Origin: Patescibacteria group bacterium
GTDB lineage: Bacteria > Patescibacteriota > Patescibacteriia > JAXHNJ01
Direction: 5' to 3'
Assembly: GCA_041649715.1 (NCBI GenBank)
Contig: JBAZMP010000002.1
Location: forward strand, 132,964 to 196,963
DNA: 64,000 nt
Shown here: one piece after another, positions 1-64,000 of the stretch
Numbering within the stretch: the first letter of the stretch is position 1
Layout of the letters: every line of letters begins with the position of its first letter
The notes under the pieces: generated by a model
What the model saw: only the letters and a program-made list of their open reading frames with translations
Database searches by the model: none
What the model was told of the DNA's origin: nothing
Program-made: the position numbers and the translations under genes

Positions 1-1
1 G

Positions 2-2053
2 AATCTTTTCGGTTGGGGAAAATTCATCTTTCCTTTCTTGCTTTTGATCATCGGCTATTTTCTTCTGAAACCGGAGCAGTATCGTCTTAAGTCTGCCAAT
101 TATCTTGGCCTTATTTTCTTTATCCTGAGCTTTTCTGGTCTTCTCCACCTCTTTATAAAATTGGAAGAAGCCGTAGAAAAAATACCCGAAGGAGTCGGGG
201 GCGGCTACGCCGGGTTGGTTTTAAGCTATCCCCTTCAAAAAATCATGGGTTTTTGGGCCAGCCTTATCGTTCTGCTAGCCATTTTTGTCATTTCCCTGTT
301 GGTCATGTTCAATACTTCTTTGCAGAATATCGCGGATAAAAGAGGTTGGATCAATTATTTTTTTGGAAGAATCGGAGCCATTTTTTCCCGTCCTCCTAAA
401 CTCTCCGAATCTTATGAACCGACCAGTTTTACCCGGCGGGATATTGCTAAAGAAGTTATGGAGAGGGAAGAAGAAAAATCCGCCAAAGGCGAATCCGCCT
501 CGGGCGGAGAAAAGAAAGGTCAAACCGCCATACCTACGTTAGAAAAACCGAAAAAAATCCGGCGCGAAGTTCATATTTCTTTGGATCTTCTGGATAGTTC
601 TTCAAGTAAACCTAGAAGTGGCGACATAGAGTTGAATAAGATGAAAATCAAAAAGACTCTGGAAAATTTCGGCATCGCCGTGGAAATGGGCGATGTGAAT
701 GTCGGGCCGACGGTCACTCAATTCACGTTGAAACCCTCGGAAGGGGTAAAGCTTTCCCAAATAACAAGCCTTCAAAATGATATTGCCTTGGCCTTGGCCG
801 CCCACCCCATCCGGATGGAGGCGCCGATTCCGGGAAAATCTCTGGTCGGGATCGAAGTGCCAAACCAAACCGTGGCTTTAGTCAATCTCAAAGAGGTTTT
901 GTCCTCTGATTCTTTCCGTAACCGCCGGTCTAATCTAAGTTTTGCCCTGGGTAAGGATGTTTCCGGCCGGCCTTTATGCGCGGACCTGGATCCTATGCCT
1001 CATCTTTTGATTGCCGGCGCCACTGGATCGGGCAAGAGTGTCTGTATCAACAATATAATCACGAGCTTCATGTTTGCCAACTCGCCGGACGATCTGAAGT
1101 TTATTTTAGTAGATCCGAAAAGAGTGGAATTGACGGTTTATAACAATAATCCTTATCTTTTGTCGCCGGTCATTACCGAGGTTAAACAGACGATTAACGC
1201 CTTAAGGTGGTTGGTTTCCGAAATGGACCGGCGTTTTCAAATTCTCTCGAAGACCGGCAAGAGGGATATTCACGTGTACCACCGGGAAGTGGAAGACGGC
1301 ATGCCCTATATCATTTTGATCATTGATGAATTGGCGGATCTGATGTCAGTCGCTTCGGTGGAAGTAGAATCGGCGATTATCCGTTTGGCCCAGATGGCCC
1401 GGGCGGTCGGTATCCATCTGGTTCTGGCCACTCAGCGGCCGTCAGTCAATGTCATTACCGGGCTCATTAAGGCTAACATCACCGCACGCATTGCTTTTAA
1501 TGTTGCTTCGGCCGTGGATTCGCGCACCATCCTTGATAGCAGCGGCGCGGAGAAGCTTTTAGGGAAAGGCGACATGCTTTTTATTAATTCCGAGTTGTCC
1601 AAGCCTAAGCGGCTGCAAGGTTCGTACGTTTCCGATAAGGAAATTGAAAGAGTGGTGAGTTTTGTCCATGATCAGGCGAAAACCGAATACAATGAAGAAA
1701 TCACGGAAAAATTACAGGAATCACCCCTGGGCTCCAGTATGGAGGATTTGGGTGACGATGCACTGATGAGTCAGGCAAAAGAAGTAATTGCTCGAGCCGG
1801 CAAAGCCTCGGCTTCGCTTTTGCAGCGACGTTTGCGGGTCGGCTATGCCCGGGCGGCCAGAATATTAGATCTAATGGAAAAGCAGCATCTAATCGGCCCG
1901 GCCGACGGCGCCAAACCGCGGGAAGTTTATTTCCGTCTTCCGGATCGGGGAATGGGGCCGGTTGAAAGTAGCGAGCCGGAAGAGAATATTTCTGAAGAAG
2001 AAGCTTTAGATAAACAAGGCGAAAGCGAAAATGAAAACGAAATAGAGGAATAA
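2..2053 (+). CDS. ftsK: DNA translocase FtsK/SpoIIIE, N-terminus cut by window edge
   Basis: Frame is open from base 2, so the listed ORF 38..2053 starts at an internal TTG. Hydrophobic N-terminal helices. Walker A 'AGATGSGKS', Walker B 'IILIIDELADL'. C-terminal winged-helix gamma domain 'LLQRRLRVGYARAARILDLME'. Confidence 0.93.
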   Translation, partial: NLFGWGKFIFPFLLLIIGYFLLKPEQYRLKSANYLGLIFFILSFSGLLHLFIKLEEAVEKIPEGVGGGYAGLVLSYPLQKIMGFWASLIVLLAIFVISLLVMFNTSLQNIADKRGWINYFFGRIGAIFSRPPKLSESYEPTSFTRRDIAKEVMEREEEKSAKGESASGGEKKGQTAIPTLEKPKKIRREVHISLDLLDSSSSKPRSGDIELNKMKIKKTLENFGIAVEMGDVNVGPTVTQFTLKPSEGVKLSQITSLQNDIALALAAHPIRMEAPIPGKSLVGIEVPNQTVALVNLKEVLSSDSFRNRRSNLSFALGKDVSGRPLCADLDPMPHLLIAGATGSGKSVCINNIITSFMFANSPDDLKFILVDPKRVELTVYNNNPYLLSPVITEVKQTINALRWLVSEMDRRFQILSKTGKRDIHVYHREVEDGMPYIILIIDELADLMSVASVEVESAIIRLAQMARAVGIHLVLATQRPSVNVITGLIKANITARIAFNVASAVDSRTILDSSGAEKLLGKGDMLFINSELSKPKRLQGSYVSDKEIERVVSFVHDQAKTEYNEEITEKLQESPLGSSMEDLGDDALMSQAKEVIARAGKASASLLQRRLRVGYARAARILDLMEKQHLIGPADGAKPREVYFRLPDRGMGPVESSEPEENISEEEALDKQGESENENEIEE

Positions 2054-2060
2054 CCTTAAG

Positions 2061-2741
2061 ATGGATTTCAAGCATAAAAAAATTCTGGAAAATAATACTT
2101 TGGGGGAAAAGCTGAAAGGTTTAAGGGAAGAGGCCGGTTTTTCCTTAGAAAAAATAAGTGAAAAATTGGGAATTACAGAAAACTATATCCGGTTTTTAGA
2201 GGAGGGGCATTATGAAAATTTGCCGGGAGAGGTTTACACAATTAGTTTCTTAAAAAAATATGCCCAAGCCCTGTCGATTAACGAAGACAAGGTGATGAAG
2301 TTATACGCCGACGAACGAAAGGTGTATCAAAAACTTAAAAGCAGTGATCATAACATTTATCTGCCGCCTAAAGCAAAAGTGCATTTTTCTTCCTTTAATC
2401 CCAAATTCTTCCGGAACGCCGTCATCGTTCTATTTGTCCTAGCGATTTTGGCCTACTTGGGCTGGGAATTAATGCATGTAATGGCACCCCCTCGCCTGGA
2501 AATCACTTTTCCGCCGGAAAGATATACGACCAGTGAGGAAAATCTTAAAATAACTGGCCAGACCACGCCCGAATCAAAGGTCCTGGTGAATGGCAAGGAA
2601 GTCAGCGTGGACACGGAAGGCAAATTTGCCGAGGAGATTGTTTTAAAAGAAGGGGTGAACGAGATTAAAATCTCCGCTTATAAAAAACAGGATAAAGTCA
2701 GCACCATTACCCGGATGATTTTATACCAATTAGACAAATAA
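2061..2741 (+). CDS. RodZ-like membrane protein with N-terminal XRE-type helix-turn-helix
   Basis: N-terminal HTH '[36 protein letters not shown]'. One central TM helix '[16 protein letters not shown]'. Beta-rich C-terminus. Confidence 0.6.
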
Positions 2742-2775
2742 ATTATTAATTTTGGTGGCGGAAAGGATAAAATAT

Positions 2776-3810
2776 ATGGTGAAAGAAAAAATAAAAAAGG
2801 ACAAATCATCAGACCGGTCAAAGGCGGCCTTACTGGCCATTGAGCAGATTAAGGAGAGATTTGGCGCTGGCTCCATCATGAAGTTCGGCGAGGCAAGGAG
2901 CGCGGACGTGCCGGCCGTTTCCACCGGTTGTCTTTCTCTGGATATCGCCCTGGGCGTCGGGGGATTACCGAGGGGTCGCGTGGTGGAAATTTTCGGGCCA
3001 GAAGCTTCTGGAAAGACGACTTTAGCCCAGCACGTGGTGGCGGAAGTGCAGAAGATCGGCGGTTTGGCCGCCTTTATTGACGCGGAACACGCTCTGGATC
3101 CCGTTTATGCCCGTAAAATCGGAGTTAACGTGGACGAACTTTTGATTTCACAGCCTGATACCGGGGAACAAGCCCTGGAAATTTTAGAGACGCTGGTGCG
3201 CTCAAACGGCGTCGACATAGTCGTCATTGATTCGGTAGCGGCTTTAACCCCCAAAGCGGAGATAGAAGGGGAAATGGGTGATCAGCATATGGGCCTGCAA
3301 GCAAGGCTAATGAGCCAGGCTCTGCGTAAACTTACTTCCATTGTCTCAAAATCAAAAACCATCGTCGTTTTCATCAATCAGGTGAGAATGAAGATCGGCG
3401 TTTTTTTCGGTAACCCGGAAACGACCACCGGCGGTATGGCCTTGAAATTTTATTCTTCCGTAAGGATTGAAACCCGAAGGATCGGCCAGATCAAAAAAGG
3501 CGAACAGATCGTGGGCAACCGGACCCGGGCCAAGGTGGTGAAAAATAAGGTGGCGGCTCCCTTTAAATCCACCGAATTTGATATCATGTATAATGAAGGA
3601 ATTTCGGCGGCCGGCGATACGCTAGATACCGCCCTGAATTATGGCGTAATCGTTAAGACTGGAAACAGTTTTACTTACGGCCAGATAAAGTTAGGAGTCG
3701 GCCGTGATAACTCCCGCGATTATCTAAAAGAACATCCGGAGTTGATACAGGAGATTAAAACAAAGGTCTGGGAAGTGGTGAAAAGCCGGGAAAAAAGCGA
3801 CAATACATAA
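2776..3810 (+). CDS. recA: recombinase RecA
   Basis: Walker A 'GPEASGKTT', '[10 protein letters not shown]', L2-loop region '[20 protein letters not shown]'. ATG at 2776 follows 'GGAAAGGA'. The ORF-track start at 2752 is an upstream alternative codon. Confidence 0.97.
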
Positions 3811-3835
3811 TCACAACTTACATAATATAGAAAAA

Positions 3836-3871
3836 ACCCACCGGCGGCCAGGCGCTTGTCAGTGGGTTTTT
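3836..3871 (+). terminator. recA intrinsic terminator
   Basis: Stem ACCCAC/GTGGGT around a long loop, followed by a T-run. Confidence 0.55.
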
Positions 3872-4481
3872 AGGTTTGAAAAAAGAAAAATTTCAAGAAA
3901 AGAGCGGTCAGGACGGGTACCAGCAGATTGTCGTTGACTTGATAACTAAGGAACTTAATTTCCAAGGCTTCAATAAAGGTGGCGAAAAGGCTGACGGATA
4001 GCCAGATTTTCATCCAGCTCGGCTCGGGAAAAAGAAATTTGAGCGTGAAGAGGCTTAAGGCAAGCCCGGTCAGAAAAAAACCAAAACTGCCGCCCCAAGT
4101 TTTATGACTGCTCGGGAAATGAGGAGAGAAGATATGATGACCGAAGATTTCGGCCATCGGGTCGGCAAAGCCGGCGTAAATTACGGCTAGACAGACGATC
4201 TCTTTTTCCGGAATAAAACTGATGATAAGGTAGCCCAGGGTCAGCCAGAGAGAGCCGGTGAAACGGGTTTTTTCGATTTCTCTAAGGCAGAGGCGCCAAG
4301 GACCCCGGTGGTATTCTTTCAGATGCGGTTCTTTCAGCCGCCTTAAGTCAAGGATCAACATGATAAGAAAAACAGCGCCCGCCAAGCCGATCCTGAAAGG
4401 ATACGGGGCAAAATAGCCGATGAAAAAAGCGCCGGCGGAAGCGGCCCAGTGAAAATATTTCCGTGGCATCAGCAGAGCCAT
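3870..4481 (-). CDS. polytopic membrane protein, CTP-transferase / polyprenol (dolichol-phytol) kinase-like
   Basis: Six or more hydrophobic segments. 'GFADPMAEIFGHH...KTWGGSFGFFLTG' resembles the cytidylyltransferase-family signature. Remote similarity recalled from memory only. Confidence 0.4.
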   Translation of the reverse strand: MALLMPRKYFHWAASAGAFFIGYFAPYPFRIGLAGAVFLIMLILDLRRLKEPHLKEYHRGPWRLCLREIEKTRFTGSLWLTLGYLIISFIPEKEIVCLAVIYAGFADPMAEIFGHHIFSPHFPSSHKTWGGSFGFFLTGLALSLFTLKFLFPEPSWMKIWLSVSLFATFIEALEIKFLSYQVNDNLLVPVLTALFLKFFFFQT

Positions 4482-4551
4482 GAATGATTACCTCCTTTTA
4501 AGGGTTTTAAAGAGCGGTTTAATATCTTAACACATAAATAATTTTTCTGCA

Positions 4552-4574
4552 AAAAAATGGCCGGTGGCCATTTT
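4552..4574 (-). terminator. efp terminator
   Basis: AAAAAAATGGCC-GGT-GGCCATTTT hairpin with flanking A/T runs immediately downstream of efp. Confidence 0.6.
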
Positions 4575-4656
4575 AGATATCTAGATATTAAGATATCAAG
4601 TGGTGGGGCAAGATCGATATCGCAATATCTTAATCGCTCAATCGCTTAATATCTAA
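4575..4656. repeat. AT-rich GATAT/ATATC-type palindromic low-complexity repeat (family also at 39797-39828)
   Basis: 'agatatctagatattaagatatc ... gatatcgcaatatcttaatcgctcaatcgcttaatatct'. The same 'gatattaagatatt' motif recurs after the 38828..39799 gene. Confidence 0.6.
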
Positions 4657-4657
4657 A

Positions 4658-5227
4658 TTACTTATTCACCCTTTCCAAGTATTTTCCCGTTTCCGTATTA
4701 ACCAGGATATCCTCCCCGTTTTTAATGAAGAGAGGCACCTTGATATTATGGCCGGTCTCCAAAATCGCTTCTTTCATCACGGATCCTTGGGCGGTGTCGC
4801 CTCTGACTCCTTCGCTGGTTTGGGTCACTTTCAAGACCATTTTAATCGGGATGACCAGATTGATAGGCCGCTCTTCAAAGCGGAGTATTTCCACATCCGA
4901 ACCCTCTTTGATAAAATTTGCTTTTTCGCCGATCTGTTTTTTATTAAGGGAAAATTGATCGTAGGTGGCGTTATCCATGAAAAAATAGTTTTCTCCTTCT
5001 TTATACAGGAAATTAGCCTTGGTTTGGTTGAGATCGGCTTCTTCGAATTTTTCTCCGCCGCCTTTAAATGTTTTTTCGACGATTGAACCGGTGATCAGAT
5101 TTTTTATTTTAGTGCGCAAGATACCCTTGCTTTGGGCCATTTTGATATGGTCAGAATAGACGACTTGGCAGGGTTCGCCGTCTAATTTAATAAAAACACC
5201 GACTTTTAGATCGTTGAGGGTAAGCAT
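4658..5227 (-). CDS. efp: elongation factor P
   Basis: 'MLTLNDLKVGVFIKLDGEPCQVVYSDHIKMAQSKGILRTKIKNLITG'. Typical EF-P length and KOW/OB architecture. Confidence 0.95.
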   Translation of the reverse strand: MLTLNDLKVGVFIKLDGEPCQVVYSDHIKMAQSKGILRTKIKNLITGSIVEKTFKGGGEKFEEADLNQTKANFLYKEGENYFFMDNATYDQFSLNKKQIGEKANFIKEGSDVEILRFEERPINLVIPIKMVLKVTQTSEGVRGDTAQGSVMKEAILETGHNIKVPLFIKNGEDILVNTETGKYLERVNK

Positions 5228-5239
5228 AGCGCATTAATA

Positions 5240-5467
5240 TTATTTGGGCGTAAAAGGCAATAAGGCCATAAAGCGCGCCCTTTTGATCGCTTCGGCCAGC
5301 TTTCTTTGGTGTTTCATGCAGACGCCTGAACGCCGTCTCGGCGCGATTTTGACGTAAGAGGAAATGAAGCGTTTAATGGTGGCGATATCCTTATAGTCAA
5401 TATCGCTTTGGTTATTGACGCAAAAATAGCAGGGTTTAATTTTTTGTTCTGTCGGGGGTTTAAACAT
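5240..5467 (-). CDS. rpsR: 30S ribosomal protein S18
   Basis: 'CYFC...[14 protein letters not shown]...[33 protein letters not shown]'. ATG at 5467 lies 1 nt after the ssb stop. Confidence 0.93.
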
Positions 5468-5468
5468 A

Positions 5469-5894
5469 TTAAAAGGGGATATCTTCCACATTAATTTCTT
5501 CTTCGTTTCCTTCCGCCGCCGGCGTTTCGCCGGGAGTTTCGGCCGCCGGTTGAGGAGCCGTCTCGCCTTTTTTATCCAGCATGATCATGTTGGAAATCAC
5601 GATTTCGGTCCGGTATTTTTTCACCCCTGTCGGGTCGTCCCAGGAGCGGGTTTGCAAACGACCTTCGACATAAACCTTGCTGCCTTTTTTCAAATAAGCG
5701 GAGCAGGTTTCGGCCATTTTGCCCCAGGCGACTATATTGTGAAATTCCGGCTTGTTTTGTCTTTCGCCGGCCTGGTTTTTCCAGACGCGGTTGGTTGCCA
5801 CGCCGAAAGAGCAGACGCTTTGGCCGGAAGGAGTGCTCCGCATTTCCGGATCACGGGTGACATTGCCGATAAGCATGGCTTTATTTAGATTCAT
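5469..5894 (-). CDS. ssb: single-stranded DNA-binding protein
   Basis: OB fold '[36 protein letters not shown]...[12 protein letters not shown]'. Acidic C-terminal tip '...EDIPF'. Confidence 0.95.
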
Positions 5895-5925
5895 AAGGGT
5901 TGGTCTTAATTAGTTATATTGTTAA

Positions 5926-6390
5926 TTATTCTTTTACGACGTCATCGCCCAAAATTTCATCCAATTTTTTATCCAATTCTTCAATACTCACTTTCTGAAG
6001 TTTTTCCTTGGTCTTTTCTTTAGCCGGTTCCTTCTTAAATATGCGCGGAGCCGGAGCTTCAATGGTCACCGGTCTAGGACGGATTACCTTGGGTTTTTCC
6101 TTAACCGGTTTTTTAATAACCAGCAAAAAACGAAGAATTTCCGTCAACAGTCTTAATTTTTGTTCAAGCGCCGGAAGTTTAGACGGTTCCAGGTCAAAAG
6201 ACAGGAGGTTATAATAGCCCGCGACGGCTTTTTTGATCGGATAAGCCAGCTTTTTTTTGCCCATCATTTCGGTGGCCGTGGCGGTGCCGCCGTCGTTTTT
6301 CACCAAGTTTTCTATTTCGGCCGCCAGTTTGGCGTGTTCTTCGTCAGTAAAATCCGGCCGGATAATATAGAGCATTTCGTAATGTTTCAT
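5926..6390 (-). CDS. rpsF: 30S ribosomal protein S6 with basic/acidic C-terminal extension
   Basis: 'MKHYEMLYIIRPDFTDEE...GYYNLLSFDLEP'. Sits in the conserved rpsF-ssb-rpsR order. Confidence 0.9.
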   Translation of the reverse strand: MKHYEMLYIIRPDFTDEEHAKLAAEIENLVKNDGGTATATEMMGKKKLAYPIKKAVAGYYNLLSFDLEPSKLPALEQKLRLLTEILRFLLVIKKPVKEKPKVIRPRPVTIEAPAPRIFKKEPAKEKTKEKLQKVSIEELDKKLDEILGDDVVKE

Positions 6391-6573
6391 AGGGTATCGG
6401 AATAGGTTAAAGATAAAAAAATAAGCGATTTTTTGCTTAAGAATATTCTAGCACAGACCCGTAAATTAGGCAAGCCTATCAGAGAAGGGAGGTAAAAAAG
6501 CGGGATGAAGGTTAGTTATTATCGGAAAAAAAGACTTTATTTATTCGCTAAAAAGCCGTATAATTGATTTACC

Positions 6574-7836
6574 ATGAACCGTTATTTTTTCATCCTCGGC
6601 CGCAATCAAGCCTTGTCTCTGGCGGAAAGCGCCGCTTTTTTTAGCCGCGAACAGATGGTTTTTAATCCGCTTTATTTAGGCCGGGATTTTTTGGTCTGGG
6701 AGACGGAAAATAAAATTGATTTGAAGGCACTGAATAACCGGTTGGGAGGAGTGATTAAAGCCGGAGAAATATGGGCGGAAAGGCCGAAAAAGCCGGATCT
6801 GCTCGCCGACCTTTCCGAAGCCCTGGGCTTTTCCACTATCAGTAAATTTCTGCCTGTCGGCGCAGAAAAATTATTCTTAGGCTTTAGTCTGTATTTTGAC
6901 GAGGGCAAGAGCTTCATTTATCTGCAAAAAGGCTTGGAAAGGCATTTTTTAAGCCTAAAAAAAGAGATAAAGGAAACCGGCCAAAAATTGCGCTTGGTCA
7001 CTTCGCGCGGCCAGACTCTTTCTTCCGTGGTGGTGAAGAAAAATAAATTATTGACGGCCGGGGCGGAAATCGTCATTTTTGTCACACCCGAAAAAATGTT
7101 TATCGGGAAAACTTCAAGCGTCCAAGATTTTGAGGGTTATAGTTTCCGGGATTTCCAGCGGCCCGGACGGGATATGCGGATCGGTTTGATGCCGCCAAAA
7201 GTTGCCCAAATCATGGTAAATTTAGCGCAGGCCCGGGAAAGTGAGGTCATCTTGGATCCTTTTGCCGGCTGCGGCACGATTTTGCAGGAAGCGATACTCT
7301 TGGGCTATAAAAATTTGGTCGGTTCGGATAATAACCCGCGGGCCTTAAGCCAGACCCGGCAGAATTTAGAATGGTTATGCAGAAATTATAAGATTGACGA
7401 GAAAAAAATCAATGTAAAATTAATGCCGATCGATGTCCGGCAGATATACAAAGACTTAAGCCCCAATTCAGTGGACACAATTGTGACCGAACCATATCTG
7501 GGGCCGGCGCTTGATGATCGACCGGGGGAAGGCAAAATAAGAATGGTGGCGGCTAATCTGAGCCAGCTTTACTTGGATTTTTTCACCGCCATTAAAAGAG
7601 TTTTGAAACCCGGCGGCAAAATAGTCATGATCTGGCCGGTTTTCCGCACTCCGGCCGGCAAGCAGTTTTTGCCGATCTTGGAAAAAGTTCTGGCCAAGGG
7701 TTTTGAAAAAATCAACCTGATTCCCGAAGTTTTTAAGGCCAACGATCTGGAGGAACTAACAAGCCGGGGCTCGATTCTATATTCCCGGGAAGACCAGAAT
7801 GTTTTAAGGGAAATTTTCGTTTTTAAAAATGTTTAG
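6574..7836 (+). CDS. putative RNA (N2-G / N6-A type) SAM-dependent methyltransferase, Trm11/RlmL-like
   Basis: SAM motif I 'ILDPFAGCGTILQEA' and catalytic-type motif 'IVTEPYLG' (NPPY variant). N-terminal THUMP-like region. Confidence 0.7.
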   Translation: MNRYFFILGRNQALSLAESAAFFSREQMVFNPLYLGRDFLVWETENKIDLKALNNRLGGVIKAGEIWAERPKKPDLLADLSEALGFSTISKFLPVGAEKLFLGFSLYFDEGKSFIYLQKGLERHFLSLKKEIKETGQKLRLVTSRGQTLSSVVVKKNKLLTAGAEIVIFVTPEKMFIGKTSSVQDFEGYSFRDFQRPGRDMRIGLMPPKVAQIMVNLAQARESEVILDPFAGCGTILQEAILLGYKNLVGSDNNPRALSQTRQNLEWLCRNYKIDEKKINVKLMPIDVRQIYKDLSPNSVDTIVTEPYLGPALDDRPGEGKIRMVAANLSQLYLDFFTAIKRVLKPGGKIVMIWPVFRTPAGKQFLPILEKVLAKGFEKINLIPEVFKANDLEELTSRGSILYSREDQNVLREIFVFKNV

Positions 7837-8890
7837 AAAAATAAGGCATTTTTGGGTATTTAGCGCCATTTTAGTCGTGGTTGGCGTATTTTTTATTTTT
7901 TATTTTCAGGCGATCGGGGCCCTGAATACGGAGTCAAATTTTAGGGCTGGGGTCGTAAAAATCCCGGAAGAATCCGTTAAGGAAACGTCCGTAATTTTCG
8001 GGGGCGATATCATGCTCGCGCGGACCGTGGAACAAAAGATATTGGCGACCGGGGATTACGCCCTGCCTTTCCGGAAAATATATCAGGAATTTAAAAAAGC
8101 CGATCTGGCCCTTGCTAATTTGGAGTCGCCTTTTTCAGACGGCGGTTCGGCGACCCCGAACGGCAGCACGGTATTCCGGGCCCTGCCCAGAACAATAGAG
8201 AGTTTAAAATTAGCCGGCCTCGATGCGGTTACCTTAGCGAACAACCATTTTGGCGATCAGGGCAATAAAGGCAAACTTTACACCTTTAAGCATTTAACCG
8301 ATAACGGTATTGAATATTGCGGAGCGGGCAATGATTATGACGAAGCGCATACGCCGGTGATTAAAGAGGTTAATGAGATCAAGATCGGTTTTTTGGGCTA
8401 CGGATATCCGGAAACGATGTATGTGGCAACCGGCGATTCGCCGGGGCTCGCCAATATGGATATTGAACAGATGAAAAAAGATATTGAGCGATTAAGCGAT
8501 TCAGCGGACTTTATTGTGGTGACCATGCACGCTGGCGCGGAATACACGCATACACCCGGCAAATCGCAAATCGCATTTTCGCATGCGGCTATAGACGCCG
8601 GCGCCAATTTAGTGATTGGTCATCATCCCCACGTGGTTCAATCAACGGAAAAATATAAAGACGGCTATATTATTTACAGCTTGGGCAATCTGGTTTTTGA
8701 CCAGATGTGGTCAGAGGAAACCCAGCAGGGAGTCGTCGTTAAAGTGATTCTTTCTGATAATAAACTAAAATCAATAGAATTTAAACCCATCCATATTTAC
8801 GATTATAATCAGCCGGATTGGGTCGTCGGCAGCGAAGCGGAAAAGATTTTAGGGGATATGGGATTAAACTCGTTTACCCTGTCATTCTGA
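7829..8890 (+). CDS. CapA-family (PGA_cap) metallophosphatase-like protein
   Basis: Signal/TM anchor, then 'GGDIMLAR', 'ANLESPF', 'TLANNHFGDQG', 'MHAGAEY', 'GHHPHVVQ'. The last codons and stop lie inside a palindromic repeat. Confidence 0.8.
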   Translation: MFRKIRHFWVFSAILVVVGVFFIFYFQAIGALNTESNFRAGVVKIPEESVKETSVIFGGDIMLARTVEQKILATGDYALPFRKIYQEFKKADLALANLESPFSDGGSATPNGSTVFRALPRTIESLKLAGLDAVTLANNHFGDQGNKGKLYTFKHLTDNGIEYCGAGNDYDEAHTPVIKEVNEIKIGFLGYGYPETMYVATGDSPGLANMDIEQMKKDIERLSDSADFIVVTMHAGAEYTHTPGKSQIAFSHAAIDAGANLVIGHHPHVVQSTEKYKDGYIIYSLGNLVFDQMWSEETQQGVVVKVILSDNKLKSIEFKPIHIYDYNQPDWVVGSEAEKILGDMGLNSFTLSF

Positions 8891-8963
8891 GGCCAAAGGC
8901 CGAAGAATCTCGACATTAATAATTTCACATACGTGAGATTCTTTGCTTCGCTCAGAATGACAA
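8879..8963. repeat. palindromic intergenic element, CTGTCAYYCTGAGG...CTCAGAATGACA family
   Basis: 'ctgtcattctgagg..gaagaatctc ... gagattcttt..gctcagaatgacaat'. The arms are inverted repeats. Related to the GTCACCCTGAGG elements at 50.2-52.7 kb. Confidence 0.75.
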
Positions 8964-8967
8964 TAAA

Positions 8968-9016
8968 AAATCCTTCGGCGCCAATAAAAAAGCCCGGGAA
9001 ACTGGATTCTCGGGCG
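8968..9016. repeat. left copy of duplicated ychF-type terminator (direct repeat with 9873-9918)
   Basis: Identical 24-mer 'ttcggcgccaataaaaaagcccgg' at 8974-8997 and 9879-9902. Both copies continue into a GCCCG...CGGG hairpin. Confidence 0.85.
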
Positions 9017-9263
9017 TACTTCATTGAGGAAAGATCCCTTAATTTTTTCTTTTTGTTTTCCGACTGATCAATGTTTCGATCAGTCCCTTGAATAATAGAA
9101 GAAATTGATTAAATGCCATTTCCGCATTACACAGCAGGGAGTTGTTCTTGTCTCCTATGATTACCATTATTCCTTCTTTCTTCTGATTTTTGTTGAAGAA
9201 CAGACTTATTTAATTAATTCACATTTATCAAAATTTTTGTATTGTGTCAATAGCATATAAATA

Positions 9264-9292
9264 ACCCCGGGAAATCCGTTTCCCGGGGTTAG
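9264..9292 (-). terminator. terminator of 9328..9786 gene
   Basis: AACCCCGGG-aaatccgttt-CCCGGGGTT hairpin just downstream of the stop on the minus strand. Confidence 0.6.
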
Positions 9293-9327
9293 CGAAGGTT
9301 AGGGGTGAATGTTATTGAATTCCAGAT

Positions 9328-9786
9328 TCACCGAGTTTTCTTCTTGGGGGGAGGGTAAATTTCTTCTCCTATCTTTTTGAAGATTTGGGATTTCTTCAGC
9401 GATTCGAGTAACGCCTTATGGCTTCTTAGAGAGAGAACGGTTTTTCTTTCCCGGTAGATCGCGAGGGCGAGCAGGCCCGCGTACAATTGCGCAGGGATTT
9501 CACGGTGCTTGTAATCTGAACACTTCGGGTTGAACAGGGCGTAGGGTTTGATGCCAGCGATCGGAATGAATTCGGCGATTATTTTCACCGCCGGCAGGCC
9601 GTGTTCCGAGGCCATGATTCTTTTCGTTTTGACTTCGATCCGGTCAAAGGTTTTTCTGTCTGTCGTCCTTATTTCCATCTCTGTCCCGAATACGTAGTCT
9701 ATCTGTCTCGCCAACACCCTCGCACACAATAAGCGCAGAATATTTTCAAGTTCATTCCGCGATAATTTCTTCTTTCTTTTTGTCAT
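9328..9786 (-). CDS. hypothetical protein (possible PD-(D/E)XK-like motif D..x20..EVK)
   Basis: Preceded by a consensus promoter (TTGACA 9867-9872, N17, TAAGAT 9844-9849, minus strand) and an 'AAGGAGG' RBS. 'IDYVFG...FDRIEVKTK'. No confident family. Confidence 0.6.
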   Translation of the reverse strand: MTKRKKKLSRNELENILRLLCARVLARQIDYVFGTEMEIRTTDRKTFDRIEVKTKRIMASEHGLPAVKIIAEFIPIAGIKPYALFNPKCSDYKHREIPAQLYAGLLALAIYRERKTVLSLRSHKALLESLKKSQIFKKIGEEIYPPPKKKTR

Positions 9787-9843
9787 TTTCCCGGCCTCCT
9801 TGGGGAAAGTTCGTGTCCAGATTCTTTGAATGTGCGCGTAAGT

Positions 9844-9872
9844 ATCTTATTCCACTAATATAAAATTGTCAA
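9844..9872 (-). promoter_or_regulatory. sigma-70-type promoter for 9328..9786
   Basis: Minus strand reads TTGACA-N17-TAAGAT. Confidence 0.55.
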
Positions 9873-9918
9873 GAATCTTTCGGCGCCAATAAAAAAGCCC
9901 GGTAGTGATTTCTCGGGT
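9873..9918 (-). terminator. ychF terminator (right copy of the direct repeat)
   Basis: Minus strand reads ACCCGAGAAATCACTACCGGGCTTTTTTATTGG, 12 nt after the ychF stop. Confidence 0.75.
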
Positions 9919-9930
9919 AATTTTTTTATA

Positions 9931-11037
9931 TTAAGCCTTAAAAAGATAATGCATCACATCGCCGTCCTGGACAACGTAGTCCCGGCCGACAATTTTCATG
10001 AGGCCCTTTTCCCGGGCGGCCAATTCTGAGCCGGCTTCGTATAATTCCTTCCAGTTGAAGACTTCCGCTTTGATAAAGCCTTTCTCAAAATCAGAATGGA
10101 TGATGCCAGCCGTCTCCGGCGCCAAGGCCCCTTTAACAAAGGTCCAGGCTCGTACCTCGTCTTCGCCGCCCGTCAGAAAAGTCTGGAAATCCAGCATTTC
10201 ATAACCGAGTTTGATCAATTTATTCAAACCTGACTCGGCGAGGCCGAGGTTTTTCAGGAATTCTTTCTTTTCCGATTCGGAAGACAGATCAGCGATTTCC
10301 GATTCCAGCTGGCAGGAGATGACTACGACGGCCGAGCCGTTCTTTTCGGCAATCTCGCGCACTTGTTTGACGAAAAGATTGTCTTCCAGAAAATTTTCAT
10401 CCACATTACAACAGTAAATCTGTTTTTTCAAAGTGATTAAAGCCAGATCAGAGACCATTTTTATTTCTTCTTCGGAAAAGCCAAGGCTTCGGGCGGCAAG
10501 GCCTTTTTTCAGGGCTTCTTCCAGTTTTGTAAGCAAGGCAAGCAAGGGCGTGATCTTTTTCAAGGTTTCTTTATCCGCCGCTTTCAGCTGTTTAGAAAGA
10601 TTATCTTTTCTTTTGCTGACGATTTCCAGGTCGGATAAAGCCAGCTCAACTTCAATGGTTTCGATATCATCGACAGGATTAACGTTGCCAGTGACGTGAA
10701 TTATGTCACTGTTATCAAAACACCGGACCACGTGGCAGATGACTTTGGTCTGGCGGATATTTTCCAAAAATTTATTGCCCAAGCCTTCTCCTTTGGAAGC
10801 GCCCTTGACCAAGCCGGCAATATCCAGGAATTCCACAATAGCGGGCACGATTTTTTTAGGATGATAAAAACTGGCCAATTTCTCCAGCCGTTCATCGGGG
10901 ACGGTAACAATGCCCACATTCGGTTCAATAGTGCAAAAGGGATAATTTTGAATATCCACTGACTGTTGGGTCAGGGCTTTAAATAAAGTGGACTTGCCGA
11001 CATTGGGAAGCCCGACAATTCCTATTGAGAAAGACAA
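9931..11037 (-). CDS. ychF: ribosome-binding ATPase YchF
   Basis: G1 '[18 protein letters not shown]', '[20 protein letters not shown]', C-terminal TGS-like '[11 protein letters not shown]'. Confidence 0.95.
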
Positions 11038-11093
11038 GTGGTTGATTAGTTAATTAATAAGGTGGTTTTGGTTTTTGATTATTGGGTATGGTC

Positions 11094-11600
11094 TCAGATC
11101 TTTATCTCGCAATATGACTGGCTTAGTCTTTTAGCTTTTGAGAGAGAAAGTAATTTTATTATTATTGCGTGTTCAAGTTTCGCCTCTTTTAAAGAAATTT
11201 TCCGGTCAATTGTTTCAAGCTCAATAAATTTTCCCAGGTCTTTTACGATATCCAAGTGTATGCGGGTATTTTTATATAACCATAGATAGCGGACTTTTTT
11301 GATTATGTTTTTGACGCCGAAAGCATCTTTAAAAAGTTTTTTAAGAGATTCAACCTGATTACTTTTTAGATTAATAACCTGTAAATTTGAAATCTTGGGT
11401 TTATCTATGTCCGGCCGCTGATAATATATTAGTTCGAAACAACGATTATTTATTTCTCTGATTTTTAAACGGCCCTTTTGGCAATAATAGTAGGTATCCA
11501 GCTGATTTAACTTTCCCGCATATTTTGCCTTTATTCTTTTAAGTGATATTTTTATTTCGTCAAACTCTCTAAGCTTGAATTTTGACTCGACGTTTTTCAT
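11094..11600 (-). CDS. CYTH-domain protein (class IV adenylate cyclase / triphosphatase-like)
   Basis: N-terminal 'VESKFKL' (ExExK-like) plus alternating beta-strand pattern, ~170 aa. AT-rich gene. Confidence 0.6.
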   Translation of the reverse strand: MKNVESKFKLREFDEIKISLKRIKAKYAGKLNQLDTYYYCQKGRLKIREINNRCFELIYYQRPDIDKPKISNLQVINLKSNQVESLKKLFKDAFGVKNIIKKVRYLWLYKNTRIHLDIVKDLGKFIELETIDRKISLKEAKLEHAIIIKLLSLSKAKRLSQSYCEIKI

Positions 11601-11608
11601 AACAGCAT

Positions 11609-12205
11609 TTACTTTTTCAGCTTTTTATACGTCATTTTTTTCAGGCCTTGCCACCAATCGGTGGAGGAGGATTTTTCAATGACTTTAAGTATTTCTTTGG
11701 CTGAGGGAGTTTCTAGCGCTTTCCGGACATTATCAATCCAGTTCTGCATGGCGGGATAACCCTGTTCGATGAATTCCTTGGCCGAAACCGCGGTTTCCAA
11801 CCAGTCCGCGTCCTGGGCGATAACACCTTCTTTGGTGTTTCTTTTATTTTTTTCATGATAAAGCTTCAGCCAGGTATCACGTGTTTTATTAGGCAGGGCG
11901 CTGATTTGCTCCAAGAAGGCTTTTTTCTCAGCCGGGCCCGTATCTATATAGCGCGCGGAAACTTTATGGTGGTCGCCGGTCCGAATTTCCGGGAAATCAT
12001 GGATCAGACACATTATACAGGTTTTTTCCGGATTAACATTTTCCAAATCAGCCAAGAGGTAGGCAATGGTCGCGGTCCGGACGGTATGATCCGCCAGACT
12101 GGTTAAATCATTGACGCCGGCAAGCAGTGGCCCGGTGTGTTTTTGCCTTTTGAGCAGGCCGAGTTCAAAAAAGAAATCGGCGATCTTTTTATAATTTGTG
12201 GTCAT
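11609..12205 (-). CDS. HD-domain phosphohydrolase (YfbR-like)
   Basis: 'ADHTVRTATIAY', 'LIHDFPEIRTGDHH', 'DADWLET'. Confidence 0.75.
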   Translation of the reverse strand: MTTNYKKIADFFFELGLLKRQKHTGPLLAGVNDLTSLADHTVRTATIAYLLADLENVNPEKTCIMCLIHDFPEIRTGDHHKVSARYIDTGPAEKKAFLEQISALPNKTRDTWLKLYHEKNKRNTKEGVIAQDADWLETAVSAKEFIEQGYPAMQNWIDNVRKALETPSAKEILKVIEKSSSTDWWQGLKKMTYKKLKK

Positions 12206-13043
12206 ATGGTTGTTTATTTAAATATTCAGAATTAAGATAAGTGTTTTCCAGCAAGTATGCCACGGTCAAGGGTCCCACGCCGCCCGGAACAGGGGAAAGC
12301 CAGGCCGCCTTGTTTTTGACGTCCTCAAAATCCACATCGCCGACCGTTTTTCCTTCTTCCGTGCGGTTGGTGCCGACATCGATCAGGATCGCTTTTTCCT
12401 TGATCACATTGGCTTTAATGAGCAGCGGTCGGCCGTAGGCGGCAATCACGATATCGGCCTCGCGGATGGCATCCTGGAAGTAGTCACCGGATTTTTTGAA
12501 CGTAACTTCCGCTTTCTTTTTTCCTAAGATGAACTTTAAGGGTTGGATGAAAACATCGCTGTTCGCCAGAATAACCGCTTTTTTCCCCCTGAGATTAACC
12601 TTGGTTTCTTTTAATAATGTCAAGATGCTCTTGATTAATCCCGGAACGATCACTTTTTGGCCCAGAATAAGATTTTTGATATTAAAGGGATGAAAGCCGT
12701 CGGCATCTTTCTGCCAATTTATCTGTTTAATGATATTATCTTCGTCCAGATGGCGGGGTAGAGGAAGTTGAACAATAATGCCGTGGATCTTGGGATCATG
12801 GTTAAGATTTTCTATTTTTTCGATAATTTCCTTTTCCTGGGTATAGGTGCTAAAGAAGTGTTTTTCAAAATATATTCCTACTTCTTTGGCCGCTTTTTCC
12901 TTGAGTTTGACGTAAAGTTGGGAAGCGGGGTCATCGCCGACTAAAATCACGGCCAGGCCGGGAGCGTAAGTCAGTTGTGAAACTTGAGTTTTTAGCTTGC
13001 CGAGGATTTTTGAGGCTAAAGATTTACCGTCAATAAGCTTCAT
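12189..13043 (-). CDS. folD: bifunctional methylenetetrahydrofolate dehydrogenase/cyclohydrolase
   Basis: 'MKLIDGKSLA', 'LAVILVGDDPASQLYVKLKEKA', 'IIVQLPLP', 'SPVPGGVGPLTVAYLLEN'. Confidence 0.93.
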   Translation of the reverse strand: MKLIDGKSLASKILGKLKTQVSQLTYAPGLAVILVGDDPASQLYVKLKEKAAKEVGIYFEKHFFSTYTQEKEIIEKIENLNHDPKIHGIIVQLPLPRHLDEDNIIKQINWQKDADGFHPFNIKNLILGQKVIVPGLIKSILTLLKETKVNLRGKKAVILANSDVFIQPLKFILGKKKAEVTFKKSGDYFQDAIREADIVIAAYGRPLLIKANVIKEKAILIDVGTNRTEEGKTVGDVDFEDVKNKAAWLSPVPGGVGPLTVAYLLENTYLNSEYLNKQPYDHKL

Positions 13044-13050
13044 AAAAATA

Positions 13051-13590
13051 TTATTTTTTATTAGTAGAATTATTAACGTTATTTCCCCCCTTCTTTAATA
13101 TAGTAGTAATGGTTGCAACAATAATTAGAAAGACGGACCCCAAAATATACATTAAAAGGAGATAGTTAGGCTTATTCTGATTTGTTACGTCTAAGAGAAA
13201 ATAAGGCGGTTGATACCAATCACTCTCAGAGTCTTTGAATATTCTGCCTTCAATTTTTTGGCCAATACTAATAGGATTTTTGTCGTATTCTTCGGCCGTT
13301 AGTTCTACTTGTTGTATATTTTGGGTAAATTTTTCGTCGCAAGGTGGTCCCTGTCCTTTCCTTTTATCAATATTTGTGATATTTAGATTCACAAGATAAT
13401 AATCTCTGTAGGTAAATAAACCTGCCATGTAATAAGCGTCATCTGGCCCATCAAATTTTTTGAATTCTATGTTTGTTATGGTTGCCGTGATTTTACAAGA
13501 GCTTGTATCTCCAGCCGCGGCCCTAGCTTCTTTTGCTAAAAAAGAGACAAAAAGTATTATTAAAAGGAAGAGTAGTTTATTCGCTTTCAT
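13051..13590 (-). CDS. hypothetical secreted/membrane-anchored protein
   Basis: Signal peptide 'MKANKLLFLLIILFVSFLAKEARA', C-terminal TM 'LLLMYILGSVFLIIVATITTIL'. AT-rich. Confidence 0.6.
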   Translation of the reverse strand: MKANKLLFLLIILFVSFLAKEARAAAGDTSSCKITATITNIEFKKFDGPDDAYYMAGLFTYRDYYLVNLNITNIDKRKGQGPPCDEKFTQNIQQVELTAEEYDKNPISIGQKIEGRIFKDSESDWYQPPYFLLDVTNQNKPNYLLLMYILGSVFLIIVATITTILKKGGNNVNNSTNKK

Positions 13591-13594
13591 TATA

Positions 13595-14836
13595 TTATAT
13601 TAATTCTGGATAAAGCGGATATTTTTCGGTTAAATCGTGAACTATTTTTAGCACTTCTTTTTTAACCGTATCATCGGTTGGATTCTTTAAAACCCTGGCG
13701 ATCAATTTTCCGATAATTACCATATCGTCTTCTTTAAACCCGCGGGTCGTTAAAGCCGGTGTACCTAATCTAATACCAGAAGGATCCAGAGGTTTTCTCG
13801 GATCATCGGGGATCATATTTTTGTTGACCGTAATTTTAACCGAGTCCAGTAGCTCTTGGGTTTGTTTGCCGGCCAGGCCAAAAGGCGTGACGTCGGTTAA
13901 GATTAAGTGATTCTCGGTCGTGCCGAAACAAATTTTAAAACCCTCATTTTTTAAGGTGTCACAAAGAACTTTAGCGTTCTTTTTGACTTGTCTGGCATAT
14001 TCTTTGAATTCCGGCTGCAAAGCTTCTTTAAAAGCCACGGCTTTGGCGGCGATATTGTGCTCGTGCGGCCCGCCCTGAAAACCGGGAAACACGGCTTTAT
14101 CAATGGCGCTGGCATATTTTTCTTTGCACATGATCAGGCCGCCTCTGGGGCCGCGCAAGGTTTTATGAGTGGTGGTCGTTATTACATCGAAAATCGGCAC
14201 GGGATTGTTCATTTCTCCGGCCGCGATCAAGCCGGCGATATGGGCGACATCTGCCATGGTAATGGCGCCTATTTCATCCGCGATTTCCTTGAATTTTTTA
14301 TAATCCAAATCCCGAGAATAGGCGGAGTAGCCGCACAAAATTATTTTTGGCTTATATTCATGCGCTAATTTTCTGACCATTCCGAAATCGATCAAGCCTT
14401 CCGGCGTGGTCTTGTACCTCACGAATTTAAAAAGTTTGGCCATATAAGTCACGGGGTGGCCGTGCGTCAAATGTCCGCCGTGGGAGAGGTCCATGCCCAA
14501 AACCGTGTCGCCGGGCGAAAGTAAGGCGAAATAAACCGCCACGTTGGCCGGCGCTCCGGAGAGCGGCTGGACATTGACGTGCTCCGCGCCAAAAAGTTTT
14601 TTCGCCCGATCAATGGCGATCTGTTCCACCGTATCCACATTTTCCGTGCCGCCGTAATATCTTTTGCCGGGGTAGCCTTCGGAGTATTTATTGGTCAAAA
14701 CGCTGCCCAGAGCCTCCAAGACGGCCAGGGAAACGAAATTTTCCGAAGGGATCATTTCCAGGCCTTCTTGTTGGCGTTTGATTTCGGCCGCGATGGCGCG
14801 GGCAATTTCCTTATCTTGTTTTTCCAGCTGTTTCAT
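13595..14836 (-). CDS. glyA: serine hydroxymethyltransferase
   Basis: 'IPSENF', '[13 protein letters not shown]', PLP-lysine motif '[14 protein letters not shown]'. Confidence 0.97.
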
Positions 14837-14876
14837 AAACGTGATTATTTTAGCACAAAAAGCCAGATTTTACGAG

Positions 14877-14905
14877 TTGACAAGGAATAATATCCATGAT
14901 AAAAA
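14877..14905 (+). promoter_or_regulatory. promoter TTGACA-N14-TGATAAAAA (extended -10)
   Basis: TTGACA 14877-14882, TGn + TAAAAA 14897-14905. The same architecture recurs at 15794 and 16433. Confidence 0.5.
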
Positions 14906-14960
14906 GATGACAAATATCAAAGTCGCTCATTAGCAACGAAACGAAAAAGGAGGGGAAATA

Positions 14961-15347
14961 ATGGCGCAAGAAAAACGCGTCTTGGTTGTTTGTCATGTGG
15001 AAGCCGTGCTTTGGCCGATAGTCAGAAGATACAAAGAAGCGGGCTGGCAGGTGCAAGCGGCGAGTAATTTGCCTTCCGGCATGAGGATTTTTGAGGCCAA
15101 TCCAATCGGGTTCGACCTGGTGATCATGGATGAAGATCATGGCTGCGAGAATGGTTCTTTCCGCGACGTGCTGGCTGGCCTGCGCGAGATCAGGTGTTTG
15201 AATGGCCAGTGCGTGGTTATTGCCATGACGACCATAGCCAGAAGCAAAGTGGAAGTCAGGGATCTGAAAGAATGGGTCAATAAGGTTATAGACAGAAAGT
15301 CTTGGCCCACTCTCGTTGCTCTGTCGGCGCAGTATTTCAAGAAATAA
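14961..15347 (+). CDS. stand-alone receiver-like (CheY-fold) protein lacking the N-terminal acidic pair
   Basis: RBS 'AAAAGGAGGGG' 6 nt upstream. 'RVLVVCH', 'FDLVIMDEDHG', 'VVIAMTT' match the receiver beta1/beta3/beta4 pattern. Confidence 0.6.
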   Translation: MAQEKRVLVVCHVEAVLWPIVRRYKEAGWQVQAASNLPSGMRIFEANPIGFDLVIMDEDHGCENGSFRDVLAGLREIRCLNGQCVVIAMTTIARSKVEVRDLKEWVNKVIDRKSWPTLVALSAQYFKK

Positions 15348-15380
15348 TAATTGTTTACAAGATCCAAGGAGGTGAATCTG

Positions 15381-15752
15381 ATGGGAGAGGAATTCCGGTA
15401 TGAACTGCGGGTGCTTAGTGACACCGACTATAACGGTTTCGCCGAAGTGATGTTCTGGTACTTCGCGAATGGGGTTCAGTCGGCGACACACGCGAGCAGC
15501 CATTCGGTCAGACGCAAGTTTCCGTCGGGGACCCTTGTTCTCTGCCGCTTGAAAGCGGGCAAGGATAAAGATGGTCAACCCGGTTATTTCATGGCCGGTT
15601 TCGCCGAAGTCAAGCAGTCGGAGGCTAATGGCCGGCCGGTGGAATTCGGAGAAACGCTCAGTAATTCGGGTGTCGATGATTGGCAGCCGCCGGACAAGGA
15701 TACGCCGATCTTCGACTGTCGCACCAAAGGGGAGGCCAAGCAAATTCAATAG
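15381..15752 (+). CDS. hypothetical protein
   Basis: ATG at 15381 preceded by 'AAGGAGGTG'. Followed by a clean terminator at 15766. Confidence 0.55.
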   Translation: MGEEFRYELRVLSDTDYNGFAEVMFWYFANGVQSATHASSHSVRRKFPSGTLVLCRLKAGKDKDGQPGYFMAGFAEVKQSEANGRPVEFGETLSNSGVDDWQPPDKDTPIFDCRTKGEAKQIQ

Positions 15753-15765
15753 AAATATTTCCTAC

Positions 15766-15822
15766 GGGCACCGATAAACGGTGCCTTTTTCTATTGACAA
15801 AAGAGTTAACTTGTGATAAGAA
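15766..15822 (+). repeat. terminator+promoter module, copy 1
   Basis: GGGCACCgataAACGGTGCCTTTTT, then CTATTGACA-N14-TGaTAAGAA. Near-duplicate of 16403-16461. Confidence 0.75.
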
Positions 15823-15873
15823 AAAGGCAGACTTTTGTTCATTGAGTCTTTACAGAATTAAAGGAGGGCACGC

Positions 15874-16383
15874 GTGGGTCGAATAATGTTCGTGATCCTG
15901 GTTATTTTAGCAGGTATTGGTCTGATGAGTTGCGGCAAGAGTGGCGATCAGGTCGTTCGGGAACAGCTGGCTGGCCGGCCGGCTGATACCTTGACCACGT
16001 TTACCGTGGATTCACGCGAATTGTCTGAATGTCTTGCGAGCATGAGGGATTTTTACGGCCAGAAGATGGAACGGCCAAAATATGTCCTTTATCGCGACAA
16101 GAAATGGCAGTTTCATTTCGTCAGCCCGGCGGTCATGGGTCAGGCAGTGATCGAATTCTGCGAGGAGCAATTTGATCGGGACCTGATTCCCCGGGATCAG
16201 AAATGGGGCAAGGAATTTGCCCAGCACTATATAGTTTTGTCCTACGCGACCAGAGAGTGGCCGGACGCGAAAAAAAACAAGGAAAAGGCCAAACTTTTTG
16301 ACAAGATATTTTCCAGCATTTGCGGCATAGATGATTTGACGAAAAATCATCTTGTTCAGGGAGGCGGAACTCTACTCGAGTAA
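15874..16383 (+). CDS. hypothetical lipoprotein
   Basis: GTG start 5 nt after 'AAAGGAGGG'. Lipobox 'AGIGLMSCG'. Confidence 0.65.
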   Translation: MGRIMFVILVILAGIGLMSCGKSGDQVVREQLAGRPADTLTTFTVDSRELSECLASMRDFYGQKMERPKYVLYRDKKWQFHFVSPAVMGQAVIEFCEEQFDRDLIPRDQKWGKEFAQHYIVLSYATREWPDAKKNKEKAKLFDKIFSSICGIDDLTKNHLVQGGGTLLE

Positions 16384-16402
16384 AGCCCAGAAGTGAAAAC
16401 AG

Positions 16403-16461
16403 GGGCACCCGTAAAACGGTGCCTTTTTTCTATTGACTGAATATGTGTTTTATGATAAAAA
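16403..16461 (+). repeat. terminator+promoter module, copy 2
   Basis: GGGCACCcgtaAAACGGTGCCTTTTTT, then CTATTGACT-N14-TGaTAAAAA. Confidence 0.75.
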
Positions 16462-16499
16462 GTCTTTATTCAGCGTTCTTTAACAAAGAGGTGATAATC

Positions 16500-16919
16500 A
16501 TGAAAAAGCTGGTCAGACCAACGGAGCCGACGCCTTTCGCGAAGTGGATGGGCGTCAAAAAGCTGGGAGAATATGACGGGATCAAACATACTTACGTTGT
16601 CGTAGCGCAGGTTCCCCCGGAGGCGCTTAATTTTTTCGGCACCGTGCATGGCGGTTATCTGGCCGGCTTGTTTGATGATGCATTCGGGATGCTGGCTTAC
16701 TTCATTTACGGAGTTAATTCCGCGACGACATTCGATGGAAACGTGAAGCCTTTGAAAATGTTAAGGCTGTCCGGCGGTAACAGTTTAGTGTTCGAAACTC
16801 GTTTCAAGGAAGAATCGGATTGTGTCATTCAGCTGGAGGGTTCGGTGAAAAGAGGAAACATTATCATGGCAGAAGCGGTAAGTTTCTGGCTCTTGAGAAA
16901 GAATCGAGGCGGGAAATGA
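16500..16919 (+). CDS. PaaI/hotdog-fold thioesterase
   Basis: ATG 16500 after 'AAAGAGGTG'. 'GTVHGGYLAGLFDDAFG' is the PaaI-type catalytic segment. Confidence 0.7.
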   Translation: MKKLVRPTEPTPFAKWMGVKKLGEYDGIKHTYVVVAQVPPEALNFFGTVHGGYLAGLFDDAFGMLAYFIYGVNSATTFDGNVKPLKMLRLSGGNSLVFETRFKEESDCVIQLEGSVKRGNIIMAEAVSFWLLRKNRGGK

Positions 16920-17008
16920 AAAAGAGAAGAATACCGGATTGGGTTTGGTTTATTGCGGGATTTTTAGCCGCATGGTTAATATTGGGTTTGATCCTTGGGG
17001 GCTGCTAG
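16916..17008 (+). CDS. 30-aa single-TM peptide, ATGA-coupled to the thioesterase gene
   Basis: 'MKKRRIPDWVWFIAGFLAAWLILGLILGGC'. Its start overlaps the upstream stop (ATGA). Confidence 0.35.
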   Translation: MKKRRIPDWVWFIAGFLAAWLILGLILGGC

Positions 17009-17023
17009 AAAAGGAGAAGAAAA

Positions 17024-17491
17024 ATGAAAAGAATGGGCGGAATGATCGGACTGGTTATATTGTTGTTTGCTATTCTCTTGTTCTTTTATTTTGATACGCC
17101 CAGGCTTCAGACCTGTAAGATTAGCTCTCAATCGCAGGCGACTCAAATCTATGCCGCTTTGCTCCGGGCCGAAACAAAAGGGGAAAAAGCCCAGGGATAT
17201 CTTCTTGTTTTTAAAGACCACGGCCGGGGTTGTCAAATTCGGGGCGAGGCGGCGGTGGACGCGCTGGTCGTCTATCACGAAAAAATCGCCCAGGCCTTGC
17301 CTGATAGCCTGGTCGGATTCCTCTCGGGCCGGATTGAGCTGATAAAATCCGAAAAAGAACAGTGGCGCAAGGCTAAGGGCAAATTGCAAAGACGAATGGC
17401 TTTGGGCCATATTTGCGGCGCTCTGGAGATTCTTAATAACCGGGAAGAGGTTTACGAGATAAGGGCGGTCAAGGACCGATTGTTCGATTGA
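17024..17491 (+). CDS. hypothetical membrane-anchored protein
   Basis: RBS 'AAAGGAGAAG'. N-terminal TM 'MIGLVILLFAILLFFYF'. Terminator at 17516-17543. Confidence 0.55.
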   Translation: MKRMGGMIGLVILLFAILLFFYFDTPRLQTCKISSQSQATQIYAALLRAETKGEKAQGYLLVFKDHGRGCQIRGEAAVDALVVYHEKIAQALPDSLVGFLSGRIELIKSEKEQWRKAKGKLQRRMALGHICGALEILNNREEVYEIRAVKDRLFD

Positions 17492-17515
17492 ACCAAAAAG
17501 AATTATTTCTAAGCA

Positions 17516-17543
17516 AGGTCGCTTTAAAAGAGCGGCCTTTTTA
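17516..17543 (+). terminator. intrinsic terminator ending the GC-rich block
   Basis: AGGTCGCT-ttaaaag-AGCGGCCT followed by TTTTT. Confidence 0.65.
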
Positions 17544-17616
17544 TATCGAAAGAAATTGAATTTTCTTACGGGATTAATATCTTGCCTTTTATGGCGCAAA
17601 ACGCTAATATAAAAAC

Positions 17617-18306
17617 ATGACGAAAAAAGGCCAAAAAATCATCATTATCGTAATCGTGGTCCTGGTGGCCATCATCGGTTTCTTGGTAATCGCCCGCCTA
17701 ATAACAGGCGAGGATACTTGGATATGCTCAAACGGCGAATGGGTAAAACATGGTCAGCCTTCGGCCGCCAAACCGACCAGCGGCTGTGGAAATGTTAACA
17801 CTAACCTTAGTAATAGCAATAGTGATGCCAATACTAATTCGAGCGAGAATACCAATTCTACGGCCGGCAGTTTTGATGCCTGCGTGTTAGCGGGCAATCC
17901 AGTGCAGGAAAGCTATCCGCGGAGATGCGCCATGAACGGTCAAACATACACGGAAGATATCGGCAACGAACTGGAAAAAGCGGACTTGATTACGATTACT
18001 TCGCCGCGCCCTAACGCCATAGTGACTAGCCCCATGAGCGTTTCCGGGCAGGCAAAAGGTACCTGGTTTTTTGAGGGCGTTTTTCCGGTCAAATTAACGG
18101 ACGAGAATAATAATGTTCTGGCGGAAACGCAAGCGCAGGCTTCCGGCGACTGGATGACGGAAAATTTCGTCGAGTATACCGCCACTTTGACTTATACGAC
18201 GCCTCTTTCCGGTAAATTATATATGATCTTAAGCAAGGCCAATCCTTCCGGTTTGGCCGCCAACGCCGACGAATTGAAAATTCCCCTGAAATTGTCTAGT
18301 GATTAA
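17617..18306 (+). CDS. secreted protein with Gmad2-type Ig-like domain
   Basis: TM/signal anchor, Asn/Ser-rich linker. 'ITSPRPNAIVTSPMSVSGQAKGTWFFEGVFPVKLTDENNNVL' is typical of Gmad2 domains. Confidence 0.65.
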   Translation: MTKKGQKIIIIVIVVLVAIIGFLVIARLITGEDTWICSNGEWVKHGQPSAAKPTSGCGNVNTNLSNSNSDANTNSSENTNSTAGSFDACVLAGNPVQESYPRRCAMNGQTYTEDIGNELEKADLITITSPRPNAIVTSPMSVSGQAKGTWFFEGVFPVKLTDENNNVLAETQAQASGDWMTENFVEYTATLTYTTPLSGKLYMILSKANPSGLAANADELKIPLKLSSD

Positions 18307-19948
18307 TTAATGCTTTCGCCATATAGGTATTTTCCAGACGGTACCCTGATTTTCGGTAATATTCTCTGACGCCGATGCCAGAAATGACGGCGATTTTTTT
18401 ATAGCTTTTTTTACGAACAATCTTTTCCGCTTCTTGCATTAATTTATAACCGAGGCCTGAGTGTTGGACGGCAGAGCGGATTTGGGAATCCGCTCTTCTC
18501 CGGAGCGGGAGGGATTGGCCGTAGGTGTGGAGTTCGCGGATCAGGGCGGTGTCGGATAACATCGCAGACTGGAAAGTCTGCGATGTGGGGTAAGGAGGAT
18601 GTGATGACGACATCCTATTTATTCCCAGCGCAGGCTTTCTAGCCTGCGCGTCATAAATTTGTGGCAGACGCAACCTTAAAAAAGCATAAAGCGTTTTTTT
18701 ATCTTTTGATTCAAGGCTTAGAAAGATTTCCTGGCCGCCAGAAGCATAATATTGTCTTTTAACTAAGATGATATCTTTCCCTTCAATTGTTTTGCTTTTT
18801 GCTTCCCGGCAGCGGATACATTGGCATTTAACCTTTTTATCCTGTAAAAGCTGGCGCAAATTGGTGATTTTATTACCAGCGATGATGCTGTCTCCGGGAA
18901 TATCGCGGATAAGGCGGTTAATCCGGACATAAGGCGGAACAACCTTTTTGATTTTAACCAACAGCTCATTCAGGGTTTTCGGCGAATATGGTTTGAATTG
19001 GCCCTGTTTGTATGATTTGTAAAGTGGCGCGGTTCTTAAAACTACACACGGGTATATTTTAAGCATATCCGGCTGAAAGCGTTCATCGGAAAATATGGTT
19101 TTAAACATCTTTAAGTCTTTGGCGGGTGTGGAGCCGGGTAAATTCGGCATCAGGTGATAAACGATCTTAAAACCAAAATCTTTCAGGATTTTGGTGGCTT
19201 TCACTATGTGTTCAACGGTATGGCCGCGCTTTATTTTCCTTAAAACTTCCGGATAAATACTTTGGATGCCCAGTTCCAAGCGGGTGATCCCTAATTCCCG
19301 CATTTTCCAGGCTTCTTTTTCGGTGACCAAGTCCGGCCGGGTTTCCACGGACAAACCAATAATTCTGTGTCTGGCTTTTTCATTATCTTTTTGCGCTTTT
19401 GGCAAATCAGAGGCCGGCCGGCCATTTGCGGCTTCAAATAATCTTTTCACAAACCACGCTTTGTATTTTTCCGGATAAGCGGTCCAGCTGCCGCCCAGGA
19501 TAATCAGTTCAATTTTATCGGTTGGATGGCCGGTTTTATTCAGAGCCACAATCCGCATTTTCACTTGTTTATACGGATCAAATTTATTCAAAAAAGCGCG
19601 CTGGGCGGCGGGTTCGTTTTTCAGATAGCTTTTCGGCATCCCTTTTTCGCTCGGGCAATACACGCATTTTCCCGGGCAAGGAAAAGGTTTGGTTAAGACC
19701 GTTATTACGCTGACCCCGGATAAAGTCCGGATTTCTCTTCGCTTCAACAATTTCTCAATTCTCTCAATCCTCTTAATACTTCTTTTAGACACCATTTGCC
19801 GATAAACAGCCAAAAGGGTAATATTAGAGAGGAGAGGTGCCTTATATTCTTTAGAGAATTTACGTTTTAACTGAAGTAATTGAGACAGAGAGGTTGTTCT
19901 TGCTCGAACAAGTTTGTTAATGAATTTTTCTTTAATTTTTTCCTTCAT
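18296..19948 (-). CDS. elp3: Elp3-type radical-SAM / GNAT tRNA wobble-uridine carboxymethyl synthase homolog
   Basis: Radical-SAM cluster motif 'CPGKCVYCP', 'GGSWTAYP', 'RLELGIQS'. C-terminal KAT domain 'IRELHTYG...VQHSGLGYKLMQEAEKI...VISGIGVREYYRKSGY'. Confidence 0.9.
   Translation of the reverse strand: MKEKIKEKFINKLVRARTTSLSQLLQLKRKFSKEYKAPLLSNITLLAVYRQMVSKRSIKRIERIEKLLKRREIRTLSGVSVITVLTKPFPCPGKCVYCPSEKGMPKSYLKNEPAAQRAFLNKFDPYKQVKMRIVALNKTGHPTDKIELIILGGSWTAYPEKYKAWFVKRLFEAANGRPASDLPKAQKDNEKARHRIIGLSVETRPDLVTEKEAWKMRELGITRLELGIQSIYPEVLRKIKRGHTVEHIVKATKILKDFGFKIVYHLMPNLPGSTPAKDLKMFKTIFSDERFQPDMLKIYPCVVLRTAPLYKSYKQGQFKPYSPKTLNELLVKIKKVVPPYVRINRLIRDIPGDSIIAGNKITNLRQLLQDKKVKCQCIRCREAKSKTIEGKDIILVKRQYYASGGQEIFLSLESKDKKTLYAFLRLRLPQIYDAQARKPALGINRMSSSHPPYPTSQTFQSAMLSDTALIRELHTYGQSLPLRRRADSQIRSAVQHSGLGYKLMQEAEKIVRKKSYKKIAVISGIGVREYYRKSGYRLENTYMAKALINH
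18560..18649. repeat. three consecutive perfect hairpins inside the Elp3 coding sequence
   Basis: CATCGCAGACT-ggaa-AGTCTGCGATG (18560-18585). AGGATGT-gatgacg-ACATCCT (18597-18617). GCGCAGGCT-ttct-AGCCTGCGC (18628-18649). Confidence 0.8.
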
Positions 19949-20671
19949 ATGAAACCGGATTACGCGAAATATTTAATCGATAAAGGGCGTAATGATTATA
20001 ATAAAATCGCCCAGCATTTTGCCGAAACTCGCTATCATCTTTGGCCGGATTTTGAAATCTTCCGGCCGTATTTTAAGGATGGCGATACAATTTTAGACGC
20101 GGGCTGCGGCAATGGGAGATTATCAGAAATTTTTGAAAAAATCAAGGTTAACTATATCGGAATTGATTCCAGTGAGAGATTAATCGCCACGGCACGGGTT
20201 AAATATCCCAGCCTGAAATTTGAAGTAGCGGATATACTAGAATTGATTTTTCCCGATGGGCAGTTTGACGTAGTTTTTTTAATCGCGGTTTTACAGCATG
20301 TTCCTTCTAATGAACTGCGGCTTGAGGCTTTTAAAAATATCTATCGCATTTTAAAACCGGATGGCCATCTTTTAATGACTAATTGGAATCTCTGGCAGGA
20401 TATTTTTCGGATGAACCGGTTAAAAAATAACTTAAAAAAACTCCTTGGTTTTAGTCAGCTAGACAAGAATGATATCTTCAAGACTTGGAAATCACCGCAA
20501 GGAGAAATTATCGCGGAGCGTTATTTGCACGCTTTTAATCTTCCAGAAATTGAGGAACTGATGAGTCAAGCCGGTTTTAAAGTTATGAAGAATTTTTATT
20601 CTTTTAAGGGTCGGACCGTTGGACAAAAAGAAGGCCGCAATATTATTACTATCGGTCAAAAAATAGATTGA
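19949..20671 (+). CDS. Trm9/ALKBH8-like class I SAM methyltransferase
   Basis: 'DYNKIAQHFAETRYHLWPDF...ILDAGCGNGRL' parallels the yeast Trm9 'VYNEIAPHFSQTRYKPWP...IDVGCGNGKY'. 'FDVVFLIAVLQHV' parallels 'FDFAISIAVVHH'. ATG 19949 abuts the Elp3 start. Confidence 0.75.
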   Translation: MKPDYAKYLIDKGRNDYNKIAQHFAETRYHLWPDFEIFRPYFKDGDTILDAGCGNGRLSEIFEKIKVNYIGIDSSERLIATARVKYPSLKFEVADILELIFPDGQFDVVFLIAVLQHVPSNELRLEAFKNIYRILKPDGHLLMTNWNLWQDIFRMNRLKNNLKKLLGFSQLDKNDIFKTWKSPQGEIIAERYLHAFNLPEIEELMSQAGFKVMKNFYSFKGRTVGQKEGRNIITIGQKID

Positions 20672-20724
20672 AATATAAGGATAAAAATGTTAAGATTTAA
20701 AAGCTTAATTACCAATAAAATACC

Positions 20725-21945
20725 ATGAAAAAACTCTTTATTTTTCTGTTCGTTTGCGCTTTATTGCCTTTTACAGTCAGCGCTTTGACCGACGAGGAAG
20801 AGACAAATATCCTTATTCCTGAAAGTCAGACCGTAGACGATAATTATGTTAAGGCCGGGTATATTTTTGACCTTCGCGGCCAGTTCAAGGGTGACGTGAT
20901 CGTCGTCGGCTCCTCGGTCGATATCAGCGGCAAGGTGGAGGGGGATGTTATCGCCGCCGCCGCCAATATAACCATCAGCGGCGAAGTTTTGGGTAATGTC
21001 CGAGTTGCGGGGAGCAACGTTACGATTAACGGTAAGGTGGGAAAGAATGTGAATATTTTTGCCGCGACCGCCGAACTTGGCAAGGGCTCTCAAGTTGGCG
21101 GCAGTGCCGTAGTTTTTGCCGGCACAGCGAATTTTAAAGGAACAATAACGGGAAAAATTGACGGCGGAGCCGGAAATATTGTCATCAGCGGGACGGTAAA
21201 AAAAGATATTACTTTAAGATTTGACACCGGGAAGCAAGAAACCAATTATTCAAATCTGTCCGTAATGTCGACAGCGGTGATTGAAGGGAATTTGAACTAT
21301 TATGGCTGGAATATGGCTCGGATAGACAGCGGCGCGAAAATTTCCGGTCAGGTGACCAGGCATGAACCAGCCAGCGTTGTCAAAGAAACGAAAGATTTCT
21401 ATAATTCTTTATGGTGGTTTGTCCGGATTGCCGGTTTATTCGGTCTTCTGATTGTGGGTTTGGTTATAATCAATCTTTTTAAAAAGCAAGCAAGAGAAAC
21501 GCCGGTCCTGATGTTAAAAAGTCCGGGGCGATGCATGTTGAGGGGTCTGGCGATTTTATTTCTAACGCCTGTTGTTTGTTTCTTCCTTTTATTTACCGTC
21601 ATCGGCATACCCCTCGCTCTTATTGTGATGGTATTATACGTCATCATTATCTATACTGCCCAGATATTTATCGGTCTTTTCATCGGTCAAAAAATCTTGG
21701 CGTATTTTCAGAAAAGATCAATCGACAACATGGCGGAGAAAAAGGAAATATCTCTTTTTTGGTCAATGGTTTTAGGGGTGTTTGCCTATCTTTTAGTGAC
21801 CGAATGGCTTTTGAGCGCCAATTGGCCGGGGGTCTGGGGCTGGTTCGGGTTTTTGGGTGGCCTGGTCAAGTTTGTCGCTCTAATCTGGGTTTTGGGGGCG
21901 ATCTATCTGCAGAAAAGAGAAAAGACAATGACGGTGGCTAAATAA
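20725..21945 (+). CDS. membrane protein with bactofilin-like (polymer-forming) beta-helical repeats
   Basis: Signal peptide. Repeats 'GDVIVVGSSVDISGKVEGDVIAAAANITISGEVLGNVRVAGSNVTINGKVGKNV'. Four or more C-terminal TM helices. Confidence 0.6.
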   Translation: MKKLFIFLFVCALLPFTVSALTDEEETNILIPESQTVDDNYVKAGYIFDLRGQFKGDVIVVGSSVDISGKVEGDVIAAAANITISGEVLGNVRVAGSNVTINGKVGKNVNIFAATAELGKGSQVGGSAVVFAGTANFKGTITGKIDGGAGNIVISGTVKKDITLRFDTGKQETNYSNLSVMSTAVIEGNLNYYGWNMARIDSGAKISGQVTRHEPASVVKETKDFYNSLWWFVRIAGLFGLLIVGLVIINLFKKQARETPVLMLKSPGRCMLRGLAILFLTPVVCFFLLFTVIGIPLALIVMVLYVIIIYTAQIFIGLFIGQKILAYFQKRSIDNMAEKKEISLFWSMVLGVFAYLLVTEWLLSANWPGVWGWFGFLGGLVKFVALIWVLGAIYLQKREKTMTVAK

Positions 21946-21963
21946 GAATATTATTCGTTAATC

Positions 21964-24177
21964 ATGCCAGAACATAAAAAAAATTTTGCAAACCCCAAAG
22001 AAAGGCAGAAATATTTGCAGATTCTGCAAGAAGAATATTTCGCCGGGATAGAAAAATCTACCCCCCTGGAATATAGAGAGGAACCGATTATTGAATTGAG
22101 CAATACGGGCGAGATTAAGCTTACTATTACTAAAGAAAAAATTGAAAAGTGGGATCTGGAAGGCTGGCTGAAGAATTACAAAAAGGAGGCGGAGCAGTCA
22201 ACCGGCGGCATCAGGGGGCCGCAAAATATCTTGTATTATTGGGATCCGCGTTTCCCCCTGAATCAAATTGGGGTGGCGCTGGCGACTCTAGGGAAAAGTC
22301 TGGTCTTAAAGGATAAAATCAAAGATCATCCGATTAATAAGATTGTTTCCGGCGAGGTACGCTATAATACAAAAAAATATATTGAGCTTATTTCTCGCAT
22401 ACACGCGGCCCAGGGGATAGTCACCCATCAAGTTCCCAATAACGGGACAACGGCCATTTGGCTGGTCTCTTTTCTTGTTTTTATGCTTGATTACGACGGC
22501 GGAGAGTTTGTCACTTCCAGTCACGCGATCAGCAGCAAGATTGCGACTAAGGATTTGGATGATCAGGGAAGCCAATTTTTGCCGGAGATGTCTTTGGCTT
22601 TCATCGCCAAAATCGAGGAGATCATTAAAAAAGCCAAAGAATCGCCGGCGGGCTATACTCTCACTCTGGCCCCGGAAAAAAACGATTTTACGATTCAGGA
22701 TTTTTCTGGCCTTGACCTTTACGCGGATTATCTCCGTAAGGGGGTGGCGAGTGAAGAAAATTTAGCCCTGATAAAGAAGGCGGCTAAGCAGGGTTTGCGC
22801 CTGATGTATGAAACGGTCGGCGGCTGCATGTATCAAACAATGGTGCCGTTGCTTAAGAAATTTGATATCTTAGAGCTATTTGACTGGAATAATCAGGAAG
22901 AGGATCCGTATTTTCACGGCGTCGGCAAAACCCGCCGGGTTAATCCGAAAACCGGCCATGAGGAATTTTTTGATCTTTCCTGCGACGCCTGTTTGCCTGA
23001 AGTGGTGGATACTATGTATTATGAATATTTATTGAGAGATAAGCCGATCGGCTACGTGGTATTGATCACCGATCCCGATGGCGACCGTCTAGTGATCGGC
23101 CAGGTGGAACCGGCCGCCAATGCTAAGCTGATCGATGATCTAGGCATCTATTATATTCGAATAAATGAAGAAAAGATCGTCACTATTTATCATCCCACTT
23201 TTACCTTTTTGATGATTATGGACTTTCACATGAAGCAGCTGAAGAAAACCGGCCATTGGCCGAAACATGACCGTTTTATGATCACGACCACACCTTCTTC
23301 GCGCGCCTGGGATGAATGGGCGAAAAAACACGGAGTTGCTATCTTGACCACTCCGGTCGGTTTCAAGGAAATCGCCACCATCATGAAAAAAGTGGAGAAA
23401 AAACTTTTTGCGGAACCAAACAAAGACGTAATCTTGCCCGATATCCGCGGTAAAAAGGTTAATATCGGGGCCGATCCGCGTATTGCCTTTGCCGGCGAAG
23501 AGAGCGGTGGGATGATTATCGGGCCCGAAGAACCCATTGAGAGCAAAAGAGGACGAAAAGCCTTGGCGATGCGGGAAAAAAGCGCAGGCGAAGCCTCTAT
23601 TATCGCCACGGCTTTAGCGGCGCAGCTTTATTTGGAAAATAAATCCATGACTGAATACTTGCAGGAGATATTTGCGGAGTGCGGCACGGTCTATCGTTAT
23701 TATAAAAGGGCAGATATTGTTTATTACAACGAAAGTGAACCGGATCCGGTTAAGTTGTTAAAGGATAAGTTAGAGGGTGAGAAGAAGAGGGATAAAATCG
23801 ACCAGTATTGTTTAGGAATCGCCCTGGCTATAAAAGAGGGTTTGATTACTTTATTCGAGGCGAAGGATATATTAACTGAAGCCATGCCCGAGCTAGACTT
23901 TTCCTCTTTGGAAGAAGTGTTTTTCACGGGTGATGCCACTTATTTCGGCTTTAGGAATATGTTTGTCCAGATCCGCCGTTCGGGGACCGACGCCAAGCTG
24001 CGCGCCTACAGCAACGGCGATGATAAGGATAAAGTTGCGCGTTACATGACGACGATGGTTAATTATTCAGGCGAAATAAATCCTCTTTACGATAAAAAAA
24101 TACCCGTCATTTTCCGTCAGGATATCTATAGAAAAACAAAAAAATTATATCAAGATTATCTTTATCAGGGTTTGTAG
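21964..24177 (+). CDS. divergent alpha-D-phosphohexomutase-superfamily protein (737 aa)
   Basis: Phosphoserine-loop-like 'FVTSSHAIS', metal loop 'ITDPDGDRLVIG', sugar loop 'FAGEESGGMI'. Unusually long for the family. Confidence 0.65.
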   Translation: MPEHKKNFANPKERQKYLQILQEEYFAGIEKSTPLEYREEPIIELSNTGEIKLTITKEKIEKWDLEGWLKNYKKEAEQSTGGIRGPQNILYYWDPRFPLNQIGVALATLGKSLVLKDKIKDHPINKIVSGEVRYNTKKYIELISRIHAAQGIVTHQVPNNGTTAIWLVSFLVFMLDYDGGEFVTSSHAISSKIATKDLDDQGSQFLPEMSLAFIAKIEEIIKKAKESPAGYTLTLAPEKNDFTIQDFSGLDLYADYLRKGVASEENLALIKKAAKQGLRLMYETVGGCMYQTMVPLLKKFDILELFDWNNQEEDPYFHGVGKTRRVNPKTGHEEFFDLSCDACLPEVVDTMYYEYLLRDKPIGYVVLITDPDGDRLVIGQVEPAANAKLIDDLGIYYIRINEEKIVTIYHPTFTFLMIMDFHMKQLKKTGHWPKHDRFMITTTPSSRAWDEWAKKHGVAILTTPVGFKEIATIMKKVEKKLFAEPNKDVILPDIRGKKVNIGADPRIAFAGEESGGMIIGPEEPIESKRGRKALAMREKSAGEASIIATALAAQLYLENKSMTEYLQEIFAECGTVYRYYKRADIVYYNESEPDPVKLLKDKLEGEKKRDKIDQYCLGIALAIKEGLITLFEAKDILTEAMPELDFSSLEEVFFTGDATYFGFRNMFVQIRRSGTDAKLRAYSNGDDKDKVARYMTTMVNYSGEINPLYDKKIPVIFRQDIYRKTKKLYQDYLYQGL

Positions 24178-24263
24178 ATGAAAACTCGGTAAAAAAACAG
24201 AGTTTTGTCGCCAGTAATAAAATATTGCATAAAAAATATTAAATATCATTAACCAATAAAACT

Positions 24264-25052
24264 ATGATCGGTATTTTCGACTCGGGTTTGGGGGGATTAA
24301 CCGTGGTCAAGGAATTTTTTCAAAAATTCCCCGCCTATGACACCATCTATTTCGGTGACACCGCCCGCACGCCCTACGGCAACAAGGGGCCGGAAGTGAT
24401 CGAAGCTTATGCCAATGAAGACGCCCGGTTTCTGCTCAATAGGGGGGCGGATATGATTATTGTTGCCTGTAATACGGTTTCCGCGGTGGCTTATCCTGGC
24501 CTGAAAAAAAAGTTTAACATGCCGATTTTTGAAGTGATCAATCCGGCGGTCGAAGCGGCGGTCAAGGCCACAAAAAACAAGAAAATCGGCGTGATCGGCA
24601 CCCGGGCGACCGTAAATAGCGGCATGTATGAGAAGTTAATAAAGCGTCTCGATCGGAATATTCAGGTTTTTTCAAATCCGGCCCCCTTACTCGTGCCTTT
24701 AGTCGAAGAAAATTGGCTTTCCAAGGCGGAGACCAAGATGATCCTGAAAAAATACTTATACCCCCTGCAATTGAAGCAAGTGGATACTTTGATCTTAGGC
24801 TGCACGCATTATCCTTTTTTGAAAAGCGCGATCGCCGAAAAAATGGGCAAACGGGTCACTTTAATCGATTCGGCGGAGGAAGTGGTGAAAAACGTCGCCA
24901 AGCATTTAAAAGAAAATCCGGCCCTAGAACGAAAATTAAGCAAATCCGGCAAGCATCAGTTTTATGTTTCCGACTTGACCCCGCAGGCGGAAAGCCTGGC
25001 GAAAAAATGGTTTGACAACAAAGTAAAGTTGGAATACTATTCACTATCATAA
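24264..25052 (+). CDS. murI: glutamate racemase
   Basis: 'IGIFDSGLGGLTV', 'IIVACNTVSA', 'LILGCTHYPFL'. Confidence 0.93.
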   Translation: MIGIFDSGLGGLTVVKEFFQKFPAYDTIYFGDTARTPYGNKGPEVIEAYANEDARFLLNRGADMIIVACNTVSAVAYPGLKKKFNMPIFEVINPAVEAAVKATKNKKIGVIGTRATVNSGMYEKLIKRLDRNIQVFSNPAPLLVPLVEENWLSKAETKMILKKYLYPLQLKQVDTLILGCTHYPFLKSAIAEKMGKRVTLIDSAEEVVKNVAKHLKENPALERKLSKSGKHQFYVSDLTPQAESLAKKWFDNKVKLEYYSLS

Positions 25053-25106
25053 TCAGCGTCATTATAAAAGAAAAAACCAAGACTTTTTTCAAAAAGGAGG
25101 AATCGC

Positions 25107-25265
25107 GTGTCTTCTAGCAACTCCTATGAATTGGCGGAAAAGTGGGAAGAAAAACCTCTTTTTCTTCAGATTCTGGTTCATCTTGTTCTTTGCCCTTTAT
25201 TGACTCTTATTCTGGCTTTTGGTTGCGCCGCATACTGTTTGTATGCCAAGACGATTGCTCGCTAG
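25107..25265 (+). CDS. possible 52-aa membrane peptide (GTG start; not in the ORF track)
   Basis: 'AAAAAGGAGGAA' 6 nt before the GTG. Translates by hand to VSSSNSYELAEKWEEKPLFLQILVHLVLCPLLTLILAFGCAAYCLYAKTIAR. Confidence 0.3.
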   Translation: MSSSNSYELAEKWEEKPLFLQILVHLVLCPLLTLILAFGCAAYCLYAKTIAR

Positions 25266-25319
25266 GTAGCGGGGGAAATAGAAACGATCGCCCGGGTTTC
25301 CGAAAGAAGGAGGAAGAAT

Positions 25320-25589
25320 ATGTTTTCCCTGGGAAAAAGATTGCTTTCAGCCCTTGAATTCTGTTTCGGAGCTTTTCTATTGTTCTTGATTTTTACCGTC
25401 GGTTCATTCATTTTCTGTTTTTCAAACCTGAAAATGATCGTTGGGGGAATTCTGATCATCGCCTACTTTCTCACTCTTTTGCCCCTAACGGCGCTTATCA
25501 TCGGCTTGAGTTTGTGGGCGTTGGTCATTTTTACGTTAATTCTCGGCCAGCCGGTCATCATGGATGACGGGGCGTGGATATTGAACTAG
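25320..25589 (+). CDS. hypothetical 3-TM membrane protein
   Basis: RBS 'GAAGGAGGAAG'. Hydrophobic throughout. Terminator at 25608-25633. Confidence 0.5.
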   Translation: MFSLGKRLLSALEFCFGAFLLFLIFTVGSFIFCFSNLKMIVGGILIIAYFLTLLPLTALIIGLSLWALVIFTLILGQPVIMDDGAWILN

Positions 25590-25607
25590 AATAGTGAATC
25601 AGAAAAC

Positions 25608-25633
25608 GGCTCGTTTCGCGACGAGCCTTTTTT
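25608..25633 (+). terminator. intrinsic terminator
   Basis: GGCTCGT-ttcgcg-ACGAGCC followed by TTTTTT. Confidence 0.7.
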
Positions 25634-25723
25634 ATAAATTATTGAATTTAAAAAAGGTTCGACCATCATTCATTTTTATAATGAATTCAGCCGAACCTCA
25701 ATGATCCAATCTTCTGAAGAGTC

Positions 25724-26107
25724 TTATCGTTCTCGTCTTGCGGGATTTATCGCTTGCTGAAAAGCTGGACCGGCGCTACCAAGGCCAACGAATGGCGTCG
25801 CATTCGATCTGCGACTTTTTTTCTCCGCCTGTTTCTTAAGAATCAAATTCGTCTGTAGCTTGCCGCCCAGCAAGTAGGGAATGCCGGCGAGAACGGCGAC
25901 AAAGCCTTTCCAGGGCATGGGCGTTAGCCACATGATCACCAGGCCTAGTATTCCGGATAGACCGACGAGGCCGTACCATAGGAATTTGCGGGCGACGGGA
26001 TCGTTTTTGGCGCGACAGAGTCGGTACCAATTGAAGGAGACAATCGGATAGAATATGAGCGTTAGCATCATCCCTAGTGTTTGAAAGAACAGAGTTATTT
26101 TTTTCAC
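25724..26107 (-). CDS. hypothetical membrane protein
   Basis: RBS 'GGAGGTGAAG'. Three or four TM helices and a basic C-terminus. A long hairpin plus T-run at about 25655-25705 lies downstream. Confidence 0.55.
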   Translation of the reverse strand: MKKITLFFQTLGMMLTLIFYPIVSFNWYRLCRAKNDPVARKFLWYGLVGLSGILGLVIMWLTPMPWKGFVAVLAGIPYLLGGKLQTNLILKKQAEKKSRRSNATPFVGLGSAGPAFQQAINPARRER

Positions 26108-26241
26108 ACTTCACCTCCATCTAAGGCGTGGGTGCAGGTTTTCATTTAGACGATAAGATTCTGATATCAAATAAAGGTAGCAGCTATGGTTATAATTGTC
26201 AAGAGCGGATTCTGAATCCGTTCTTCTCGTTGGATAATAGA

Positions 26242-27384
26242 TTATATCAAACCCATTTTTTGCTTGACCTCGCGCAGGGTTTTTACCGCGATCGGCCGGG
26301 CTTTGGCCGCGCCGGCTTCAAGTATTTTTTTGACCTCTTCGGTTTTTAAAGCCGCGCGTTTTTTACGGAAATCAGCGAAAAAGTCTATAATATCTTGGGC
26401 TAATTGCTGTTTTAATTCGGAATATTTGATTTTTTTCTCTTGTTCTTCTTTCTCAAATTTCATATAAACTTTCGGGTCGGAAAATTCTTTTAATAAAAGA
26501 AAAAGATTTTTAACGCCCGCTGATTGAGTGCCGCCGGTCGTGGCGGTCACGGCGGACATTATTTTTTCTTTTATCATATCTGGGCTATCAGAAAGAAAAA
26601 TACATGATTTTTCATTATCCGTCTTGGACATTTTTTTTGTCGGCTCTGTCAGTGACATAATACGTTTTGCATGAGTTATTTTTGCTTTTGGTTCAGGAAA
26701 AGTCTGGCCGAAAGTGCCATTAAATTTGCGAGCCAAAACGCGGGTTAATTCCACATGCTGAACTTGGTCTTCGCCGACGGGCACCACTTGGGCTTTATAA
26801 AGCAGGATGTCAGCCGCCATTAATACGGGATAGTTCAAAAGACCTGCTTTTGCGGTACTTCTTAATTTTTCAATTGTCGAGCTAATAAATTCTGTAAATT
26901 TGTTCGATGAAACAAACTTATTAAGTGTTTTGCTAATTTCATTAATAGCCTCGGCTGATTTAATATCATGTTTCATTATTTCATTGATCGCTATTTCTGA
27001 CGCTTTGTCTAGAAAGATTTTTTTTATTTTATTAGACTGGATGCCAGCCTTATCTTTAAATTGTGTCATTCGTTCCAGCTCAGCTACGGATGTTAAGGTA
27101 TTTAATAGCCACATCAATTCGGTGTGTTCTGGAATATGGGATTGGATAAAAATCGTGCTAGTTTTCGGGTCGAGGCCGGCAGCCAGATAATCGAAAGCAA
27201 TATTCATTATTGTGTCCTGCATTTTTTCCGGGTCATAGGCTTCCGTAATCGCATGAAGATCAACAATGCTAAAAAAACTTTCGTATTTATCTTGAAGTTC
27301 AACCCATTGTTTGAGGGCCCCTAAATAGTTACCGATATGTAATTCATTGCTCGGTTTAATGCCGGAAAATATGCGTTCTTTCAT
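26242..27384 (-). CDS. trpS: tryptophan--tRNA ligase with a ~57-aa internal insertion
   Basis: HIGH motif 'ELHIGNYLGA', 'YPVLMAADILLY', 'VPVGEDQVQH', KMSKS motif 'KKMSKT'. Confidence 0.93.
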   Translation of the reverse strand: MKERIFSGIKPSNELHIGNYLGALKQWVELQDKYESFFSIVDLHAITEAYDPEKMQDTIMNIAFDYLAAGLDPKTSTIFIQSHIPEHTELMWLLNTLTSVAELERMTQFKDKAGIQSNKIKKIFLDKASEIAINEIMKHDIKSAEAINEISKTLNKFVSSNKFTEFISSTIEKLRSTAKAGLLNYPVLMAADILLYKAQVVPVGEDQVQHVELTRVLARKFNGTFGQTFPEPKAKITHAKRIMSLTEPTKKMSKTDNEKSCIFLSDSPDMIKEKIMSAVTATTGGTQSAGVKNLFLLLKEFSDPKVYMKFEKEEQEKKIKYSELKQQLAQDIIDFFADFRKKRAALKTEEVKKILEAGAAKARPIAVKTLREVKQKMGLI

Positions 27385-27409
27385 ATTTCATATTTTATCA
27401 ATATATGGC

Positions 27410-29125
27410 TTAAACTTCAATCAAGACGGGCAGAACCATCGGTCTTCTTTCGGTCTTGTTGAAAAGATACTGGCCGATGTCGTCGCGGATTTTCCCCTGT
27501 AAGGGGGCCCAATAACTGGTTTTGCGGTGAGGCGAACTGTTGAAGATATCCTTGACCTTTTGTTTTGTTTCGGCCATCAGCCTGTCTGAACCTTTCATGT
27601 AGACGAAGCCGCGGGAAATAATATCGGGTTCATCCACCAGCTGTTTTTTCTTGTCGTCAATTTTGACAATAATGACGACCATGCCGTCCTGGGCCAGAAC
27701 ATTGCGATCGCGCAAAACCACTTCGCCCACATCCCCGATGCCTAAACCGTCAACCATCACATAGTTAGAAGGGATCTTGTTGGCTAAGAGCCGTGGACGG
27801 CCGTCAAGGAATTCCAAGACGGAGCCATTATCCAAAACAAAGATATTATCTTTGGGAAAACCGGCTCCTGTCGCCAGTTTGGCCGCTTCTTTCAGAAAAT
27901 AGTGGTTGGCATAAACAGGCAAGAGGTAGGTCGGCTGGATTTGTTTGATGATTTCCACCATATCGGCGGCCGTGCTGTGCCCGGAGGTGTGGACATCCAT
28001 GATGTCCGAGTGGATGACGTTATCGCTCAAGCGGTAAATGCTGTCCTTAAGCCGCTGGATGGTTCTTTCGTTGCCCGGGATAATGGAGGAGGAAAAAATG
28101 ATGGTGTCCTGTTTTTTTATCTCCACGTATTTGTGGGAGCCGTCTACCATGCGGGAAAGAACGGCTTCCGGCTCGCCTTGCGCGCCGGTGCAAAGGATGA
28201 GGATCTTGTTGTCATGATAATCAGAGATTTTTTTGATCGGAATGACAGTGTCTTTCTGGAATTTGATATAGCCTAATTTTCGGGCGACTTCCACGTTCAT
28301 CCGCATGCTGTAGCCGTCAAAAGCGATCTTCCGGCCGTATTTTTCCGCCATCGGAATCAGATTTTTTATTCTTTCGATCTGGGAGGAAAAAGTGCCGATA
28401 ATTATCCGGCCGGGAGCTGAAGCGATCAATTTTTCCAAATTAGCATATACCGTTTTTTCCGGAACATGAGGGCGGGTGTTGGTGGCGGCCAGGCTTTCGA
28501 TCATCAAAACGGAAGGTTTTTTTAAACCGGCAAGTTGATGATAGGAAACCGCCGGCCGGCCGTAAGGGTCTTCCTCATAGGTCCAGTCGCCGGAATGGAT
28601 AATGGTCGCTTTTGGAGTTTCCAAGACCACGCCCACGGCATCCATTATCGAGTGATCAACCGGGAAAAAGTGGACGGTAAATTCGCCCAGCCGCAGCCGG
28701 TCACGGGTGGATTTTATGACGATGGTCTTTAATTTTTTGGCGGAATTCTTTTTTAGATCTTCCTGCCGGTTTTTGACCAGCGCCAGCGTCAGGGGTCGTC
28801 CGATGATGACAGGATTGCCGAGTTTTTCCAAAAGGATCGGCGCCGCCCCGATATGATCCATGTGGCCATGAGTGAAGATAACGCCGCGGATCTGTTTTTC
28901 CCTGCCTCTCAGATATTTAGTATTAGGTATAATATAATCAATACCCGGCATGTTTTCTTCGGGAAATTGGATACCCATGTCGATAATGACGATATCCTGT
29001 CCGTATTCAAAAACGGTCATGTTGCGGCCGACTTCCTCCTGGCCGCCCAAAGGGATGATACGAAGGATTTTTCCCTCGTGTTTTTTCGGCAGGAATTTTA
29101 TTTTTTTCTTGTGTTTTTGTGTCAT
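27410..29125 (-). CDS. rnj: ribonuclease J
   Basis: Metallo-beta-lactamase motif 'FTHGHMDHIGA', beta-CASP region, 'HTSGHS'. 571 aa. Confidence 0.93.
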   Translation of the reverse strand: MTQKHKKKIKFLPKKHEGKILRIIPLGGQEEVGRNMTVFEYGQDIVIIDMGIQFPEENMPGIDYIIPNTKYLRGREKQIRGVIFTHGHMDHIGAAPILLEKLGNPVIIGRPLTLALVKNRQEDLKKNSAKKLKTIVIKSTRDRLRLGEFTVHFFPVDHSIMDAVGVVLETPKATIIHSGDWTYEEDPYGRPAVSYHQLAGLKKPSVLMIESLAATNTRPHVPEKTVYANLEKLIASAPGRIIIGTFSSQIERIKNLIPMAEKYGRKIAFDGYSMRMNVEVARKLGYIKFQKDTVIPIKKISDYHDNKILILCTGAQGEPEAVLSRMVDGSHKYVEIKKQDTIIFSSSIIPGNERTIQRLKDSIYRLSDNVIHSDIMDVHTSGHSTAADMVEIIKQIQPTYLLPVYANHYFLKEAAKLATGAGFPKDNIFVLDNGSVLEFLDGRPRLLANKIPSNYVMVDGLGIGDVGEVVLRDRNVLAQDGMVVIIVKIDDKKKQLVDEPDIISRGFVYMKGSDRLMAETKQKVKDIFNSSPHRKTSYWAPLQGKIRDDIGQYLFNKTERRPMVLPVLIEV

Positions 29126-29146
29126 ATTATTAATTGGTAATTATAA

Positions 29147-29231
29147 TGGTGCCCTGGGGGAGATTTGAACTCCCATCCCGTGAGGGACACGCTCCTGAAG
29201 CGTGCGCGTATGCCAGTTCCGCCACCAGGGC
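29147..29231 (-). tRNA. tRNA-Leu(CAG), CCA encoded
   Basis: Hand fold. Acceptor GCCCTGG/CCAGGGC. D arm GCGG-aactggcata-CGCG. Anticodon arm CACGC-ttCAGga-GCGTG. Long variable arm. T arm GGGAG-ttcaaat-CTCCC. Ends A-CCA. Confidence 0.93.
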
Positions 29232-29288
29232 ATATTGATAATTTTTTAATGAAGGTATAAGATGTTTTTATGGAAAAGGAGGCGGGTT

Positions 29289-29402
29289 ATGAGCCAGGAA
29301 AACGGCTTACTTTGCCCGAATTGTGGCCAACCAGTATCCGAAGAAGAGACAATTTGTCCCGCTTGCGGTGAAGCGATCGCCGCCGCGGAAAAAACCGTTT
29401 AA
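29289..29402 (+). CDS. 37-aa zinc-ribbon peptide (not in the ORF track)
   Basis: 'AAAGGAGGCGGG' RBS. 'MSQENGLLCPNCGQPVSEEETICPACGEAIAAAEKTV' has two CxxC pairs. Followed by hairpin CCCCTCC...GGAGGGG. Confidence 0.45.
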   Translation: MSQENGLLCPNCGQPVSEEETICPACGEAIAAAEKTV

Positions 29403-29450
29403 CCTTGATCGATCTTTGCCCCTCCCCGTATCCGGGCGGAGGGGATTTTA

Positions 29451-31274
29451 TTATTTCCAGACCCTTTGGGTCTTTATGTACCAAGAAGCCGCATCCGTGA
29501 AACGGTCCTGGGGGCTGACGATCTTCTCCAAATCAAAACCCTTGACCTTTTTGGCCAGCCCGTAGGTATAATAGGGGGAATAAAGGAAAATGGCCGGCAG
29601 TTCATCGGAGAGCAAATTTTGGAATTCCACGTATTTTAAAGCTCTTTCCTTTTCATCGGTGGTGACGCGGGCTTGTTCCAAAACCTTGTCAATCTGCTTA
29701 TTATAGTAAATGGCCAGATTCAGGCCGGGGTCTTTTTCCTGCGAAGAATGCCAGAAAGGGTAAGGGTCGGGATCATAACCCAGGATCTCGCCGTAGAGCA
29801 GGGCGTCGTAAGTCCGGGGCTTGATCACCTCTTTTTGGATGCGGGCACTTTCCACAATATTCAGTTCGACGGTATAACCCGCTTTTTCCCAGGAAGCTTT
29901 TAAGATTTCCGCCGCTTTGGCGTAATCGGTTTGGTCAACAGTGGTCAGCGTGAATTTTAATTCTTCGTTATTTTTCACGCGTTTGCCCGCCTCATTTTTC
30001 TTCCAGCCTGCATCATCTAATATTTTTTCCGCGGCCGCCAGGTCGTAATTATATTTTTTTATGTCCGGATGATAACCCAAGAAACCGGTTAAGATGGGGC
30101 CATTGATTATTTTTCCCTTTCCATTAAGCACTTCATTCAGGATCTGTTCGCGGTCAGAAGCAAGGGCGAGGGCTTGGCGCACCTCTTTGTTTTTCAGGAC
30201 ATTATTTTTTGTGTTAAAGAAAATGGCGGTGTATTGGGGCAAGGTCAGATTATAATAGTTGATATTGAGCCTTGCCGGAAGTTTTTCTTCGTATTCTTTG
30301 GAAAGATAACTGATTCCTTCCACATTTTTGTTTTTTAAGGCTTCTACCCCCGAAGCCATGTCGGGATAGAAACGGAAAATGAGGTTATCAAGATAGGGGA
30401 TATCCCCGTAATAATCGCTGTTTTTTTCCAGGGTGTATGACTTGATATTACCCAGACTTTCCCGGGTCAAGGATTTAAATTTAAAAGGGCCGGAACCGAC
30501 CGGTTTTAAATTATATTCCACCAGACTGAAGTTTTCCGGCAGAATGTCCATGAATAAATGCAGGGGCAATATGCCGAAGTTTAAACTGGAAATAAAGGGA
30601 GCGAAAGGCTCTTTAAGGGTCAGTTTAAAAGTATAATCATCCACTTTTTCCGTGGTCACTCCGTTTAAGTTGTAGTAGAGCGGACTTTTGAACTCCGGAT
30701 CCTGGATGGTTTCAATAGTGAAGAGCGCGTCATTGGCATTCAGGTTTTCTCCGTCATGCCATTTGACGTTTTTTTTCAAATAAAAAGTATATGTTTTTTG
30801 ATCCTCGGAAACCTCATATTTTTCCAGCAGGTCCATGGTTAGCTGGCCCTGTGAATCATACTTTATCAGGGAGGAAAAAATTAGCTTGACCAGATCCTGG
30901 TCGACATCGCTGGTTTGAGAAAGAACGGGATTGACGTACTTAGGGGCGCCGATCATCGCTTCGACATACTTCCCGCCTTTTTCGGGCTGGAAACTGATGT
31001 GACGCTGGTAATATCTTAAACCCAGAAAGATCAGACAGAGAATAAAAATCGTCAGGCCGGTATTTACGATGAATTTTTCCTTCAGGCTGAAAGTGTTTTT
31101 CAGGTAACGCCACTGGTCTTTCGCGGGCAGTCTTTTTTTAGCCAGGCCGAAGACGAGTTTTTTGTCCAGGTCCTTTTTTCCTTCGTAGGGATTGGACGAT
31201 AAATTTGTTTTTTTATCCTTAATACCAAAAAGTGATTTTAGACGTTCTAAAATTTTAGCTAATGTGAACTTCAA
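29451..31274 (-). CDS. ABC-transporter substrate-binding protein, family 5 (peptide/nickel type)
   Basis: N-terminal TM anchor, then family-5 SBP-like segments 'VKWHDGENLNANDALFT', 'DDYTFKLTLKEPFAPF', 'GSGPFKF'. 607 aa. Confidence 0.85.
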   Translation of the reverse strand: MKFTLAKILERLKSLFGIKDKKTNLSSNPYEGKKDLDKKLVFGLAKKRLPAKDQWRYLKNTFSLKEKFIVNTGLTIFILCLIFLGLRYYQRHISFQPEKGGKYVEAMIGAPKYVNPVLSQTSDVDQDLVKLIFSSLIKYDSQGQLTMDLLEKYEVSEDQKTYTFYLKKNVKWHDGENLNANDALFTIETIQDPEFKSPLYYNLNGVTTEKVDDYTFKLTLKEPFAPFISSLNFGILPLHLFMDILPENFSLVEYNLKPVGSGPFKFKSLTRESLGNIKSYTLEKNSDYYGDIPYLDNLIFRFYPDMASGVEALKNKNVEGISYLSKEYEEKLPARLNINYYNLTLPQYTAIFFNTKNNVLKNKEVRQALALASDREQILNEVLNGKGKIINGPILTGFLGYHPDIKKYNYDLAAAEKILDDAGWKKNEAGKRVKNNEELKFTLTTVDQTDYAKAAEILKASWEKAGYTVELNIVESARIQKEVIKPRTYDALLYGEILGYDPDPYPFWHSSQEKDPGLNLAIYYNKQIDKVLEQARVTTDEKERALKYVEFQNLLSDELPAIFLYSPYYTYGLAKKVKGFDLEKIVSPQDRFTDAASWYIKTQRVWK

Positions 31275-31295
31275 TTCTTGAAATAAAATTAATTA

Positions 31296-31511
31296 CTAAA
31301 TAATAAAATTGGCTAGCGCTACTCCCAAAAAGAGTACGGCCAGCACAATCGTAGAGATAAAGACCACTTTTTCCACTCCCCGTTTGGTTTGATAAACGTT
31401 GCCTTCGCCACCGAAAACGCCACCCAAACCCGCTCCCCGGGATTGTAGAAGAATGGCGGCAGACAAGCCGATTGCTAAGGCGATTTCAATGATATTTAAA
31501 TAAAAACCCAT
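31296..31511 (-). CDS. secG: preprotein translocase subunit SecG
   Basis: 'IIEIALAIGLSAAILLQSRGAGLGGVFGG' plus a second TM. Start trimmed to the ATG at 31511 to give the usual ~71 aa. Confidence 0.8.
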   Translation of the reverse strand: MGFYLNIIEIALAIGLSAAILLQSRGAGLGGVFGGEGNVYQTKRGVEKVVFISTIVLAVLFLGVALANFII

Positions 31512-31597
31512 AATAGATTGGTTTAATAAACTGAGATATAGCATAGCAACGGCGGGGTGAATTGTCAATGAACGGGCGATAGCCAAGCGTAACCCGT

Positions 31598-31744
31598 CTA
31601 TTTAGTGTCTTTTTTTACAATCAGTTTTTGTAAGCGGAAAACGCTTTTGCCAGTGACTTTCATCGTTGGTCTTTTTTTCTTTTCCCGGCGTTTGATCTTT
31701 TTTTCAAGCTTTTTTTCCAAAGCTTCAAGGTCGTTTTTTTTCAT
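31598..31744 (-). CDS. 48-aa highly basic peptide, ATGA-coupled to the uvrC stop (not in the ORF track)
   Basis: Hand translation MKKNDLEALEKKLEKKIKRREKKKRPTMKVTGKSVFRLQKLIVKKDTK. Its ATG overlaps the uvrC TGA. Confidence 0.35.
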   Translation of the reverse strand: MKKNDLEALEKKLEKKIKRREKKKRPTMKVTGKSVFRLQKLIVKKDTK

Positions 31745-33519
31745 AAATAAGTTTTTAGGGTTTGAAAAAGTTTATTTCCGATTAATTTTAATATTTCCGA
31801 ATCCGGGGCTTTTTTTATATTTTCCACCGAACCGAATTTAGCCATAAGCTTTCTTTTTGTTTTGGGGCCCAGTCCGGGGACTTCATCCAAAAGAGAATGA
31901 TAGCTTGTCTCATCGTGTTTTTGCCGGAAGAAGCCAACGGCAAAGCGATGGGCCTCATCCCGGATATTCTGCAGCAAATATAGCGCGGGCGAATCGGCGG
32001 GCAAAATCAAGGAATTTTTCCGGCCGGGCCGGAATATTTCTTCCAGTCTTTTTGCCAGGGTAATAAGGGGGATTTTCAAACGCATTTTTTTCAAAACTTT
32101 AAGCCCGGCGCCCAGCTGGGCCTTGCCACCGTCAAGCAAAATCAGATCGGGTGTCGGCCATTCTTTGTTTTTCAGCCTTCGGGCCAGGATCTCCGCCAGC
32201 ATGGCCGGGTCGTTGGCCCCGACCACGGTTTTGATCTTGAATTTTCGGTAATCGGACTTTTGGGGTCGGCCTTCGCCGAATACGATCATAGAACCGACCG
32301 GATTTACCCCCTGGATGTTGGAAATATCATAGGCCTCTATTCTTTCGGGCGATTTTTCCAGCCCAAGGTTTTTTTTCAAAGCGAGAAGGGCGTTTCTTTT
32401 TTTTAATGTCGATTTTTCCTCAAATAATTGTTTTTTCTCCAAAAAGTCGTCCGCATTTTCTCGCCCGAGTTTTATCAACTGGTAGTTTTTGCCTCTTTGG
32501 GCGCTAATGATTTTTGTTTTATTTAATTTTTCCAGGATATTTTTATTTTTTAAGATCAAGGGCAGAACGATTTCTTCGGGCTTGTCCGTCACCTGGGGAT
32601 AGTATTGGTTAATAAAGGAGGAAAAAATCTCATTTTCCGGCGTTAGGCGGGCATGATGGAGGATGAGGGTTTTTTTGTCCAGCAATTTTCCCTGGCGGAT
32701 GGAAAAAAGATTCATGGCCGCTTCCCCCTCTTTTTGCGCCAGGCTTAAGATGTCCTGGTTCAAGTTTTTGGGGGAGATGATCTTTTGTTTTTCCAAAACT
32801 TTTTCCAGGGTAAAAATCTGATCTCGGAGCTTAGCCGCTTTTTCGAAAACTTTAAGGGCGGCCGCTCTTTCCATTTCTTTTCTCAGTCCTTTCAGCACCT
32901 CATCCAGATTGCCTTTTAGGAACTGGATAATTTTGGCGATATTTTTCCAGTACTCCTCTTTCTTTATCTGTTTATCGCAAGGCGCCGGACAATAACCCAG
33001 ATGATACATTAAGCAAGGTTTTCCGGGAAGACGGCGGCAGGTTCGAAAAGGAAAAATTTTTCTTAATATGTAAAGGGTTTCCCGGGCGGATCTGGCGGAT
33101 AAATAAGGGCCAAAATAACGGGCCTTATCCTTGGCGATTTTTCGGCCCAGAGTAATGAGGGGGAAATCTTCGGCCGTGATCTTTATATAGGCGAAGTTTT
33201 TATCGTCTTTCAAGATGATATTGTATTTTGGCTGGTATTTCTTGATCAGATTGGATTCCAAAAAGAAGGCCTCGGTTTCCGAAGAAGTGATGATGTGCTC
33301 AAGATTATTGGCGTTCTCAAGCATCTCCGGCTTTTGGGGCGAGCTTATTTTCTGGAAATAGGAGGCCACTCTTTTTTTTAGGTTTTTCGCTTTGCCGACA
33401 TAGAGGACGGTCTGATCTTTTTTAAATAAATAAACCCCGGGTTTAGCCGGCAATGATTTTAATTTTTCCCTTAATTTATCCATCAATTTAAGTATAGCAA
33501 GTTTTAACGAGGTTGACAT
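31741..33519 (-). CDS. uvrC: excinuclease ABC subunit C
   Basis: GIY-YIG 'GVYLFKKDQTVLYVGKAKNLKKRVASYF'. UvrBC domain, RNase H-like endonuclease domain, C-terminal (HhH)2. Confidence 0.95.
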   Translation of the reverse strand: MSTSLKLAILKLMDKLREKLKSLPAKPGVYLFKKDQTVLYVGKAKNLKKRVASYFQKISSPQKPEMLENANNLEHIITSSETEAFFLESNLIKKYQPKYNIILKDDKNFAYIKITAEDFPLITLGRKIAKDKARYFGPYLSARSARETLYILRKIFPFRTCRRLPGKPCLMYHLGYCPAPCDKQIKKEEYWKNIAKIIQFLKGNLDEVLKGLRKEMERAAALKVFEKAAKLRDQIFTLEKVLEKQKIISPKNLNQDILSLAQKEGEAAMNLFSIRQGKLLDKKTLILHHARLTPENEIFSSFINQYYPQVTDKPEEIVLPLILKNKNILEKLNKTKIISAQRGKNYQLIKLGRENADDFLEKKQLFEEKSTLKKRNALLALKKNLGLEKSPERIEAYDISNIQGVNPVGSMIVFGEGRPQKSDYRKFKIKTVVGANDPAMLAEILARRLKNKEWPTPDLILLDGGKAQLGAGLKVLKKMRLKIPLITLAKRLEEIFRPGRKNSLILPADSPALYLLQNIRDEAHRFAVGFFRQKHDETSYHSLLDEVPGLGPKTKRKLMAKFGSVENIKKAPDSEILKLIGNKLFQTLKTYL

Positions 33520-33592
33520 ATTTTTTCAAAGAGTTAGGGTATATGTATAAGAGGTTTTTAAGGTTGTCCTTTCTTTTCTAGGGGGTGCCAAT

Positions 33593-33820
33593 ATGTCCAT
33601 ACCCATTGGTTGGCTGGTCTTTTTATTCGTGTTTATTGCCTTGCTCTGTTTGGTGACATGGAGAGTGTATCGCAAACCGCGTTGTTGCGGACATGAAATG
33701 AGGGAAAAATCCATCAAGGATGGTATCAGAACGTATATTTGTCCGGTTTGCGGACGTGAATTTTCCCGGCTGGAGGCTGAACCGGATGATTACTTCTTTG
33801 TGAATCGCTTTCCTCTTTAA
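33593..33820 (+). CDS. small TM + zinc-ribbon protein
   Basis: TM 'IGWLVFLFVFIALLCLVTW'. 'CCGHEM...YICPVCGREF'. Terminator at 33842-33873. Confidence 0.55.
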   Translation: MSIPIGWLVFLFVFIALLCLVTWRVYRKPRCCGHEMREKSIKDGIRTYICPVCGREFSRLEAEPDDYFFVNRFPL

Positions 33821-33841
33821 GAGTGGGGCATAATAAATAGC

Positions 33842-33873
33842 CGAGGCCCTTCCTAAAAAGGCCTCGTTTTTTT
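33842..33873 (+). terminator. intrinsic terminator
   Basis: CGAGGCC-cttcctaaaaa-GGCCTCG followed by TTTTTTT. Confidence 0.7.
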
Positions 33874-33901
33874 ATTTGTTAATATTTATAGCAGGAAGGG
33901 G

Positions 33902-33930
33902 TTGACACATTTTAAAATTTGTGTTAACAT
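33902..33930 (+). promoter_or_regulatory. promoter TTGACA-N17-TAACAT with an imperfect inverted repeat in the spacer
   Basis: TTGACA 33902-33907, TAACAT 33925-33930. The spacer 'cacattttaaaatttgtg' is quasi-palindromic and could be an operator. Confidence 0.5.
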
Positions 33931-34007
33931 TGGCTGTTCGTTCGTTCCATATTTTATACCTTAATTCACCGTAAGTAACCCAGGGTTTCTGAGCAAGGAG
34001 GTAGTGC

Positions 34008-35198
34008 GTGTTGAAAACGATAGCGGTTCATCCGAGTCCGGACGTGGACGCCTGTATCTGTGCTTGGTTGGCGACACGGTTCGGCCGGAAGCATTTCCCG
34101 GGAATCGAGACGGCGAAAGTCGAGGCTTGGCCTACGGGCCGGCCGCCTGAAGGTATGAAGCCCGAGGATTTGGCCGAAGTGCTGGCGGTTGACGTGGGCT
34201 TTGGCATTTACGATCACCATAATCCGGAATTGGCGGAGGCCAACAAGAGCTCCGCCGACCTGGTGGCTCAGGCGATCGGTCGCATCCATGACGGCAGCTT
34301 GGCAAACTTGCTGGAATTCTGTCGGTTGCAGGACGGCGAGGCCAGGGGATATCTGACGGGCGGCGATCGGAACGCCCGCATGATCAGCTTGGTCAACACG
34401 ATCAAAGGATGGAACCTGCTTTATCCGGACGATCCCCAGAAGGTAGTGGAACTTGCCGGCCTCTGCCTGGACGGGATTTACGCCATGGAAAAAGACGAGT
34501 TCCAGGCCAACTGCGATTACGCCCGCGCCGAGTTCAAGGTGGTCAGAGGGGCGATGAGGATCGGCTTCGTCATTTCTTCGACCAACCTGATTTCCGGCGT
34601 GATGCGTCAGGGCGGACCGAAGAAGGATCAGGCGGAAAGATGCCAGGTCGTCATCGTTTCCCATCCCGAGACCGGCCATGTTCGGATCGAAGCCCATCGG
34701 GATCTTGATCTAGCGGCGGTCAGATTGCGCCTTGTCATCCTTGAGGCCTACTACCGTAAAATCGAACTGGCAGGACGCTGGGCGGATCTTGAACAATTGG
34801 CCACCTGCCGGACGGTTGAGCCGGTGCCGAACATTTATTTTCATGCCCAGAATCTGATCCTTAACGGCAGCCTGACCCATCCCGAGGTCGAACCGATGAT
34901 GATCGACAGGAATCGGTTGCTGCAGATCACGGCTGACGCTCTGGCCGACCGCTTGCCCTCCGATTATCCTTGCGCAAAGGATCAGTCTTGCGCCAGAAAA
35001 AGGGGTTGCCCTTTCGGACCGTTTAACTTGCGGCTTTGCCGCGAATATCGTCAGGTACGGTGGGAGGCGTATCAGCGGAGTCTGGCGGAAGGAAAAACCG
35101 GCGCAGAGGAAACGGAAGAAGTTTCCGAAGCGGAGAATCCGCAAGTGGTCATTCACCTCGACGGGAGAAGGGGTGAGAAAAAAGCCGGCGAAGCCTAA
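34008..35198 (+). CDS. DHH/MYG1-like metal-dependent phosphoesterase-like protein with Cys-rich C-terminus
   Basis: GTG start 6 nt after 'AAGGAGG'. 'IAVHPSPDVDACICAWL' (DxD) and 'LAVDVGFGIYDHHN' (DHH). C-terminal 'CAKDQSCARKRGCPFGPFNLRLC'. Clean terminator at 35227-35261. Confidence 0.6.
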   Translation: MLKTIAVHPSPDVDACICAWLATRFGRKHFPGIETAKVEAWPTGRPPEGMKPEDLAEVLAVDVGFGIYDHHNPELAEANKSSADLVAQAIGRIHDGSLANLLEFCRLQDGEARGYLTGGDRNARMISLVNTIKGWNLLYPDDPQKVVELAGLCLDGIYAMEKDEFQANCDYARAEFKVVRGAMRIGFVISSTNLISGVMRQGGPKKDQAERCQVVIVSHPETGHVRIEAHRDLDLAAVRLRLVILEAYYRKIELAGRWADLEQLATCRTVEPVPNIYFHAQNLILNGSLTHPEVEPMMIDRNRLLQITADALADRLPSDYPCAKDQSCARKRGCPFGPFNLRLCREYRQVRWEAYQRSLAEGKTGAEETEEVSEAENPQVVIHLDGRRGEKKAGEA

Positions 35199-35226
35199 AT
35201 TCGCCTGAGTTTGCCCTTTTATACAT

Positions 35227-35261
35227 CCCTGTCCTGGGGTCTTCCGGGACAGGGTTTTTTT
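35227..35261 (+). terminator. intrinsic terminator
   Basis: CCCTGTCC-tggggtcttccg-GGACAGGG followed by TTTTTTT. Confidence 0.75.
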
Positions 35262-35444
35262 AATTATTGACACGTTTTGATCCCGCACTATCCTTTCCTT
35301 GTGAAGGTTGCGGGACCGGGACTCAAAGAAACAGTGTCTATCTTTGCTGGCTAGCTTCATTGCTAAAAAAGTTGGGTTGACAGAGCTTGACAAGGGGTGT
35401 ATACTTTCTCAAGTCTTATACACAGATGAATTTTGGGGAATCTT

Positions 35445-38336
35445 ATGGCCGATAAAATCATTATCCGGGGCGCCCGGGTCCATAACTTAAAGAATGTCAG
35501 TCTGGAATTGCCTCGGGATAAATTCATCGTGATCACCGGCATTTCCGGTTCGGGCAAGTCTTCCCTGGCTTTTGACACGATCTATGCCGAGGGGCAGAGA
35601 CGATATGTTGAGTCACTCTCTTCCTACGCCCGGCAGTTTTTAGGGTTGATGGATAAGCCGGATGTGGATCAGATTGAAGGCTTGTCGCCGGCCATTTCCA
35701 TCGACCAGAAATCAGTTTCCCATAATCCGCGTTCCACGGTCGGCACCTCGACGGAGATATACGATTATCTCCGGCTTTTGTTCGCCCGCGTGGGCGTTCC
35801 GCACTGCCCGCAATGCGGCCGCGTCGTTTCTAAGCAGACGATTGATCAGATCGTGAAGCAGGTTTTCAAATTGCCCAAAGAAACAAAAATCATAATTCTC
35901 GCTCCTTTAATTCAGGATAAAAAGGGCGAGCACAAGAATATTTTGAAAGATATAAGGAAGGCCGGTTATGTCCGGGTGCGTTTTGACGGCGAAATGTATA
36001 GCATCGAAGAGGCGGAGGATTTGACGGTCGATAAAAACAAGAAGCACAGTCTGGAAGTGATCGTAGACCGTCTGACCGTCAAAGAAGGAGAGGAAAAAAT
36101 AGAAGACGAAAAAGAAACGAAATTGAGACTGGCCGATTCCTTAGAAACCGCCCTGGATCTAGGCGACGGCAAGGTTGTTGTCCAAATGGCCGATAAAAAA
36201 GAAGATCTGCTTTTCAGCGAACATTTGGCCTGCCCGCACTGCAATATCAGCTTGGAAAATATCGAGCCAAGGAATTTTTCTTTTAATTCTCCTCATGGCG
36301 CTTGTCCCGAGTGCACGGGCTTGGGCACTAAACTGGAAATCGATCCTAAATTGATTATCCCTAATCCACGTTTGACTCTGGCGGAAGGAGCAATCCGGCC
36401 TTGGTCGCGGACCTCTTCCAATCAAACTTGGTATTTTCAGATATTAAAGACCGTGGCTGAAGAAAACGGTTTTTCCATTGATACGCCGGTGGAAAAACTG
36501 TCGGCCAAAGCGGTGGAGATTGTTTTGTACGGCACGGGCGAAAAACGATATAAATCTTCCTATTCCTCCCCGCGTTTTGACGGTGACTTATACACGACTT
36601 TTGAGGGAGTCATCCCCAATTTGATGCGCCGCTACAAAGAAACAGACTCTGACTATATCCGAGCGGAAATTGAAAGATACATGCGCATCTATTCCTGCCC
36701 GACCTGCGGCGGCAAACGGCTAAAACCGGAAGTATTGGCGGTAACCGTGGGCGGAAAAAATATATTTGAGGTCGTTGACCAGCCGATCGACAAGGTAAAA
36801 GAATTTTTTGAGGGCTTGGAAAGCAAGAAAAATCAGGATTCTCCCCGTCTTTCCGAAAGGGAGCAAAAGATCGCCCGGCAAGTCTTAAAAGAGATCAAGA
36901 ACCGTCTTTTGTTTTTGCATAATGTCGGTCTGGACTATTTGACTTTAGACCGGGCCACTTCCAGTTTGGCCGGCGGAGAGGCCCAGCGCATCCGTTTGGC
37001 CACCCAAATCGGTTCGTCTCTGGTTGGTGTTATTTACATATTGGACGAGCCTTCGATCGGTCTTCATCAGCGGGATAACGCTAAGCTGATCACGACCCTG
37101 AAAAAATTAAGGGATTTAGGTAATACCGTCATTGTCGTGGAACACGACGAAGCGACGATGCTGGCCGCTGATTATCTGGTGGATATCGGCCCCGGGGCCG
37201 GGGATCACGGAGGAGAAGTGGTGGCCTGCGGCACCCCGGCCGAGATCAAAAAACACCCGCACTCCTTAACCGGCAAATATCTTTCCGGAAAACTAAAAAT
37301 CGACGTACCCAAGGAATACCATCGTGGCAATAGCAAGAATATCTTAATTAAGGGAGCCCAAGAATTCAATCTAAAGAATATTGACGTGAAAATCCCTTTG
37401 GCAAAGTTTGTCTGCATCACGGGAGTTTCCGGGTCGGGCAAATCGACCCTGATGATCGATATCCTGGCGAAAGCAATGGGCCAGTATTTTTACAAATCCA
37501 AGGACCTCCCGGGCATGCACAAGGAGATCAAGGGACTGGAAAATTTGGACAAGGTGATTCATATCGACCAATCGCCCATCGGCCGCACGCCGCGCTCCAA
37601 TCCCGCCACCTACACCGGCGTTTTTACCTATATCCGCGAGCTTTTTTCTCAGTTGCCGGAAGCGAAAATCAGGGGCTACGATCCTGGCCGTTTCAGTTTT
37701 AATGTTAAAGGCGGCCGGTGCGAAGCCTGCCAGGGCGATGGCATGGTGAAGATAGAAATGCATTTTCTGCCGGATGTCTACGTGGAATGCGAAGAATGTA
37801 AGGGTAAAAGATACAACCAGCAGGCTCTGGAAATTCATTATCATGGAAAAAATATTTCCGATGTCTTGAATATGACGGTCGAAGAGGCCATGGAATTCTT
37901 CAAAAATATTCCGGCCATCAAGCAAAAATTGGAAACCTTGCACGAAGTCGGCTTAAGCTACATGCATTTGGGGCAGTCGGCCACCACTTTATCCGGTGGT
38001 GAGGCTCAAAGAGTGAAATTGGCGACCGAGCTTTCCCGTCGGGCGACCGGCAAAACTTTGTATATTCTTGATGAACCGACGACTGGCCTGCACGTGGATG
38101 ATATAAAGCGTCTTTTGAGCGTCATTAAAAAATTGGTGGACAAAAGCAATACGGTATTGGTCATCGAGCATAATCTAGAGGTGATCAAATCTGCCGACTG
38201 GATAATTGACTTGGGTCCGGAGGGGGGAGATCGAGGGGGGTATCTCGTGGCCGAAGGCACGCCGAAAGAAGTGGCCAAAGTGAAAAAGAGCTATACCGGT
38301 CAATATTTAGCCAAGATTTTAAATAATAAAAAATAG
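35445..38336 (+). CDS. uvrA: excinuclease ABC subunit A
   Basis: 'GARVHNLKN', two ABC modules ('[14 protein letters not shown]', '[11 protein letters not shown]', 'LSGGEAQR' twice), zinc modules 'CPHCNISL...CPECTG' and 'CEACQGDG...CEECKGKRY'. Confidence 0.97.
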
Positions 38337-38360
38337 TCCTTTTGGAAAAAGGAGGAGGGG

Positions 38361-38477
38361 ATGATAATCGCGCGTTGTCTCGGGTTTGTCGGCCGCTACA
38401 TCGTGGAGCCGATCGCGGAAGCCTATGGCTTCATCTTCATGCTCTGCGCTTACGCGTACTGTCTCTGGGGGAAATAA
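38361..38477 (+). CDS. possible 38-aa hydrophobic peptide (not in the ORF track)
   Basis: 'AAAAGGAGGAGGGG' immediately before the ATG. MIIARCLGFVGRYIVEPIAEAYGFIFMLCAYAYCLWGK. Terminator-like hairpin at 38502-38527. Confidence 0.3.
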   Translation: MIIARCLGFVGRYIVEPIAEAYGFIFMLCAYAYCLWGK

Positions 38478-38582
38478 CTTTCCCCATCTTTGGAAGTAAA
38501 GGCATCGGTTTAGCCGGTGCTTTTTTCAAAAAAGAAAAACTCCCGTTGTATGAAAACGGGAGTTATGCCAAAGATCATTGAT

Positions 38583-38759
38583 CTATCGTCCGTGCCAAGC
38601 CAGATCACTCAGCAGGTTTTTTAGCCGTGCTTGGCATTCGGGGCAGTGATCGACATGTTCTTGTTGCTCAGCGGGGAGTGGTTTGCTATGGTTGACATGG
38701 GCAAAGAGGCTGTTTTTATCCGGGTGAAAGTCCGATGGAGAAACCGAGGGTTCGGCCAC
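38583..38759 (-). CDS. 58-aa protein with zf-HC2-like H-x3-C-x2-C motif (GTG start; not in the ORF track)
   Basis: 'AAAGGAGGTG' RBS 4 nt upstream of the GTG. VAEPSVSPSDFHPDKNSLFAHVNHSKPLPAEQQEHVDHCPECQARLKNLLSDLAWHGR. Hairpin CTCCCGTT...AACGGGAG (38540-38563) lies downstream. Confidence 0.4.
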   Translation of the reverse strand: MAEPSVSPSDFHPDKNSLFAHVNHSKPLPAEQQEHVDHCPECQARLKNLLSDLAWHGR

Positions 38760-38827
38760 TAGACACCTCCTTTGCGCAGAATAACCAATTAAACTATAAT
38801 AAATGTATAAGAACTTGTCCCTATTTT

Positions 38828-39799
38828 ATGCCAACCGCAAAATTTAGTCAATTGGAAAAAGCCATTTTGGCCGGCCTATGCTATTATGATGTCTTTGATT
38901 ATCCTTTGACCGCGGAGGAAATCTGGCGTTGGCTTTACGTCAAGGACGGAAAAACGGATTTTCCCAAGGATTTAAACGCGGTATTGGAAGTTTTAGAAAT
39001 GAGCAAAAACTTGAAAGAAGTGATGGAGACCGATGAAAATTATTACTATTTGAAGGGCAGGCGGGAGATCGTGGAGACGAGAAAGGAAAGGTTTGAAGCC
39101 GATAAGAATAAATGGCGGATCGCCAAATCGGCTATGGGTTTTTTGCGGATGGTTCCTTTTTTGAAATACGTCGCGGTCTGCAATAACGTGGCCATCAATA
39201 ACGCCAAGGCGGAAAGCGATATTGATTTTTTTATCGTGGCTTCGACCGGCCAGCTCTGGACCTGCCGTTTTTTCACCACCTGGTTTACCTGGATGCTGGG
39301 TTATTGGCGGCATAAGAATAAGATAAGGAACAAAATTTGTCTGAGTTTTTATGCCGCTGAAGAATCTCTGGATTTTCAGCCGCTCTTGTTAAAAGAAGGT
39401 GACCCTTATTTTAATTTCTGGGTCGATCAGCTGGTGCCGCTTTTTGACCGCGGGGGAACAGGCGAAAAGATCAAAGCCCAGAATACCTGGGTATTAAAGC
39501 AGCTGCCCAACGCTTTGGCCGGCCAGAAAGAGAGCCTGGTAAAACCGGATTCGCTGACCGCCATGATCCAGCAGTTTTTTGAGATAGTTTTTATCAATCC
39601 TATTTTAGGGCCCTGGCTGACGAACTTTATCCGGCACAACCAGATGAAAAAAATGGGAAAGAATCAAGAAAGCGTAGCGAAAGAAAATAATACCAAGGTG
39701 GTTATTGCCGATTCCGTTCTGAAGTTCCACGAAACGGATAAGAGAGAATTTTATCGGCAGAAATTCTACGAAAGGTTAAAAACTCAAGGGTTAGAATAG
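38828..39799 (+). CDS. hypothetical protein, possible nucleotidyltransferase-fold core
   Basis: ATG 38828 chosen because the upstream part of ORF 38735.. overlaps the divergent small gene. 'AKAESDIDFFIVAS' resembles an NTase acidic motif. Weak call. Confidence 0.55.
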   Translation: MPTAKFSQLEKAILAGLCYYDVFDYPLTAEEIWRWLYVKDGKTDFPKDLNAVLEVLEMSKNLKEVMETDENYYYLKGRREIVETRKERFEADKNKWRIAKSAMGFLRMVPFLKYVAVCNNVAINNAKAESDIDFFIVASTGQLWTCRFFTTWFTWMLGYWRHKNKIRNKICLSFYAAEESLDFQPLLLKEGDPYFNFWVDQLVPLFDRGGTGEKIKAQNTWVLKQLPNALAGQKESLVKPDSLTAMIQQFFEIVFINPILGPWLTNFIRHNQMKKMGKNQESVAKENNTKVVIADSVLKFHETDKREFYRQKFYERLKTQGLE

Positions 39800-39932
39800 A
39801 TATTGATTGAGATATTAAGATATTAACATACCGAGTTATTAGGGAATACTAAGTAAAAATACCTATTCTCCGGTTGTGGAAAACTTGACGAGTCTGGAAA
39901 ATTAGCCTAACATTCAATAATAATATACCCTT

Positions 39933-39959
39933 TTAGCACTCTTGACTAAGGAGTGCTAA
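39933..39959 (+). promoter_or_regulatory. CIRCE operator (HrcA binding site) upstream of groES
   Basis: Exact consensus TTAGCACTC-N9-GAGTGCTAA. Confidence 0.92.
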
Positions 39960-40003
39960 TTGGTTAAAATGTGTATTACGAGCTTAATAATTAAGAAAAA
40001 GAT

Positions 40004-40294
40004 ATGAATCTAAAACCCCTAAACGACAAAGTCATTGTTAAAGGTTTGACCGGCGATGAAATGACCAAGGCCGGCATTATTTTGCCTGACACGGCGGAAA
40101 AAGAGAAACCGGAAAAAGGCGAGGTTTTGGCCGTCGGCCCGGGCAAACTTTTGGAAAATGGCCAAAGATCGCAGATGTCCGTTAAGGTCGGCGACAAAGT
40201 TTTGTTTAAGAAATACGGGCCGGATGAGGTGAAGATTGATGATAAAGAGTTGTTAGTGGTGAGCGAAGAAGATATTATTGCGATTATCGGGTGA
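40004..40294 (+). CDS. groES: co-chaperonin GroES
   Basis: 'LKPLNDKVIVK...KAGIILPDTAKEK.. GEVLAVGPG' pattern. 96 aa. Confidence 0.95.
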   Translation: MNLKPLNDKVIVKGLTGDEMTKAGIILPDTAEKEKPEKGEVLAVGPGKLLENGQRSQMSVKVGDKVLFKKYGPDEVKIDDKELLVVSEEDIIAIIG

Positions 40295-40399
40295 TTCGTT
40301 ATTCGAGACTCGAGATTCGGAATAGAGCCGAGTCACCAATCACAAATTTCGAATTCCGAAATTATAAATTATACTTTATAAATTATTAATTACAAAACT

Positions 40400-42037
40400 A
40401 TGGCTAAACAAATCTTATTTCGGGAAAAAGCGCGCGCCGCTTTGAAGAAAGGTGCGGATCAGCTGGCGGCCGCCGTGCGCGTGACCTTGGGTCCCAAGGG
40501 CCGCAACGCGGTGCTGGACAAAGGTTTCGGGGCGCCGACTATCACCAATGACGGCGTCACGATCGCTAAAGAAATCGAATTAGAGGATAAATTCGAAAAT
40601 ATGGGTGCGGAACTAATTAAGGAGGTCGCTTCCAAGACCAATGATGTCGCCGGTGACGGAACCACGACGGCCACTATACTCGCGGCCAGCATTATTCAGG
40701 AAGGTCTCAAGAATGTGGCGGCGGGAGCCAACCCTCTCGTAATCAAGCGCGGCATCGAAAAAGGCGTTATAACGATTGTCGAAGGTCTTAAAAATATTTC
40801 CAAACCGGTCAAGACCAACGAAGAAGTGGCTCAGGTCGCGTCCATCTCCGCTAACGATAAAACAATCGGCGAAATAATTGCCAAGGCTTATGAAAAAGTG
40901 AAAAAAGACGGAGTGATCACCGTGGAAGAATCTCAGTCTTTCGGTCTGGAGCTAGAAGTCGTGGAAGGCATGCAGTTTGACAAGGGTTATGTTTCACCCT
41001 ATATGATCACGGAAGCCGAACACATGAAGGCGGAATACGAGGATTGCCACATTTTGATTACCGATAAGAAAGTTTCCGCTTTATCGGAAATTCTGCCTCT
41101 TTTAGAAAAACTGGCTCAGGCCGGAAAGAAAGAATTAGTGATTATCGCTGACGAAATAGAGGGCGAGGCCTTGGCGACTTTTGTCGTGAACAAGCTGCGG
41201 GGCACGTTCAATGTCTTGGGTATTAAGGCCCCGGGTTTCGGCGATCGCCGGAAAGAAATGCTGGCCGATATTGCCATTTTGACTGGGGGTAAAATGATCA
41301 CCGAGGAAATGGGCTTGAAACTGGAAAATACGGAGATCGCCGATCTCGGCCAGGCCCATAAAGTCATCGCCACCAAAGAGAATACCACGATCGTTGAAGG
41401 CAAGGGCGATGAAAAAGTGATTAAAGACAGAATCGCCCAGATTAGAACCGAACTTAAAGATTCCACTTCAGAGTTTGATAAAGAAAAATTAGAGGAAAGA
41501 CTGGCCAAGCTGGCCGGGGGCGTTGCCGTCATTAAAGTCGGCGCGGCCACGGAAACGGAAATGAGAGAGAAAAAACACCGGGTGGAAGACGCCAAAGAAG
41601 CGACGAAAGCCGCCATGGAAGAAGGCATTGTCCCGGGTGGCGGTGTGGCCCTGATCAGGACCTTGCCTCTGCTGGAAGCTTTGGCTATTACCGATCCGGA
41701 AGAGAAGATCGGCCTTGATATTCTGAAAAAGGCGGTGGAAGAACCCCTCAAGCAGATCGCTACCAACGCCGGCAAAGAAGGTTCGGTGATTGTCGAAGAG
41801 GTGAAAAAATTAAAGGGCAATCAGGGTTATAATGCTGCTTTGGATAAATTCGAAGATTTGGTGGCGGCCGGTATTGTCGACCCCACCAAAGTGACCCGTT
41901 CGGCTTTGCAGAACGCGGCTTCTGTTTCGGCCATGCTTCTGACCACGGAAACGGCCATCACCGATAAACCGGAAGAGAAAGATAAAGGGATGGGTATGCC
42001 GGGCGGGATGCCCGGCGGCATGCCGATGGGGATGTAA
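40400..42037 (+). CDS. groEL: chaperonin GroEL
   Basis: 'AKQILF', '[13 protein letters not shown]', '[12 protein letters not shown]', C-terminal '[16 protein letters not shown]'. Confidence 0.98.
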
Positions 42038-42151
42038 ATAACTATTACTTCAAATACGGGGAGGTGGACCAATCAGTCTGCCTTCCTTTATATTTAAAGG
42101 TAATAAATTTCTTGTTTGTCAGAAACGGGGAAATTTACTATAATAAATCGT

Positions 42152-42646
42152 ATGATAGAAGAGGGCGAAAAAGAAGGGCATGTCAGACCGCCAGAAGGGA
42201 TTTCCGGAGATTTGTTCGGTAAAACTATCGGGTTTTACTTCTCGCTTTTTAGATGGCCGGTTTTAGCCGCCCTGGTGATAGAGATTTTCTTGATTGTTTT
42301 TGATCAGAGGTTGATTTATATTTGGTTCGTGAATCTGATAATTTTTGTCTTTTTGGCCTTGTGGGGGAGAAAAATTAACCAGCTACGTTTGGGACAGATA
42401 TTATTCTTGGGCTTTAGCGCCGGATTGGTTTTGGGCCTGCTTGTGGCTATTTTTAAACTGATCTGGCTGCACAAATTTTACCTCTTTTTTAATCTTATGT
42501 TTGAGGCGGTTGTGACCGCCCTGGCCGGACTGCTTCTTTGCGGCGGGACTTATCTGTTGATGACGAAAGAGTATAAAAATCAAAATTCATTTTCAAAATA
42601 TCTTAAAAAAAACAAGAAAGGGGGTGGAGAAAATGGAAGAAAATAA
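42152..42646 (+). CDS. hypothetical 4-TM membrane protein
   Basis: Hydrophobic helices throughout. The start is uncertain (TTG 42116 or ATG 42152). Confidence 0.5.
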   Translation: MIEEGEKEGHVRPPEGISGDLFGKTIGFYFSLFRWPVLAALVIEIFLIVFDQRLIYIWFVNLIIFVFLALWGRKINQLRLGQILFLGFSAGLVLGLLVAIFKLIWLHKFYLFFNLMFEAVVTALAGLLLCGGTYLLMTKEYKNQNSFSKYLKKNKKGGGENGRK

Positions 42647-42941
42647 ACCGATAATGGGCGACACCCAGGAGAACAAATTACTGGCGGCCATTTCTTATCT
42701 TTGGATTGTAAGCATCATAATGCTTTTGATCAAGAAAGACAGCAAATTGGTCCAGTTTCACGCGAAACAAGGCTTAGTTTTATTCATTGTTTCGATCGTA
42801 TTGTGGTTTATTCCGGTAATCGGCTGGATCTTGAATCTCTTGGTGGTGGTGGCGATTGTCATCGGGTTCATCAAAGCCTTGTCCGGCGAGTACTATAAGA
42901 TACCCGCTGTTTCTATTATCGCCGAAAAAATAAACTTCTAG
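42633..42941 (+). CDS. DUF4870/Tic20-like small membrane protein
   Basis: 'LLAAISYLWIVSIIMLLIKKDSKLVQFHAKQGLVLFIV' is typical of this family. RBS 'AAGGGGGTGGAG'. Confidence 0.6.
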   Translation: MEENKPIMGDTQENKLLAAISYLWIVSIIMLLIKKDSKLVQFHAKQGLVLFIVSIVLWFIPVIGWILNLLVVVAIVIGFIKALSGEYYKIPAVSIIAEKINF

Positions 42942-43084
42942 TTTATTGTATATAATTCGGTACTCTTCTTTTTTTCAAGAGGAGTACTCATATTGTATGT
43001 CAATTACTAGTTGTGGTTTTAGGTGGTAGGGCGTGGCGGCTAGTATGGTTGTAGGGCAGGGTCATAGGTCATTTAATAGTCCGA

Positions 43085-43232
43085 AGCACAAAGCTCAAAA
43101 CTCAAAGCACAAAACAAATCTAAATATATAAATCCAAAATTCAAAAAGTCGGCCGGGTTTAGATATTTGAATTTTGAACAATTAATATTATTTTGGATTT
43201 TGGGCTTTGCGCTTTGAATTTCAAATGCCGAA
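43085..43232. repeat. long imperfect A/T-rich palindrome upstream of ppsA
   Basis: Left arm 'gcacaaagctcaaaactcaaagcacaaaac..aaatccaaaattcaaaa' pairs with right arm 'tttgaattttga..attttggattttgggctttgcgctttgaatttcaaa'. Confidence 0.65.
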
Positions 43233-43262
43233 TATAAATATAAATAAGAGAAATAAACTTAT

Positions 43263-45686
43263 ATGTCTAAAAAGAAAAGTACGGCAAAAAAAGCTAAGAA
43301 GACAATCATGTGGTTTTCCCAGATCAGGAATACCGACGTGCCATTGGTCGGCGGCAAAAACGCCTCTTTGGGCGAGATGTATTCGACTCTGACCAAAAAA
43401 GGCATCCTGGTGCCTAATGGTTTTGCCATCACGGCAAATGCCTACCGGGATTTTTTAGAAAAAGGCGGTATAAAAAAAGAGATTAAAAAGATTCTCTCCG
43501 ATTTAAATACGCACAATATCAAGAATCTGCAGGCTAGAGGAAAAGCCGCGCGGGAATTAATGATAAAAACTGATTTTCCCAAAGATTTGGACGAAAAGAT
43601 TGCGGCGGCTTACCATAAAATGGAAGAAGAGTATGGCCAAAACGTGGATGTGGCCGTAAGGTCAAGCGCCACTGCCGAAGATTTGCCAGACGCTTCTTTC
43701 GCCGGCCAGCAGGAAACTTACCTCAATATCAGGGGTAAAGAGGAACTGCTTAAGGCCTGTAAAAAATGTTTTGCTTCGCTTTTCACTAATCGGGCGATTT
43801 CCTACCGTCAGGATAAAAAATTTGATCATTTTAAAATCGCCTTATCCATCGGCGTTCAGAAAATGGTCCGCTCGGACAAGGCTTCCTCGGGCGTGATTTT
43901 CACCATAGATACGGAAACCGGTTTTGATAATGTCGTCTTAGTCAGCGGCATCTGGGGCCTGGGAGAGAATATTGTCCAGGGCAATGTTAACCCGGATCAA
44001 TGGTATGTTTTTAAGCCTACTTTGCAGAAGGGTTATAAATCGATTATTTTCCGCAGTTGCGGCACGAAGGCGATAAAAATGGTATACACGGGTGACAAAG
44101 GCCGACCGACCCGGAATATTTCAGTGGAGGACAAGAATCGGCACGTCTTTGTTTTAAATGACAAAGAGGTTTTGGATTTGGCTCGCTGGGCGGTGGTGAT
44201 TGAAAAACATTACGGCAAGCCGATGGATATTGAATGGGCCAAGGACGGTTTTAATAACAAATTATATATTGTTCAGGCCCGGCCGGAAACAGTGGTCTCA
44301 AGGAAGGACCTATCCGTTTTGGAAGAATATGTCATTGAAAAGAAGGGCCGGAAGTTGTTAATCGGTTCGCCGGTCGGGGCGAAAATCGGCGCCGGCAAAG
44401 TGCATATAATAAAAGATCCGCGTCAGATCGGCCAATTCAAGAAAAACGAAGTTTTGGTTACGGATATGACTGATCCTGACTGGGAGCCCATCATGAAAAT
44501 AGCCTCGGCTATTGTTACCGACCGCGGCGGCCGGACCTGCCATGCGGCTATTGTCAGCCGGGAACTCGGAATTCCTTGCATTGTCGGGACGGGGAACGCG
44601 ACCCGGAAACTGAAAAACGGCCAGACCGTGACTGTTTCCTGCGCCGAAGGAGAAAAGGGCTTTGTTTATGAAGGCAGGGCCAAATATCGATTGAAAAAGA
44701 CCAGCTTGAAGACGATTGAACGGCCGAAAACCAAGATCATGATGAATATCGGCAGTCCGGATATTGCGTTCGCCAATTCATTCATTCCCAATGACGGCGT
44801 CGGTTTAGCCCGGGAAGAATTCATTATCAATGATTTCATCCAGATTCATCCGCTGGCGCTGATCAATTTTGAAAAACTAAAAGATGAAAAAGTAAAGAAA
44901 CAAATTGAAGAGATTACCATCGGTTATCATAATAAGATCCAGTTTTTTGTCGACATGCTCGCTTCGGGCGTGGCCATGATCGGCGCCGCCTTTTATCCAA
45001 AGGACGTGATCGTCCGCCTCTCGGATTTTAAAAGTAATGAATACGCCAATCTCATCGGCGGCAAACAATTTGAACCGGTTGAGCCGAATCCAATGATCGG
45101 CTGGCGGGGGGCAAGCCGCTATTACGATCCGAAATTTAAAGCCGCTTTTGCCCTGGAATGCCAAGCCATCAAAAAAGTGCGCGACGTAATGGGCCTGAAT
45201 AACGTGAAGGTGATGATTCCTTTTTGCCGGACGCCGGAAGAGGGAAAAAGAGTTCTGAATGAGATGGAAGTGAACGGCTTGAGAAAAGGCGAGAACGGAC
45301 TTGAGGTTTACGTGATGTGCGAAATTCCCTCCAACGTGATATTGGCCGAGCAATTCGCCGAGATATTTGACGGATTTTCCATTGGTTCCAATGATCTGAC
45401 CCAATTGACCTTGGGCTTGGACCGTGATTCCGAGCTAGTCTCGCATGTCTATGACGAAAGAAATCCGGCCGTGTTAAAGCTGGTTTCTCAGGTGATCAAA
45501 GTCTGCCGGGAAAAAGGGCGGAAAATCGGTATCTGCGGTCAGGCTCCATCGGATTACCCGGAATTCGCCCGATTTCTGGTGGAACAGAAAATTGATTCTA
45601 TTTCCTTAAATCCCGATACCGTTATCAAAACCACCTTGGATCTTCTGAAAACAGAGAAAAGGTTGCGGCGCCATAAGAAAGGATAG
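43263..45686 (+). CDS. ppsA: phosphoenolpyruvate synthase (pyruvate, water dikinase)
   Basis: ATP-grasp N-domain, phosphohistidine segment 'TDRGGRTCHAAIVSRELGIPCIVG', PEP-utilizing C-domain 'GFSIGSNDLTQL'. Confidence 0.95.
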   Translation: MSKKKSTAKKAKKTIMWFSQIRNTDVPLVGGKNASLGEMYSTLTKKGILVPNGFAITANAYRDFLEKGGIKKEIKKILSDLNTHNIKNLQARGKAARELMIKTDFPKDLDEKIAAAYHKMEEEYGQNVDVAVRSSATAEDLPDASFAGQQETYLNIRGKEELLKACKKCFASLFTNRAISYRQDKKFDHFKIALSIGVQKMVRSDKASSGVIFTIDTETGFDNVVLVSGIWGLGENIVQGNVNPDQWYVFKPTLQKGYKSIIFRSCGTKAIKMVYTGDKGRPTRNISVEDKNRHVFVLNDKEVLDLARWAVVIEKHYGKPMDIEWAKDGFNNKLYIVQARPETVVSRKDLSVLEEYVIEKKGRKLLIGSPVGAKIGAGKVHIIKDPRQIGQFKKNEVLVTDMTDPDWEPIMKIASAIVTDRGGRTCHAAIVSRELGIPCIVGTGNATRKLKNGQTVTVSCAEGEKGFVYEGRAKYRLKKTSLKTIERPKTKIMMNIGSPDIAFANSFIPNDGVGLAREEFIINDFIQIHPLALINFEKLKDEKVKKQIEEITIGYHNKIQFFVDMLASGVAMIGAAFYPKDVIVRLSDFKSNEYANLIGGKQFEPVEPNPMIGWRGASRYYDPKFKAAFALECQAIKKVRDVMGLNNVKVMIPFCRTPEEGKRVLNEMEVNGLRKGENGLEVYVMCEIPSNVILAEQFAEIFDGFSIGSNDLTQLTLGLDRDSELVSHVYDERNPAVLKLVSQVIKVCREKGRKIGICGQAPSDYPEFARFLVEQKIDSISLNPDTVIKTTLDLLKTEKRLRRHKKG

Positions 45687-45762
45687 GGAGACTCCATCTT
45701 GACCCCGTTAGAAATGATGGGGCGAGAATATATATTTTTGTATATCATTATTACAAAAAGGG

Positions 45763-45791
45763 TTGACAATTATTTTTGTTTAGATTATAAA
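45763..45791 (+). promoter_or_regulatory. promoter TTGACA-N17-TATAAA
   Basis: TTGACA 45763-45768, TATAAA 45786-45791. Confidence 0.55.
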
Positions 45792-45899
45792 TAAGAATTG
45801 TTCTTTTCACGGTCGAAAAGGAAAGGAGGCGCTGATTTCAAAGATTAATCTGGTCCAAATCGAAGAGCCAAGGTGCTTTTTAAATCAAGGAGGAAAACC

Positions 45900-46247
45900 T
45901 TGAGGGGACGCGGTTCGTTCAATCCCAAGAACGCCAAGCTGGACGGTAAGGGTCTGCCCATGCCGACCAAAGTGTCTTCCACCGAAGAATTTCTCGCCCT
46001 GATGGGTATCCGCACGAAAGGACCGGCCCACCGGCTGGTCGAACACGTCAAAGATCCGTGTGAAATCGATGAGGCCTATTGCCAGGAAGGAAAAAAGCTT
46101 TTTAGCACGACCGTGAATTTGTTTCATGAAGCCTGCGGTTGTCCGAAAAAAGCCGCCGAAGCGGCCCGCCGGCTGGTCCGCGTGGCCACCAACGATATGC
46201 CCGTAAGACGCGGCGTCTGGAGCAATATCGTCGGCCGGCCCGGCTGA
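45900..46247 (+). CDS. hypothetical GC-rich protein
   Basis: TTG start 6 nt after 'AAGGAGG'. Followed by terminator CCCCGTT(T)CC...GGAACGGGG-TTTT (46277-46310). The antisense ORF 45885..46259 has neither signal. Confidence 0.5.
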   Translation: MRGRGSFNPKNAKLDGKGLPMPTKVSSTEEFLALMGIRTKGPAHRLVEHVKDPCEIDEAYCQEGKKLFSTTVNLFHEACGCPKKAAEAARRLVRVATNDMPVRRGVWSNIVGRPG

Positions 46248-46276
46248 CAAGAATTTCAAAATTAGATCTTCGGTAA

Positions 46277-46310
46277 ACCCCGTTTCCAGTGGGAACGGGG
46301 TTTTCTTTTA
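46277..46310 (+). terminator. intrinsic terminator
   Basis: AAACCCCGTTTCC-agtg-GGAACGGGGTTTTC. Confidence 0.7.
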
Positions 46311-46359
46311 GCCAAAAATATGTTATGGTATAATGCACTTGCAGAATGGAAAAATGAAG

Positions 46360-46480
46360 GTGGGCAGAGCGGAGGGTTCGCATATCACCGCAAAGCGGGA
46401 CCCCCCCGCAATGCGGGGTGGGTGGTCTAGTGCGCTTGCTTGTCCCGCAAAGCGGGATGCCGCTCTGCGGCAGAGAGCCG
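46360..46480 (+). other. GC-rich structured segment built from tRNA-Ser 5'-half fragments plus small hairpins
   Basis: 'ggagggttcgcat' (11/13 match to tRNA positions 1-13) and an exact 21-mer 'gtggtctagtgcgcttgcttg' (46422-46442 = 46572-46592). These are separated by hairpins CCGCaaaGCGG, CCCCGCaatGCGGGG and TCCCGCaaaGCGGGA, all closed by GCAGAGCGG/CCGCTCTGC. Confidence 0.6.
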
Positions 46481-46557
46481 GAAAATAAGCATATGTATTC
46501 TGTCTGCATATAAAAGTTATAAAGGCGGTTTGCAATTTAATAAGTAGCGGAAAGAAC

Positions 46558-46644
46558 GGAGAGGTCGCATAGTGGTCTAGTGCGCTTGCTTGGAGAGCAA
46601 GTAGACCTTCACCGGTCTCGCGAGTTCAAATCTCGCCCTCTCCG
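46558..46644 (+). tRNA. tRNA-Ser(GGA), no encoded CCA
   Basis: Acceptor GGAGAGG/CCTCTCC. Anticodon arm CTTGC-ttGGAga-GCAAG. Long variable arm. T arm GCGAG-ttcaaat-CTCGC. Discriminator G. Confidence 0.92.
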
Positions 46645-46761
46645 TTCTTCCCGCTACAATCTTGCCCTCTCCGCCAATTATTTTAAATAAAAAAATCGCA
46701 AAAGTCTTGCATTTTTCTGGCGGGTGTTTGTTAAGATAAATTAAGTCGCAATTTGATTGGT

Positions 46762-47910
46762 ATGAATTTCTATGACCTTAGGAATAAAATAGGCCGCTAT
46801 AAAAAATTTTCCCTTGTTACGACACTAGAAAAAAGCTCTGTAGTAAACGAAGCCTATCCGGGCCAATTTAATCTTAGCTTCACTGAATCAAAATGGCTGG
46901 ATAAATTTGACAATTATATAGATGTAAATGAAGATTTTTTCTTTAGTACCATACAGCCCGTTATTAGATACAACGACTTCAAAAATCAAATCTTAACAAA
47001 TAAGACTGCGCACAAACATCTAGCGTTATTTGATATGGCAGATTTGGTCGGAGCAGGAGTTTTTGTTGATAAGAATTCGGGCAATAACTTTACAATACTT
47101 GAGATTCAAGAATTTATTAAATTATTTTTGGAGCTAAAAATTTCTCTCGACAGAGTATATGTTAGTAGCTTTGCCGGCGCGAAAGTAAATGAGGCTACAA
47201 GAGGGAAATATAAATTTGAAAAATTTATACCACCATTTGAATTCGGAAGAAATCAGTGGGTGAAAAACGGGATACCTTCAAAAAATATTATTCCCGATAA
47301 GTCTCGTGACACATTTCTAGCTCTTAATCTTTATGGAAGACCAACGCCCTGGGGTTATCGCAACGAAATTTATATTAAATCTTCCGCCGGCGAATTAATT
47401 GATATCGCTACGTTAGAACATTTAATTTGGTGCCCCGTTTTTAAAGACGGCGAGATTATTGATTTAGTTGACTATGAACATTTCGTAGGTTTGAATGTTA
47501 TTGGAGTCGAAAGGTTATGCATGATCATTAATGATTTCACTAATATTTCTCAATGTGAACATATTTATCCTCTAATCTTAGCGATTAAAAAAGTTTCATT
47601 AAATTACAATTACCATTCGGCTTTTACCGTTGTCGAGAGTGTGCGGGCGGTACATAGGATTATTGCGGATATCGACAAACCAAGCAATCTGTCAAAAACG
47701 CGTCATACAAAATTTAATGATTATTTAGAGGCTTTATACATTCATTTGAATATGCTTAAAATATCAGATAAGATGGGTGTGTTAGAGAAAATATTTGAAT
47801 TAAATGCGAAAATCAATCCGCATTATCCGGAATTACAAAGTGCGGCTAACAATGCTAAAAAAACAGTAGAAGCATATTTTGAGGTAAGATTTAAAAATAG
47901 GGATTGTTAA
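46762..47910 (+). CDS. free-standing AlaRS catalytic-core-like (class IIc) paralog, divergent
   Basis: Colinear remote matches to E. coli AlaRS, recalled from memory. 'STIQPVIRYNDF...KTAHKHLALFDMADLVG' vs 'TSQRCVR...TARHHTFFEMLGNFS'. 'IGVERLCMIINDFTNISQCEHIYPLI' vs '[27 protein letters not shown]'. 'VVESVRAVHRIIADIDKPSN' vs '[22 protein letters not shown]'. AT-rich. Confidence 0.55.
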   Translation: MNFYDLRNKIGRYKKFSLVTTLEKSSVVNEAYPGQFNLSFTESKWLDKFDNYIDVNEDFFFSTIQPVIRYNDFKNQILTNKTAHKHLALFDMADLVGAGVFVDKNSGNNFTILEIQEFIKLFLELKISLDRVYVSSFAGAKVNEATRGKYKFEKFIPPFEFGRNQWVKNGIPSKNIIPDKSRDTFLALNLYGRPTPWGYRNEIYIKSSAGELIDIATLEHLIWCPVFKDGEIIDLVDYEHFVGLNVIGVERLCMIINDFTNISQCEHIYPLILAIKKVSLNYNYHSAFTVVESVRAVHRIIADIDKPSNLSKTRHTKFNDYLEALYIHLNMLKISDKMGVLEKIFELNAKINPHYPELQSAANNAKKTVEAYFEVRFKNRDC

Positions 47911-47942
47911 AGAAAAACTTAAAATAATACTAATAATATTCC

Positions 47943-49106
47943 ATGAGACAAGAATTTGAAACAGATTTAAGAGATTTCGGCCAGGTGGCCAAAGAAGAGT
48001 TAAATACGGAAGAAAAACTTTCAGGGGGCAACTTCGAGAGTTTGTCTGCCGTTTCACGCCAGGATGAAGCGGCCAAAAGGCAGCATACCTCCCGCGAAAC
48101 GCAGCGTGAGATTTATGATATCCAAAAAGAAAAGCAAAAGATAATGCAGGCCTTAAAGGAACAACTGGCATGTCTGGACAACCCTGAGGGCAGACTGGAG
48201 CGGGAAAGAGGCGAACGGACGGTTTCTTTTGACGAAGCAGAGGGTGTTTTCGTTTATCAAGATGACCGGGGCCGCCGGCAAAAAGCGACTTTCGGGGAAA
48301 TCATGACCGACATGGATTGGAATGTTCTTTACCACCTGGATAAAGATTCAGCGCCGCGGCCCATGGTAAAGAAATACCTGGTGGAAAGAGCCAAGGCAAA
48401 ATTGTCGGCTCTGCTGGATCTGCAGATCATCAAAAGCGAGTCCGGAAGCAGTGTGGTCCACGAAAAAAAACAACAGGCTTACCGCCGCATTGAAATGGAC
48501 AGACAAAGCGGGGCGGTCAAGGAAAGCTGGGGCTTGGTTTCCGAGTTGATCGTCAAGGACTTTTTAAAAAAATTGAGCCTGGACAAGGATTTCCCTTTCA
48601 AGATCAAGGAAGCGGATGTTTTTCAGGACGTGGAGGAAAAAATCGATTTCATCATCCACCTAGAGAAGAAAAAACGGGGCGTTAACGTGGAGACCGACGA
48701 AAAAGCCAAGGATATCGGCATCCAGTTCACCGTTTCCCCGGAGGTGGCGCCGCACAAGGAGCAACAGCTGCAAAAAGCCAGGCAGGATGTCAAAAAGCAA
48801 GGAGAACGCATTGACGATATCGTCTTGGTCGTCTTTCCCCTGAAAATGGCCAGCGCCTTGCAGCGGCAATGGCGGCACGAGGGCCGCCCGGCCGGCGGGC
48901 CGGATAAATTTTTGTACCGGCAGGAGGCAGAAAAGCTCTTCAAGGAATTGCTGCAGGGCGTGCTTAAACCCGAGGAAATTGCCCAATATTGGGCGACTGT
49001 CCAGAACAATTGGGAAGAAGACCCGCAAATTATCGAGGAAAGAAAAACGCAGCGGGCCAGACACCAAATGAGTCAGCAAGCCTTAAAAAATAAAAATCAG
49101 CAGTGA
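47943..49106 (+). CDS. hypothetical charged protein (possible D..EEK nuclease-like motif)
   Basis: Long uninterrupted ORF. 'EADVFQDVEEKIDFIIHL...GIQFTVS'. No confident family. Confidence 0.55.
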   Translation: MRQEFETDLRDFGQVAKEELNTEEKLSGGNFESLSAVSRQDEAAKRQHTSRETQREIYDIQKEKQKIMQALKEQLACLDNPEGRLERERGERTVSFDEAEGVFVYQDDRGRRQKATFGEIMTDMDWNVLYHLDKDSAPRPMVKKYLVERAKAKLSALLDLQIIKSESGSSVVHEKKQQAYRRIEMDRQSGAVKESWGLVSELIVKDFLKKLSLDKDFPFKIKEADVFQDVEEKIDFIIHLEKKKRGVNVETDEKAKDIGIQFTVSPEVAPHKEQQLQKARQDVKKQGERIDDIVLVVFPLKMASALQRQWRHEGRPAGGPDKFLYRQEAEKLFKELLQGVLKPEEIAQYWATVQNNWEEDPQIIEERKTQRARHQMSQQALKNKNQQ

Positions 49107-49139
49107 TTAGAGTGTTTAGAGAATTGAGGTATTGAAAAT

Positions 49140-49496
49140 ATGAAAACCACCCTTAAAATTTTATACGGCCTGCTTTTTCTTTTAACCGCTTTCTGGCTGG
49201 CGGCGGGTTTTTACATGTTATTTAAAGAGGTAAAGGCGGAAATTTTCTGGCCGGCAAAAATCATCGCGATTCTCATGATCGGCAATGCTTTTATTTTCTT
49301 GGTTTTGGCCTGGGGAGTTTGGAAAAAGAAAAAATGGCTTTTCTATCCCGGTCTGATCTATCTGGCGATAAACGTCATTTTAAGCATAGCTGACCAGCTG
49401 GGATTCTGGGATTTTGTCGGCCTTGGTATCAGCCTGATAACTTTAATTTTTTTCTACAAAGCAAAAGCGGTTTTCAAAGAAACAAAGCCGGCCTGA
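49140..49496 (+). CDS. hypothetical 4-TM membrane protein
   Basis: Four hydrophobic helices. ATG preceded by 'GAGGTATTGAAAAT'. Confidence 0.6.
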   Translation: MKTTLKILYGLLFLLTAFWLAAGFYMLFKEVKAEIFWPAKIIAILMIGNAFIFLVLAWGVWKKKKWLFYPGLIYLAINVILSIADQLGFWDFVGLGISLITLIFFYKAKAVFKETKPA

Positions 49497-49599
49497 CTTG
49501 GACAAAACAGGAGAAATATGTCGCAATATGAGCCGAGCGTGGCTTTTTTTGCAAATATTGCTATAATATTAGGGCCTATTTGTCTGATAATATATTAAG

Positions 49600-49899
49600 A
49601 TGCCTAGCCCAGAAGAAAATAAATTTCAAGAAACAGAAGAGGATAATTTGGAATTAAAGCAATACAGGGAGTTTGATTTGGAATCTTTGCGACAAATGCA
49701 GGGTCGTTTAATGGTCAAGATAGAAGAAACAAGAGCACTTATAGCGGACAAGCAGCAGGAGATTAAGATAAAAGAAGAGCAAAAAGATGATGATGGTGTT
49801 TATGTCTGCGGATTGGAGTTAAGGCAAAAAGAGACGGTTCTCGGGGGCCTTGAGGAGAATTTAAAAATGTTGAATATGGCAATAGAAGAAAAAATATAA
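49600..49899 (+). CDS. hypothetical coiled-coil protein
   Basis: Heptad-like charged sequence. No family assigned. Confidence 0.45.
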   Translation: MPSPEENKFQETEEDNLELKQYREFDLESLRQMQGRLMVKIEETRALIADKQQEIKIKEEQKDDDGVYVCGLELRQKETVLGGLEENLKMLNMAIEEKI

Positions 49900-49917
49900 A
49901 TCATAACTAATAAAACT

Positions 49918-50250
49918 ATGCCCAGAGAACACGAAGGGGAAAATCCCGAAGAATCGTTTAGCGAAACAGACAGAGAAAATGAAAAAGAAATATCAGTCAC
50001 ATTATCTCGGGAATCGACATTTGCCGACCTGTACAGATTGATGGAAAATCATGAAAATAGTGAAGAATTGAAGGATTTGTTTGATCAGGAATTAATCGAT
50101 AATTTCGGCCAAGAAATAGTTGATGAAGTTATGGCTTTTGAAGAATCTGCTAACCCTGAAGCGGCCAAAACAAAAGTAATTGATTTCTTCGTGGAGCGCG
50201 GTTATGAAAAAGGGGATATTATTGCTTATTTGCCCGTTGAATTTAAGTAA
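49918..50250 (+). CDS. hypothetical acidic protein
   Basis: Highly acidic 110-aa ORF. No family assigned. Confidence 0.45.
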   Translation: MPREHEGENPEESFSETDRENEKEISVTLSRESTFADLYRLMENHENSEELKDLFDQELIDNFGQEIVDEVMAFEESANPEAAKTKVIDFFVERGYEKGDIIAYLPVEFK

Positions 50251-50257
50251 TACAAAA

Positions 50258-50345
50258 CGTCACCTCGAGGTATCCTTCGACGCGGCTCAGGGCTCAGCCT
50301 GACAATATGGACTAAGCCTTTTTTTGCCCGGGGTTTGGGGGGGAA
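50258..50345. repeat. degenerate member of the GTCACC..GAGG / CTCAG..TGACA palindromic repeat family
   Basis: 'cgtcacctcgaggtatccttcgacg..ctcagggctcagcctgacaat..actaagcc..gcccggggtttggggggg'. Confidence 0.6.
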
Positions 50346-50354
50346 CAAAAAGCT

Positions 50355-50819
50355 ATGCGCGACCCGAAGCTTGAAACATCAGGAAAAATAATCGGCTTTT
50401 ATGAAAGGGAGTTTTATTGTTTTTCCAATTTTTCAAGTTTTAAAGTGGAGTGGCAGGGTAAAATCTGGATGACCTCGGAACATGCCTATCAGGCGGCCAG
50501 ATTCTTGAAAACCGCGCCGGCCATCGCGGAAGAGATTTATAAGGCCAGGTCCGCCCACGAAGCGAAAAAGATCATGGAAAGAAACCGGGCCAAAGAGGAG
50601 CCGAACTGGGAGACCAAGAAGGTTGGCGTGATGGAAGAAATATGCTCTAATAAACTCAAGCAGAACCCTTATATCCAAAAGAAGCTGCGGGAAACCGGAA
50701 CAAAAGATATTGTGGAGGATTCGCCGGTGGATGGTTTCTGGGGCTGGGGTCCTGATCGCAAAGGCAGAAATGAACTTGGGAAGATTTGGATGAGATTAAG
50801 AGAGAAACTGTCACCCTGA
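50355..50819 (+). CDS. NADAR (YbiA/DUF1768) family protein
   Basis: 'FYEREFYCFSNFS...WMTSEHAYQAARF', 'DGFWGWG'. The last four codons and the stop lie in the repeat core. Confidence 0.8.
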   Translation: MRDPKLETSGKIIGFYEREFYCFSNFSSFKVEWQGKIWMTSEHAYQAARFLKTAPAIAEEIYKARSAHEAKKIMERNRAKEEPNWETKKVGVMEEICSNKLKQNPYIQKKLRETGTKDIVEDSPVDGFWGWGPDRKGRNELGKIWMRLREKLSP

Positions 50820-50942
50820 GGTGCGGAGCCTCGAAGGGTGACGCCTGAAAAAAGGCACATTGTCTATGCTTCGAGACGCCCGCCGGGCTCCTCAGCATGA
50901 CAATGTGGGCTAGCCTTTTGAGCCCGTGGTTTGGGGGGCGAC
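50808..50942. repeat. palindromic repeat element with 34-nt core TGTCACCCTGAGGTGCGGAGCCTCGAAGGGTGAC (core 50809-50842)
   Basis: Core identical at 50809, 51905 and 52560. The second half ends '...ctcctcagcatgacaat'. Confidence 0.85.
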
Positions 50943-51027
50943 GGAGATATCAAGATATTGTCCGCCCAAGGCGGATCCGCCTCTGGCGGAAGATGTCGAG
51001 AACTAGTTAAGTAAAAGGCTTACATTT

Positions 51028-51243
51028 ATGATAAAAAAGAATACCAAAGCCATTTTTCTTGACGGTGATTACAAAGGCGAATATGACTGGCAAGGAGGCA
51101 TCCCTCTTTTTGAAGGAGAAATTATGTCCGTCAAAGTTAAAGGGAAAGTGCTTCCTTACAAGTTAATTAAGAAGGAAGTTTCTTGTGAAGCAGAAAGCGA
51201 TGATCAGGTAATTGAGGCTGTTTATACTTTCAAACTGACATAA
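51028..51243 (+). CDS. hypothetical small protein
   Basis: 71-aa ORF between repeat elements. No family assigned. Confidence 0.4.
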   Translation: MIKKNTKAIFLDGDYKGEYDWQGGIPLFEGEIMSVKVKGKVLPYKLIKKEVSCEAESDDQVIEAVYTFKLT

Positions 51244-51311
51244 AAAACTTCTCGGGGTTTGGGGGAGGAAAAATAATTAACTAATATATTAATATTAAGG
51301 AGGCAAAATAT

Positions 51312-51896
51312 ATGACAAAAACAATCGAAAATTTAACTAAAGCGTTTATTGGCGAATCTCAAGCAAGGAACAGGTATACCATCTATGCGGCGCAAGCGAA
51401 AAAAGAGGGCTATGAACAATTAGCGGGAATTTTTGAAGAGACCGCCAATCAGGAGTTTGAGCATGGTGAGTGGAATTTCAAAATGCTCAAAGAATTGCTG
51501 GCCAAAGAAGGTTTAGGCATGCCGGAGCTAAAAGTGGAAGCCGGGGCGCCGACCACCTGGGGCAGCCTGATTGAAAACCTGCAAGGTGCGATCAAAGGGG
51601 AAAACTGGGAGCACACGACCATGTATCCGGAATTCGCGGAACAGGCCAAGAAAGACGGTTATCCGGAAGTGGCCAAGCGCTTACTTTCCATTGCCAAAGC
51701 GGAAGAGCATCATGAAGAAAGATATTTAAAGTACGTGAAAGTGCTGGAAGACGGCACGGTTTTCAAGAAAGAGAAAAAAGTCTGGTGGTACTGCCGCAAG
51801 TGCGGATACATGCATTTTGGCGAAGAAGCGCCGACGACTTGTCCGTCCTGTGGTCATGCGCAAGGGTTTTATCAGATGAAGTGTGAAGAGTACTAA
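51312..51896 (+). CDS. rbr: rubrerythrin
   Basis: Ferritin-like diiron ligands ('EFEH', 'EEHH') plus a C-terminal rubredoxin-like 'CRKCGY...CPSCGH'. RBS 'AAGGAGG'. Confidence 0.93.
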   Translation: MTKTIENLTKAFIGESQARNRYTIYAAQAKKEGYEQLAGIFEETANQEFEHGEWNFKMLKELLAKEGLGMPELKVEAGAPTTWGSLIENLQGAIKGENWEHTTMYPEFAEQAKKDGYPEVAKRLLSIAKAEEHHEERYLKYVKVLEDGTVFKKEKKVWWYCRKCGYMHFGEEAPTTCPSCGHAQGFYQMKCEEY

Positions 51897-51903
51897 ATAG
51901 TAA

Positions 51904-52027
51904 CTGTCACCCTGAGGTGCGGAGCCTCGAAGGGTGACCCTTTAATAAGCTTCCGCTGTCTATACTTCGACACCTTCGCCCTTCGATGCCACTCAGGGCT
52001 CGGGCTCAGTATGACAGCGGACTAAGG
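51904..52027. repeat. palindromic repeat element (core 51905-51938)
   Basis: Identical 34-nt core. Second half 'gctgtctatacttcgac...ctcagtatgacagcgg'. Confidence 0.85.
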
Positions 52028-52038
52028 AGACAAACGAC

Positions 52039-52554
52039 ATGGCCAAGCTCTGGCGCTGCGAAATCTGCGGAGATTGCTATATCGGCGAAAAACCGCCGAC
52101 CAACTGCCCTTTTTGCGGAGCGCATCAAAAATATTTTAAGATCGCCAAAATAGCCAAGGCTAACTTTGACGTGAAGCTGAATGAAAAAGACCTGGCCAAC
52201 GCCGAACACGCCTTAGCCGTGGAAGTCTCCAATTTCACTTTCTATTTCTGCGCGGCCAAGAAAACGGATGATGAAGAAGGTAAGCTGTTATTCAAAGCTT
52301 TGGGCAAGGTGGAGCTGGAGCATGCGACAATCTGGAAGAAAATCTTAAAAAATGCCGCTATTCCGGCGGGCAATGACCAGTGCCATACGGCCAATAAGGA
52401 AAATCTTTCCGACTCGCACGCCCGAGAAACCAAGGCCATTGAATTTTATGCCAAAGCGGCCGGGGAATCGACAGACTCAAGGATCAAGCAGATTTTTGTC
52501 GCCTTAGTGGAAGTGGAGACGGATCATTTACACTTATCCGAGGAACGTTTATAA
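52039..52554 (+). CDS. reverse rubrerythrin-type protein (N-terminal rubredoxin-like Cys4 + ferritin-like domain)
   Basis: 'CEICGDCY...CPFCG' at the N-terminus. 'VELEHA' and 'VEVETDH' diiron-type helices. Confidence 0.8.
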   Translation: MAKLWRCEICGDCYIGEKPPTNCPFCGAHQKYFKIAKIAKANFDVKLNEKDLANAEHALAVEVSNFTFYFCAAKKTDDEEGKLLFKALGKVELEHATIWKKILKNAAIPAGNDQCHTANKENLSDSHARETKAIEFYAKAAGESTDSRIKQIFVALVEVETDHLHLSEERL

Positions 52555-52558
52555 TATA

Positions 52559-52665
52559 TTGTCACCCTGAGGTGCGGAGCCTCGAAGGGTGACGCTTTGA
52601 TAAATACTACTGCCATACTTCGAGGCACTTCGCTTTCGCTCGTGCACCTCAGTATGACAGTATGG
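52559..52665. repeat. palindromic repeat element (core 52560-52593)
   Basis: Identical 34-nt core. Second half 'ctgccatacttcgag...cctcagtatgacagtatgg'. Confidence 0.85.
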
Positions 52666-52711
52666 TAAAAACTTAACTTCTCAACAACTTAACAACTCAA
52701 CAACTAACAAC

Positions 52712-53092
52712 ATGACCCAACTCAAACAAATCTACAAATGCGCGGTTTGCGGAAATATCGTGGAAGTGGTCCATGACGGGGTCGGCCAGCTTGTTTGTTG
52801 CGGCCAGCCCATGGATTTATTGGAAGAAAAGACGGAAGATGCTGGTAAAGAAAAACATGTGCCGGTGATCGAGAATAAAGAAGGCAAAGTCTTGGTGAAA
52901 GTCGGCAGCATCCCGCATCCTATGGAAGAAAAGCATTTTATTGAATGGATCGAGCTGAATACGGATGGGGTGGTCCGACGGAAATTCTTAAAACCAGGGG
53001 ACAAGCCGGAAGCGGAATTCTGCGTCTGCGACGCTAAGGAATTGTCAGCCCGGATTTACTGCAACGTGCACGGACTCTGGAAGAATATATAA
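52712..53092 (+). CDS. dfx: desulfoferrodoxin (2Fe superoxide reductase)
   Basis: Center I '[10 protein letters not shown]...CCGQPM'. Center II region 'KHVPVIE...[12 protein letters not shown]...CNVHGLW'. Confidence 0.92.
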
Positions 53093-53110
53093 ATAAACAA
53101 TTTTAAGAAT

Positions 53111-53875
53111 ATGGAAACTCAGCCTATTTATAAATATATTTGGTTTGGAACTTGTCTTCGTTTTCTTCAAGACGTAACTTCAAATACAAAAATTCATGGA
53201 GATGGACTAGTTCTAGCTAATATTAATGGATTTTTAGAATATTTAGATATATTAGGATTGATAGTTACAAAAAGAGCTTCAGCTAAATTAGTTCAGTTTA
53301 AAAAAGAAATAGAAAACTTGCCAACCCATTCCAATTTAACTGTTGATCAAGCAGTTAAGTTAAGAGGTTTAATGGATAGTATACGTAATACGCTAAGTGC
53401 AGAGGCGGAAGGAGTTTTGATTTTTGTAGTAACATCTAAAAGATTAGATGTGAATAAGTTGCTCAATGAAGTTTCTAATCTTTTTGCTCCGGATGTTTTT
53501 AAAAATTTACCAGATGTTGCTCGCTTTGATTTTAATGAAGCAGGTAAATGTATAGCTTTTTATAGGCCCACTGCCGCCGCTTTTCATTTATTAAGAGGCA
53601 CAGAGGCAATGTTGAGGGAGTTTTATTGTAGATTGATTAAACAAAAGCGTCTCAAAGAACTTTTGTGGGGTCCAGTAGTGGATAACCTAAGGTTGCGTCA
53701 GAAAACAAAAAAATATGATACATTGTATAATAATTTAGATAATATACGTCTTTCATTCAGAAATCCGACACAGCATCCAGAAAAAGTTTATGATATTGAT
53801 GAAGCACAAGATCTTTGGTCATTATGCATTGATGTTGTAAATAGAATGTCTAAAATATTAATGGAAAATTCATAA
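53111..53875 (+). CDS. DUF4145/HEPN-like protein (Rx4H motif), AT-rich
   Basis: 'FNEAGKCIAFYRPTAAAFHLLRGTEAMLREFY' followed by 'IRLSFRNPTQHPE' (R-N-x3-H). The stop TAA directly abuts the dnaG ATG. Confidence 0.5.
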   Translation: METQPIYKYIWFGTCLRFLQDVTSNTKIHGDGLVLANINGFLEYLDILGLIVTKRASAKLVQFKKEIENLPTHSNLTVDQAVKLRGLMDSIRNTLSAEAEGVLIFVVTSKRLDVNKLLNEVSNLFAPDVFKNLPDVARFDFNEAGKCIAFYRPTAAAFHLLRGTEAMLREFYCRLIKQKRLKELLWGPVVDNLRLRQKTKKYDTLYNNLDNIRLSFRNPTQHPEKVYDIDEAQDLWSLCIDVVNRMSKILMENS

Positions 53876-55681
53876 ATGCCAGATTCGCAAGTAGACGAAA
53901 TAAAACAGCGTCTTAATATCGCCGAAGTTATTGGCGAATACATCAAGTTGACGCCGGCGGGGACGAATTTTAAGGCGAGGTGCCCGTTTCACAACGAAAA
54001 GACGCCTTCTTTTATGGTCTCTACCGATAAGCAGATCTGGCATTGCTTCGGCTGCGACAAAGGCGGGGACATTTTCACTTTTGTCCAGGAGATCGAAGGA
54101 GTCGATTTTCCGGAAGCCCTGGGGATTTTGGCCAAAAAAGCCGGCGTAAAACTGGTCGCCCGGAATCCTCTCGTGGCCAGTCAGAAGACGAAGCTTTTGG
54201 AAATCATAAAATGGGCGGCTGCTTATTATTACAAAACATTGCTGGATTCGCCGCGGGCGGATAAGGCCCGCGCCTATCTGAAAAGCCGGGGAGTGAGCGA
54301 AGAGATGATCGATGATTTTAAATTAGGCTACGCCCTTATGGATTGGGAAAACCTGAATAATTTTTTGAAGAAGAAGGGCTATGCCGAAGAGGATATCTTT
54401 TTGGCCGGCCTGACCATCAAAAAAGAAAGAGGGGTGGGTTTTTATGACCGTTTCCGCGGCCGCCTTCTTTTTCCCATTGCCAATGTTCACGGCGAGATCA
54501 TCGGTTTTTCCGGCCGCCTTATCGAACAAGAGGAAGGCAAGGAAATGGCCAAATATATCAATACACCCAATACTTTGGTCTATAACAAAAGCCAGGTCCT
54601 TTTCGGGCTGGATAAGGCCAAGACCGCGATCAAAGAAAACAAATTGGCGATTTTGGTGGAGGGGAACATGGATGTCTTGTCTTCTTATCAGGCGGGAGTG
54701 AAAAACGTGGTCGGTTCTTCGGGTACGGCTTTGACCGCGGAACAGGTGGGCCTTTTAAAACGTTACAGCCCGAACTTCGCTTTTTGTTTTGACACGGATG
54801 CGGCCGGCCAGCAGGCGACGTTAAGGGGCCTGGAGGAGGTTTTTAAACAGGGAGTGAATATCAAGATTATTGAACTGCCTTTTGGCAAGGATCCGGACGA
54901 ATGCATCAAAAAAGACAAAGATTTATGGGTGAAAGCGGCGCAAGAAGCGAAATCAGTGATGGAATATTATTTTTCCCTGGCGGAGAAAAAATTTGATTTT
55001 ACCCAGCTGGAAGATAAAAAAGAGGCGGCCAAATTGCTTCTTTCTTTGATTTCCAAACTGACCGATTCCATCGAACAGACACATTATCTGCAGAAACTAA
55101 GCGGTTTGATCCGGGTGGAAGAGAATATTCTGCGTGACAGCCTGAACAAAATTATCAGGCAGAAGAAATATTCTTCCGAGGGCGGAACGGAAGGAGCCAA
55201 GCCCTTTGCGCCTAAGAACAAGGAGAAAAATTTAATGCTCAGCGAGATGATCCTAGGGCTGGGCCTAAAGTTCAGTCAAGAACTGCCCCACATCATAAAC
55301 AGCTTAAAAGCCGAGGCGGTCCATGATTCTCTCCACTCTCTTTACAAAAGACTGATAATTTATTATAATCAGAAGCACGAGCTAAATTTAGAGGAATTCA
55401 GGTCTGAAGCGCGGGAGGCGGATCCTGATTTTGGCCAAAAAATTGATTATTTACTTCTTTTGGCGGAAAAAGAGCTTGCCGAAGAGCCGGATGAAAAATG
55501 GCTGGAAAACGAAAGAAAAGAAATGGTTAAATCATTGAATAAAGAACATATCACCGGCCAGATCAAAGAGCTTAGTTTAAAAATAAAAGAGTCGGAAAAA
55601 ATGCAGGATAAGGCGTCATTAGTCCAATTATATCAGGAATTCAGCCAATTAACCGAAGAATTAAAAAATCTTCGCTCTTAA
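53876..55681 (+). CDS. dnaG: DNA primase
   Basis: CHC2 zinc finger 'CPFHNEKTPSFMVSTDKQIWHCFGCDKGGDIFTF'. Toprim 'LVEGNMDVLS' and 'CFDTDAAGQQA'. Confidence 0.95.
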   Translation: MPDSQVDEIKQRLNIAEVIGEYIKLTPAGTNFKARCPFHNEKTPSFMVSTDKQIWHCFGCDKGGDIFTFVQEIEGVDFPEALGILAKKAGVKLVARNPLVASQKTKLLEIIKWAAAYYYKTLLDSPRADKARAYLKSRGVSEEMIDDFKLGYALMDWENLNNFLKKKGYAEEDIFLAGLTIKKERGVGFYDRFRGRLLFPIANVHGEIIGFSGRLIEQEEGKEMAKYINTPNTLVYNKSQVLFGLDKAKTAIKENKLAILVEGNMDVLSSYQAGVKNVVGSSGTALTAEQVGLLKRYSPNFAFCFDTDAAGQQATLRGLEEVFKQGVNIKIIELPFGKDPDECIKKDKDLWVKAAQEAKSVMEYYFSLAEKKFDFTQLEDKKEAAKLLLSLISKLTDSIEQTHYLQKLSGLIRVEENILRDSLNKIIRQKKYSSEGGTEGAKPFAPKNKEKNLMLSEMILGLGLKFSQELPHIINSLKAEAVHDSLHSLYKRLIIYYNQKHELNLEEFRSEAREADPDFGQKIDYLLLLAEKELAEEPDEKWLENERKEMVKSLNKEHITGQIKELSLKIKESEKMQDKASLVQLYQEFSQLTEELKNLRS

Positions 55682-55722
55682 GCTAACTAAAATCCCAAAG
55701 GTAAGTTAGGTATTTTTACTTT

Positions 55723-56910
55723 ATGTCCAGGCAGGCAAAAAAGAAGAATAAATCAAAAAAATCTTTTAATAAAAAAAAGGCCGCTAAACCAAGAAAGACG
55801 CCGAAAGAGAAGTATCTAAAGGCGGATTTTCCCCGGGAAAAAATCGAAGATTTGATCAATAAGGGCCGTTCGCGCGGTTTTATCACCGAGACGGAGGTTC
55901 TTTATGTTTTGCCGGATTTAGAGGATTATTTGTTGGAATACGAGCAATTGATGGATAAATTTGAAAATCTCGGCATTGTCATCGTGGAATCGCCGACCTC
56001 TATTTTAGCGACAAAAAAAGAAAAGGAAGAATACCAGGAAAAATTCGGGCACGGGAAGGACGCCCGCCGTTTTGACCTGGGCGACATTTCCGATGATTCC
56101 ATCCAGATGTATTTAAGGGAAATCGGCAAAGTCCATCTTTTAAAGACGGAAGAAGAGGTCAGTCTGGCCAAAAGGAAGGAAAAGGGGGACATGGAAGCGC
56201 AAAAAAAACTCGTGGAAGCGAATTTGCGTTTAGTGGTGTCCATCGCCAAAAAATTTACCGGCCGTTCATTGTCCCTGTTGGATTTGATTCAGGAGGGCAA
56301 TATCGGTTTATTCCGGGCCGTGGAAAAATTTGATTATCGCAAGGGCTATAAATTTTCCACTTATGCCACCTGGTGGATCAGGCAGGCGATCACCCGGGCG
56401 CTGGCCGATCAATCCCGCACCATCCGTATTCCCGTTCATATGGTGGAGACGATAAATCGTTTCCAGCAGGTGGAAAGACAATTGATTCAGGATCTGGGCC
56501 GCGAGCCCCTGCCGGAAGAGATTGCCGCCGAAATGGGCGAACCGGTGGAAAAAATCCGCCACATCATCAATATTTCCCAGGATACTGTCTCTTTGGAAAC
56601 CTCGGTGGGCGACGAAGAAGAAGATTCCACTTTGGGTGACTTTATCGAAGACGTAAAAACCATCACGCCGGACCGGGTGGCCGCTTTACAACTCCTGAAG
56701 GATCACGTAAAAGATATTATCAAGGAATTGACCCCCCGCGAGCAGAAGATATTGGAAATGCGTTTTGGATTGCTTGACGGCGTGGCCCATACCTTGGAGG
56801 AAGTAGGCAAGGAATTCGGGGTGACTCGCGAAAGGATCCGCCAGATCGAGGCCAAGGCTTTGGAGAGAATCCAGGAACATCACGGGATGAGAAAGCTGAA
56901 GGATTACTAA
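55723..56910 (+). CDS. rpoD: RNA polymerase sigma factor RpoD
   Basis: Region 2 '[39 protein letters not shown]'. Region 4 '[24 protein letters not shown]'. Confidence 0.96.
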
Positions 56911-56927
56911 TAATTAGTACCCAAAGC

Positions 56928-56999
56928 TCCGCGATAGCTCAATGGTAGAGCAACCGGCTGTTAACCGGTAGGTTGTCGGTCCGAATCCGACTCGCGGAG
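56928..56999 (+). tRNA. tRNA-Asn(GTT)-like gene with non-canonical T-loop (TCCGAAT)
   Basis: TCCGCGA ta GCTC aatggta GAGC a ACCGG ctGTTaa CCGGT aggtt GTCGG tccgaat CCGAC TCGCGGA g. Position 55 is C instead of the near-universal U. Flanked by TACCCAAAGC / GCTTTGGGTA. Confidence 0.7.
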
Positions 57000-57020
57000 C
57001 TTTGGGTATTTTATTTATTT

Positions 57021-57222
57021 ATGGTATCCCTGGTTGCCGCTGCAACCGGGACCCCGGCGCGAAGCGCCAGGGGGAGCAGCCGGCTGTTAACCGGTAGAGT
57101 CTGTCCTGAGTGGCAACGAAGGATTGTCGGTCCTGCGCCCGAGGCGCACCCGCCTTGGGCGGGGAATCCGACTCGCCCCGTACCAAAGCGCTTGCGCTTT
57201 GGTACGGGGCTCGCGGAGCTGG
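57021..57222 (+). pseudogene. second tRNA-Asn-like copy broken into four blocks by GC-rich hairpin insertions
   Basis: Blocks 57074-57097 (23/24 match to copy 1), 57124-57133, 57164-57176 and 57210-57220. They are separated by inserts of 26, 30 and 33 nt. The 5' part is replaced by hairpins. Confidence 0.55.
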
Positions 57223-57254
57223 CGAGATTATTTTTTTGTCGTCTAGCCAGAATT

Positions 57255-57290
57255 AAAAAGCCCCTTTTAGCAAAAGGGGCCTAGTTTTTG
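57255..57290. terminator. bidirectional terminator
   Basis: AAAAAGCCCCTTTT-agc-AAAAGGGGCCTAGTTTTT. Confidence 0.7.
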
Positions 57291-57295
57291 GGGGA

Positions 57296-57622
57296 TTATG
57301 CTCCCAATATCTGATGACGAGGCAAGAGCTTTTTCAGGAGAGCAGGCGTCGCATTTTCCAGCTGGAAAGCCTGGCGGAAAGGTTTCGCAATCTTGGGGTG
57401 AAAAAGGCTCAAGACTTCTTCCAGACTGCCTTCTCTTCGGGTTCCCCCGTGCTCGGGATCTTGAGCGATGGCCACGAAAGATTTTTCTTGCCGGGTGATG
57501 GAGATGGTAAGGCAAGGTTCCAGATTCCAGAGGGTATATTCCTCGATTTCGACCACTTGGCCGTTTATTACCTGGATGGTATCCGGTGGCAGTTTTGCCC
57601 TATCGGCTAATCCTGGTTCCAT
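57296..57622 (-). CDS. hypothetical protein
   Basis: Strong RBS 'GAGAGGAGGAAAT' before the ATG on the minus strand. The overlapping plus-strand ORFs lack one. Confidence 0.6.
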   Translation of the reverse strand: MEPGLADRAKLPPDTIQVINGQVVEIEEYTLWNLEPCLTISITRQEKSFVAIAQDPEHGGTRREGSLEEVLSLFHPKIAKPFRQAFQLENATPALLKKLLPRHQILGA

Positions 57623-57706
57623 ATTTCCTCCTCTCGAGTTTGGGCGGAAAGAACGAATTTATAAGGTATCTAGATGTTATTAAAATAAGATACATTTGTC
57701 AATATC

Positions 57707-57736
57707 TTGACAAATGCGGCTCATTTGCTCTAAGAT
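57707..57736 (+). promoter_or_regulatory. promoter TTGACA-N18-TAAGAT
   Basis: TTGACA 57707-57712, TAAGAT 57731-57736. Confidence 0.55.
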
Positions 57737-57746
57737 GTAATTACTT

Positions 57747-57803
57747 ATGAAACTTGCGAAGCAAAATCTGAATAACAATAATAACCGTCTTTTGGCCGGG
57801 TGA
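57747..57803 (+). CDS. candidate 18-codon leader ORF MKLAKQNLNNNNNRLLAG (six Asn codons)
   Basis: ATG about 4-10 nt after the predicted TSS, with no SD. Codons AAT CTG AAT AAC AAT AAT AAC. The 3' end GGCCGGG is complementary to the terminator 5' arm. Confidence 0.35.
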   Translation: MKLAKQNLNNNNNRLLAG

Positions 57804-57832
57804 GTTTCATTTAATTTGTAATTATGAGGAAA

Positions 57833-57857
57833 CCCGGCCAAATGAGCCGGTTTTTTT
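57833..57857 (+). terminator. intrinsic terminator (attenuator candidate)
   Basis: CCGGC-caaatga-GCCGG followed by TTTTTTT. CCCGGCC (57833-57839) can alternatively pair with GGCCGGG (57794-57800). Confidence 0.75.
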
Positions 57858-57867
57858 GTTTATAGCC

Positions 57868-58148
57868 GGGCGCCGCGCTCAGGGGTAGTTGAGCTGGTAC
57901 CCCGCATAACTCACTGTGTTCGTATGCGGGGCAGGCAACGCCGGTAATATATTTTAATGATTATTCCAGCTCTCCTGTAGTTTAATTGGTAAAACGCTGC
58001 ACTGTTAATGCAGAGATTGGAGGTTCGAGTCCTCCTGGGAGAGCTGGGATAATCATTGTAGCACTGCTTGTCCCGTAGGAACAGAAAGCGACTTACGGGA
58101 TTAATGCGGAGACCGCTGGTTCGAATCCAGCCCCCTGAGCGCGGCGCC
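57868..58148 (+). pseudogene. degenerate tRNA(Asn-like) gene interrupted by hairpins and by a complete nested tRNA-Asn cassette
   Basis: 18-bp closing helix GGGCGCCGCGCTCAGGGG / CCCCTGAGCGCGGCGCC. 5' block 'tcaggggtagttgagctggta'. 3' blocks 'gcactg' + 'ttaatgcggagacc GCTGG ttcgaat CCAGC cccctga g'. Hairpins at 57900-57931 and 58071-58100. Confidence 0.55.
57971..58043 (+). tRNA. tRNA-Asn(GTT), canonical
   Basis: TCTCCTG ta GTTT aattggta AAAC g CTGCA ctGTTaa TGCAG agatt GGAGG ttcgagt CCTCC TGGGAGA g. Closely resembles E. coli tRNA-Asn. Flanked by GATTATTCCAGC / GCTGGGATAATC. Confidence 0.93.
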
Positions 58149-58294
58149 AGTGTTTCGTCTGTCCGTCGAAACCCTGAAAGGGTGAAGGCGGAAGCCCACC
58201 TGGAGGAGCCAAATATTATTTAAATATTTGGTAGAAAAGAAAAACGCCCCACGAAGCGACAATTGTTTTGTGCTTTGTCGGGCGTGTACTGAGA

Positions 58295-58510
58295 TCAGGC
58301 TTGTGCCTTCCCCTTTCTTTTTTCTTTGTATTCGTCGAGGTTTTCGGCGAGAAATACCCACTTTTCTTCGCCTGTATTTATGATGCCCCCAGATTCTTTG
58401 CGATAAACCGCTTTACAGGCCTTGCATGCTTTTACTCTTCCGAATCCTCCGCAACCGCCGCTTTCGAGATGTTCCCAATCACTTTTTCCACACTTTGGGC
58501 AAAATTCCAT
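58295..58510 (-). CDS. small zinc-ribbon protein
   Basis: RBS 'GAAGGGAGGG'. 'CPKCG...CKACKAVY'. Confidence 0.6.
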   Translation of the reverse strand: MEFCPKCGKSDWEHLESGGCGGFGRVKACKACKAVYRKESGGIINTGEEKWVFLAENLDEYKEKRKGKAQA

Positions 58511-58629
58511 GATTTACCCTCCCTTCAATTAGTTACAGTTAGGTGAATTCCATATCTAATGTACAGTTAATATGTAAATTTATTATATCTACATTAATTT
58601 GTCAAGTTCCCGCAGCTCGGCGCCTTTAG

Positions 58630-58658
58630 TTGACAAGTCTTATTAACCAAATTAAAAT
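58630..58658 (+). promoter_or_regulatory. promoter TTGACA-N17-TAAAAT
   Basis: TTGACA 58630-58635, TAAAAT 58653-58658. Confidence 0.6.
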
Positions 58659-58698
58659 AGTTAATCAAGATAAGCCTTTTTTATTCAAAGGAGTGGTC

Positions 58699-58935
58699 AT
58701 GTCAAAAAAGAAAAATAGGGGAAGTCTCCAAAAGCTTGGCGGTACGATCGGCAGCCGGAAACACGGGAAAAGCGGCCATGTTCATAATGAACAGCATTTT
58801 ACAGGCACGAAGGCCGGGAAAAGGCAGCGCCGAAACCGGAGAAAGAGCAAAAAGGGAAGCGAGGCTTTTTCTCTCACGCGCAAGGAAAGGCACGCCAAGA
58901 GAAGAACGCACGTGAACAAATACCGGACAAATTAA
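58699..58935 (+). CDS. small, extremely basic protein
   Basis: RBS 'AAAGGAGTGG'. 78 aa rich in K/R/H. Terminator at 58942-58972. Confidence 0.55.
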   Translation: MSKKKNRGSLQKLGGTIGSRKHGKSGHVHNEQHFTGTKAGKRQRRNRRKSKKGSEAFSLTRKERHAKRRTHVNKYRTN

Positions 58936-58941
58936 TTCCGG

Positions 58942-58972
58942 ACCGCTGGCTCTTGCCGTCAGCGGTTTTTTC
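58942..58972 (+). terminator. intrinsic terminator
   Basis: ACCGCTG-gctcttgccgt-CAGCGGT followed by TTTTTT. Confidence 0.7.
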
Positions 58973-59000
58973 TTATTCAGAAATATGTTAGAATAATTAT

Positions 59001-59462
59001 ATGGACCCAAACGCCATTAATTTTTTAAGAGATTCGCTGGCTCACCACCATAATTTGAGGAATTCTTTGGACGGCAAAGCCTCTTTTTTATTGGCCATTG
59101 CCGGGGTGGTTTTCGGCTTAAGCGTTATCAGACTGGAAAAAGTCCAGTTTGTGGTGATTGCCATTACCGCTTTTCTGACCATTCTTTTGACGGTCTTCGC
59201 CGTCTTTCTGCCTTACCGCGGGAAAATGAAAGAGAAAATCGGCCTGATGTGCTGGTGGGGTTTCGCCGGAAAAAGTTATGAAAGCTACCAGGAAGAAGTT
59301 AATCGAGTTATTAAAACTGACGAAGCGATTGCCGACGAATATAAGAAGGAGATCTGGAATCTGGCCAATTATTCTCTAAGACCGAAGTCAGTCTTGCTGA
59401 AATGGGCGAGTTTCGTTCTGACGGTCGGGCTTTTGGCCGGGTTTGTTCTGTTTTTCGTTTAA
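59001..59462 (+). CDS. 3-TM protein, DUF5706 / Pycsar-effector (PycTM)-like
   Basis: 'HHHNLRNSLDGKASFLLAIAGVVFGL' followed by a second TM and a C-terminal TM. The pattern was recalled from memory and was not searched. Confidence 0.45.
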   Translation: MDPNAINFLRDSLAHHHNLRNSLDGKASFLLAIAGVVFGLSVIRLEKVQFVVIAITAFLTILLTVFAVFLPYRGKMKEKIGLMCWWGFAGKSYESYQEEVNRVIKTDEAIADEYKKEIWNLANYSLRPKSVLLKWASFVLTVGLLAGFVLFFV

Positions 59463-59612
59463 ATAATAGAATCAAAATAGCCGAATTTTAGGGCTATTTT
59501 TTTGTTTGACTAAAAATCATTCTTATGGTAAGAAACATTAACGCCCTTTGACAGTTTTATAATTTTTCAAGTCACAAAACACAGAAATCTTCAAGAAAAC
59601 AAGGAGGTGGAG

Positions 59613-62501
59613 ATGGAAGAGAATCATGGTTTTAACCTGGAAACGCCCCTGGCTGTGACCCCTGATGATATTAAGAGCATTTCTGATCCATCTCCGCGTT
59701 TTCGGAGCTGGGCCTGGCAAATGTATCTTCGCCGCGAGCTTAACCTGATCGTGGAGGCGGTCATCTGGTTGGGCAAAGCGGCCAATATCATCGAAGCCCT
59801 TGCTTATCTTAACCGTCTGACGGTTGAGTATCCGGAAACCGAGCTGAAGGTCGTGGTCAAGGATCTGGAGAATATCCGAGATCCCGGCCCGAAAATGGTG
59901 AAGCTAAGAACCCTCGTGAGAGGGATCAGAGCCAAAGCGAAGGATCCGCAGCTCACGCGCGGCGCCTTGACGCATCAGGCGGTCAATGACCTTTTTAGCG
60001 GTCGGCTGATGTCTTCCGGCGGGAGAAGAACCGACAAGACTTCTTCTCAGCTTGAATTGTTCAAGCTTGAGAAAAGCCGTCAGATTCTTCTTTTTGATGA
60101 ATTCGCCGAGGAGTCAGTTCAAAGCGAAAAATCGGAAAAAATGCGTCTGAGCCGCACCCGAGTGCTTAATCGGATTCAGCATCACTGGAAAGTGATAAGG
60201 TCGGCCATCGAAAAGCAGGGTTGGCCGGCCTGGCGACGGAAAAGGCGAAACGTCAATTGTCTGGAAAAATGGCTGGCGATTCTTTTCGGCGAACACGCCG
60301 TTAAGCTTGGCGCCGAAGTAGGCTTCGGCGAACACTTTAAGGTGTTGACCGAGCTGACTTGGGCCGCCGCCGCGAGCTATTGGCTGAGAGAAAGACAAAG
60401 GCCGATGATTTTGTTCCGGGAGATAAACGTGATTGCCTCGCGTCATCACCTTGGCGGCGGACGCATTGACGCTCTTGAGGTGCGTCGCATCGGCGGAAAG
60501 TTGCCGAATCGGAGGCAAGACCGGATACTTACCGAAATGAGCCGTAACCGCTATAAATCCGTCGGCCATCTGATCATGGAGCTTGGCAAACGCTTTGACC
60601 AGCCGGTTGAAGTGACGGTCATCGACTGGAAATCTTTGGTCGGCGACGTGGTCACCGGGGATAAAGAATGGTCTTCGACGGATTTAAAAAAAGAACCCCA
60701 ATTCGCCGATCAGGAACAGATGAAGAGGTATCTGACGCTGATCCCTCTGGATTGCTACTTGGTCGGTCAAAAAGGTGAGCTTTGGCGACCCGAAGACGTG
60801 ACTCTGCGCGGGGAACTCTGGTATTTGATGCCTGACCAGGCGCCCATTGTTCATGAAGTGAGCATGGCCGTCGAGCAAATGCAGGATTATTTTTTGAATT
60901 ACGTCGTGCTTGAGTGGCCCGAAGCTTCCCGGCGGGCTTTGGCCAGGGAAGTCAATAACATTTTCCTTCGCCATCTGGTCGAGATCCATGAAAAAGGGGA
61001 AAGTCGCCCGAAGAAAGGAGCTTTCGGCAATAATCATAACGGGAATCAGGCTCTGCCACTTTTCCCGGAAGAAAAAGTAAAAGTCGTGTCCGTCCGGGAG
61101 ATAATCCGAGCGCATCGGGATAAATATCCGCTCTTTGCCGACCGCCGGCAGATTCTCCAGATTGTGGGCAAGCGCCGCAAGACAGGGACCCATAAATTGG
61201 AGATGAATTACAGCAAGCTGCTAGAGGCCATGGCAAAAGGGGAGGTAAAAACCTACAGTTGGTCGGATCCCGCCCAGCCTTTTACCGTGCAGTGCCTGAT
61301 GGACGATCACCGGGATTCTGACCCTTCCATGCGTATTTATCCCGACTGGTTACGTTTCTGGTGTTTCGGTTGCCGCACGGGCGGAAGCATTGCCATTGAA
61401 TCCGTGCCGGGCGACCTCGCCAATCGACTGGCGCCAAAATGGCAGGAAATCAGCCGCCAGCCCACTAAGCTTGACTGGTCGGTCTTGCCGGTTATTCCCG
61501 AAGAACATGACCGGATTATGCGCCGCGCCCAGCAGTTGCTGGCCTTATCTTTTTGGCCTAGTCCGGCGGTGGAATATCTGCGTCAAGAAAGGAGAGTAGA
61601 TCCTTCCCTGGCTTATGAATACGGCGCGGGTTACGGCAATAACAGCTTGATCATCGGGTTGATGAGTGAAGGTTATTGCTTAGATGATCTGATCCGCTAC
61701 GGATTCGTAAAAATCACGCCTAATTTCTGGCGGGCCAGCAGTCTGATCGGATTGTTGCAGGAAGAGTTCGGTCTTTCCGCTCAGGAAATCACGCGCGAGT
61801 ACTTATCTAAGAAGACTCAGCGGACGGAAATTGGTTATCCCTATTCAGTTCTGGCTGGCCGCGTGACTTTCCCTTTGAAGCTTGAAGGCAAACACACCAA
61901 TTTCTATGGCCGGATAATTCCGCCTACAGAGGAGATGCTGACGCACATCAAGCTTTCGATGCTGGGCGAAAAAGTCGTCCAGGGCGGCTTCAATACCGAC
62001 ATTCTTTTGTCAGACGCTAAGGAGGTGAAATTTGCCGAAGCGGTCATTGATACTCTGACCTTAGCCCAGATGGGTTATCGGAACGTGATCGCTTTGGTCG
62101 GCACCGAGAATGTCGAGATTCTCAAAGCGGCGATCCGGGCCCGCAAGAATATTGGCTTGTCCCTTGATTACGACAAGTTCGGCCGGAAGCTGACCCTGAG
62201 GACGATCAGGCGTTATTTGGCCACGGTGAATTTGGGCGGCGAAAAAGTCTGGCGGGAAATTGATCAGTATGTCCGCGAGATTGAAGAAGCGATCAAGAGG
62301 GAGGAAACGGGAGAAAAAGAAGCTCTTCATTTCGGGGAATATTTCCGCCGGCTGGGTTACCTGGGGATTGAGGATTTCACCGCTAGATTCGTGGCTGACC
62401 ATCGGGAATGTCTTGGTCGTGAATTTGATTTCAACACCTGGTGGCAGAGATTCGGTTGTCAAAACGCACCTTTATCTTGGGAGGAAGACAATAACGCGTA
62501 G
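59613..62501 (+). CDS. fusion protein: RecB-family PD-(D/E)XK nuclease-like N-terminal half + CHC2 zinc finger + Toprim primase-like C-terminal half
   Basis: RBS 'AAGGAGGTGGAG'. 'GGGRIDALEV', 'VTVIDWKSL', 'EQMKRYLTL' (D / DxK / QxxxY). 'CLMDDHRDSDPSMRIYPDWLRFWCFGCRTGGSIAIE' (CHC2). 'FAEAVIDTLTLAQMGYRNVIALVGT' and 'LSLDYDKFG' (Toprim E, DxD). Confidence 0.75.
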   Translation: MEENHGFNLETPLAVTPDDIKSISDPSPRFRSWAWQMYLRRELNLIVEAVIWLGKAANIIEALAYLNRLTVEYPETELKVVVKDLENIRDPGPKMVKLRTLVRGIRAKAKDPQLTRGALTHQAVNDLFSGRLMSSGGRRTDKTSSQLELFKLEKSRQILLFDEFAEESVQSEKSEKMRLSRTRVLNRIQHHWKVIRSAIEKQGWPAWRRKRRNVNCLEKWLAILFGEHAVKLGAEVGFGEHFKVLTELTWAAAASYWLRERQRPMILFREINVIASRHHLGGGRIDALEVRRIGGKLPNRRQDRILTEMSRNRYKSVGHLIMELGKRFDQPVEVTVIDWKSLVGDVVTGDKEWSSTDLKKEPQFADQEQMKRYLTLIPLDCYLVGQKGELWRPEDVTLRGELWYLMPDQAPIVHEVSMAVEQMQDYFLNYVVLEWPEASRRALAREVNNIFLRHLVEIHEKGESRPKKGAFGNNHNGNQALPLFPEEKVKVVSVREIIRAHRDKYPLFADRRQILQIVGKRRKTGTHKLEMNYSKLLEAMAKGEVKTYSWSDPAQPFTVQCLMDDHRDSDPSMRIYPDWLRFWCFGCRTGGSIAIESVPGDLANRLAPKWQEISRQPTKLDWSVLPVIPEEHDRIMRRAQQLLALSFWPSPAVEYLRQERRVDPSLAYEYGAGYGNNSLIIGLMSEGYCLDDLIRYGFVKITPNFWRASSLIGLLQEEFGLSAQEITREYLSKKTQRTEIGYPYSVLAGRVTFPLKLEGKHTNFYGRIIPPTEEMLTHIKLSMLGEKVVQGGFNTDILLSDAKEVKFAEAVIDTLTLAQMGYRNVIALVGTENVEILKAAIRARKNIGLSLDYDKFGRKLTLRTIRRYLATVNLGGEKVWREIDQYVREIEEAIKREETGEKEALHFGEYFRRLGYLGIEDFTARFVADHRECLGREFDFNTWWQRFGCQNAPLSWEEDNNA

Positions 62502-62613
62502 ACTCGTTTGGTTTATTGCCAAATGGTTCTGCGCGTTTTTTTATGGGCTTATTATTGTAATATTGGGCCGATTCTTTTATAATTATCTGGTGATATAATT
62601 AAATATAAAACCT

Positions 62614-63111
62614 ATGAAAAAATCTGTTATTTTCGCACTTTGCCTGTTGGCGGGCACCGCTTTGATCCTGACCGGCTGCGGCAAAAGCGCGGCGGAAAAA
62701 GCCGCCGAAAAAGCAGCGGAATCGGCGACCAACGGCCAGGCGGATGTTGATTTGAGCAATCAGAAGATAACGGTAAACACCAACGGATCCACGATCGAGG
62801 TCGGCGGAGATATCGCTTTGCCCTCCGGTTTTCCGGAAGATGTTTATGTCGTTGACGGCACCATCAAGTCGGCTTCCACGGTCAACGAGGGCAAGGGTTA
62901 CAGCGTCATGATCGAAACAAATCAGAGTGTGGCCGATCTCAAGGATCTCTATGACGCAAAGCTGAAAGAGGAGGGCTGGAATATCACCTTCAGCATGAAC
63001 TTGGGCGACAGCTTCACCATGGCTGCGGAAAAGGGTAACCGTACCGCCAATGTCACTCTCGGCCAGGGAGAAGAAGCCAATACCGTCCTTATCGGGACAA
63101 GCGAAAAATAA
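62614..63111 (+). CDS. lipoprotein
   Basis: Lipobox 'LILTGCGKS'. Terminator GCCTCTTT-tc-AAAGAGGC at 63138-63160. Confidence 0.7.
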   Translation: MKKSVIFALCLLAGTALILTGCGKSAAEKAAEKAAESATNGQADVDLSNQKITVNTNGSTIEVGGDIALPSGFPEDVYVVDGTIKSASTVNEGKGYSVMIETNQSVADLKDLYDAKLKEEGWNITFSMNLGDSFTMAAEKGNRTANVTLGQGEEANTVLIGTSEK

Positions 63112-63205
63112 TATTTTACCGTCTATGTTAATAAATTGCCTCTTTTCAAAGAGGCGATTTATGGTTAAGATTACGACATTGATAAGGTAACAATATTTTT
63201 GATTT

Positions 63206-63685
63206 ATGAACAGTGCCATAAAAAAGGGTTTCGGCTTCGGCCTGACTTCTGGCGTCATCACCACCCTGGGGATGATCGTCGGTTTACAAGCCGGCACCGG
63301 TTCGAAAACGGTGGTCTTGGGCGGCATTTTTATCATTGCTTTAGCCGATGCCCTTTCTGATGCCTTGGGCACGCATATTTCTGAAGAATCGGAAGACCAG
63401 CATTCAAATAAAGAAATTTGGCAGGCGACTTTCGCCACGTTCGTCGCCAAGCTGATAGTTGCTCTTACTTTTGTCGCGCCCGTGCTTTTATTCAGTTTGA
63501 CGACGGCTATCTGGATCAGTATTGTCTGGGGTCTTTCCCTGATCATAATTTTCAGTTATTTGATTTCCCGCGCTCAAGGCCTTAAGTCGGCGGCTTACGT
63601 CGTTTTTGAACATCTGATTATCGCGGTTTTCGTCATTATCGCCACCCATTATATCGGCGACTGGGTGAATAAGATTTTCGTGTAA
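63206..63685 (+). CDS. VIT1/CCC1-family (short form) membrane protein
   Basis: 'GLTSGVITTLGMIVGL', 'IALADALSDALGTHISEESE', C-terminal TM helices. Confidence 0.7.
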   Translation: MNSAIKKGFGFGLTSGVITTLGMIVGLQAGTGSKTVVLGGIFIIALADALSDALGTHISEESEDQHSNKEIWQATFATFVAKLIVALTFVAPVLLFSLTTAIWISIVWGLSLIIIFSYLISRAQGLKSAAYVVFEHLIIAVFVIIATHYIGDWVNKIFV

Positions 63686-63793
63686 AGAATATTTATCTTG
63701 AAGTTATATTAATGATATGCTTTGTTTTTTTCGTATAAAAAACAGGGGTTCGTCACGCTTGGCGTGACTCGCCCCCGATTGTCGTTTGTCTGT

Positions 63794-64000
63794 TTACTCC
63801 TCGATGGAAAAACCTTGCTTTTTGGCTATTGCTTCCACGAGCATCTTGTTTTTTGAAGCGCCTCCGTGGAAGGTTGAAATTGCGTCACTGATCTTACCTC
63901 TTTTATGCCAAGGCTTTCTCACCGCTTCAGCCAGATTGTCTGCCAATATCCACAGCCTTTTGTACCCTCCGAGGATATCTTCAATGTACCTTTGTGCATT
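63794..64000 (-). CDS. 3' end of an unidentified gene running off the window
   Basis: Hand translation '...NAQRYIEDILGGYKRLWILADNLAEAVRKPWHKRGKISDAISTFHGGASKNKMLVEAIAKKQGFSIEE*'. Stop at 63794-63796, hairpin GTCACGC-ttg-GCGTGAC downstream. Confidence 0.4.
   Translation of the reverse strand, partial: NAQRYIEDILGGYKRLWILADNLAEAVRKPWHKRGKISDAISTFHGGASKNKMLVEAIAKKQGFSIEE

Follow-up and report, generated by a model that had tools for sequence, protein, structure and literature searches.

A head-to-head gene pair of Elp3 and a Trm9-like methyltransferase conserved across Patescibacteria: a probable module for tRNA wobble uridine modification

Introduction

The C5 position of the wobble uridine (U34) of tRNA is a target common to otherwise different enzymes. 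In the canonical bacterial pathway MnmE and MnmG, a GTPase and an FAD/folate enzyme using glycine, form cmnm5U34 and thereby tune the decoding of NNA/NNG; they act at the same position as the radical-SAM/acetyl-CoA enzyme Elp3 but are unrelated to it. In the MnmL/MnmM system (YtqA/YtqB, Firmicutes) a radical-SAM enzyme, related to the radical-SAM domain of Elp3, is paired with a small xm5U34 methyltransferase. Eukaryotic and archaeal Trm9 need the partner protein Trm112. Modifications of the mcm5U34 type have been reported from eukaryotes and from one archaeon (Haloferax volcanii), with no direct bacterial evidence.

Archaeal Elp3 by itself makes cm5U in vitro, and the Trm9-Trm112 complex of H. 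volcanii converts cm5U to mcm5U (PMC7663514; PMC6144793). In Sulfolobus the genes for Elp3 and Trm9 cluster (PMC6144793). The only bacterial Elp3 that has been assayed, that of Dehalococcoides mccartyi, was reported to be weakly active, and bacterial Elp3 is still treated in specialist reviews as a Dehalococcoides curiosity, with no xcm5U evidence in bacteria (PMC7663514). In the literature on Elp3 or Trm9 in CPR/Patescibacteria, Saccharibacteria and Parcubacteria, we found no paper describing the gene pair reported here.

Results

The pair lies in a 64,000-nucleotide stretch of DNA from a Patescibacteria group bacterium, referred to below as the window. Both open reading frames are located where the initial annotation had placed them, and the start codons abut as it described:

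18296..19948, minus strand: Elp3 gene, 550 aa, ATG start; radical-SAM and KAT/GNAT domains; predicted tRNA U34 carboxymethyl (cm5U) synthase
19949..20671, plus strand: Trm9-like class I SAM methyltransferase gene, 240 aa; predicted cm5U34 to mcm5U34 carboxyl methyltransferase
19946..19951, no strand: CATATG junction, at which the divergent start codons abut with zero intergenic bases

In the mechanical list of reading frames the methyltransferase frame is longer, reaching back to a TTG at 19880. Two observations favour the ATG at 19949: it agrees with a gene call made independently on the source contig, and M1 is at least 90% conserved in an alignment of 41 homologues. A zero gap between the two starts was also called independently in two other genomes.

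The gene at 18296..19948 encodes a full-length Elp3. The protein scores 548.5 bits against the ELP3 model TIGR01211 (cut-off 350) and exceeds the Pfam cut-offs for Radical_SAM (PF04055) and Radical_SAM_C (PF16199). Its strong relatives in the PDB are solely the solved archaeal, bacterial and eukaryotic Elp3 structures, with Methanocaldococcus infernus Elp3 as the best match (2.7e-124), followed by D. mccartyi Elp3 (3.4e-116) and yeast Elp3 (4.4e-96). The following parts were located:

19733..19948, minus strand: basic N-terminal extension, residues 1-72, with 22 Lys/Arg by composition count
19655..19678, minus strand: radical-SAM [4Fe-4S] motif CxxxCxxC, C91-PGK-C95-VY-C98
18809..18826, minus strand: zinc-site cysteines of prokaryotic type, C375, C377 and C380, in the central linker
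18554..18661, minus strand: hypervariable loop, residues ~430-465, just ahead of the KAT-aligned part
18308..18574, minus strand: KAT (GNAT) domain with the acetyl-CoA motif Q495-H496-x-G498-x-G500

The CxxxCxxC motif and the C-terminal GNAT/KAT domain, from which the initial annotation had recognised Elp3, are both borne out. C91, C95 and C98 are invariant in an alignment of 33 CPR Elp3 sequences; in the alignment with M. infernus Elp3 the window motif is one residue shorter (CP-GKC vs CPHGKC) and thus of the canonical Cx3Cx2C type, in contrast to the Cx4Cx2C of the archaeal protein. For the KAT domain Pfam gave a weak, sub-threshold match only (Acetyltransf_10, 0.0022), while residues 459-547 align, as a second stretch, with the KAT domain of M. 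infernus Elp3 (9.9e-13), and Q495, H496, G498 and G500 are invariant in the 33 CPR homologues.

The window Elp3 is built like the archaeal (M. infernus, M. jannaschii) and D. mccartyi enzymes, as a single polypeptide of radical-SAM and KAT domains with no Elp1, 2, 4, 5 or 6, and with the same three prokaryotic zinc cysteines and acetyl-CoA motif. These cysteines, C375, C377 and C380 in the window protein, are likewise invariant among the 33 CPR sequences and are conserved in bacteria and archaea, not in eukaryotes (PMC6367351). The basic N-terminal extension is shared with archaeal Elp3, whereas D. mccartyi Elp3 has no long basic N-terminus: its chain aligns from query residue 73, and the yeast chain from residue 23. 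The extension corresponds to the N-terminal region with which archaeal and eukaryotic Elp3 bind tRNA, the role of which is described in PMC6367351. The window protein differs from the archaeal and D. mccartyi enzymes in its Patescibacteria origin and in the hypervariable loop, which ranges from a few to more than 50 residues among CPR Elp3 and is missing from M. infernus Elp3.

The statement in the initial annotation that only scattered bacterial Elp3 homologues are known is out of date: at E<=1e-20 a protein search gave 7,962 relatives of Elp3. The best 120 of these are at least 51% identical, and their NCBI names, where given, are Elp3 of Patescibacteria.

For the methyltransferase, Pfam reports generic methyltransferase domains only, and homologues carry public annotations such as 'class I SAM-dependent methyltransferase' or 'UbiE'. 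The NCBIfam models for UbiE/MenG, UbiG, BioC and Tam all stay under their cut-offs (TIGR01934, 41.7 against 158 bits; TIGR01983, 48 against 103; TIGR02072, 43 against 185). Pfam and NCBIfam cannot decide the identity of the protein, because their matches are either generic or sub-threshold. A search of the single sequence against all PDB sequences has Yarrowia Trm9 (5cm2_Z) at the top with 3.7e-20 (runner-up 8e-16), and a profile of the family gave the same top match at 6e-27 (runner-up 2e-22). This alignment spans query residues 25-219 and is near full length. In an hhalign comparison of the family with 18 named fungal Trm9 sequences (probability 100, E 6.6e-42, 205 columns) the alignment takes in both the N-terminal motif and, at its other end, the C-terminal Asn. 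The fungal-Trm9 HMM scored a median of 89 bits over 222 CPR homologues and about 22 bits for the nearest generic methyltransferases, and the two cross-HMM scores, 89 and 115 bits, compare with 22 and 64 bits for the latter. The protein is specifically Trm9-like, though generic to Pfam, and the choice that the initial annotation had posed between Trm9 and UbiE/SmtA-type enzymes falls to Trm9 by the top PDB match, the hhalign comparison and the cross-HMM scores. A Foldseek search of the PDB with an AlphaFold2 model of the methyltransferase (mean pLDDT 96) did not discriminate between Trm9 and the remaining class I methyltransferases; Trm9 came second at 6.6e-18, with the uncharacterised Methanosarcina mazei methyltransferase 3sm3 marginally higher. 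Identity to fungal Trm9 is about 27-30%. The family comprises about 1,800 sequence clusters, the best 150 listed being all of CPR type.

The Trm9/ALKBH8 signature strings noted initially are present, as DYNKIAQHFAETRYHLWP...LDAGCGNGR and FDVVFLIAVLQHV. Eight residues are essential in the Saccharomyces cerevisiae enzyme, R29, D72, H116, W145, W168, R241, Y243 and N271 (PMC4678810), and they map to R28, D73, H117, W146, W180, R191, L193 and N231 of the window protein. The window protein retains seven of them, each either invariant in the family or conserved to at least 90%; the counterpart of Y243 is a Leu and is variable across the family. The positions concerned are:

19997..20047, plus strand: Trm9 N-terminal signature, Y17-N-K-I-A-Q-H-F-A-E-T-R28-Y-H-L-W32-P33
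20093..20119, plus strand: SAM-binding motif I, L49-D-A-G-C-G-N-G-R57
20165..20167, plus strand: D73, equivalent to the SAM-binding Asp D72 of yeast Trm9; invariant
20297..20299, plus strand: H117, equivalent to yeast H116; invariant
20384..20386, plus strand: W146, equivalent to yeast W145; invariant
20486..20488, plus strand: W180, equivalent to yeast W168; at least 90% conserved
20519..20521, plus strand: R191, equivalent to yeast R241; L193, two residues on, replaces Y243
20639..20641, plus strand: N231, equivalent to yeast N271; invariant

The N-terminal signature aligns with the fungal VYxxIAxHFSxTRYKPWP; within it R28 and W32 do not vary in the family alignment, and conservation is at least 90% at Y17, I20, A21, F24 and T27. 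The same alignment has D50, G52, C53, G54, G56 and R57 of motif I invariant. By hhalign, N231 falls on an invariant fungal D-N-W, past a 10-residue CPR-specific insertion. In the yeast enzyme the R29A mutant retains 5% activity and the D72A mutant is inactive; H116, the mutant of which is also inactive, is proposed to hold the carboxylate of cm5U in position, W145 to stack on U34, and N271 to read O2 and N3 of the uracil (PMC4678810).

In its class I fold and in the string Y..IA.HF..TR...WP the window protein resembles the Trm9/ALKBH8 domain as known from the Trm9-Trm112 of S. cerevisiae, Yarrowia lipolytica and H. volcanii, and its association with an Elp3 gene resembles that reported for Sulfolobus. 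It differs from Trm9 by the loss of Y243, by a helix and a hairpin insertion of its own, by the start-to-start arrangement with Elp3, and in that databases fail to recognise it as Trm9.

Conserved linkage to Elp3, which the initial annotation had regarded as a test of its proposal, was found from both directions. Seeding with the methyltransferase in GTDB species genomes gave both genes in 71 of 80 loci, in 65 of them with Elp3 directly upstream and divergent and in 6 more with Elp3 within 10 kb. Seeding with Elp3 in metagenomes gave both in 64 of 74 informative loci (methyltransferase divergent upstream in 60, nearby in 4 more). By adjacency, then, the Trm9-like protein is coupled to Elp3 in either set. 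The methyltransferases of linked loci are merely 33-46% identical to the window protein, and about 135 of 154 informative loci preserve the pairing amid changing flanking genes; the next commonest neighbour, SHMT, occurs in 22-24 of 81 loci. The pairing is found again in most of some 150 independent loci of other genomes, far more than chance would give. Of the loci with adequate flanks, about 10-15% hold one gene of the pair alone, and in three loci without the methyltransferase an Asn-synthase-like amidating enzyme adjoins Elp3, which suggests that the step after Elp3 can vary by lineage.

Clustering of the reading frames within ~5 kb around the pair in 81 loci showed no Trm112-like gene, no thiolase and no other third conserved gene. 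Recurrent small 'ORFs' near the pair are antisense artefacts within Elp3.

The start codons are close together in other genomes as well. The gap is -2 to +7 nt in 69 of 116 divergent Elp3-methyltransferase pairs; a single CATG is common to both starts in 35 of the 116, and CATATG is found in 14. The other divergent gene pairs called in this genome and in that of one relative are separated by 69-635 bp. No positioned promoter or Shine-Dalgarno signals were found flanking the junction in the 69 tight pairs, only T-rich sequence, and a consensus promoter scan of the window junction was at chance level (2 sites, 2.2 expected).

Discussion

We read the pair as a bacterial addition to an established pathway. 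We consider it probable that a stand-alone Elp3 of archaeal type and a bacterial Trm9 orthologue, kept head-to-head across Patescibacteria, act in sequence on tRNA U34. Elp3, via its radical-SAM and acetyl-CoA-binding domains, would add a carboxymethyl group at C5 to give cm5U34; the methyltransferase would then use SAM to methyl-esterify the carboxylate, so that mcm5U34 is the presumed product, which may in turn be 2-thiolated by an activity encoded elsewhere in the genome. With regard to expression, the almost complete lack of intergenic DNA implies that the transcription and translation start signals of each gene would be contained in the opening codons of the other, and the two genes may be co-regulated. 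This is feasible because most genes lack a Shine-Dalgarno sequence (an SD-like motif was seen in 15 of 59 genes of this genome) and leaders are apparently very short or absent. That each promoter lies inside the partner gene, as first proposed, is reasonable but unproven.

The best surviving alternative, which we nevertheless find unlikely, is that the methyltransferase is tied to Elp3 but catalyses a reaction other than that of Trm9, either on a different Elp3-dependent intermediate or at another position of the same tRNAs, or that Elp3 makes some other C5 side chain, which the methyltransferase then completes. The unconserved counterpart of Y243 would fit such a reaction, as would the two insertions peculiar to the CPR family (the helix around residues 151-170 and the 10-residue hairpin before N231), the lack of a Trm112 gene within ~5 kb of the pair in the 81 loci, and the Asn-synthase-like neighbour of Elp3 in the three loci mentioned above. 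Against this, the counterparts of R29, H116, W145, R241 and N271, the proposed holders of the carboxylate and the uracil, are invariant or nearly so, and the similarity to Trm9 reaches beyond the SAM core into the substrate-binding N- and C-terminal parts.

It is very improbable that the pair is of the MnmL/MnmM type, belonging to the mnm5U branch downstream of MnmE/MnmG. The radical-SAM part does match the MnmL/YtqA model TIGR01212 partially (1.3e-24), but with 86.8 bits against a cut-off of 180, over residues 192-366 only, compared with 548 bits for ELP3; the window Elp3 moreover has the KAT domain that MnmL is without, and the methyltransferase does not resemble MnmM; its matches include no model or structure of MnmM type. 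The family scores effectively refute this identity. Still more remote is a generic small-molecule methyltransferase of the UbiE/SmtA/BioC type beside which Elp3 stands without functional meaning: the generic Pfam domains and public names would allow it, but it is refuted by the linkage, which persists through the turnover of flanking genes, and by the profile tests, in which the specific NCBIfam models are far under their cut-offs and the Trm9-specific similarity emerges from PDB search, hhalign and cross-HMM scores alike.

Returning to sequential action of Elp3 and Trm9 on U34, it is tempting to extend this reading. Tentatively, and as something possible rather than probable, a large part of the CPR may make mcm5U34-type modifications by a stand-alone Elp3 and a Trm112-free Trm9 in place of MnmE/MnmG, from a conserved bidirectional unit with a common CATG. 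In a sister variant a glutaminase-less asparagine-synthetase homologue would take the place of the methyltransferase and be a candidate for the long-sought amidation of cm5U to ncm5U.

Hundreds of Patescibacteria species have both enzymes of the module together as a conserved unit. This offers a specific, testable name for about 1,800 clusters of 'class I SAM-dependent methyltransferase', and may provide biochemistry with small, single-subunit, possibly Trm112-independent Trm9 enzymes. The divergent arrangement with the CATG overlap is a compact natural case of two genes that would carry their expression signals inside each other. The finding also bears on how the Elongator pathway evolved, be it through ancient inheritance or through exchange of genes between archaea and CPR bacteria. 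That the pair is kept together across hundreds of species suggests that a whole bacterial radiation uses "eukaryote-type" tRNA modification, and predicts that a major bacterial branch would decode split codon boxes by means of an archaeal/eukaryotic-type wobble modification.

The gene pair and its setting

Two intact reading frames stand head-to-head in the window:

18296-19948, minus strand: Elp3 ORF, 550 aa, intact
19949 (ATG) to 20671, plus strand: Trm9-like methyltransferase ORF, 240 aa, intact

The initial annotation had described the two start codons as abutting in a single CATATG, which is what is seen at 19946-19951. A mechanical ORF list starts the plus-strand frame further upstream, with a TTG at 19880. 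The ATG at 19949 was taken as the methyltransferase start since it is the start in an independent gene call on the source contig and agrees with the N-termini of the homologues, in which M1 is at least 90% conserved.

The source contig (255 kb) belongs to a Patescibacteria (CPR) metagenome-assembled genome (MAG), and the remaining part of the 64 kb is ordinary chromosome, with genes for RpoC, FtsK, RecA, EF-P, SSB, S6, YchF, FolD, SHMT, phosphoglucomutase, a class I aminoacyl-tRNA synthetase (tRNA-synt_1b), RNase J, UvrA, UvrC, GroES/EL, PPDK, rubrerythrins, DnaG and RpoD. The Rfam matches in the window are tRNAs only; two tRNA-Asn(GTT) genes, 56928-57000(+) and 57971-58044(+), lie about 1 kb apart directly downstream of rpoD. 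Two rubrerythrin-like genes and a desulfoferrodoxin gene are clustered at 51312-53092(+), an oxidative-stress set typical of anaerobes. A 153-aa protein encoded at 59001-59462(+) has a PycTM domain (PF18967), which serves as transmembrane effector in Pycsar anti-phage systems. It is followed at 59607-62501(+) by a gene whose product, about 962 aa long, has no match beyond a weak one to Toprim_2; the two genes may form a defence locus.

Identity of the Elp3 protein

On all testable sequence criteria the 550-aa product is a member of the Elp3 family, as had been proposed from its motifs. It scores 548.5 bits against NCBIfam TIGR01211 (cut-off 350), and all solved structures to which it is strongly related are of Elp3 proteins, with M. 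infernus Elp3 (2.7e-124) and D. mccartyi Elp3 (3.4e-116) ahead of yeast or mouse Elongator subunit 3 (about 1e-96 to 1e-102). In an alignment of 33 CPR Elp3 homologues the radical-SAM cysteines C91, C95 and C98, the linker cysteines C375, C377 and C380 and the acetyl-CoA motif Q495-H-x-G-x-G are all invariant; the three linker cysteines are described as the zinc site of prokaryotic Elp3 (PMC6367351). Residues 1-72 are strongly basic (22 Lys/Arg) and align with the N-terminal region that serves tRNA binding in archaeal and eukaryotic Elp3 (PMC6367351); D. mccartyi Elp3 lacks this region. A hypervariable loop at about residues 430-465 (18554-18661 in the window), directly before the KAT-aligned part, can be just a few or more than 50 residues long in CPR Elp3 sequences and is lacking in M. 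infernus Elp3.

Identity of the methyltransferase

In Pfam and NCBIfam the methyltransferase has no matches beyond generic ones and ones below threshold, and the databases therefore name it "class I SAM-dependent methyltransferase" or "UbiE". Public annotation of the family is inconsistent, since the CPR member P0070 carries the JGI label "alkylated DNA repair protein alkB family protein 8", the name of ALKBH8, the animal Trm9 fusion, while most other CPR members are labelled UbiE or generic.

Sequence comparison nevertheless identifies the protein as Trm9-like rather than generic, in line with the initial annotation. The best match of the single sequence in all PDB sequences is Yarrowia lipolytica Trm9 (5cm2_Z; 3.7e-20, residues 25-219), and the runner-up (8e-16) aligns over the core alone; with a 41-sequence family profile the same two ranks score 6.1e-27, again for Yarrowia lipolytica Trm9, and 2.1e-22. 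A profile-profile comparison of the CPR family with 18 aligned fungal proteins named "tRNA (carboxymethyluridine(34)-5-O)-methyltransferase" gave a probability of 100 and an E value of 6.6e-42 over 205 columns, beginning at the N-terminal VY..IA.HFS.TRYKPWP motif and ending at the C-terminal Asn. The separation holds in both directions: with the fungal-Trm9 HMM, 222 CPR members have a median of 89 bits and the closest generic methyltransferases reach about 22 bits, and with the CPR HMM, 120 fungal Trm9 proteins have a median of 115 bits vs 64 bits for generic methyltransferases.

Eight residues of S. cerevisiae Trm9 (R29, D72, H116, W145, W168, R241, Y243 and N271) give inactive or strongly reduced enzymes when mutated (Létoquart et al., PMC4678810). 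Their counterparts here are, in the same order, R28, D73, H117, W146, W180, R191, L193 and N231, so that seven of the eight are kept, each with full or at least 90% conservation in the CPR family, and the Y243 position is the sole one to vary. The AlphaFold2 model is of very high confidence (mean pLDDT 96), but comparison of folds does not tell one class I methyltransferase from another; Trm9 comes second (6.6e-18, TM 0.83), with an uncharacterised M. mazei protein (Q8PUK2, 3sm3) marginally ahead.

Conservation of the pair

When a set with one genome for each GTDB species was searched with the methyltransferase family, at least 466 relatives came up. The best 80 of these loci are almost all from Patescibacteria MAGs, with a few bins labelled otherwise, and come from Magasanik-, Kuenen-, Kerfeld-, Falkow-, Buchanan-, Komeili-, Portnoy-, Moran-, Lloyd- and Gracilibacteria, Paceibacterota and Saccharimonadales; their methyltransferases are only 33-46% identical to the query. 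Elp3 lies directly upstream on the opposite strand in 65 of the 80 and on the same strand within 10 kb in six, and no Elp3 was seen at the other nine, several of which are on truncated contigs. In the reverse test, where an Elp3 alignment seeded a metagenome search, the methyltransferase was divergent upstream of Elp3 in 60 of 74 informative loci, elsewhere nearby in four and absent in ten. The linkage is thus conserved in other genomes from whichever partner it is approached. One of the six same-strand cases, L046 from a Gracilibacteria MAG, has Elp3 at 435-1976(+) and the methyltransferase at 1990-2694(+), co-directional, 13 nt apart and operon-like.

The neighbourhood is otherwise variable. 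No third conserved partner was found within about 5 kb of the pair in a survey of 81 loci, where the neighbours that rank next in frequency are SHMT, FolD and a DUF8173 membrane protein, seen at 22-24, 15-18 and 13-16 of the loci, respectively. The one-carbon genes of the window, SHMT at 13595-14836(-) and FolD at 12189-13043(-), recur upstream of Elp3 in those numbers of the compared loci (L002-L081 besides the window); apart from the pair they alone show partial conservation, which may be plain synteny. The methyltransferase profile matches 1,834 clusters at 50% identity (E<=1e-30). Within the family, P0066 (366 aa) carries a SET domain (PF00856) fused at its C-terminus, and the 300-377-aa members P0025, P0368, P0429 and P0446 have N- or C-terminal extensions.

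Start-to-start geometry and expression

The gap was measured at each locus between the in-frame start codons nearest to the homology-extrapolated N-termini. The commonest arrangement among 116 divergent pairs is one shared CATG with the start codons overlapping by 2 nt (35 pairs), followed by CATATG as in the window (14); gaps of 1-7 nt account for 20, and 69 of the 116 fall between -2 and +7 nt overall. In independent gene calls the gap is zero for the window genome and for two further genomes with methyltransferases of 44-50% identity, and 150 nt for a fourth. Distances of 69-635 bp separate the genes in the eight other divergent pairs of the called regions, which come from this genome and a related one.

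A search on both sides of the junction in the 69 tight pairs turned up T-rich sequence but no positioned -10, -35 or Shine-Dalgarno signal, and a consensus promoter scan of the junction was at chance level. Of the 59 genes called in this genome (loci L001, L082, L083 and L084), only 15 have a Shine-Dalgarno-like motif upstream, and reading of upstream sequences showed that many genes, housekeeping genes included, carry a TATAAT-like box whose distance to the ATG is 7-13 nt. These upstream sequences suggest that transcripts with a very short leader or none are common in this genome, and a zero-gap divergent pair would be workable because such expression looks normal here. It follows from the geometry, as the initial annotation reasoned, that the expression signals of each gene would lie inside its partner.

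Proposed function of the pair

By analogy with archaeal Elp3 and the Trm9-Trm112 of H. volcanii, the most likely function of the pair is formation of cm5U34, which Elp3 would catalyse, followed by methyl esterification to mcm5U34, which would be the step of the methyltransferase. Stand-alone archaeal Elp3 makes cm5U in vitro, and H. volcanii Trm9-Trm112 converts cm5U to mcm5U (PMC7663514, PMC6144793). R28, H117, W146, R191 and N231, for which a role in holding the cm5U carboxylate and uracil ring has been proposed (PMC4678810), are conserved in the CPR methyltransferase. Less probably, the methyltransferase would perform a related but different reaction after Elp3. Much less likely are a pair of the MnmL/MnmM type and a generic methyltransferase that adjoins Elp3 by chance, both of which conflict with the family scores and the linkage.

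In three methyltransferase-less loci a stand-alone asparagine-synthetase C-terminal domain adjoins Elp3 instead:

L123, 5205-5993, plus strand: Asn-synthase homologue beside Elp3 (5986-7542), in an operon, its stop overlapping the Elp3 ATG by 8 nt
L120, 1-435, minus strand: Asn-synthase homologue beside Elp3 (622-2283)
L104, 8323-9243, minus strand: Asn-synthase homologue beside Elp3 (5995-7794)

Besides the operon case, the homologue occupies the divergent-upstream slot in one locus and lies convergent downstream in another. It matches PF00733 (4.5e-37 and 7.4e-39 for the two complete copies), has the PP-loop SGGxDS and no glutaminase domain, and was absent from all methyltransferase-bearing loci examined (about 140). 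An ATP-dependent carboxylate amidase beside Elp3 is a candidate for the conversion of cm5U to ncm5U, the enzyme of which is described as unknown (PMC6144793, PMC6367351); with three loci this is only a lead, and we found no literature combining ncm5U with asparagine synthase.

In the searchable literature we found no paper tying Elp3 or Trm9 to CPR/Patescibacteria. A specialist review from 2020 restricts bacterial Elp3 to Dehalococcoides and regards evidence for xcm5U in bacteria as lacking (PMC7663514), a 2026 paper mentions "numerous bacteria" without detail, and clustering of Elp3 with Trm9 has been noted for Sulfolobus only (PMC6144793). CPR proteins are already called Elp3 by NCBI's pipeline, so the Elp3 half is known to the databases; what is new relative to them is the assignment of its partner to Trm9, together with the conserved two-gene module. 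The pair would be a bacterial addition to a known pathway, and its gene arrangement is unusual and conserved.

Follow-up and report, generated by a model that had tools for sequence, protein, structure and literature searches.

A hairpin-interrupted tRNA-Ser fragment in Patescibacteria as the likely remnant of a mobile GIY-YIG nuclease cassette

Upstream of the tRNA-Ser(GGA) gene in a 64,000-nt stretch of DNA from a Patescibacteria group bacterium (hereafter the window), a promoter is followed by pieces of a tRNA-Ser 5′ half alternating with GC-rich hairpins. We consider it likely that this region is the promoter-proximal remnant of a mobile nuclease cassette that invades tRNA genes in Patescibacteria, and the segment itself is most likely a dead remnant and not a working RNA gene. 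The evidence, read from DNA and predicted protein sequences, lies in the anatomy of the segment, its homology to intact cassettes, their sporadic presence among relatives and the association of the nuclease family with tRNA genes. Because relatives carry the complete layout and the window keeps remnants of the nuclease ORF, we interpret the segment as a displaced 5′ portion, now decayed, that a homing-endonuclease-like cassette left behind. The features of the locus are as follows.

46275–46303, + strand: intrinsic terminator belonging to the 124-aa ORF upstream, with the T-run TTTTCTTTT after it (terminator scan; T-run kept in relatives)
46326–46334, + strand: extended −10 promoter TGGTATAAT (TRTGRTATAMT conserved in relatives)
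46366–46384, + strand: leader AGAGC and tRNA-Ser positions 1–14 (GGAGGGTTCGCATA, 46371–46384); 16/19 compared with 46553–46571
46385–46421, + strand: D-loop insert (14/15) of 37 nt with two GC hairpins, CCGC-AAA-GCGG and CCCCGC-AAT-GCGGGG
46422–46442, + strand: tRNA-Ser positions 15–35 (D-loop, 3′ strand of the D-stem, 5′ strand of the anticodon stem and loop to G34/35); 21-mer equal to 46572–46592
46443–46472, + strand: anticodon-loop insert, a 30-nt double hairpin made of TCCCGC-AAA-GCGGGA (46443–46457) and TGCCGC-TCT-GCGGCA (46458–46472)
46473–46478, + strand: GAGAGC, tRNA-Ser positions 36–41 (remainder of the anticodon loop, then the first bases of the 3′ stem strand); 6/6 compared with the neighbouring tRNA
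46479–46544, + strand: spacer and putative stubs of a deleted GIY-YIG nuclease ORF (tblastn, DNA alignments and translation)
46544–46657, + strand: leader/trailer inverted repeat enclosing tRNA-Ser(GGA), 92% complementary, extending the acceptor stem to 24 nt
46558–46644, + strand: functional tRNA-Ser(GGA) with no encoded CCA (ARAGORN; Rfam 56.9 bits)
46658–46676, + strand: displaced copy of the tRNA-Ser 3′ end followed by CCA (AATCTTGCCCTCTCCGCCA); 15/16 compared with 46629–46644

The extended −10, the 9-bp helix, the tRNA-like start, the two hairpins and the 21-mer all lie where a first-pass annotation of this DNA had placed them. The arms of the helix, GCAGAGCGG (46364–46372) and CCGCTCTGC (46460–46468), are 100% complementary, and the 3′ arm falls within the second 15-nt hairpin (46458–46472). 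The tRNA-like start at 46371–46384 matched tRNA-Ser positions 1–14 at 12 of 14 bases, or at 16/19 when the five leader bases were included. The 21-mer is an exact copy as claimed (46422–46442 and 46572–46592; blastn-short E 1.4e-6), but it runs from the D-loop to anticodon base G34/35, beyond the D-arm and anticodon stem originally assigned to it. A hairpin does occupy the anticodon loop, although as a tandem pair of 15-nt hairpins instead of a single one, and tRNA homology, which had been thought to stop there, resumes with GAGAGC (46473–46478), identical to positions 36–41 at all six bases. The intact tRNA-Ser(GGA) sits 80 nt 3′ of this relic. The displaced 3′-end copy at 46658–46676 is unique in the window, and analogous 3′ fragments were found in three of the comparison loci, which are designated here by L numbers (L082, L087 and L089). 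A degenerate third copy of the 21-mer at 46325–46345 (67% identical) was attributed to chance, because this stretch is the promoter and is also conserved in relatives without fragments.

When the 37-nt and 30-nt inserts were removed and the three pieces (46371–46384, 46422–46442 and 46473–46478) were joined, the resulting 41-mer matched positions 1–41 of the intact tRNA-Ser(GGA) of L090 at 41/41 bases and the window's own tRNA-Ser at 39/41. The perfect match to L090 indicates that the two mismatches are an allelic difference in the acceptor stem and not decay. By this comparison the relic derives cleanly from the 5′ portion of another tRNA-Ser allele, with interruptions at D-loop position 14/15 and in the anticodon loop. 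As in a homing cassette, therefore, part of the host gene is duplicated, the displaced 5′ part being the L090 allele and the working tRNA-Ser of the window having a different acceptor stem. The earlier description of the region as a decayed, hairpin-invaded partial duplicate holds in essence; the pieces are hardly decayed, and the cause, which we take to be a GIY-YIG cassette, had been missed. An architecture identical to this displaced-part layout was found in L092, L094 and L095. The relic comprises positions 1–41 only, and 46360–46480 gave no tRNA match to Rfam RF00005 even at E≤10; at this locus ARAGORN reported a single tRNA, the functional tRNA-Ser at 46557–46645. Elsewhere in the window, tRNA-Asn is followed by a second relic of the same kind (57020–57226).

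Between the relic and the functional tRNA, two short reading frames resemble the ends of a nuclease gene. ATGTATTCTGTCTGCATATAA encodes MYSVCI*, comparable with MYIVYI in the intact ORF of relatives, and 46512–46544 encodes KSYKGGLQFNK*, comparable with KKYKGGEAFKK (7/11 by tblastn). At the DNA level, GAAAATAAGCATATGTAT of the window matched GAAAATATAAATATGTAT of L082 at 15/18 bases and TAAAAGTTATAAAGGCGG matched TAAAAAATATAAAGGCGG of L082 at 16/18, and 9 and 2 of 500 shuffles respectively scored as well. The corresponding alignments to L083 were not significant, with 60/500 and 161/500 shuffles as good. The stubs are collinear with the intact ORF, in the expected order and place. This is moderate evidence, from short alignments, that a nuclease gene has been lost from the window except for ~6 codons at its start and ~11 at its end (46493–46544). 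Thus, for an ORF of a homing family at this site, the window offers only these short stubs, and an intact GIY-YIG ORF lies in the same place in L082 and L083. The intact ORF is 80 aa long, begins MYIVYIIQS and consists of a GIY-YIG catalytic domain (Pfam E 6e-18); the nearest solved relatives of the protein are the single-domain UPF0213 proteins 1zg2 and 1ywl, and no recognisable DNA-binding domain was found in it.

The complete form of the cassette was found at the orthologous site in the closest relatives. The gene order GroES-GroEL-...-PpsA-tRNA-Ser(GGA) is conserved in relatives, and the loci closest by PpsA identity, L082 (84%) and L083/L085 (77%), carry intact cassettes. In these loci the unit starts, between the promoter and tRNA-Ser, with a tRNA-Ser 5′ half reaching ...GCTTGG; next, between anticodon bases 35 and 36, comes a 35-nt double hairpin, CCACCGCCnnnGGCGGGGTCCCGCCnnnGGCGGGA (also written CCACCGCCTACGGCGGGGTCCCGCCAGAGGCGGGA), followed by AAAGCAAGTA, which is the remainder of the anticodon arm, and by the 80-aa GIY-YIG ORF. 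An uninterrupted tRNA-Ser with CCA follows the unit or, in L083, two units in tandem. Other relatives have fragments without a nuclease gene (L019, L087, L089 and L090) or only a plain tRNA-Ser with CCA, free of fragments (L026, L028, L056 and L113). In L089, the intact allele of L087 is split into a 5′ fragment, with a D-loop hairpin, and 3′ fragments around a new tRNA-Ser. All comparison loci are metagenome assemblies, in which many contigs end inside the repeats, and L083 has an N-gap. Presence of the cassette is thus sporadic, with intact, relic, fragment-only and absent states after PpsA and further copies in other neighbourhoods. At the level of locus comparison, this pattern of gain, decay and loss is that expected of a homing element.

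The nuclease family is associated with tRNA genes well beyond this locus. Three more members were found by exact-protein look-up in different neighbourhoods (L115–122, L123–126 and L127/128), all at tRNA-Ser(GGA) and with the same double hairpin at 35/36. The six closest relatives from JGI metagenomes lie in tRNA-Ser(CGA), tRNA-Tyr, tRNA-Asp (two), tRNA-Pro and 16S rRNA genes. In all five of those that lie in tRNA genes, an intact tRNA is accompanied by partial, hairpin-interrupted copies, where GC hairpins interrupt the D-loop or the anticodon loop, or replace the anticodon arm. These hairpins belong to the same sequence family, with the form YCCCGC-loop-GCGGGR or CCGCC-loop-GGCGG. L092 contains a second unit in which the ORF is cut to a C-terminal stub, as in the window, and the member in the 16S rRNA gene (L096) is a 49%-identical GIY-YIG relative flanked by a 20-nt inverted repeat.

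We analysed the hairpins further. The motif CCGCAAWGCGG occurs four times compared with 0.07 expected, three times in the segment and once in the uvrA coding sequence. Two tRNA-fragment zones, which make up ~0.4% of the window, hold nine entries for GC-rich perfect hairpins, a tally that counts overlapping alternatives separately. Three perfect hairpin doublets were found in the 64-kb window compared with one in ~900 kb of PpsA loci of other organisms. In total the 64 kb contain ~6 hairpin doublets, whose stems are related and not identical, and a CTCG duplication is seen at one palindrome only. A doublet of the same family also occurs in frame within the FtsK linker (481–510), common only to the three closest homologues, and another in an intergenic spacer (50961–50990). 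The 30-nt anticodon double hairpin of the window lies one base 5′ of the site of the 35-nt double hairpin in L082, L083, L115, L123 and L127, a difference to be read with the ambiguity of the insert junction caused by GG, and its stems were found again in L115 and L092. A related double hairpin occupies D-loop position 14/15 in L019 and L091, the same site as the 37-nt insert of the window. Across copies the stems are almost invariant and the loops are free (TAC, GTT, TCT, TCC; AGA, CGA, AAA, GCA). Double hairpins accompany the nuclease gene across differing tRNA targets, at fixed positions, and in L082, L117 and L127 direct repeats of 46–90 nt that hold the double hairpin flank a module of the nuclease gene and the intact tRNA. 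In viral contigs, the canonical double hairpin had no match, and the loop motif ATAACTCACTnnGTTCGT had 18 matches, about the rough chance expectation, only one of which was in a hairpin.

The segment is preceded by a conserved promoter. The motif TRTGRTATAMT was found at a fixed distance 3′ of the upstream terminator in six of seven relatives (L083, L087, L089, L090 and L113 among them), and L083 hardly differs from the window in promoter and terminator, in the promoter region over 44 nt. A simple σ70 consensus scan gave no promoter at 46326; it missed TGGTATAAT because no −35 is present. An extended −10 (TGnTATAAT) at a position conserved among relatives was nevertheless recognised at 46326–46334, so that, to judge from motif and position, the tRNA-Ser locus has TGGTATAAT as its native promoter. 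The terminator scan detected no terminator-like site between this promoter and tRNA-Ser. Since the sole conserved promoter lies upstream of the relic and no terminator comes before the tRNA, the relic is probably transcribed, and then only as a long structured leader of the tRNA-Ser precursor. Promoter-driven co-transcription with tRNA-Ser, as the first-pass annotation had suggested, is therefore plausible, and the region would then be leader and not product.

A nuclease ORF in a conserved gene, a duplicated part that restores function and patchy, decayed copies led us to read the segment as the degeneration stage of such a cassette. In relatives an intact cassette comprises, after the native extended −10, the displaced 5′ part of tRNA-Ser (leader and positions 1 to about 41–46) with double hairpins at D-loop 14/15 and/or anticodon 35/36, then the gene for the 80-aa single-domain GIY-YIG protein, and finally the uninterrupted tRNA-Ser that supplies the function. 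We propose that the cassette spreads in the manner of a homing endonuclease 'mobile ORF': a tRNA gene still free of the cassette would be cut by the nuclease, the nuclease gene and a replacement tRNA part would be copied in as the break is repaired, and the old part would stay behind as a dead fragment. The window would represent a later stage, in which the nuclease gene has been deleted down to its ends and the tRNA pieces and hairpins have been kept. The relic would now form a structured 5′ leader of ~220 nt, which would be removed in tRNA-Ser processing and would have no function of its own.

Two other readings assign a role to the RNA. A functional structured ncRNA, either tRNA-half-like or the 5′ half of a split tRNA, would be made from its own promoter, with the 9-bp helix closing the structure, and would either act in trans or be joined to a 3′ half from elsewhere; it would agree with the conserved promoter, the undecayed tRNA pieces and the perfect hairpin stems. 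The predicted fold also exceeds shuffled sequences somewhat in stability (z −2.3 to −2.5), and the folding proposed in the first-pass annotation, which had raised this reading, did return the closing helix in the minimum-energy structure. However, when eight homologous units were folded, those of L082, L083, L091, L092, L094 and L019 had only local hairpins in common and not this helix, the 3′ arm of which is half of a family-type hairpin. The matching 3′ half also failed to appear: short-word BLAST of all four tRNAs against the window revealed neither a tRNA-Ser 3′ half nor a complementary flank in 64 kb, where the only further 3′ portion, in place of the partner of a split tRNA of the Nanoarchaeum type, is the 19-nt end copy at 46658–46676. 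No Rfam family matched the segment at E≤10 in a permissive search of 46200–46800. More widely, Rfam searches of the window at the gathering threshold, and permissive ones of 46200–46800, 50780–51320, 56880–58120 and six related loci, gave true tRNAs and tmRNA only. Moreover, a complete tRNA-Ser(GGA) lies 80 nt downstream, and the RNA is not conserved, as the states among relatives extend from the lack of any fragment to an intact nuclease cassette. We therefore regard a tRNA-half-like or split-tRNA product as quite improbable. It is extremely improbable that the double hairpin acts as a tiny intron excised from RNA at 35/36, the interrupted copies being functional now or once. A full-length tRNA-Ser in L127 is interrupted by the 35-nt hairpin only, and ARAGORN calls it tRNA-Ser(GGA) after removal in silico; 35/36 is, in addition, the reported site of group I introns in Patescibacteria tRNA-Asn and tRNA-Asp (PMC13011429). 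That L127 copy has acceptor and D-stem defects, though, and 35 nt is too short for a group I core; with inserts of 30–37 nt, no Rfam intron match was obtained in the window or in L092, L094, L115, L117, L123 and L127, and no bulge–helix–bulge motif was seen by eye. An uninterrupted tRNA with the same anticodon stands beside every interrupted copy seen, and most interrupted copies, including that of the window, lack the 3′ half; these two observations in particular make such an intron unlikely.

The remaining readings concern how the DNA arose. In one, tRNA-Ser underwent an ordinary tandem partial duplication, autonomous MITE-like hairpins then colonised the duplicate, and the GIY-YIG gene played no causal part. 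The doublets outside tRNA fragments, in the FtsK linker (481–510) and the spacer (50961–50990), fit such hairpins, as does the 4-nt CTCG duplication around one palindrome of the Asn relic (57176–57209). Independent colonisation accords poorly with double hairpins at the same two positions (14/15, and 35/36 within one base) in independent genomes and different tRNA-Ser genes. In every young unit, the hairpins are accompanied by the nuclease ORF, the insertion point of the ORF coincides with the fragment boundaries, and ORF stubs are kept even in the window, which leaves this history improbable. Integrase-mediated insertion and excision of an island at tRNA-Ser could likewise leave att remnants. 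The 3′-end copy with CCA (46658–46676) adjoins ~4.6 kb missing from L083, and L113 and L115 carry a candidate recombinase gene, recognised by eye, just after tRNA-Ser. Integrases, however, duplicate the 3′ part of a tRNA and not a 5′ part placed upstream, no second 3′-end copy was found at the far side of the ~4.6-kb insert, and the hairpins, the ORF stubs and the homology to the GIY-YIG cassette would be left without explanation. We thus give an att origin of the region very little credence; for the 3′ copy at 46658–46676 alone, such an origin could apply.

The cassette reading has its closest parallel in the mobile ORFs of fungal mitochondria, described in atp6 of Allomyces macrogynus and in atp6, atp9, cox2 and nad3 of Glomus, where a free-standing LAGLIDADG or GIY-YIG ORF is inserted with a replacement gene part and the native part persists as an unexpressed remnant (PMC3630166). 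Common to both are a nuclease ORF with a replacement part, an adjoining native remnant and a sporadic distribution among close relatives. In the fungi, however, the C-terminal part of protein genes is replaced, whereas here the 5′ or 3′ part of bacterial tRNA genes is displaced, the nuclease is as short as 80 aa, and the displaced copies are broken by conserved GC-rich double hairpins. Seg genes lie between other genes, and their products have DNA-binding domains and a length of some 200 aa or greater. They spread through the repair of double-strand breaks, in which flanking sequence is co-converted, and segmental amplification of tRNA regions can result. Free-standing GIY-YIG Seg endonucleases of T4-like phages include SegB, in the tRNA gene cluster (PMC2988022, PMC13096335). 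The likeness, a looser match than the fungal mobile ORFs, lies in GIY-YIG nucleases among tRNA genes; Seg genes, though, are phage genes that are not known to split a tRNA gene or to be accompanied by hairpin inserts, whereas the present ones are cellular genes that split tRNA genes.

Two systems have been described in the same phylum. In CPR rRNA genes, GIY-YIG ORFs occur in non-intron insertion sequences that are excisable as an intervening sequence (PMC11270868). The protein family is also the same (compare L096), although an association with tRNA, partial gene duplication and double hairpins were not described there. Group I introns have been reported at anticodon position 35/36 of Patescibacteria tRNA-Asn and tRNA-Asp in a paper in which the words 'hairpin' and 'pseudogene' are absent (PMC13011429). 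The position, which is unusual, is essentially the same, and in both cases standard tools miss or mis-call the gene. Unlike those introns, the present insert is 30–35 nt of two hairpins with no ribozyme core, and an intact twin always accompanies the interrupted copy, which in most cases is truncated.

Small GC-rich palindromic elements, such as mitochondrial double-hairpin elements, GC clusters, Rickettsia palindromic elements and REP/BIME, insert in RNA genes, spacers and, in frame, protein genes, with pairing kept and loops variable. The hairpins described here are likewise short GC-rich palindromes or doublets with constant pairing and variable loops. They have no known sequence relation to those elements, however, measure 15–35 nt, number few per genome, are concentrated in tRNA fragments at fixed positions and are tied to a GIY-YIG gene. 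A tRNA 5′ half followed by GC-rich sequence also characterises the split tRNA genes of Nanoarchaeum (PMC3491384). The present locus differs in having no 3′ half with a complementary leader within the 64 kb, a bacterial host and an intact gene alongside. The literature searched, the coverage of which was incomplete, did not describe GIY-YIG cassettes that split tRNA genes and carry conserved double hairpins.

What the double hairpins do may be considered in several ways. Simple target-site immunity was rejected as their role, because the uninterrupted twin tRNA shares the sequence that flanks 35/36 in the interrupted copy. They could mark cut sites, offer structures for recognition by a nuclease that has no DNA-binding domain, or interrupt homology. 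No exact tRNA piece exceeds 31 nt, and homology interrupted in this manner could protect the cassette from deletion between direct repeats. More speculatively, and with rather a small chance of being right, the double hairpins could be the working partner of the 80-aa GIY-YIG protein in a minimal structure-guided mobile element that targets tRNA genes. The protein would then recognise or create hairpin (cruciform) structures at tRNA positions 14/15 and 35/36, and the element would consist of hairpin, nuclease and spare tRNA part. If true, this would be a first function for stand-alone GIY-YIG proteins and would also account for the hairpin-containing direct repeats of L082, L117 and L127.

Taken together, the segment is probably the visible trace of a selfish element of known kind in an apparently undescribed form. 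Earlier publications cover the group I introns at 35/36 (PMC13011429) and the GIY-YIG ORFs of CPR rRNA insertions (PMC11270868). On its own the segment, as a dead remnant, is of low functional interest; what it exposes is a recurrent process in Patescibacteria, by which tiny GIY-YIG cassettes would split tRNA genes for Ser, Tyr, Asp, Pro and probably Asn and bring a replacement part, leaving behind tRNA fragments that bear conserved double hairpins at fixed positions. Annotation of tRNA genes is affected as well, as fragments and interrupted copies can mislead gene finders and contigs break at such arrays. With it, the 'mobile ORF gene hybrid' mechanism of fungal mitochondrial protein genes would extend to bacterial tRNA genes. 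The process may also bear on the function of stand-alone GIY-YIG proteins, and it is relevant to how essential single-copy RNA genes in very small genomes tolerate selfish elements.

Immediately after a tRNA-Asn gene there is another relic of the kind found at tRNA-Ser. At 57020–57226, GC hairpins alternate with pieces of tRNA-Asn, collinear with the tRNA itself:

56928–57000, tRNA-Asn
57074–57097, tRNA-Asn piece (23/24)
57124–57133, tRNA-Asn piece
57164–57176, tRNA-Asn piece
57210–57220, tRNA-Asn piece

The D-loop holds one hairpin doublet (two tandem GC-rich hairpins) and the T-loop a clean 30-nt doublet (TGCGCC-CGA-GGCGCA / CCCGCC-TTG-GGCGGG); the relic also contains a perfect 34-nt palindrome with CTCG duplicated on its flanks. 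No nuclease ORF remnant was detected within 57020–57226. Further along, at 57900–57931, a hairpin was found that shares an 18–20-nt loop, ATAACTCACTGTGTTCGTAT, with a hairpin at 7603–7640 of L082, a locus from another organism that carries an intact cassette. The surrounding stems differ (CCCCGCAT/ATGCGGGG in the window versus CCTGAACC/GGTTCGGG in L082). In both genomes, the hairpin comes after a tRNA-like 5′ piece. Viral-contig matches to this loop motif look like chance.

Analysis of the tRNA ends revealed that leader/trailer inverted repeats lengthen the acceptor stem in three of the four tRNAs of the window, none of the three having an encoded CCA:

46544–46657, tRNA-Ser with repeat, 24-nt stem
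56918–57008, tRNA-Asn1 with repeat, 17-nt stem
57956–58057, tRNA-Asn2 with repeat, 20-nt stem

The remaining one, tRNA-Leu (29147–29231), encodes CCA and has no such repeat. Among the comparison loci, the stem extension of tRNA-Ser is 11 nt and perfect in L090, and 6 nt in L082. These repeats might serve as a processing signal, or mark the 'imported' tRNA copies.

Displaced 3′ fragments were also observed. Starting 13 nt past the working tRNA-Ser, a 15/16 copy of its final 16 nt is followed by CCA (46658–46676); it represents either a 3′ end that an earlier round displaced or what is left of an att site. In relatives, arrays of 3′ fragments, with GC hairpins in every fragment, lie downstream of intact tRNAs:

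L082 8140–8440, 3′-fragment array
L087 7640–7735, 3′-fragment array
L089 6750–6890, 3′-fragment array
L094 1830–2020, 3′-fragment array, the hairpin-bearing fragments tandemly repeated

Some array hairpins enclose another nested palindrome (L082 8282–8315).

Hairpin doublets were seen in other contexts as well. The FtsK gene (38–2053) carries a 30-nt doublet in frame at 481–510 (TCCGCC-AAA-GGCGAA / TCCGCC-TCG-GGCGGA), in the linker joining the membrane and alpha domains; of the FtsK homologues, the three closest alone share the corresponding ~10 residues, which are missing from those at 83–88% identity and beyond. A perfect 30-nt doublet (50961–50990; TCCGCC-CAA-GGCGGA / TCCGCC-TCT-GGCGGA) occupies the spacer 3′ of a NADAR-domain gene, preceded by a long imperfect hairpin (about 50858–50908), and a permissive Rfam search of 50780–51320 gave no match for either.

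A relative of the 80-aa GIY-YIG protein of intact cassettes (49% identical) was found within a 16S rRNA gene (L096 1430–1800). An inverted repeat of ~20 nt (CCCAGCTTCACTTTTGTTCT / AGAACAAAAGTGAGGCTGGG) borders the insert, which in this resembles an excisable intervening sequence.

Between tRNA-Ser and the rubrerythrin gene lie about 4.6 kb (46700–51300) that are missing from L083, another intact-cassette locus. This stretch, which may be an island inserted beside tRNA-Ser, contains:

two ~385-aa ORFs without a Pfam or NCBIfam match (GC 0.34 at 47–48 kb)
a DUF7027 protein, small ORFs and a NADAR protein

In two further loci, a putative recombinase ORF, recognized by eye, lies just 3′ of tRNA-Ser, pointing towards the tRNA (L113 6150–7200 and L115 1315–2127, minus strand). 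If this identity is true, it would suggest that tRNA-Ser is also targeted by integrating elements.

Follow-up and report, generated by a model that had tools for sequence, protein, structure and literature searches.

Bacterial tRNA genes are normally simple: RNase P cuts off the leader and the trailer is trimmed back. A long helix between leader and trailer is unusual for them. The 64-kb stretch of Patescibacteria DNA analysed here, referred to below as the window, raises the question of why a tRNA-Ser gene and two tRNA-Asn genes are each enclosed in such a helix, and what the helix may do. ARAGORN and Rfam place the tRNAs of the window at the positions given in the initial annotation. Four tRNAs of this genome were examined, and no others are located within 10 kb on either side of the window; the fourth, tRNA-Leu(CAG) (29147–29231, - strand), encodes its CCA and was used as an internal control.

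The features of the tRNA-Ser complex are on the + strand. Upstream of the whole complex is a candidate extended -10 promoter element (TGgTATAAT, 46326–46334), preceded by a terminator (46275–46303); the element was read by eye from the sequence and was not called by the consensus promoter scan, and from it we infer a promoter for the complex. The outer, older tRNA-Ser copy starts with a 5' fragment (46371–46481, identified by alignment to the intact gene) made up, in order, of GGAGgGtTCGCATA, hairpins, GgTGGTCTAGTGCGCTTGCTTG, a double mini-hairpin (46443–46472) and GAGAGCcgG. Relative L085 has this variant 5' fragment too, GGAGGGTTCGCATA. The intact tRNA-Ser(GGA) (46558–46644, found by ARAGORN and scoring 56.9 bits with the Rfam tRNA model) has a G at 46644 as its discriminator and does not encode CCA. 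It is flanked by the helix 5' arm (46544–46557, inverted repeat I6) and the helix 3' arm TTCTTCCCGCTAC (46645–46657), the latter being the reverse complement of the leader except for one transition. An outer 3' remnant with CCA, AATCTTGCCCTCTCCGCCA (46658–46676), was located by direct-repeat search; it repeats the final 16 nt of the intact gene (46629–46644) with one mismatch and then continues with CCA. The 13-nt 3' arm thus separates two direct repeats of the 3' end of the tRNA, of which only the distal one has the CCA. Two matches to this repeat are present, with 0.03 expected by chance, and there is no third copy downstream.

The first tRNA-Asn locus, on the + strand, follows rpoD. The helix 5' arm (56916–56927, inverted repeat I17) begins 6 nt past the rpoD stop codon and leads into an intact type A tRNA-Asn(GUU), Asn1 (56928–56999; ARAGORN, Rfam 71.9 bits), which has the T-loop TCCGAAT and no encoded CCA, and the body of which is identical in relatives L082 and L083. 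The region 57000–57020 contains the 3' arm (57000–57010), running into the U-tract TTTTATTTATTT (57009–57020). This is followed by a partial tRNA-Asn copy (57021–57218), extending from the D-loop to the 3' end and interrupted by GC-hairpins, including a CCTGAG..CGAAGG hairpin (57105–57122) and a double mini-hairpin (57134–57163). It also holds a 36-nt palindrome (57175–57210), flanked by a 5-bp CTCGC repeat. Roughly the first 165 nt of the partial copy (to about 57170) can be aligned to that of L082; they are around 92% identical, against 62% identity at the third codon positions of rpoD.

The second tRNA-Asn locus, also on the + strand, contains an outer copy of type B. In front of it lie a promoter, TTGACA-18-TAAGAT (57707–57736), an Asn-rich leader open reading frame, MKLAKQNLNNNNNRLLAG (57747–57803), and a terminator (57834–57857). 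Judged from these elements, this appears to be a leader-peptide attenuator regulating a tRNA-Asn gene; nothing was found in the literature on Asn attenuators before tRNA genes, nor was the arrangement of a leader-peptide attenuator before a tRNA gene. The 5' part of the outer tRNA-Asn (57869–57900, inverted repeat I15) comprises the stalk arm GGCGCCGCGC, the acceptor strand TCAGGGG and the D-arm. Its 3' part (58107–58149), delimited by folding, inverted-repeat search and alignment, contains the 3' strand of the anticodon stem, an intact T-arm, the acceptor strand CCCCTGA, a G and the stalk arm CGCGGCGCC. The outer copy is the orthologue of an intact gene of L083 (7738–7811). Nested within it is the intact tRNA-Asn(GUU) Asn2 (57971–58043; ARAGORN, Rfam 69.5 bits), again without an encoded CCA, between a helix 5' arm (57956–57970, inverted repeat I9) and a helix 3' arm (58044–58057) that has no U-tract after it.

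In the window, each helix runs on from the acceptor stem without bulges. When the tRNA-Ser flanks are paired in register, GTAGCGGAAAGAAC (46544–46557) matches GTTCTTCCCGCTAC (46644–46657) at 13 of 14 positions, exactly as the initial annotation had it, the sole unpaired position being an A.C mismatch. The perfect 10-bp extension described there for Asn1 is likewise reproduced as ten Watson-Crick pairs between TACCCAAAGC (56918–56927) and GCTTTGGGTA (56999–57008), with one more G.U and one A-U pair farther out, giving 12 bp. Two extensions turn out longer than had been described: that of Asn2, between AATGATTATTCCAGC (57956–57970) and GCTGGGATAATCATT (58043–58057), is about 15–16 bp including one G.U pair, instead of 12 bp, and the outer degenerate type B copy is closed by a perfect 17-bp helix (57869–57885 with 58132–58148), instead of one of 11 bp. 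For tRNA-Leu no extension had been seen, and flank complementarity is indeed absent. Together with the acceptor stem, the helices measure 21 bp for tRNA-Ser, 19 bp for Asn1 and 22–23 bp for Asn2, and the continuous helices of the relatives, measured in the same way, 17 to 23 bp.

These leader-trailer helices rank among the best inverted repeats of the window, and the folding z-scores of the stalked regions are -7.4 to -9.2. In the comparison with shuffled flanks that the initial annotation had proposed, none of 500 shuffled trailers reached the observed duplex energy, for each of tRNA-Ser, Asn1 and Asn2. Chance pairing is ruled out by these controls together with the covariation described below. 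An assembly artefact is also ruled out, because identical structures recur in independent assemblies from ENA, JGI and NCBI.

Stalked tRNAs make up 15 of 31 in the clade and 3 of 43 among tRNAs from more distant Patescibacteria and Firmicutes loci (80 RpoD-anchored loci; Fisher p = 6e-5, a value that overstates independence because the sampled loci are phylogenetically related). The three stalked comparison tRNAs are neither tRNA-Asn nor tRNA-Ser, and a general trait of Patescibacteria is thereby ruled out. Within the clade, 14 of 23 tRNA-Asn genes are stalked versus one of the eight other tRNAs, that one being the tRNA-Ser of the window. In related genomes the Asn helices are kept; none of the tRNA-Ser orthologues examined there has the helix, and most of those encode CCA. 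The distinct maturation route that the initial annotation had considered fails as a general one, the helix being confined to the Asn loci of one clade and this tRNA-Ser.

Most stalked genes, including the three of the window, do not encode CCA, and most, again including these three, adjoin or sit inside the remains of an older gene copy for that tRNA; these fragments carry GC-hairpin insertions. This nested anatomy is seen for tRNA-Ser, Asn1 and Asn2 in the window and in relatives L083, L088, L100, L101 and L104; the nested tRNA-Ser copies of L085 and L092 have no stalk. The association between stalk and fragments comes from reading the loci, since a k-mer test of stalks against neighbouring tRNA fragments was not significant and was confounded by neighbouring intact tRNAs.

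The arm sequences turn over among the relatives, but their pairing persists. Seven orthologous type A tRNA-Asn genes have identical acceptor stems and near-identical bodies; among them, both sides change in 11 of 13 stalk pairs and 90% of the cells are paired. None of 500 shuffles matches this, and slid registers pair only 37–55%. Single compensatory changes from C:G to A:U are found between the close pair L097 and L106, and between the outer type B copy of the window and Asn3 of L083. Wobble transitions in the arms are also seen between close relatives. An unbiased count gives seven G.U pairs to four A.C mismatches, a difference that is not significant and so does not separate RNA-level pairing from DNA-level complementarity. 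The initial annotation had named recent duplication of one palindromic insertion as one finding that would undo its reading; this is ruled out, because the arms are mutually unrelated.

A tentative answer to the question of what the helix does, which we give not quite an even chance, is that it acts at the RNA level as a clamp on the working tRNA copy in a nested, duplicated locus. Leader and trailer add 10–16 bp to the acceptor stem, extending it into a continuous helix of 17–23 bp, which would let the live tRNA fold alone despite near-identical fragments in the same transcript. When folded in silico with the native arms, the correct acceptor stem has a probability of 0.84–1.0, while with shuffled arms this falls to 0.00 for Asn1 and 0.35–0.72 for Asn2; shuffling also collapses the acceptor stem in L100, L103 and L104. 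The effect is small for tRNA-Ser (0.998 native versus 0.87–0.93 shuffled), and in silico there is none in L083 and L088. The arms would arise as DNA, probably by inverted duplication of the leader, with fold-back template switching at the acceptor stem as the mechanism; the tRNA-Ser locus speaks for this, its 3' arm being a reverse complement of the leader set between repeats of the tRNA 3' end. Such an origin would explain why they are near-perfect and are replaced wholesale.

Release of the tRNA from the clamp would open with a cut in or at the helix, by an RNase III-like enzyme or RNase Z, and continue with CCA addition. The cut would have to come first because bacterial RNase P is inhibited when leader and 3' end are paired: according to PMC9433436, a 5' leader that pairs with the 3' RCCA extends the acceptor stem and has this effect. 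The stalked genes resemble those precursors in that the leader pairs with the 3' side, lengthens the acceptor stem and is expected to leave RNase P with poor access. The known natural cases involve a few base pairs with the RCCA end, whereas here there are 10–16, with a non-CCA trailer, kept by covariation. A conserved lock of this length should block RNase P. Its presence therefore implies either that maturation includes one more step in a fixed order or that the tRNA doubles as the core of a terminator.

In most tRNA-Asn loci next to rpoD, a U-tract comes immediately after the 3' arm, a sequence feature that is as suggestive of termination as of processing. In stalked genes the most T-rich 8-nt stretch following the arm has a mean of 5.5 T, versus 3.4 in unstalked genes of the clade (p = 2e-4) and 3.0 in the comparison loci (p = 8e-6); given the relatedness of the loci, these p-values too overstate independence. 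By inspection of the sequences, a U-tract starts 0–2 nt after the stem in about 12 of 16 stalked genes, Asn1 among them. It is absent from tRNA-Ser, Asn2, L093 and Asn3 of L083, so termination is not a universal role of the helix. Where the U-tract is present, acceptor stem and stalk would together act as a terminator stem of the intrinsic type, the tRNA body taking the place of the loop, and would end the dnaG-rpoD-tRNA transcript. Like intrinsic terminators, these sites have a GC-containing stem and a U-rich tract within 0–2 nt, in several cases with an upstream A-rich stretch that pairs with the U-tract, and the stalked tRNA-Asn lies last in the dnaG-rpoD transcription unit. Unlike them, these sites have as their loop a whole folded tRNA, with about 58 nt from one acceptor strand to the other, where 3–8 nt are usual, and tRNA-Ser, Asn2 and some relatives have the helix with no U-tract. 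A structured loop of 58 nt would be unconventional for a terminator, and the stalk sites were not called by the consensus terminator scan. Nothing was found in the literature on tRNA-enclosing terminators or nested bacterial tRNA genes.

The idea of the initial annotation, a processing stalk in the style of rRNA operons that is mainly a substrate of RNase III or Mini-III, is unlikely as the chief explanation; it is compatible with the clamp and may perhaps be its downstream step. A double-strand cut could plausibly separate the tRNA from the rpoD mRNA, or from the pseudo-tRNA transcript around it; RNase P, RNase Z and the CCA-adding enzyme would then have short stubs to deal with. The continuous 17–23 bp helices, acceptor stem included, are almost purely Watson-Crick (171 of 184 pairs), which suits such a substrate, as does the lack of an encoded CCA in most stalked genes. 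The first trailer base is C in 10 of 13 in-register stalks, so that a 2-nt staggered cut would leave G73-C74. RNase P inhibition by extended leader-3' pairing (PMC9433436) makes a prior cut logically needed. Against this, no RNase III or Mini-III gene is located within the 82 kb of contig examined, the trait is confined to Asn and one Ser locus rather than to tRNAs generally, and the association with the U-tract is left unexplained. A typical RNase III substrate has about two helical turns (~20 bp or more) of near-perfect dsRNA, and several of the helices described here, at 17–19 bp, are short for one.

There is a likeness to rRNA-operon stalks processed by RNase III or Mini-III: flanks pair over a long range, enclose a mature RNA and extend its terminal helix, and pairing is conserved while sequence varies. 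Both an enclosing helix that continues the terminal stem and compensatory change across relatives were found here. The rRNA-operon stalks, however, enclose 16S or 23S rRNA, whereas here a single tRNA of 72–88 nt is enclosed, the helix adds 10–16 bp to the acceptor stem, the trait is limited to two kinds of tRNA locus, a U-tract often follows, and the stalks are known from sequence rather than from cleavage.

It is also improbable, in our view, that the inverted repeats are mutational by-products with no RNA function, that is, still undecayed footprints of DNA events in nested loci. Fold-back template switching or snap-back repair, with the palindrome of the acceptor stem as its seed, would leave such footprints, as would the capture of a tRNA copy into a hairpin repeat. 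The tRNA-Ser locus looks like one: a 13-nt reverse-complement copy of the leader is bracketed there by direct repeats of the 3' end of the tRNA. Pairing in the arms is near-perfect, and G.U and A.C occur at similar frequencies (7 to 4). Where relatives with 94% RpoD identity carry an identical tRNA, its arms agree at only about 4 of 10 positions, against 92% identity in the neighbouring spacer and fragment. The genome also has families of intergenic hairpin repeats: CCTGAG..CGAAGG occurs at 6 sites versus 0.11 expected, the double mini-hairpins form another such family, and the 36-nt palindrome at 57175–57210 resembles the Asn1 stalk. What argues against by-products is that stalks are present in at least 7 lineages with 76–94% RpoD identity and belong to at least 6 unrelated arm families. 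In addition, clean compensatory changes and wobble transitions separate close relatives, the U-tract is significantly associated with the stalk, and in nearly all cases the arms continue the acceptor stem with no shift in register.

A more elaborate reading, which we also doubt, is that these are 'Matryoshka' loci, actively maintained, in which clamped, CCA-less live tRNAs repeatedly land inside the resident tRNA-Ser or tRNA-Asn and replace it. The old copies could persist as hairpin-studded, sequence-constrained RNAs, and the stalk could mark the live tRNA for excision from the composite transcript. An arms race over both tRNAs, for instance with tRNA-targeting nucleases or homing endonucleases, could drive the process. 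If this were true, the Asn-codon attenuator would serve to turn on a back-up tRNA-Asn at low levels of charged tRNA-Asn.

Decidedly less probable is a mobile tRNA cassette, in which a transposase or recombinase recognises the arms as terminal inverted repeats and moves arm, tRNA and arm into resident tRNA genes. The window has three independent nested cases (tRNA-Ser, Asn type A and Asn type B), the insertion point in the D-loop recurs, after ..TGGTA, and the outer gene of L101 has 'TA' on both sides of the insert. Downstream gene content of both tRNA loci varies among relatives, and in L085 a gene for a GIY-YIG nuclease lies beside tRNA-Ser. The arm sequences, however, are unrelated between copies, so a common recognition site is absent; at least 7 unrelated arm sequences flank identical or similar tRNAs, where a MITE or IS element would have a shared terminal repeat. 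No consistent target-site duplication is seen, the 'TA' on both sides being limited to L101. The tRNA-Ser direct repeats do not resemble an att duplication either, being only 13 nt apart, with no integrase island and no third copy. Genes for transposases, integrases or homing endonucleases were not found beside the loci of the window (Pfam, PADLOC, NCBIfam). The nested type A architecture is common to several lineages and for that reason looks vertically inherited, and stalked tRNA bodies were not found in viral contigs. Of the tRNA-in-hairpin cassette suggested initially, what stands is the presence of intact CCA-less copies within or beside fragments of older ones; the unrelated arms and the missing mobilising enzymes go against the rest. 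A phage origin is ruled out (Asn2 is absent from viral contigs, and those viral tRNA-Asn genes that have a similar core lack stalks), and an invertible DNA switch was set aside, the orientation of the tRNA relative to rpoD being constant wherever that gene is visible and the arm sequences not conserved.

At the junctions, archaeal bulge-helix-bulge motifs have a 4-bp helix between two bulges of 3 nt. The split tRNAs of Nanoarchaeum equitans and these motifs share with the loci described here complementary GC-rich flanks that hold RNA ends together, and disrupted or fragmented tRNA loci. The present loci differ in being bacterial, in having a continuous helix with no 3-nt bulges and in enclosing a complete tRNA instead of half of one. 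Intact copies nested in hairpin-interrupted older copies represent a previously undescribed form of tRNA-locus evolution in the reduced genomes of Patescibacteria. Group I introns have been described at position 35/36 of Patescibacteria tRNA-Asn genes (PMC13011429), that is, in the same phylum, tRNA and locus as the stalked tRNA-Asn; a term search of that text for inverted repeats, hairpins, pseudogenes or duplications gave no hits. No group I intron remnants were found in the tRNA-Asn region of the window, 56850–58300 having no covariance-model match at E<=1. Among the relatives, the second tRNA-Asn copy of L090 does carry a group I intron (Rfam RF00028, 61.6 bits).

Three tRNA genes of the window, tRNA-Ser(GGA) (46558..46644), the type A tRNA-Asn(GUU) (56928..56999, Asn1) and a second tRNA-Asn(GUU) (57971..58043, Asn2), are each flanked by a leader-trailer helix, or stalk, in register with the acceptor stem; all the complementarities described in the initial annotation were recovered at the positions given there. 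In the Ser stalk, 13 of 14 positions are paired. The Asn1 stalk consists of ten Watson-Crick pairs plus a G.U and an A-U pair, that of Asn2 of 15 base pairs including one G.U, and the degenerate outer copy around Asn2 is closed by a perfect helix of 17 bp. The helices rank among the most complementary inverted repeats of the entire 64 kb, with fold z-scores of -7.4 to -9.2 per stalked region, and in the comparison with shuffled flanks that had been proposed, 0 of 500 shuffled trailers reached the duplex energy for any of the three tRNAs. The flank complementarity is confirmed and lies far above chance. Watson-Crick pairs make up 93% of the arms, with G.U no more frequent than A.C (7 versus 4); these figures fit RNA-level pairing and complementarity made at the DNA level alike. 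The tRNA-Leu(CAG) at 29147-29231 (minus strand), an ARAGORN call absent from the Rfam tRNA matches at gathering threshold, encodes its CCA and, as previously described, has no leader-trailer pairing.

The window belongs to a 255-kb metagenomic contig (ENA ERZ27247363, k141_1136829) of a Patescibacteria (CPR) bacterium, whose RpoD is 94% identical to proteins from MAGs labelled "Patescibacteria group" and 72-80% identical to those labelled Kerfeldbacteria. Bacterial housekeeping genes surround the stalked loci (PEP synthase-like, rubrerythrins, desulfoferrodoxin, dnaG and rpoD). ARAGORN finds four tRNAs in the window, Leu(CAG), Ser(GGA) and two Asn(GUU), and no further tRNA in the 10 kb on each side; these four are the tRNAs of this genome that were covered. 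They were compared with 80 RpoD-anchored loci of GTDB genomes (other Patescibacteria and Firmicutes), with loci of closer relatives (RpoD identity 76-94%) and with all metagenome contigs bearing the type A tRNA-Asn core. Counting leader-trailer duplexes of -12 kcal/mol or better, 15 of 31 tRNAs in the close clade are stalked, versus 3 of 43 in the distant set (Fisher p = 6e-5). The 15 are 14 tRNA-Asn and the tRNA-Ser of the window. Its orthologues in L085, L090 and L092 occupy the same PpsA-linked position; these, like the tRNA-Ser of L105 and L106, encode CCA and have no stalk, while that of L093 has neither, so that a stalked tRNA-Ser is so far unique to this genome. Three type A tRNA-Asn orthologues also lack the stalk: those of L099 and L096, with encoded CCA, and the first copy in L090, located upstream of an intron-bearing copy. 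Judged from four tRNAs of this genome, the stalk is a trait neither of the organism's tRNAs generally nor of the phylum. It is confined to this tRNA-Ser and the tRNA-Asn loci of a single clade, so the distinct maturation route initially suggested is not supported for tRNAs in general. A tRNA-Met with encoded CCA in an unrelated Clostridia MAG (L077 4336-4412, minus strand) has a strong two-part leader-trailer duplex of -19.2 kcal/mol; comparable helices may occur sporadically in other bacteria.

Among the window, L082 and L083 the body of type A tRNA-Asn is 100% identical, yet the arms are unrelated: TACCCAAAGC / GCTTTGGGTA in the window, CCCCGCCCGC / GCGGGCGGGG in L082 and AGGCGCGAGC / GCTTGCGCCT in L083. 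Further arm families are found in L100/L101/L103, L104, L097/L106, L088, L085 and L093. In an ungapped alignment of seven orthologues from related CPR genomes, a comparison the initial annotation had called for, 11 of 13 stalk pairs have changed on both sides and 90% of the cells are paired; none of 500 shuffles equalled this, and slid registers give 37-55% pairing. Single compensatory C:G to A:U changes separate L097 from L106 and the window outer copy from the third tRNA-Asn of L083, and the arms of L103 and L100 differ by wobble transitions.

Each stalked tRNA is the intact member of a composite locus. The Ser locus starts with a promoter-like TGgTATAAT, followed by an older tRNA-Ser 5' fragment (46371-46481) with GC hairpins in its D-loop and anticodon loop, an AT-rich spacer of 62 nt, the 5' arm, the intact CCA-less tRNA, the 13-nt 3' arm and, at 46658-46676, a repeat of the final 16 nt of that tRNA, with one mismatch and followed by CCA. 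At the type A locus of the window and L082, the stalked intact tRNA and a U-tract precede a partial copy that extends from D-loop to 3' end and is interrupted by hairpins. The order in L083, L088, L100, L101 and L104 is an older 5' fragment stopping in the D-loop (..AATGGTA), then the stalked intact copy, then the older 3' part. The type B outer copy (57869-58149) has as its L083 orthologue a stalked gene that is still intact; in the window it now surrounds Asn2 and the stalk of Asn2.

The hairpins inserted in the tRNA fragments belong to repeat families found in the intergenic DNA of this genome. The family with the core CCTGAG-N(6-11)-CGAAGG (for example GTCACCCTGAGGTGCGGAGCCTCGAAGGGTGAC) has six sites in the window versus 0.11 expected, at 50274-50291 (minus), 50815-50837, 51911-51933, 51980-51997 (minus), 52566-52588 and 57105-57122, mostly right behind stop codons and once within a tRNA-Asn fragment; it is also present in L082, L083 and the unrelated MAG L031, and would form a stem with tandem G.A pairs. 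A 30-nt double mini-hairpin occurs at 46443-46472, 50961-50990 and 57134-57163, and in L097, L100 and L085. Its two 6-bp GC stems vary in sequence between copies with the pairing kept, and its loops are alike (AAA/CAA/CGA in the first stem, TCT/TTG in the second). It is located within tRNA fragments at or beside anticodon positions 34/35 or 35/36, and once in an intergenic spacer.

By their sequences, the older fragments look unlike pseudogenes evolving freely. The partial copy after Asn1 (57021-57218) and its L082 counterpart (11296-11470) are about 92% identical along some 165 nt and carry compensatory changes in the hairpins, while third codon positions of rpoD are only 62% identical between the two. 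This copy appears to behave as a structured RNA under constraint, or as a segment exchanged recently, and not as a pseudogene in decay; recent recombination, in place of selection, is an alternative explanation of the high identity.

In the Ser locus, the 3' arm is the reverse complement of the leader, placed after the discriminator and followed by the repeat of the tRNA 3' end, which alone has kept the CCA. This arrangement looks like the footprint of one event, and is exactly what fold-back template switching at the palindrome of the acceptor stem would yield. Such switching would also explain why CCA is usually absent from stalked genes and why the arms are near-perfect and swapped wholesale beside conserved neighbouring sequence. 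The mobile tRNA-in-hairpin cassette of the initial annotation, taken as a transposase-type element, is unlikely because the arms share no sequence, target duplication is not consistent and no mobilising enzyme lies near the loci in the window, although a GIY-YIG nuclease gene adjoins tRNA-Ser in L085 and a group I intron interrupts tRNA-Asn at 35/36 in L090.

With regard to function, about 12 of the 16 stalked genes show, on inspection of the printed sequences, a T-rich tract directly behind the 3' arm. In an unbiased 8-nt window, stalked genes average 5.5 T, versus 3.4 for unstalked tRNAs of the clade and 3.0 for the distant set (p = 2e-4 and 8e-6). The stalks of the rpoD-linked tRNA-Asn genes lie where the dnaG-rpoD unit ends, no more than 6-20 nt past the rpoD stop codon. 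Where the U-tract is present, stalk and acceptor stem look like an intrinsic terminator stem with the tRNA as its loop; Ser and Asn2 have no U-tract after the 3' arm, so termination would not be the whole role. When whole composite transcripts were folded in silico, the correct acceptor stem had a probability of 0.84-1.0 with native arms; with shuffled arms it fell to 0.00 for Asn1 and 0.35-0.72 for Asn2, and only to 0.87-0.93 for Ser. In relatives, the outcomes of this folding were mixed. At the in silico level, the folding supports a putative clamp that would keep near-identical adjacent fragments from pairing with the live tRNA. Published work (PMC9433436) describes inhibition of bacterial RNase P when leader pairing extends the acceptor stem; the stalk should therefore block RNase P, so that 10-16 bp would need to be opened or cut first, and an RNase III cut, as first proposed, remains a candidate step. 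Taken together, the stalk may be an RNA clamp on the live copy within a nested tRNA locus, serving a second role as terminator stem in the rpoD-linked Asn genes; it probably originated when the leader was duplicated in inverted orientation, and a double-strand cut is probably needed ahead of RNase P. We advance this combined reading tentatively, with slightly less than even confidence. The initial interpretation is partly supported: the helices hold, a maturation route for tRNAs in general finds no support, and a transposase-type cassette is unlikely.

Directly upstream of a tRNA-Asn gene, a candidate Asn-codon leader-peptide attenuator is found in the window (57707-57862, plus strand) and in four other lineages (L083 7570-7716, L088 11690-11838, L097 2105-2241 and L106 9100-9235). 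A sigma-70-type promoter, TTGACA-18-TAAGAT, precedes an ORF of 15-19 codons, 4-8 of them for Asn; the window peptide is MKLAKQNLNNNNNRLLAG. A terminator follows (CCCGGCCAA..GCCGG-T7), whose 5' half can base-pair with the ORF end, TTGGCCGGG, and type B tRNA-Asn starts about 10 nt past the T-run. In silico, all five lineages adopt the antiterminator fold (-19 to -30 kcal/mol) when the ORF end is free, and the terminator fold when it is masked, mimicking a ribosome at the stop codon. Our literature search found no report of leader-peptide attenuation of a tRNA gene.

Among known systems, the tRNA helix would work similarly to an rRNA processing stalk and, at most Asn loci, to an intrinsic terminator. 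It is a full member of neither class, its cleavage being a prediction and its loop departing from that of a terminator. It does not belong to the bulge-helix-bulge structures, att duplications or group I introns, nor, as the arms share no sequence, to the MITEs. In the literature searched, neither such stalks nor nested tRNA genes in bacteria are described, and the same holds for an Asn attenuator ahead of a tRNA gene.

The DNA directly 3' of the tRNA-Ser and tRNA-Asn complexes varies in gene content among close relatives (window 46753-51300 and 58150-63700; L082-L093). In the window it encodes proteins without family match, NADAR, a Pycsar-type PycTM effector and a 964-aa protein with a primase-like Toprim domain, and in L088 restriction and defence genes; both loci look like hotspots for variable DNA. 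In L085, a relative with 88% RpoD identity, a gene for a 99-aa GIY-YIG nuclease lies directly upstream of tRNA-Ser (5517-5816 and 5733-6070), its 3' end being duplicated either side of a scaffold gap, before a hairpin-interrupted tRNA-Ser fragment and before the intact gene; it may be a homing-type nuclease taking part in rearrangements. In L090 (84% RpoD identity), a group I intron (Rfam RF00028, 61.6 bits) interrupts the anticodon loop of the second tRNA-Asn copy (11361-11640) at 35/36, and its exon flanks also pair (TTCCAGC / GCTGGGA); this intron type at 35/36 of tRNA-Asn was recently described for Patescibacteria (PMC13011429).

The T-loop of type A tRNA-Asn (56980-56986) reads TCCGAAT, with C at position 55, where to our knowledge U (pseudouridine 55) is near-universal. 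C55 is also kept in L082, L083 and L096, and the loop is the usual TTCGAAT or TTCGAGC in L090, L100, L101, L103 and L104.
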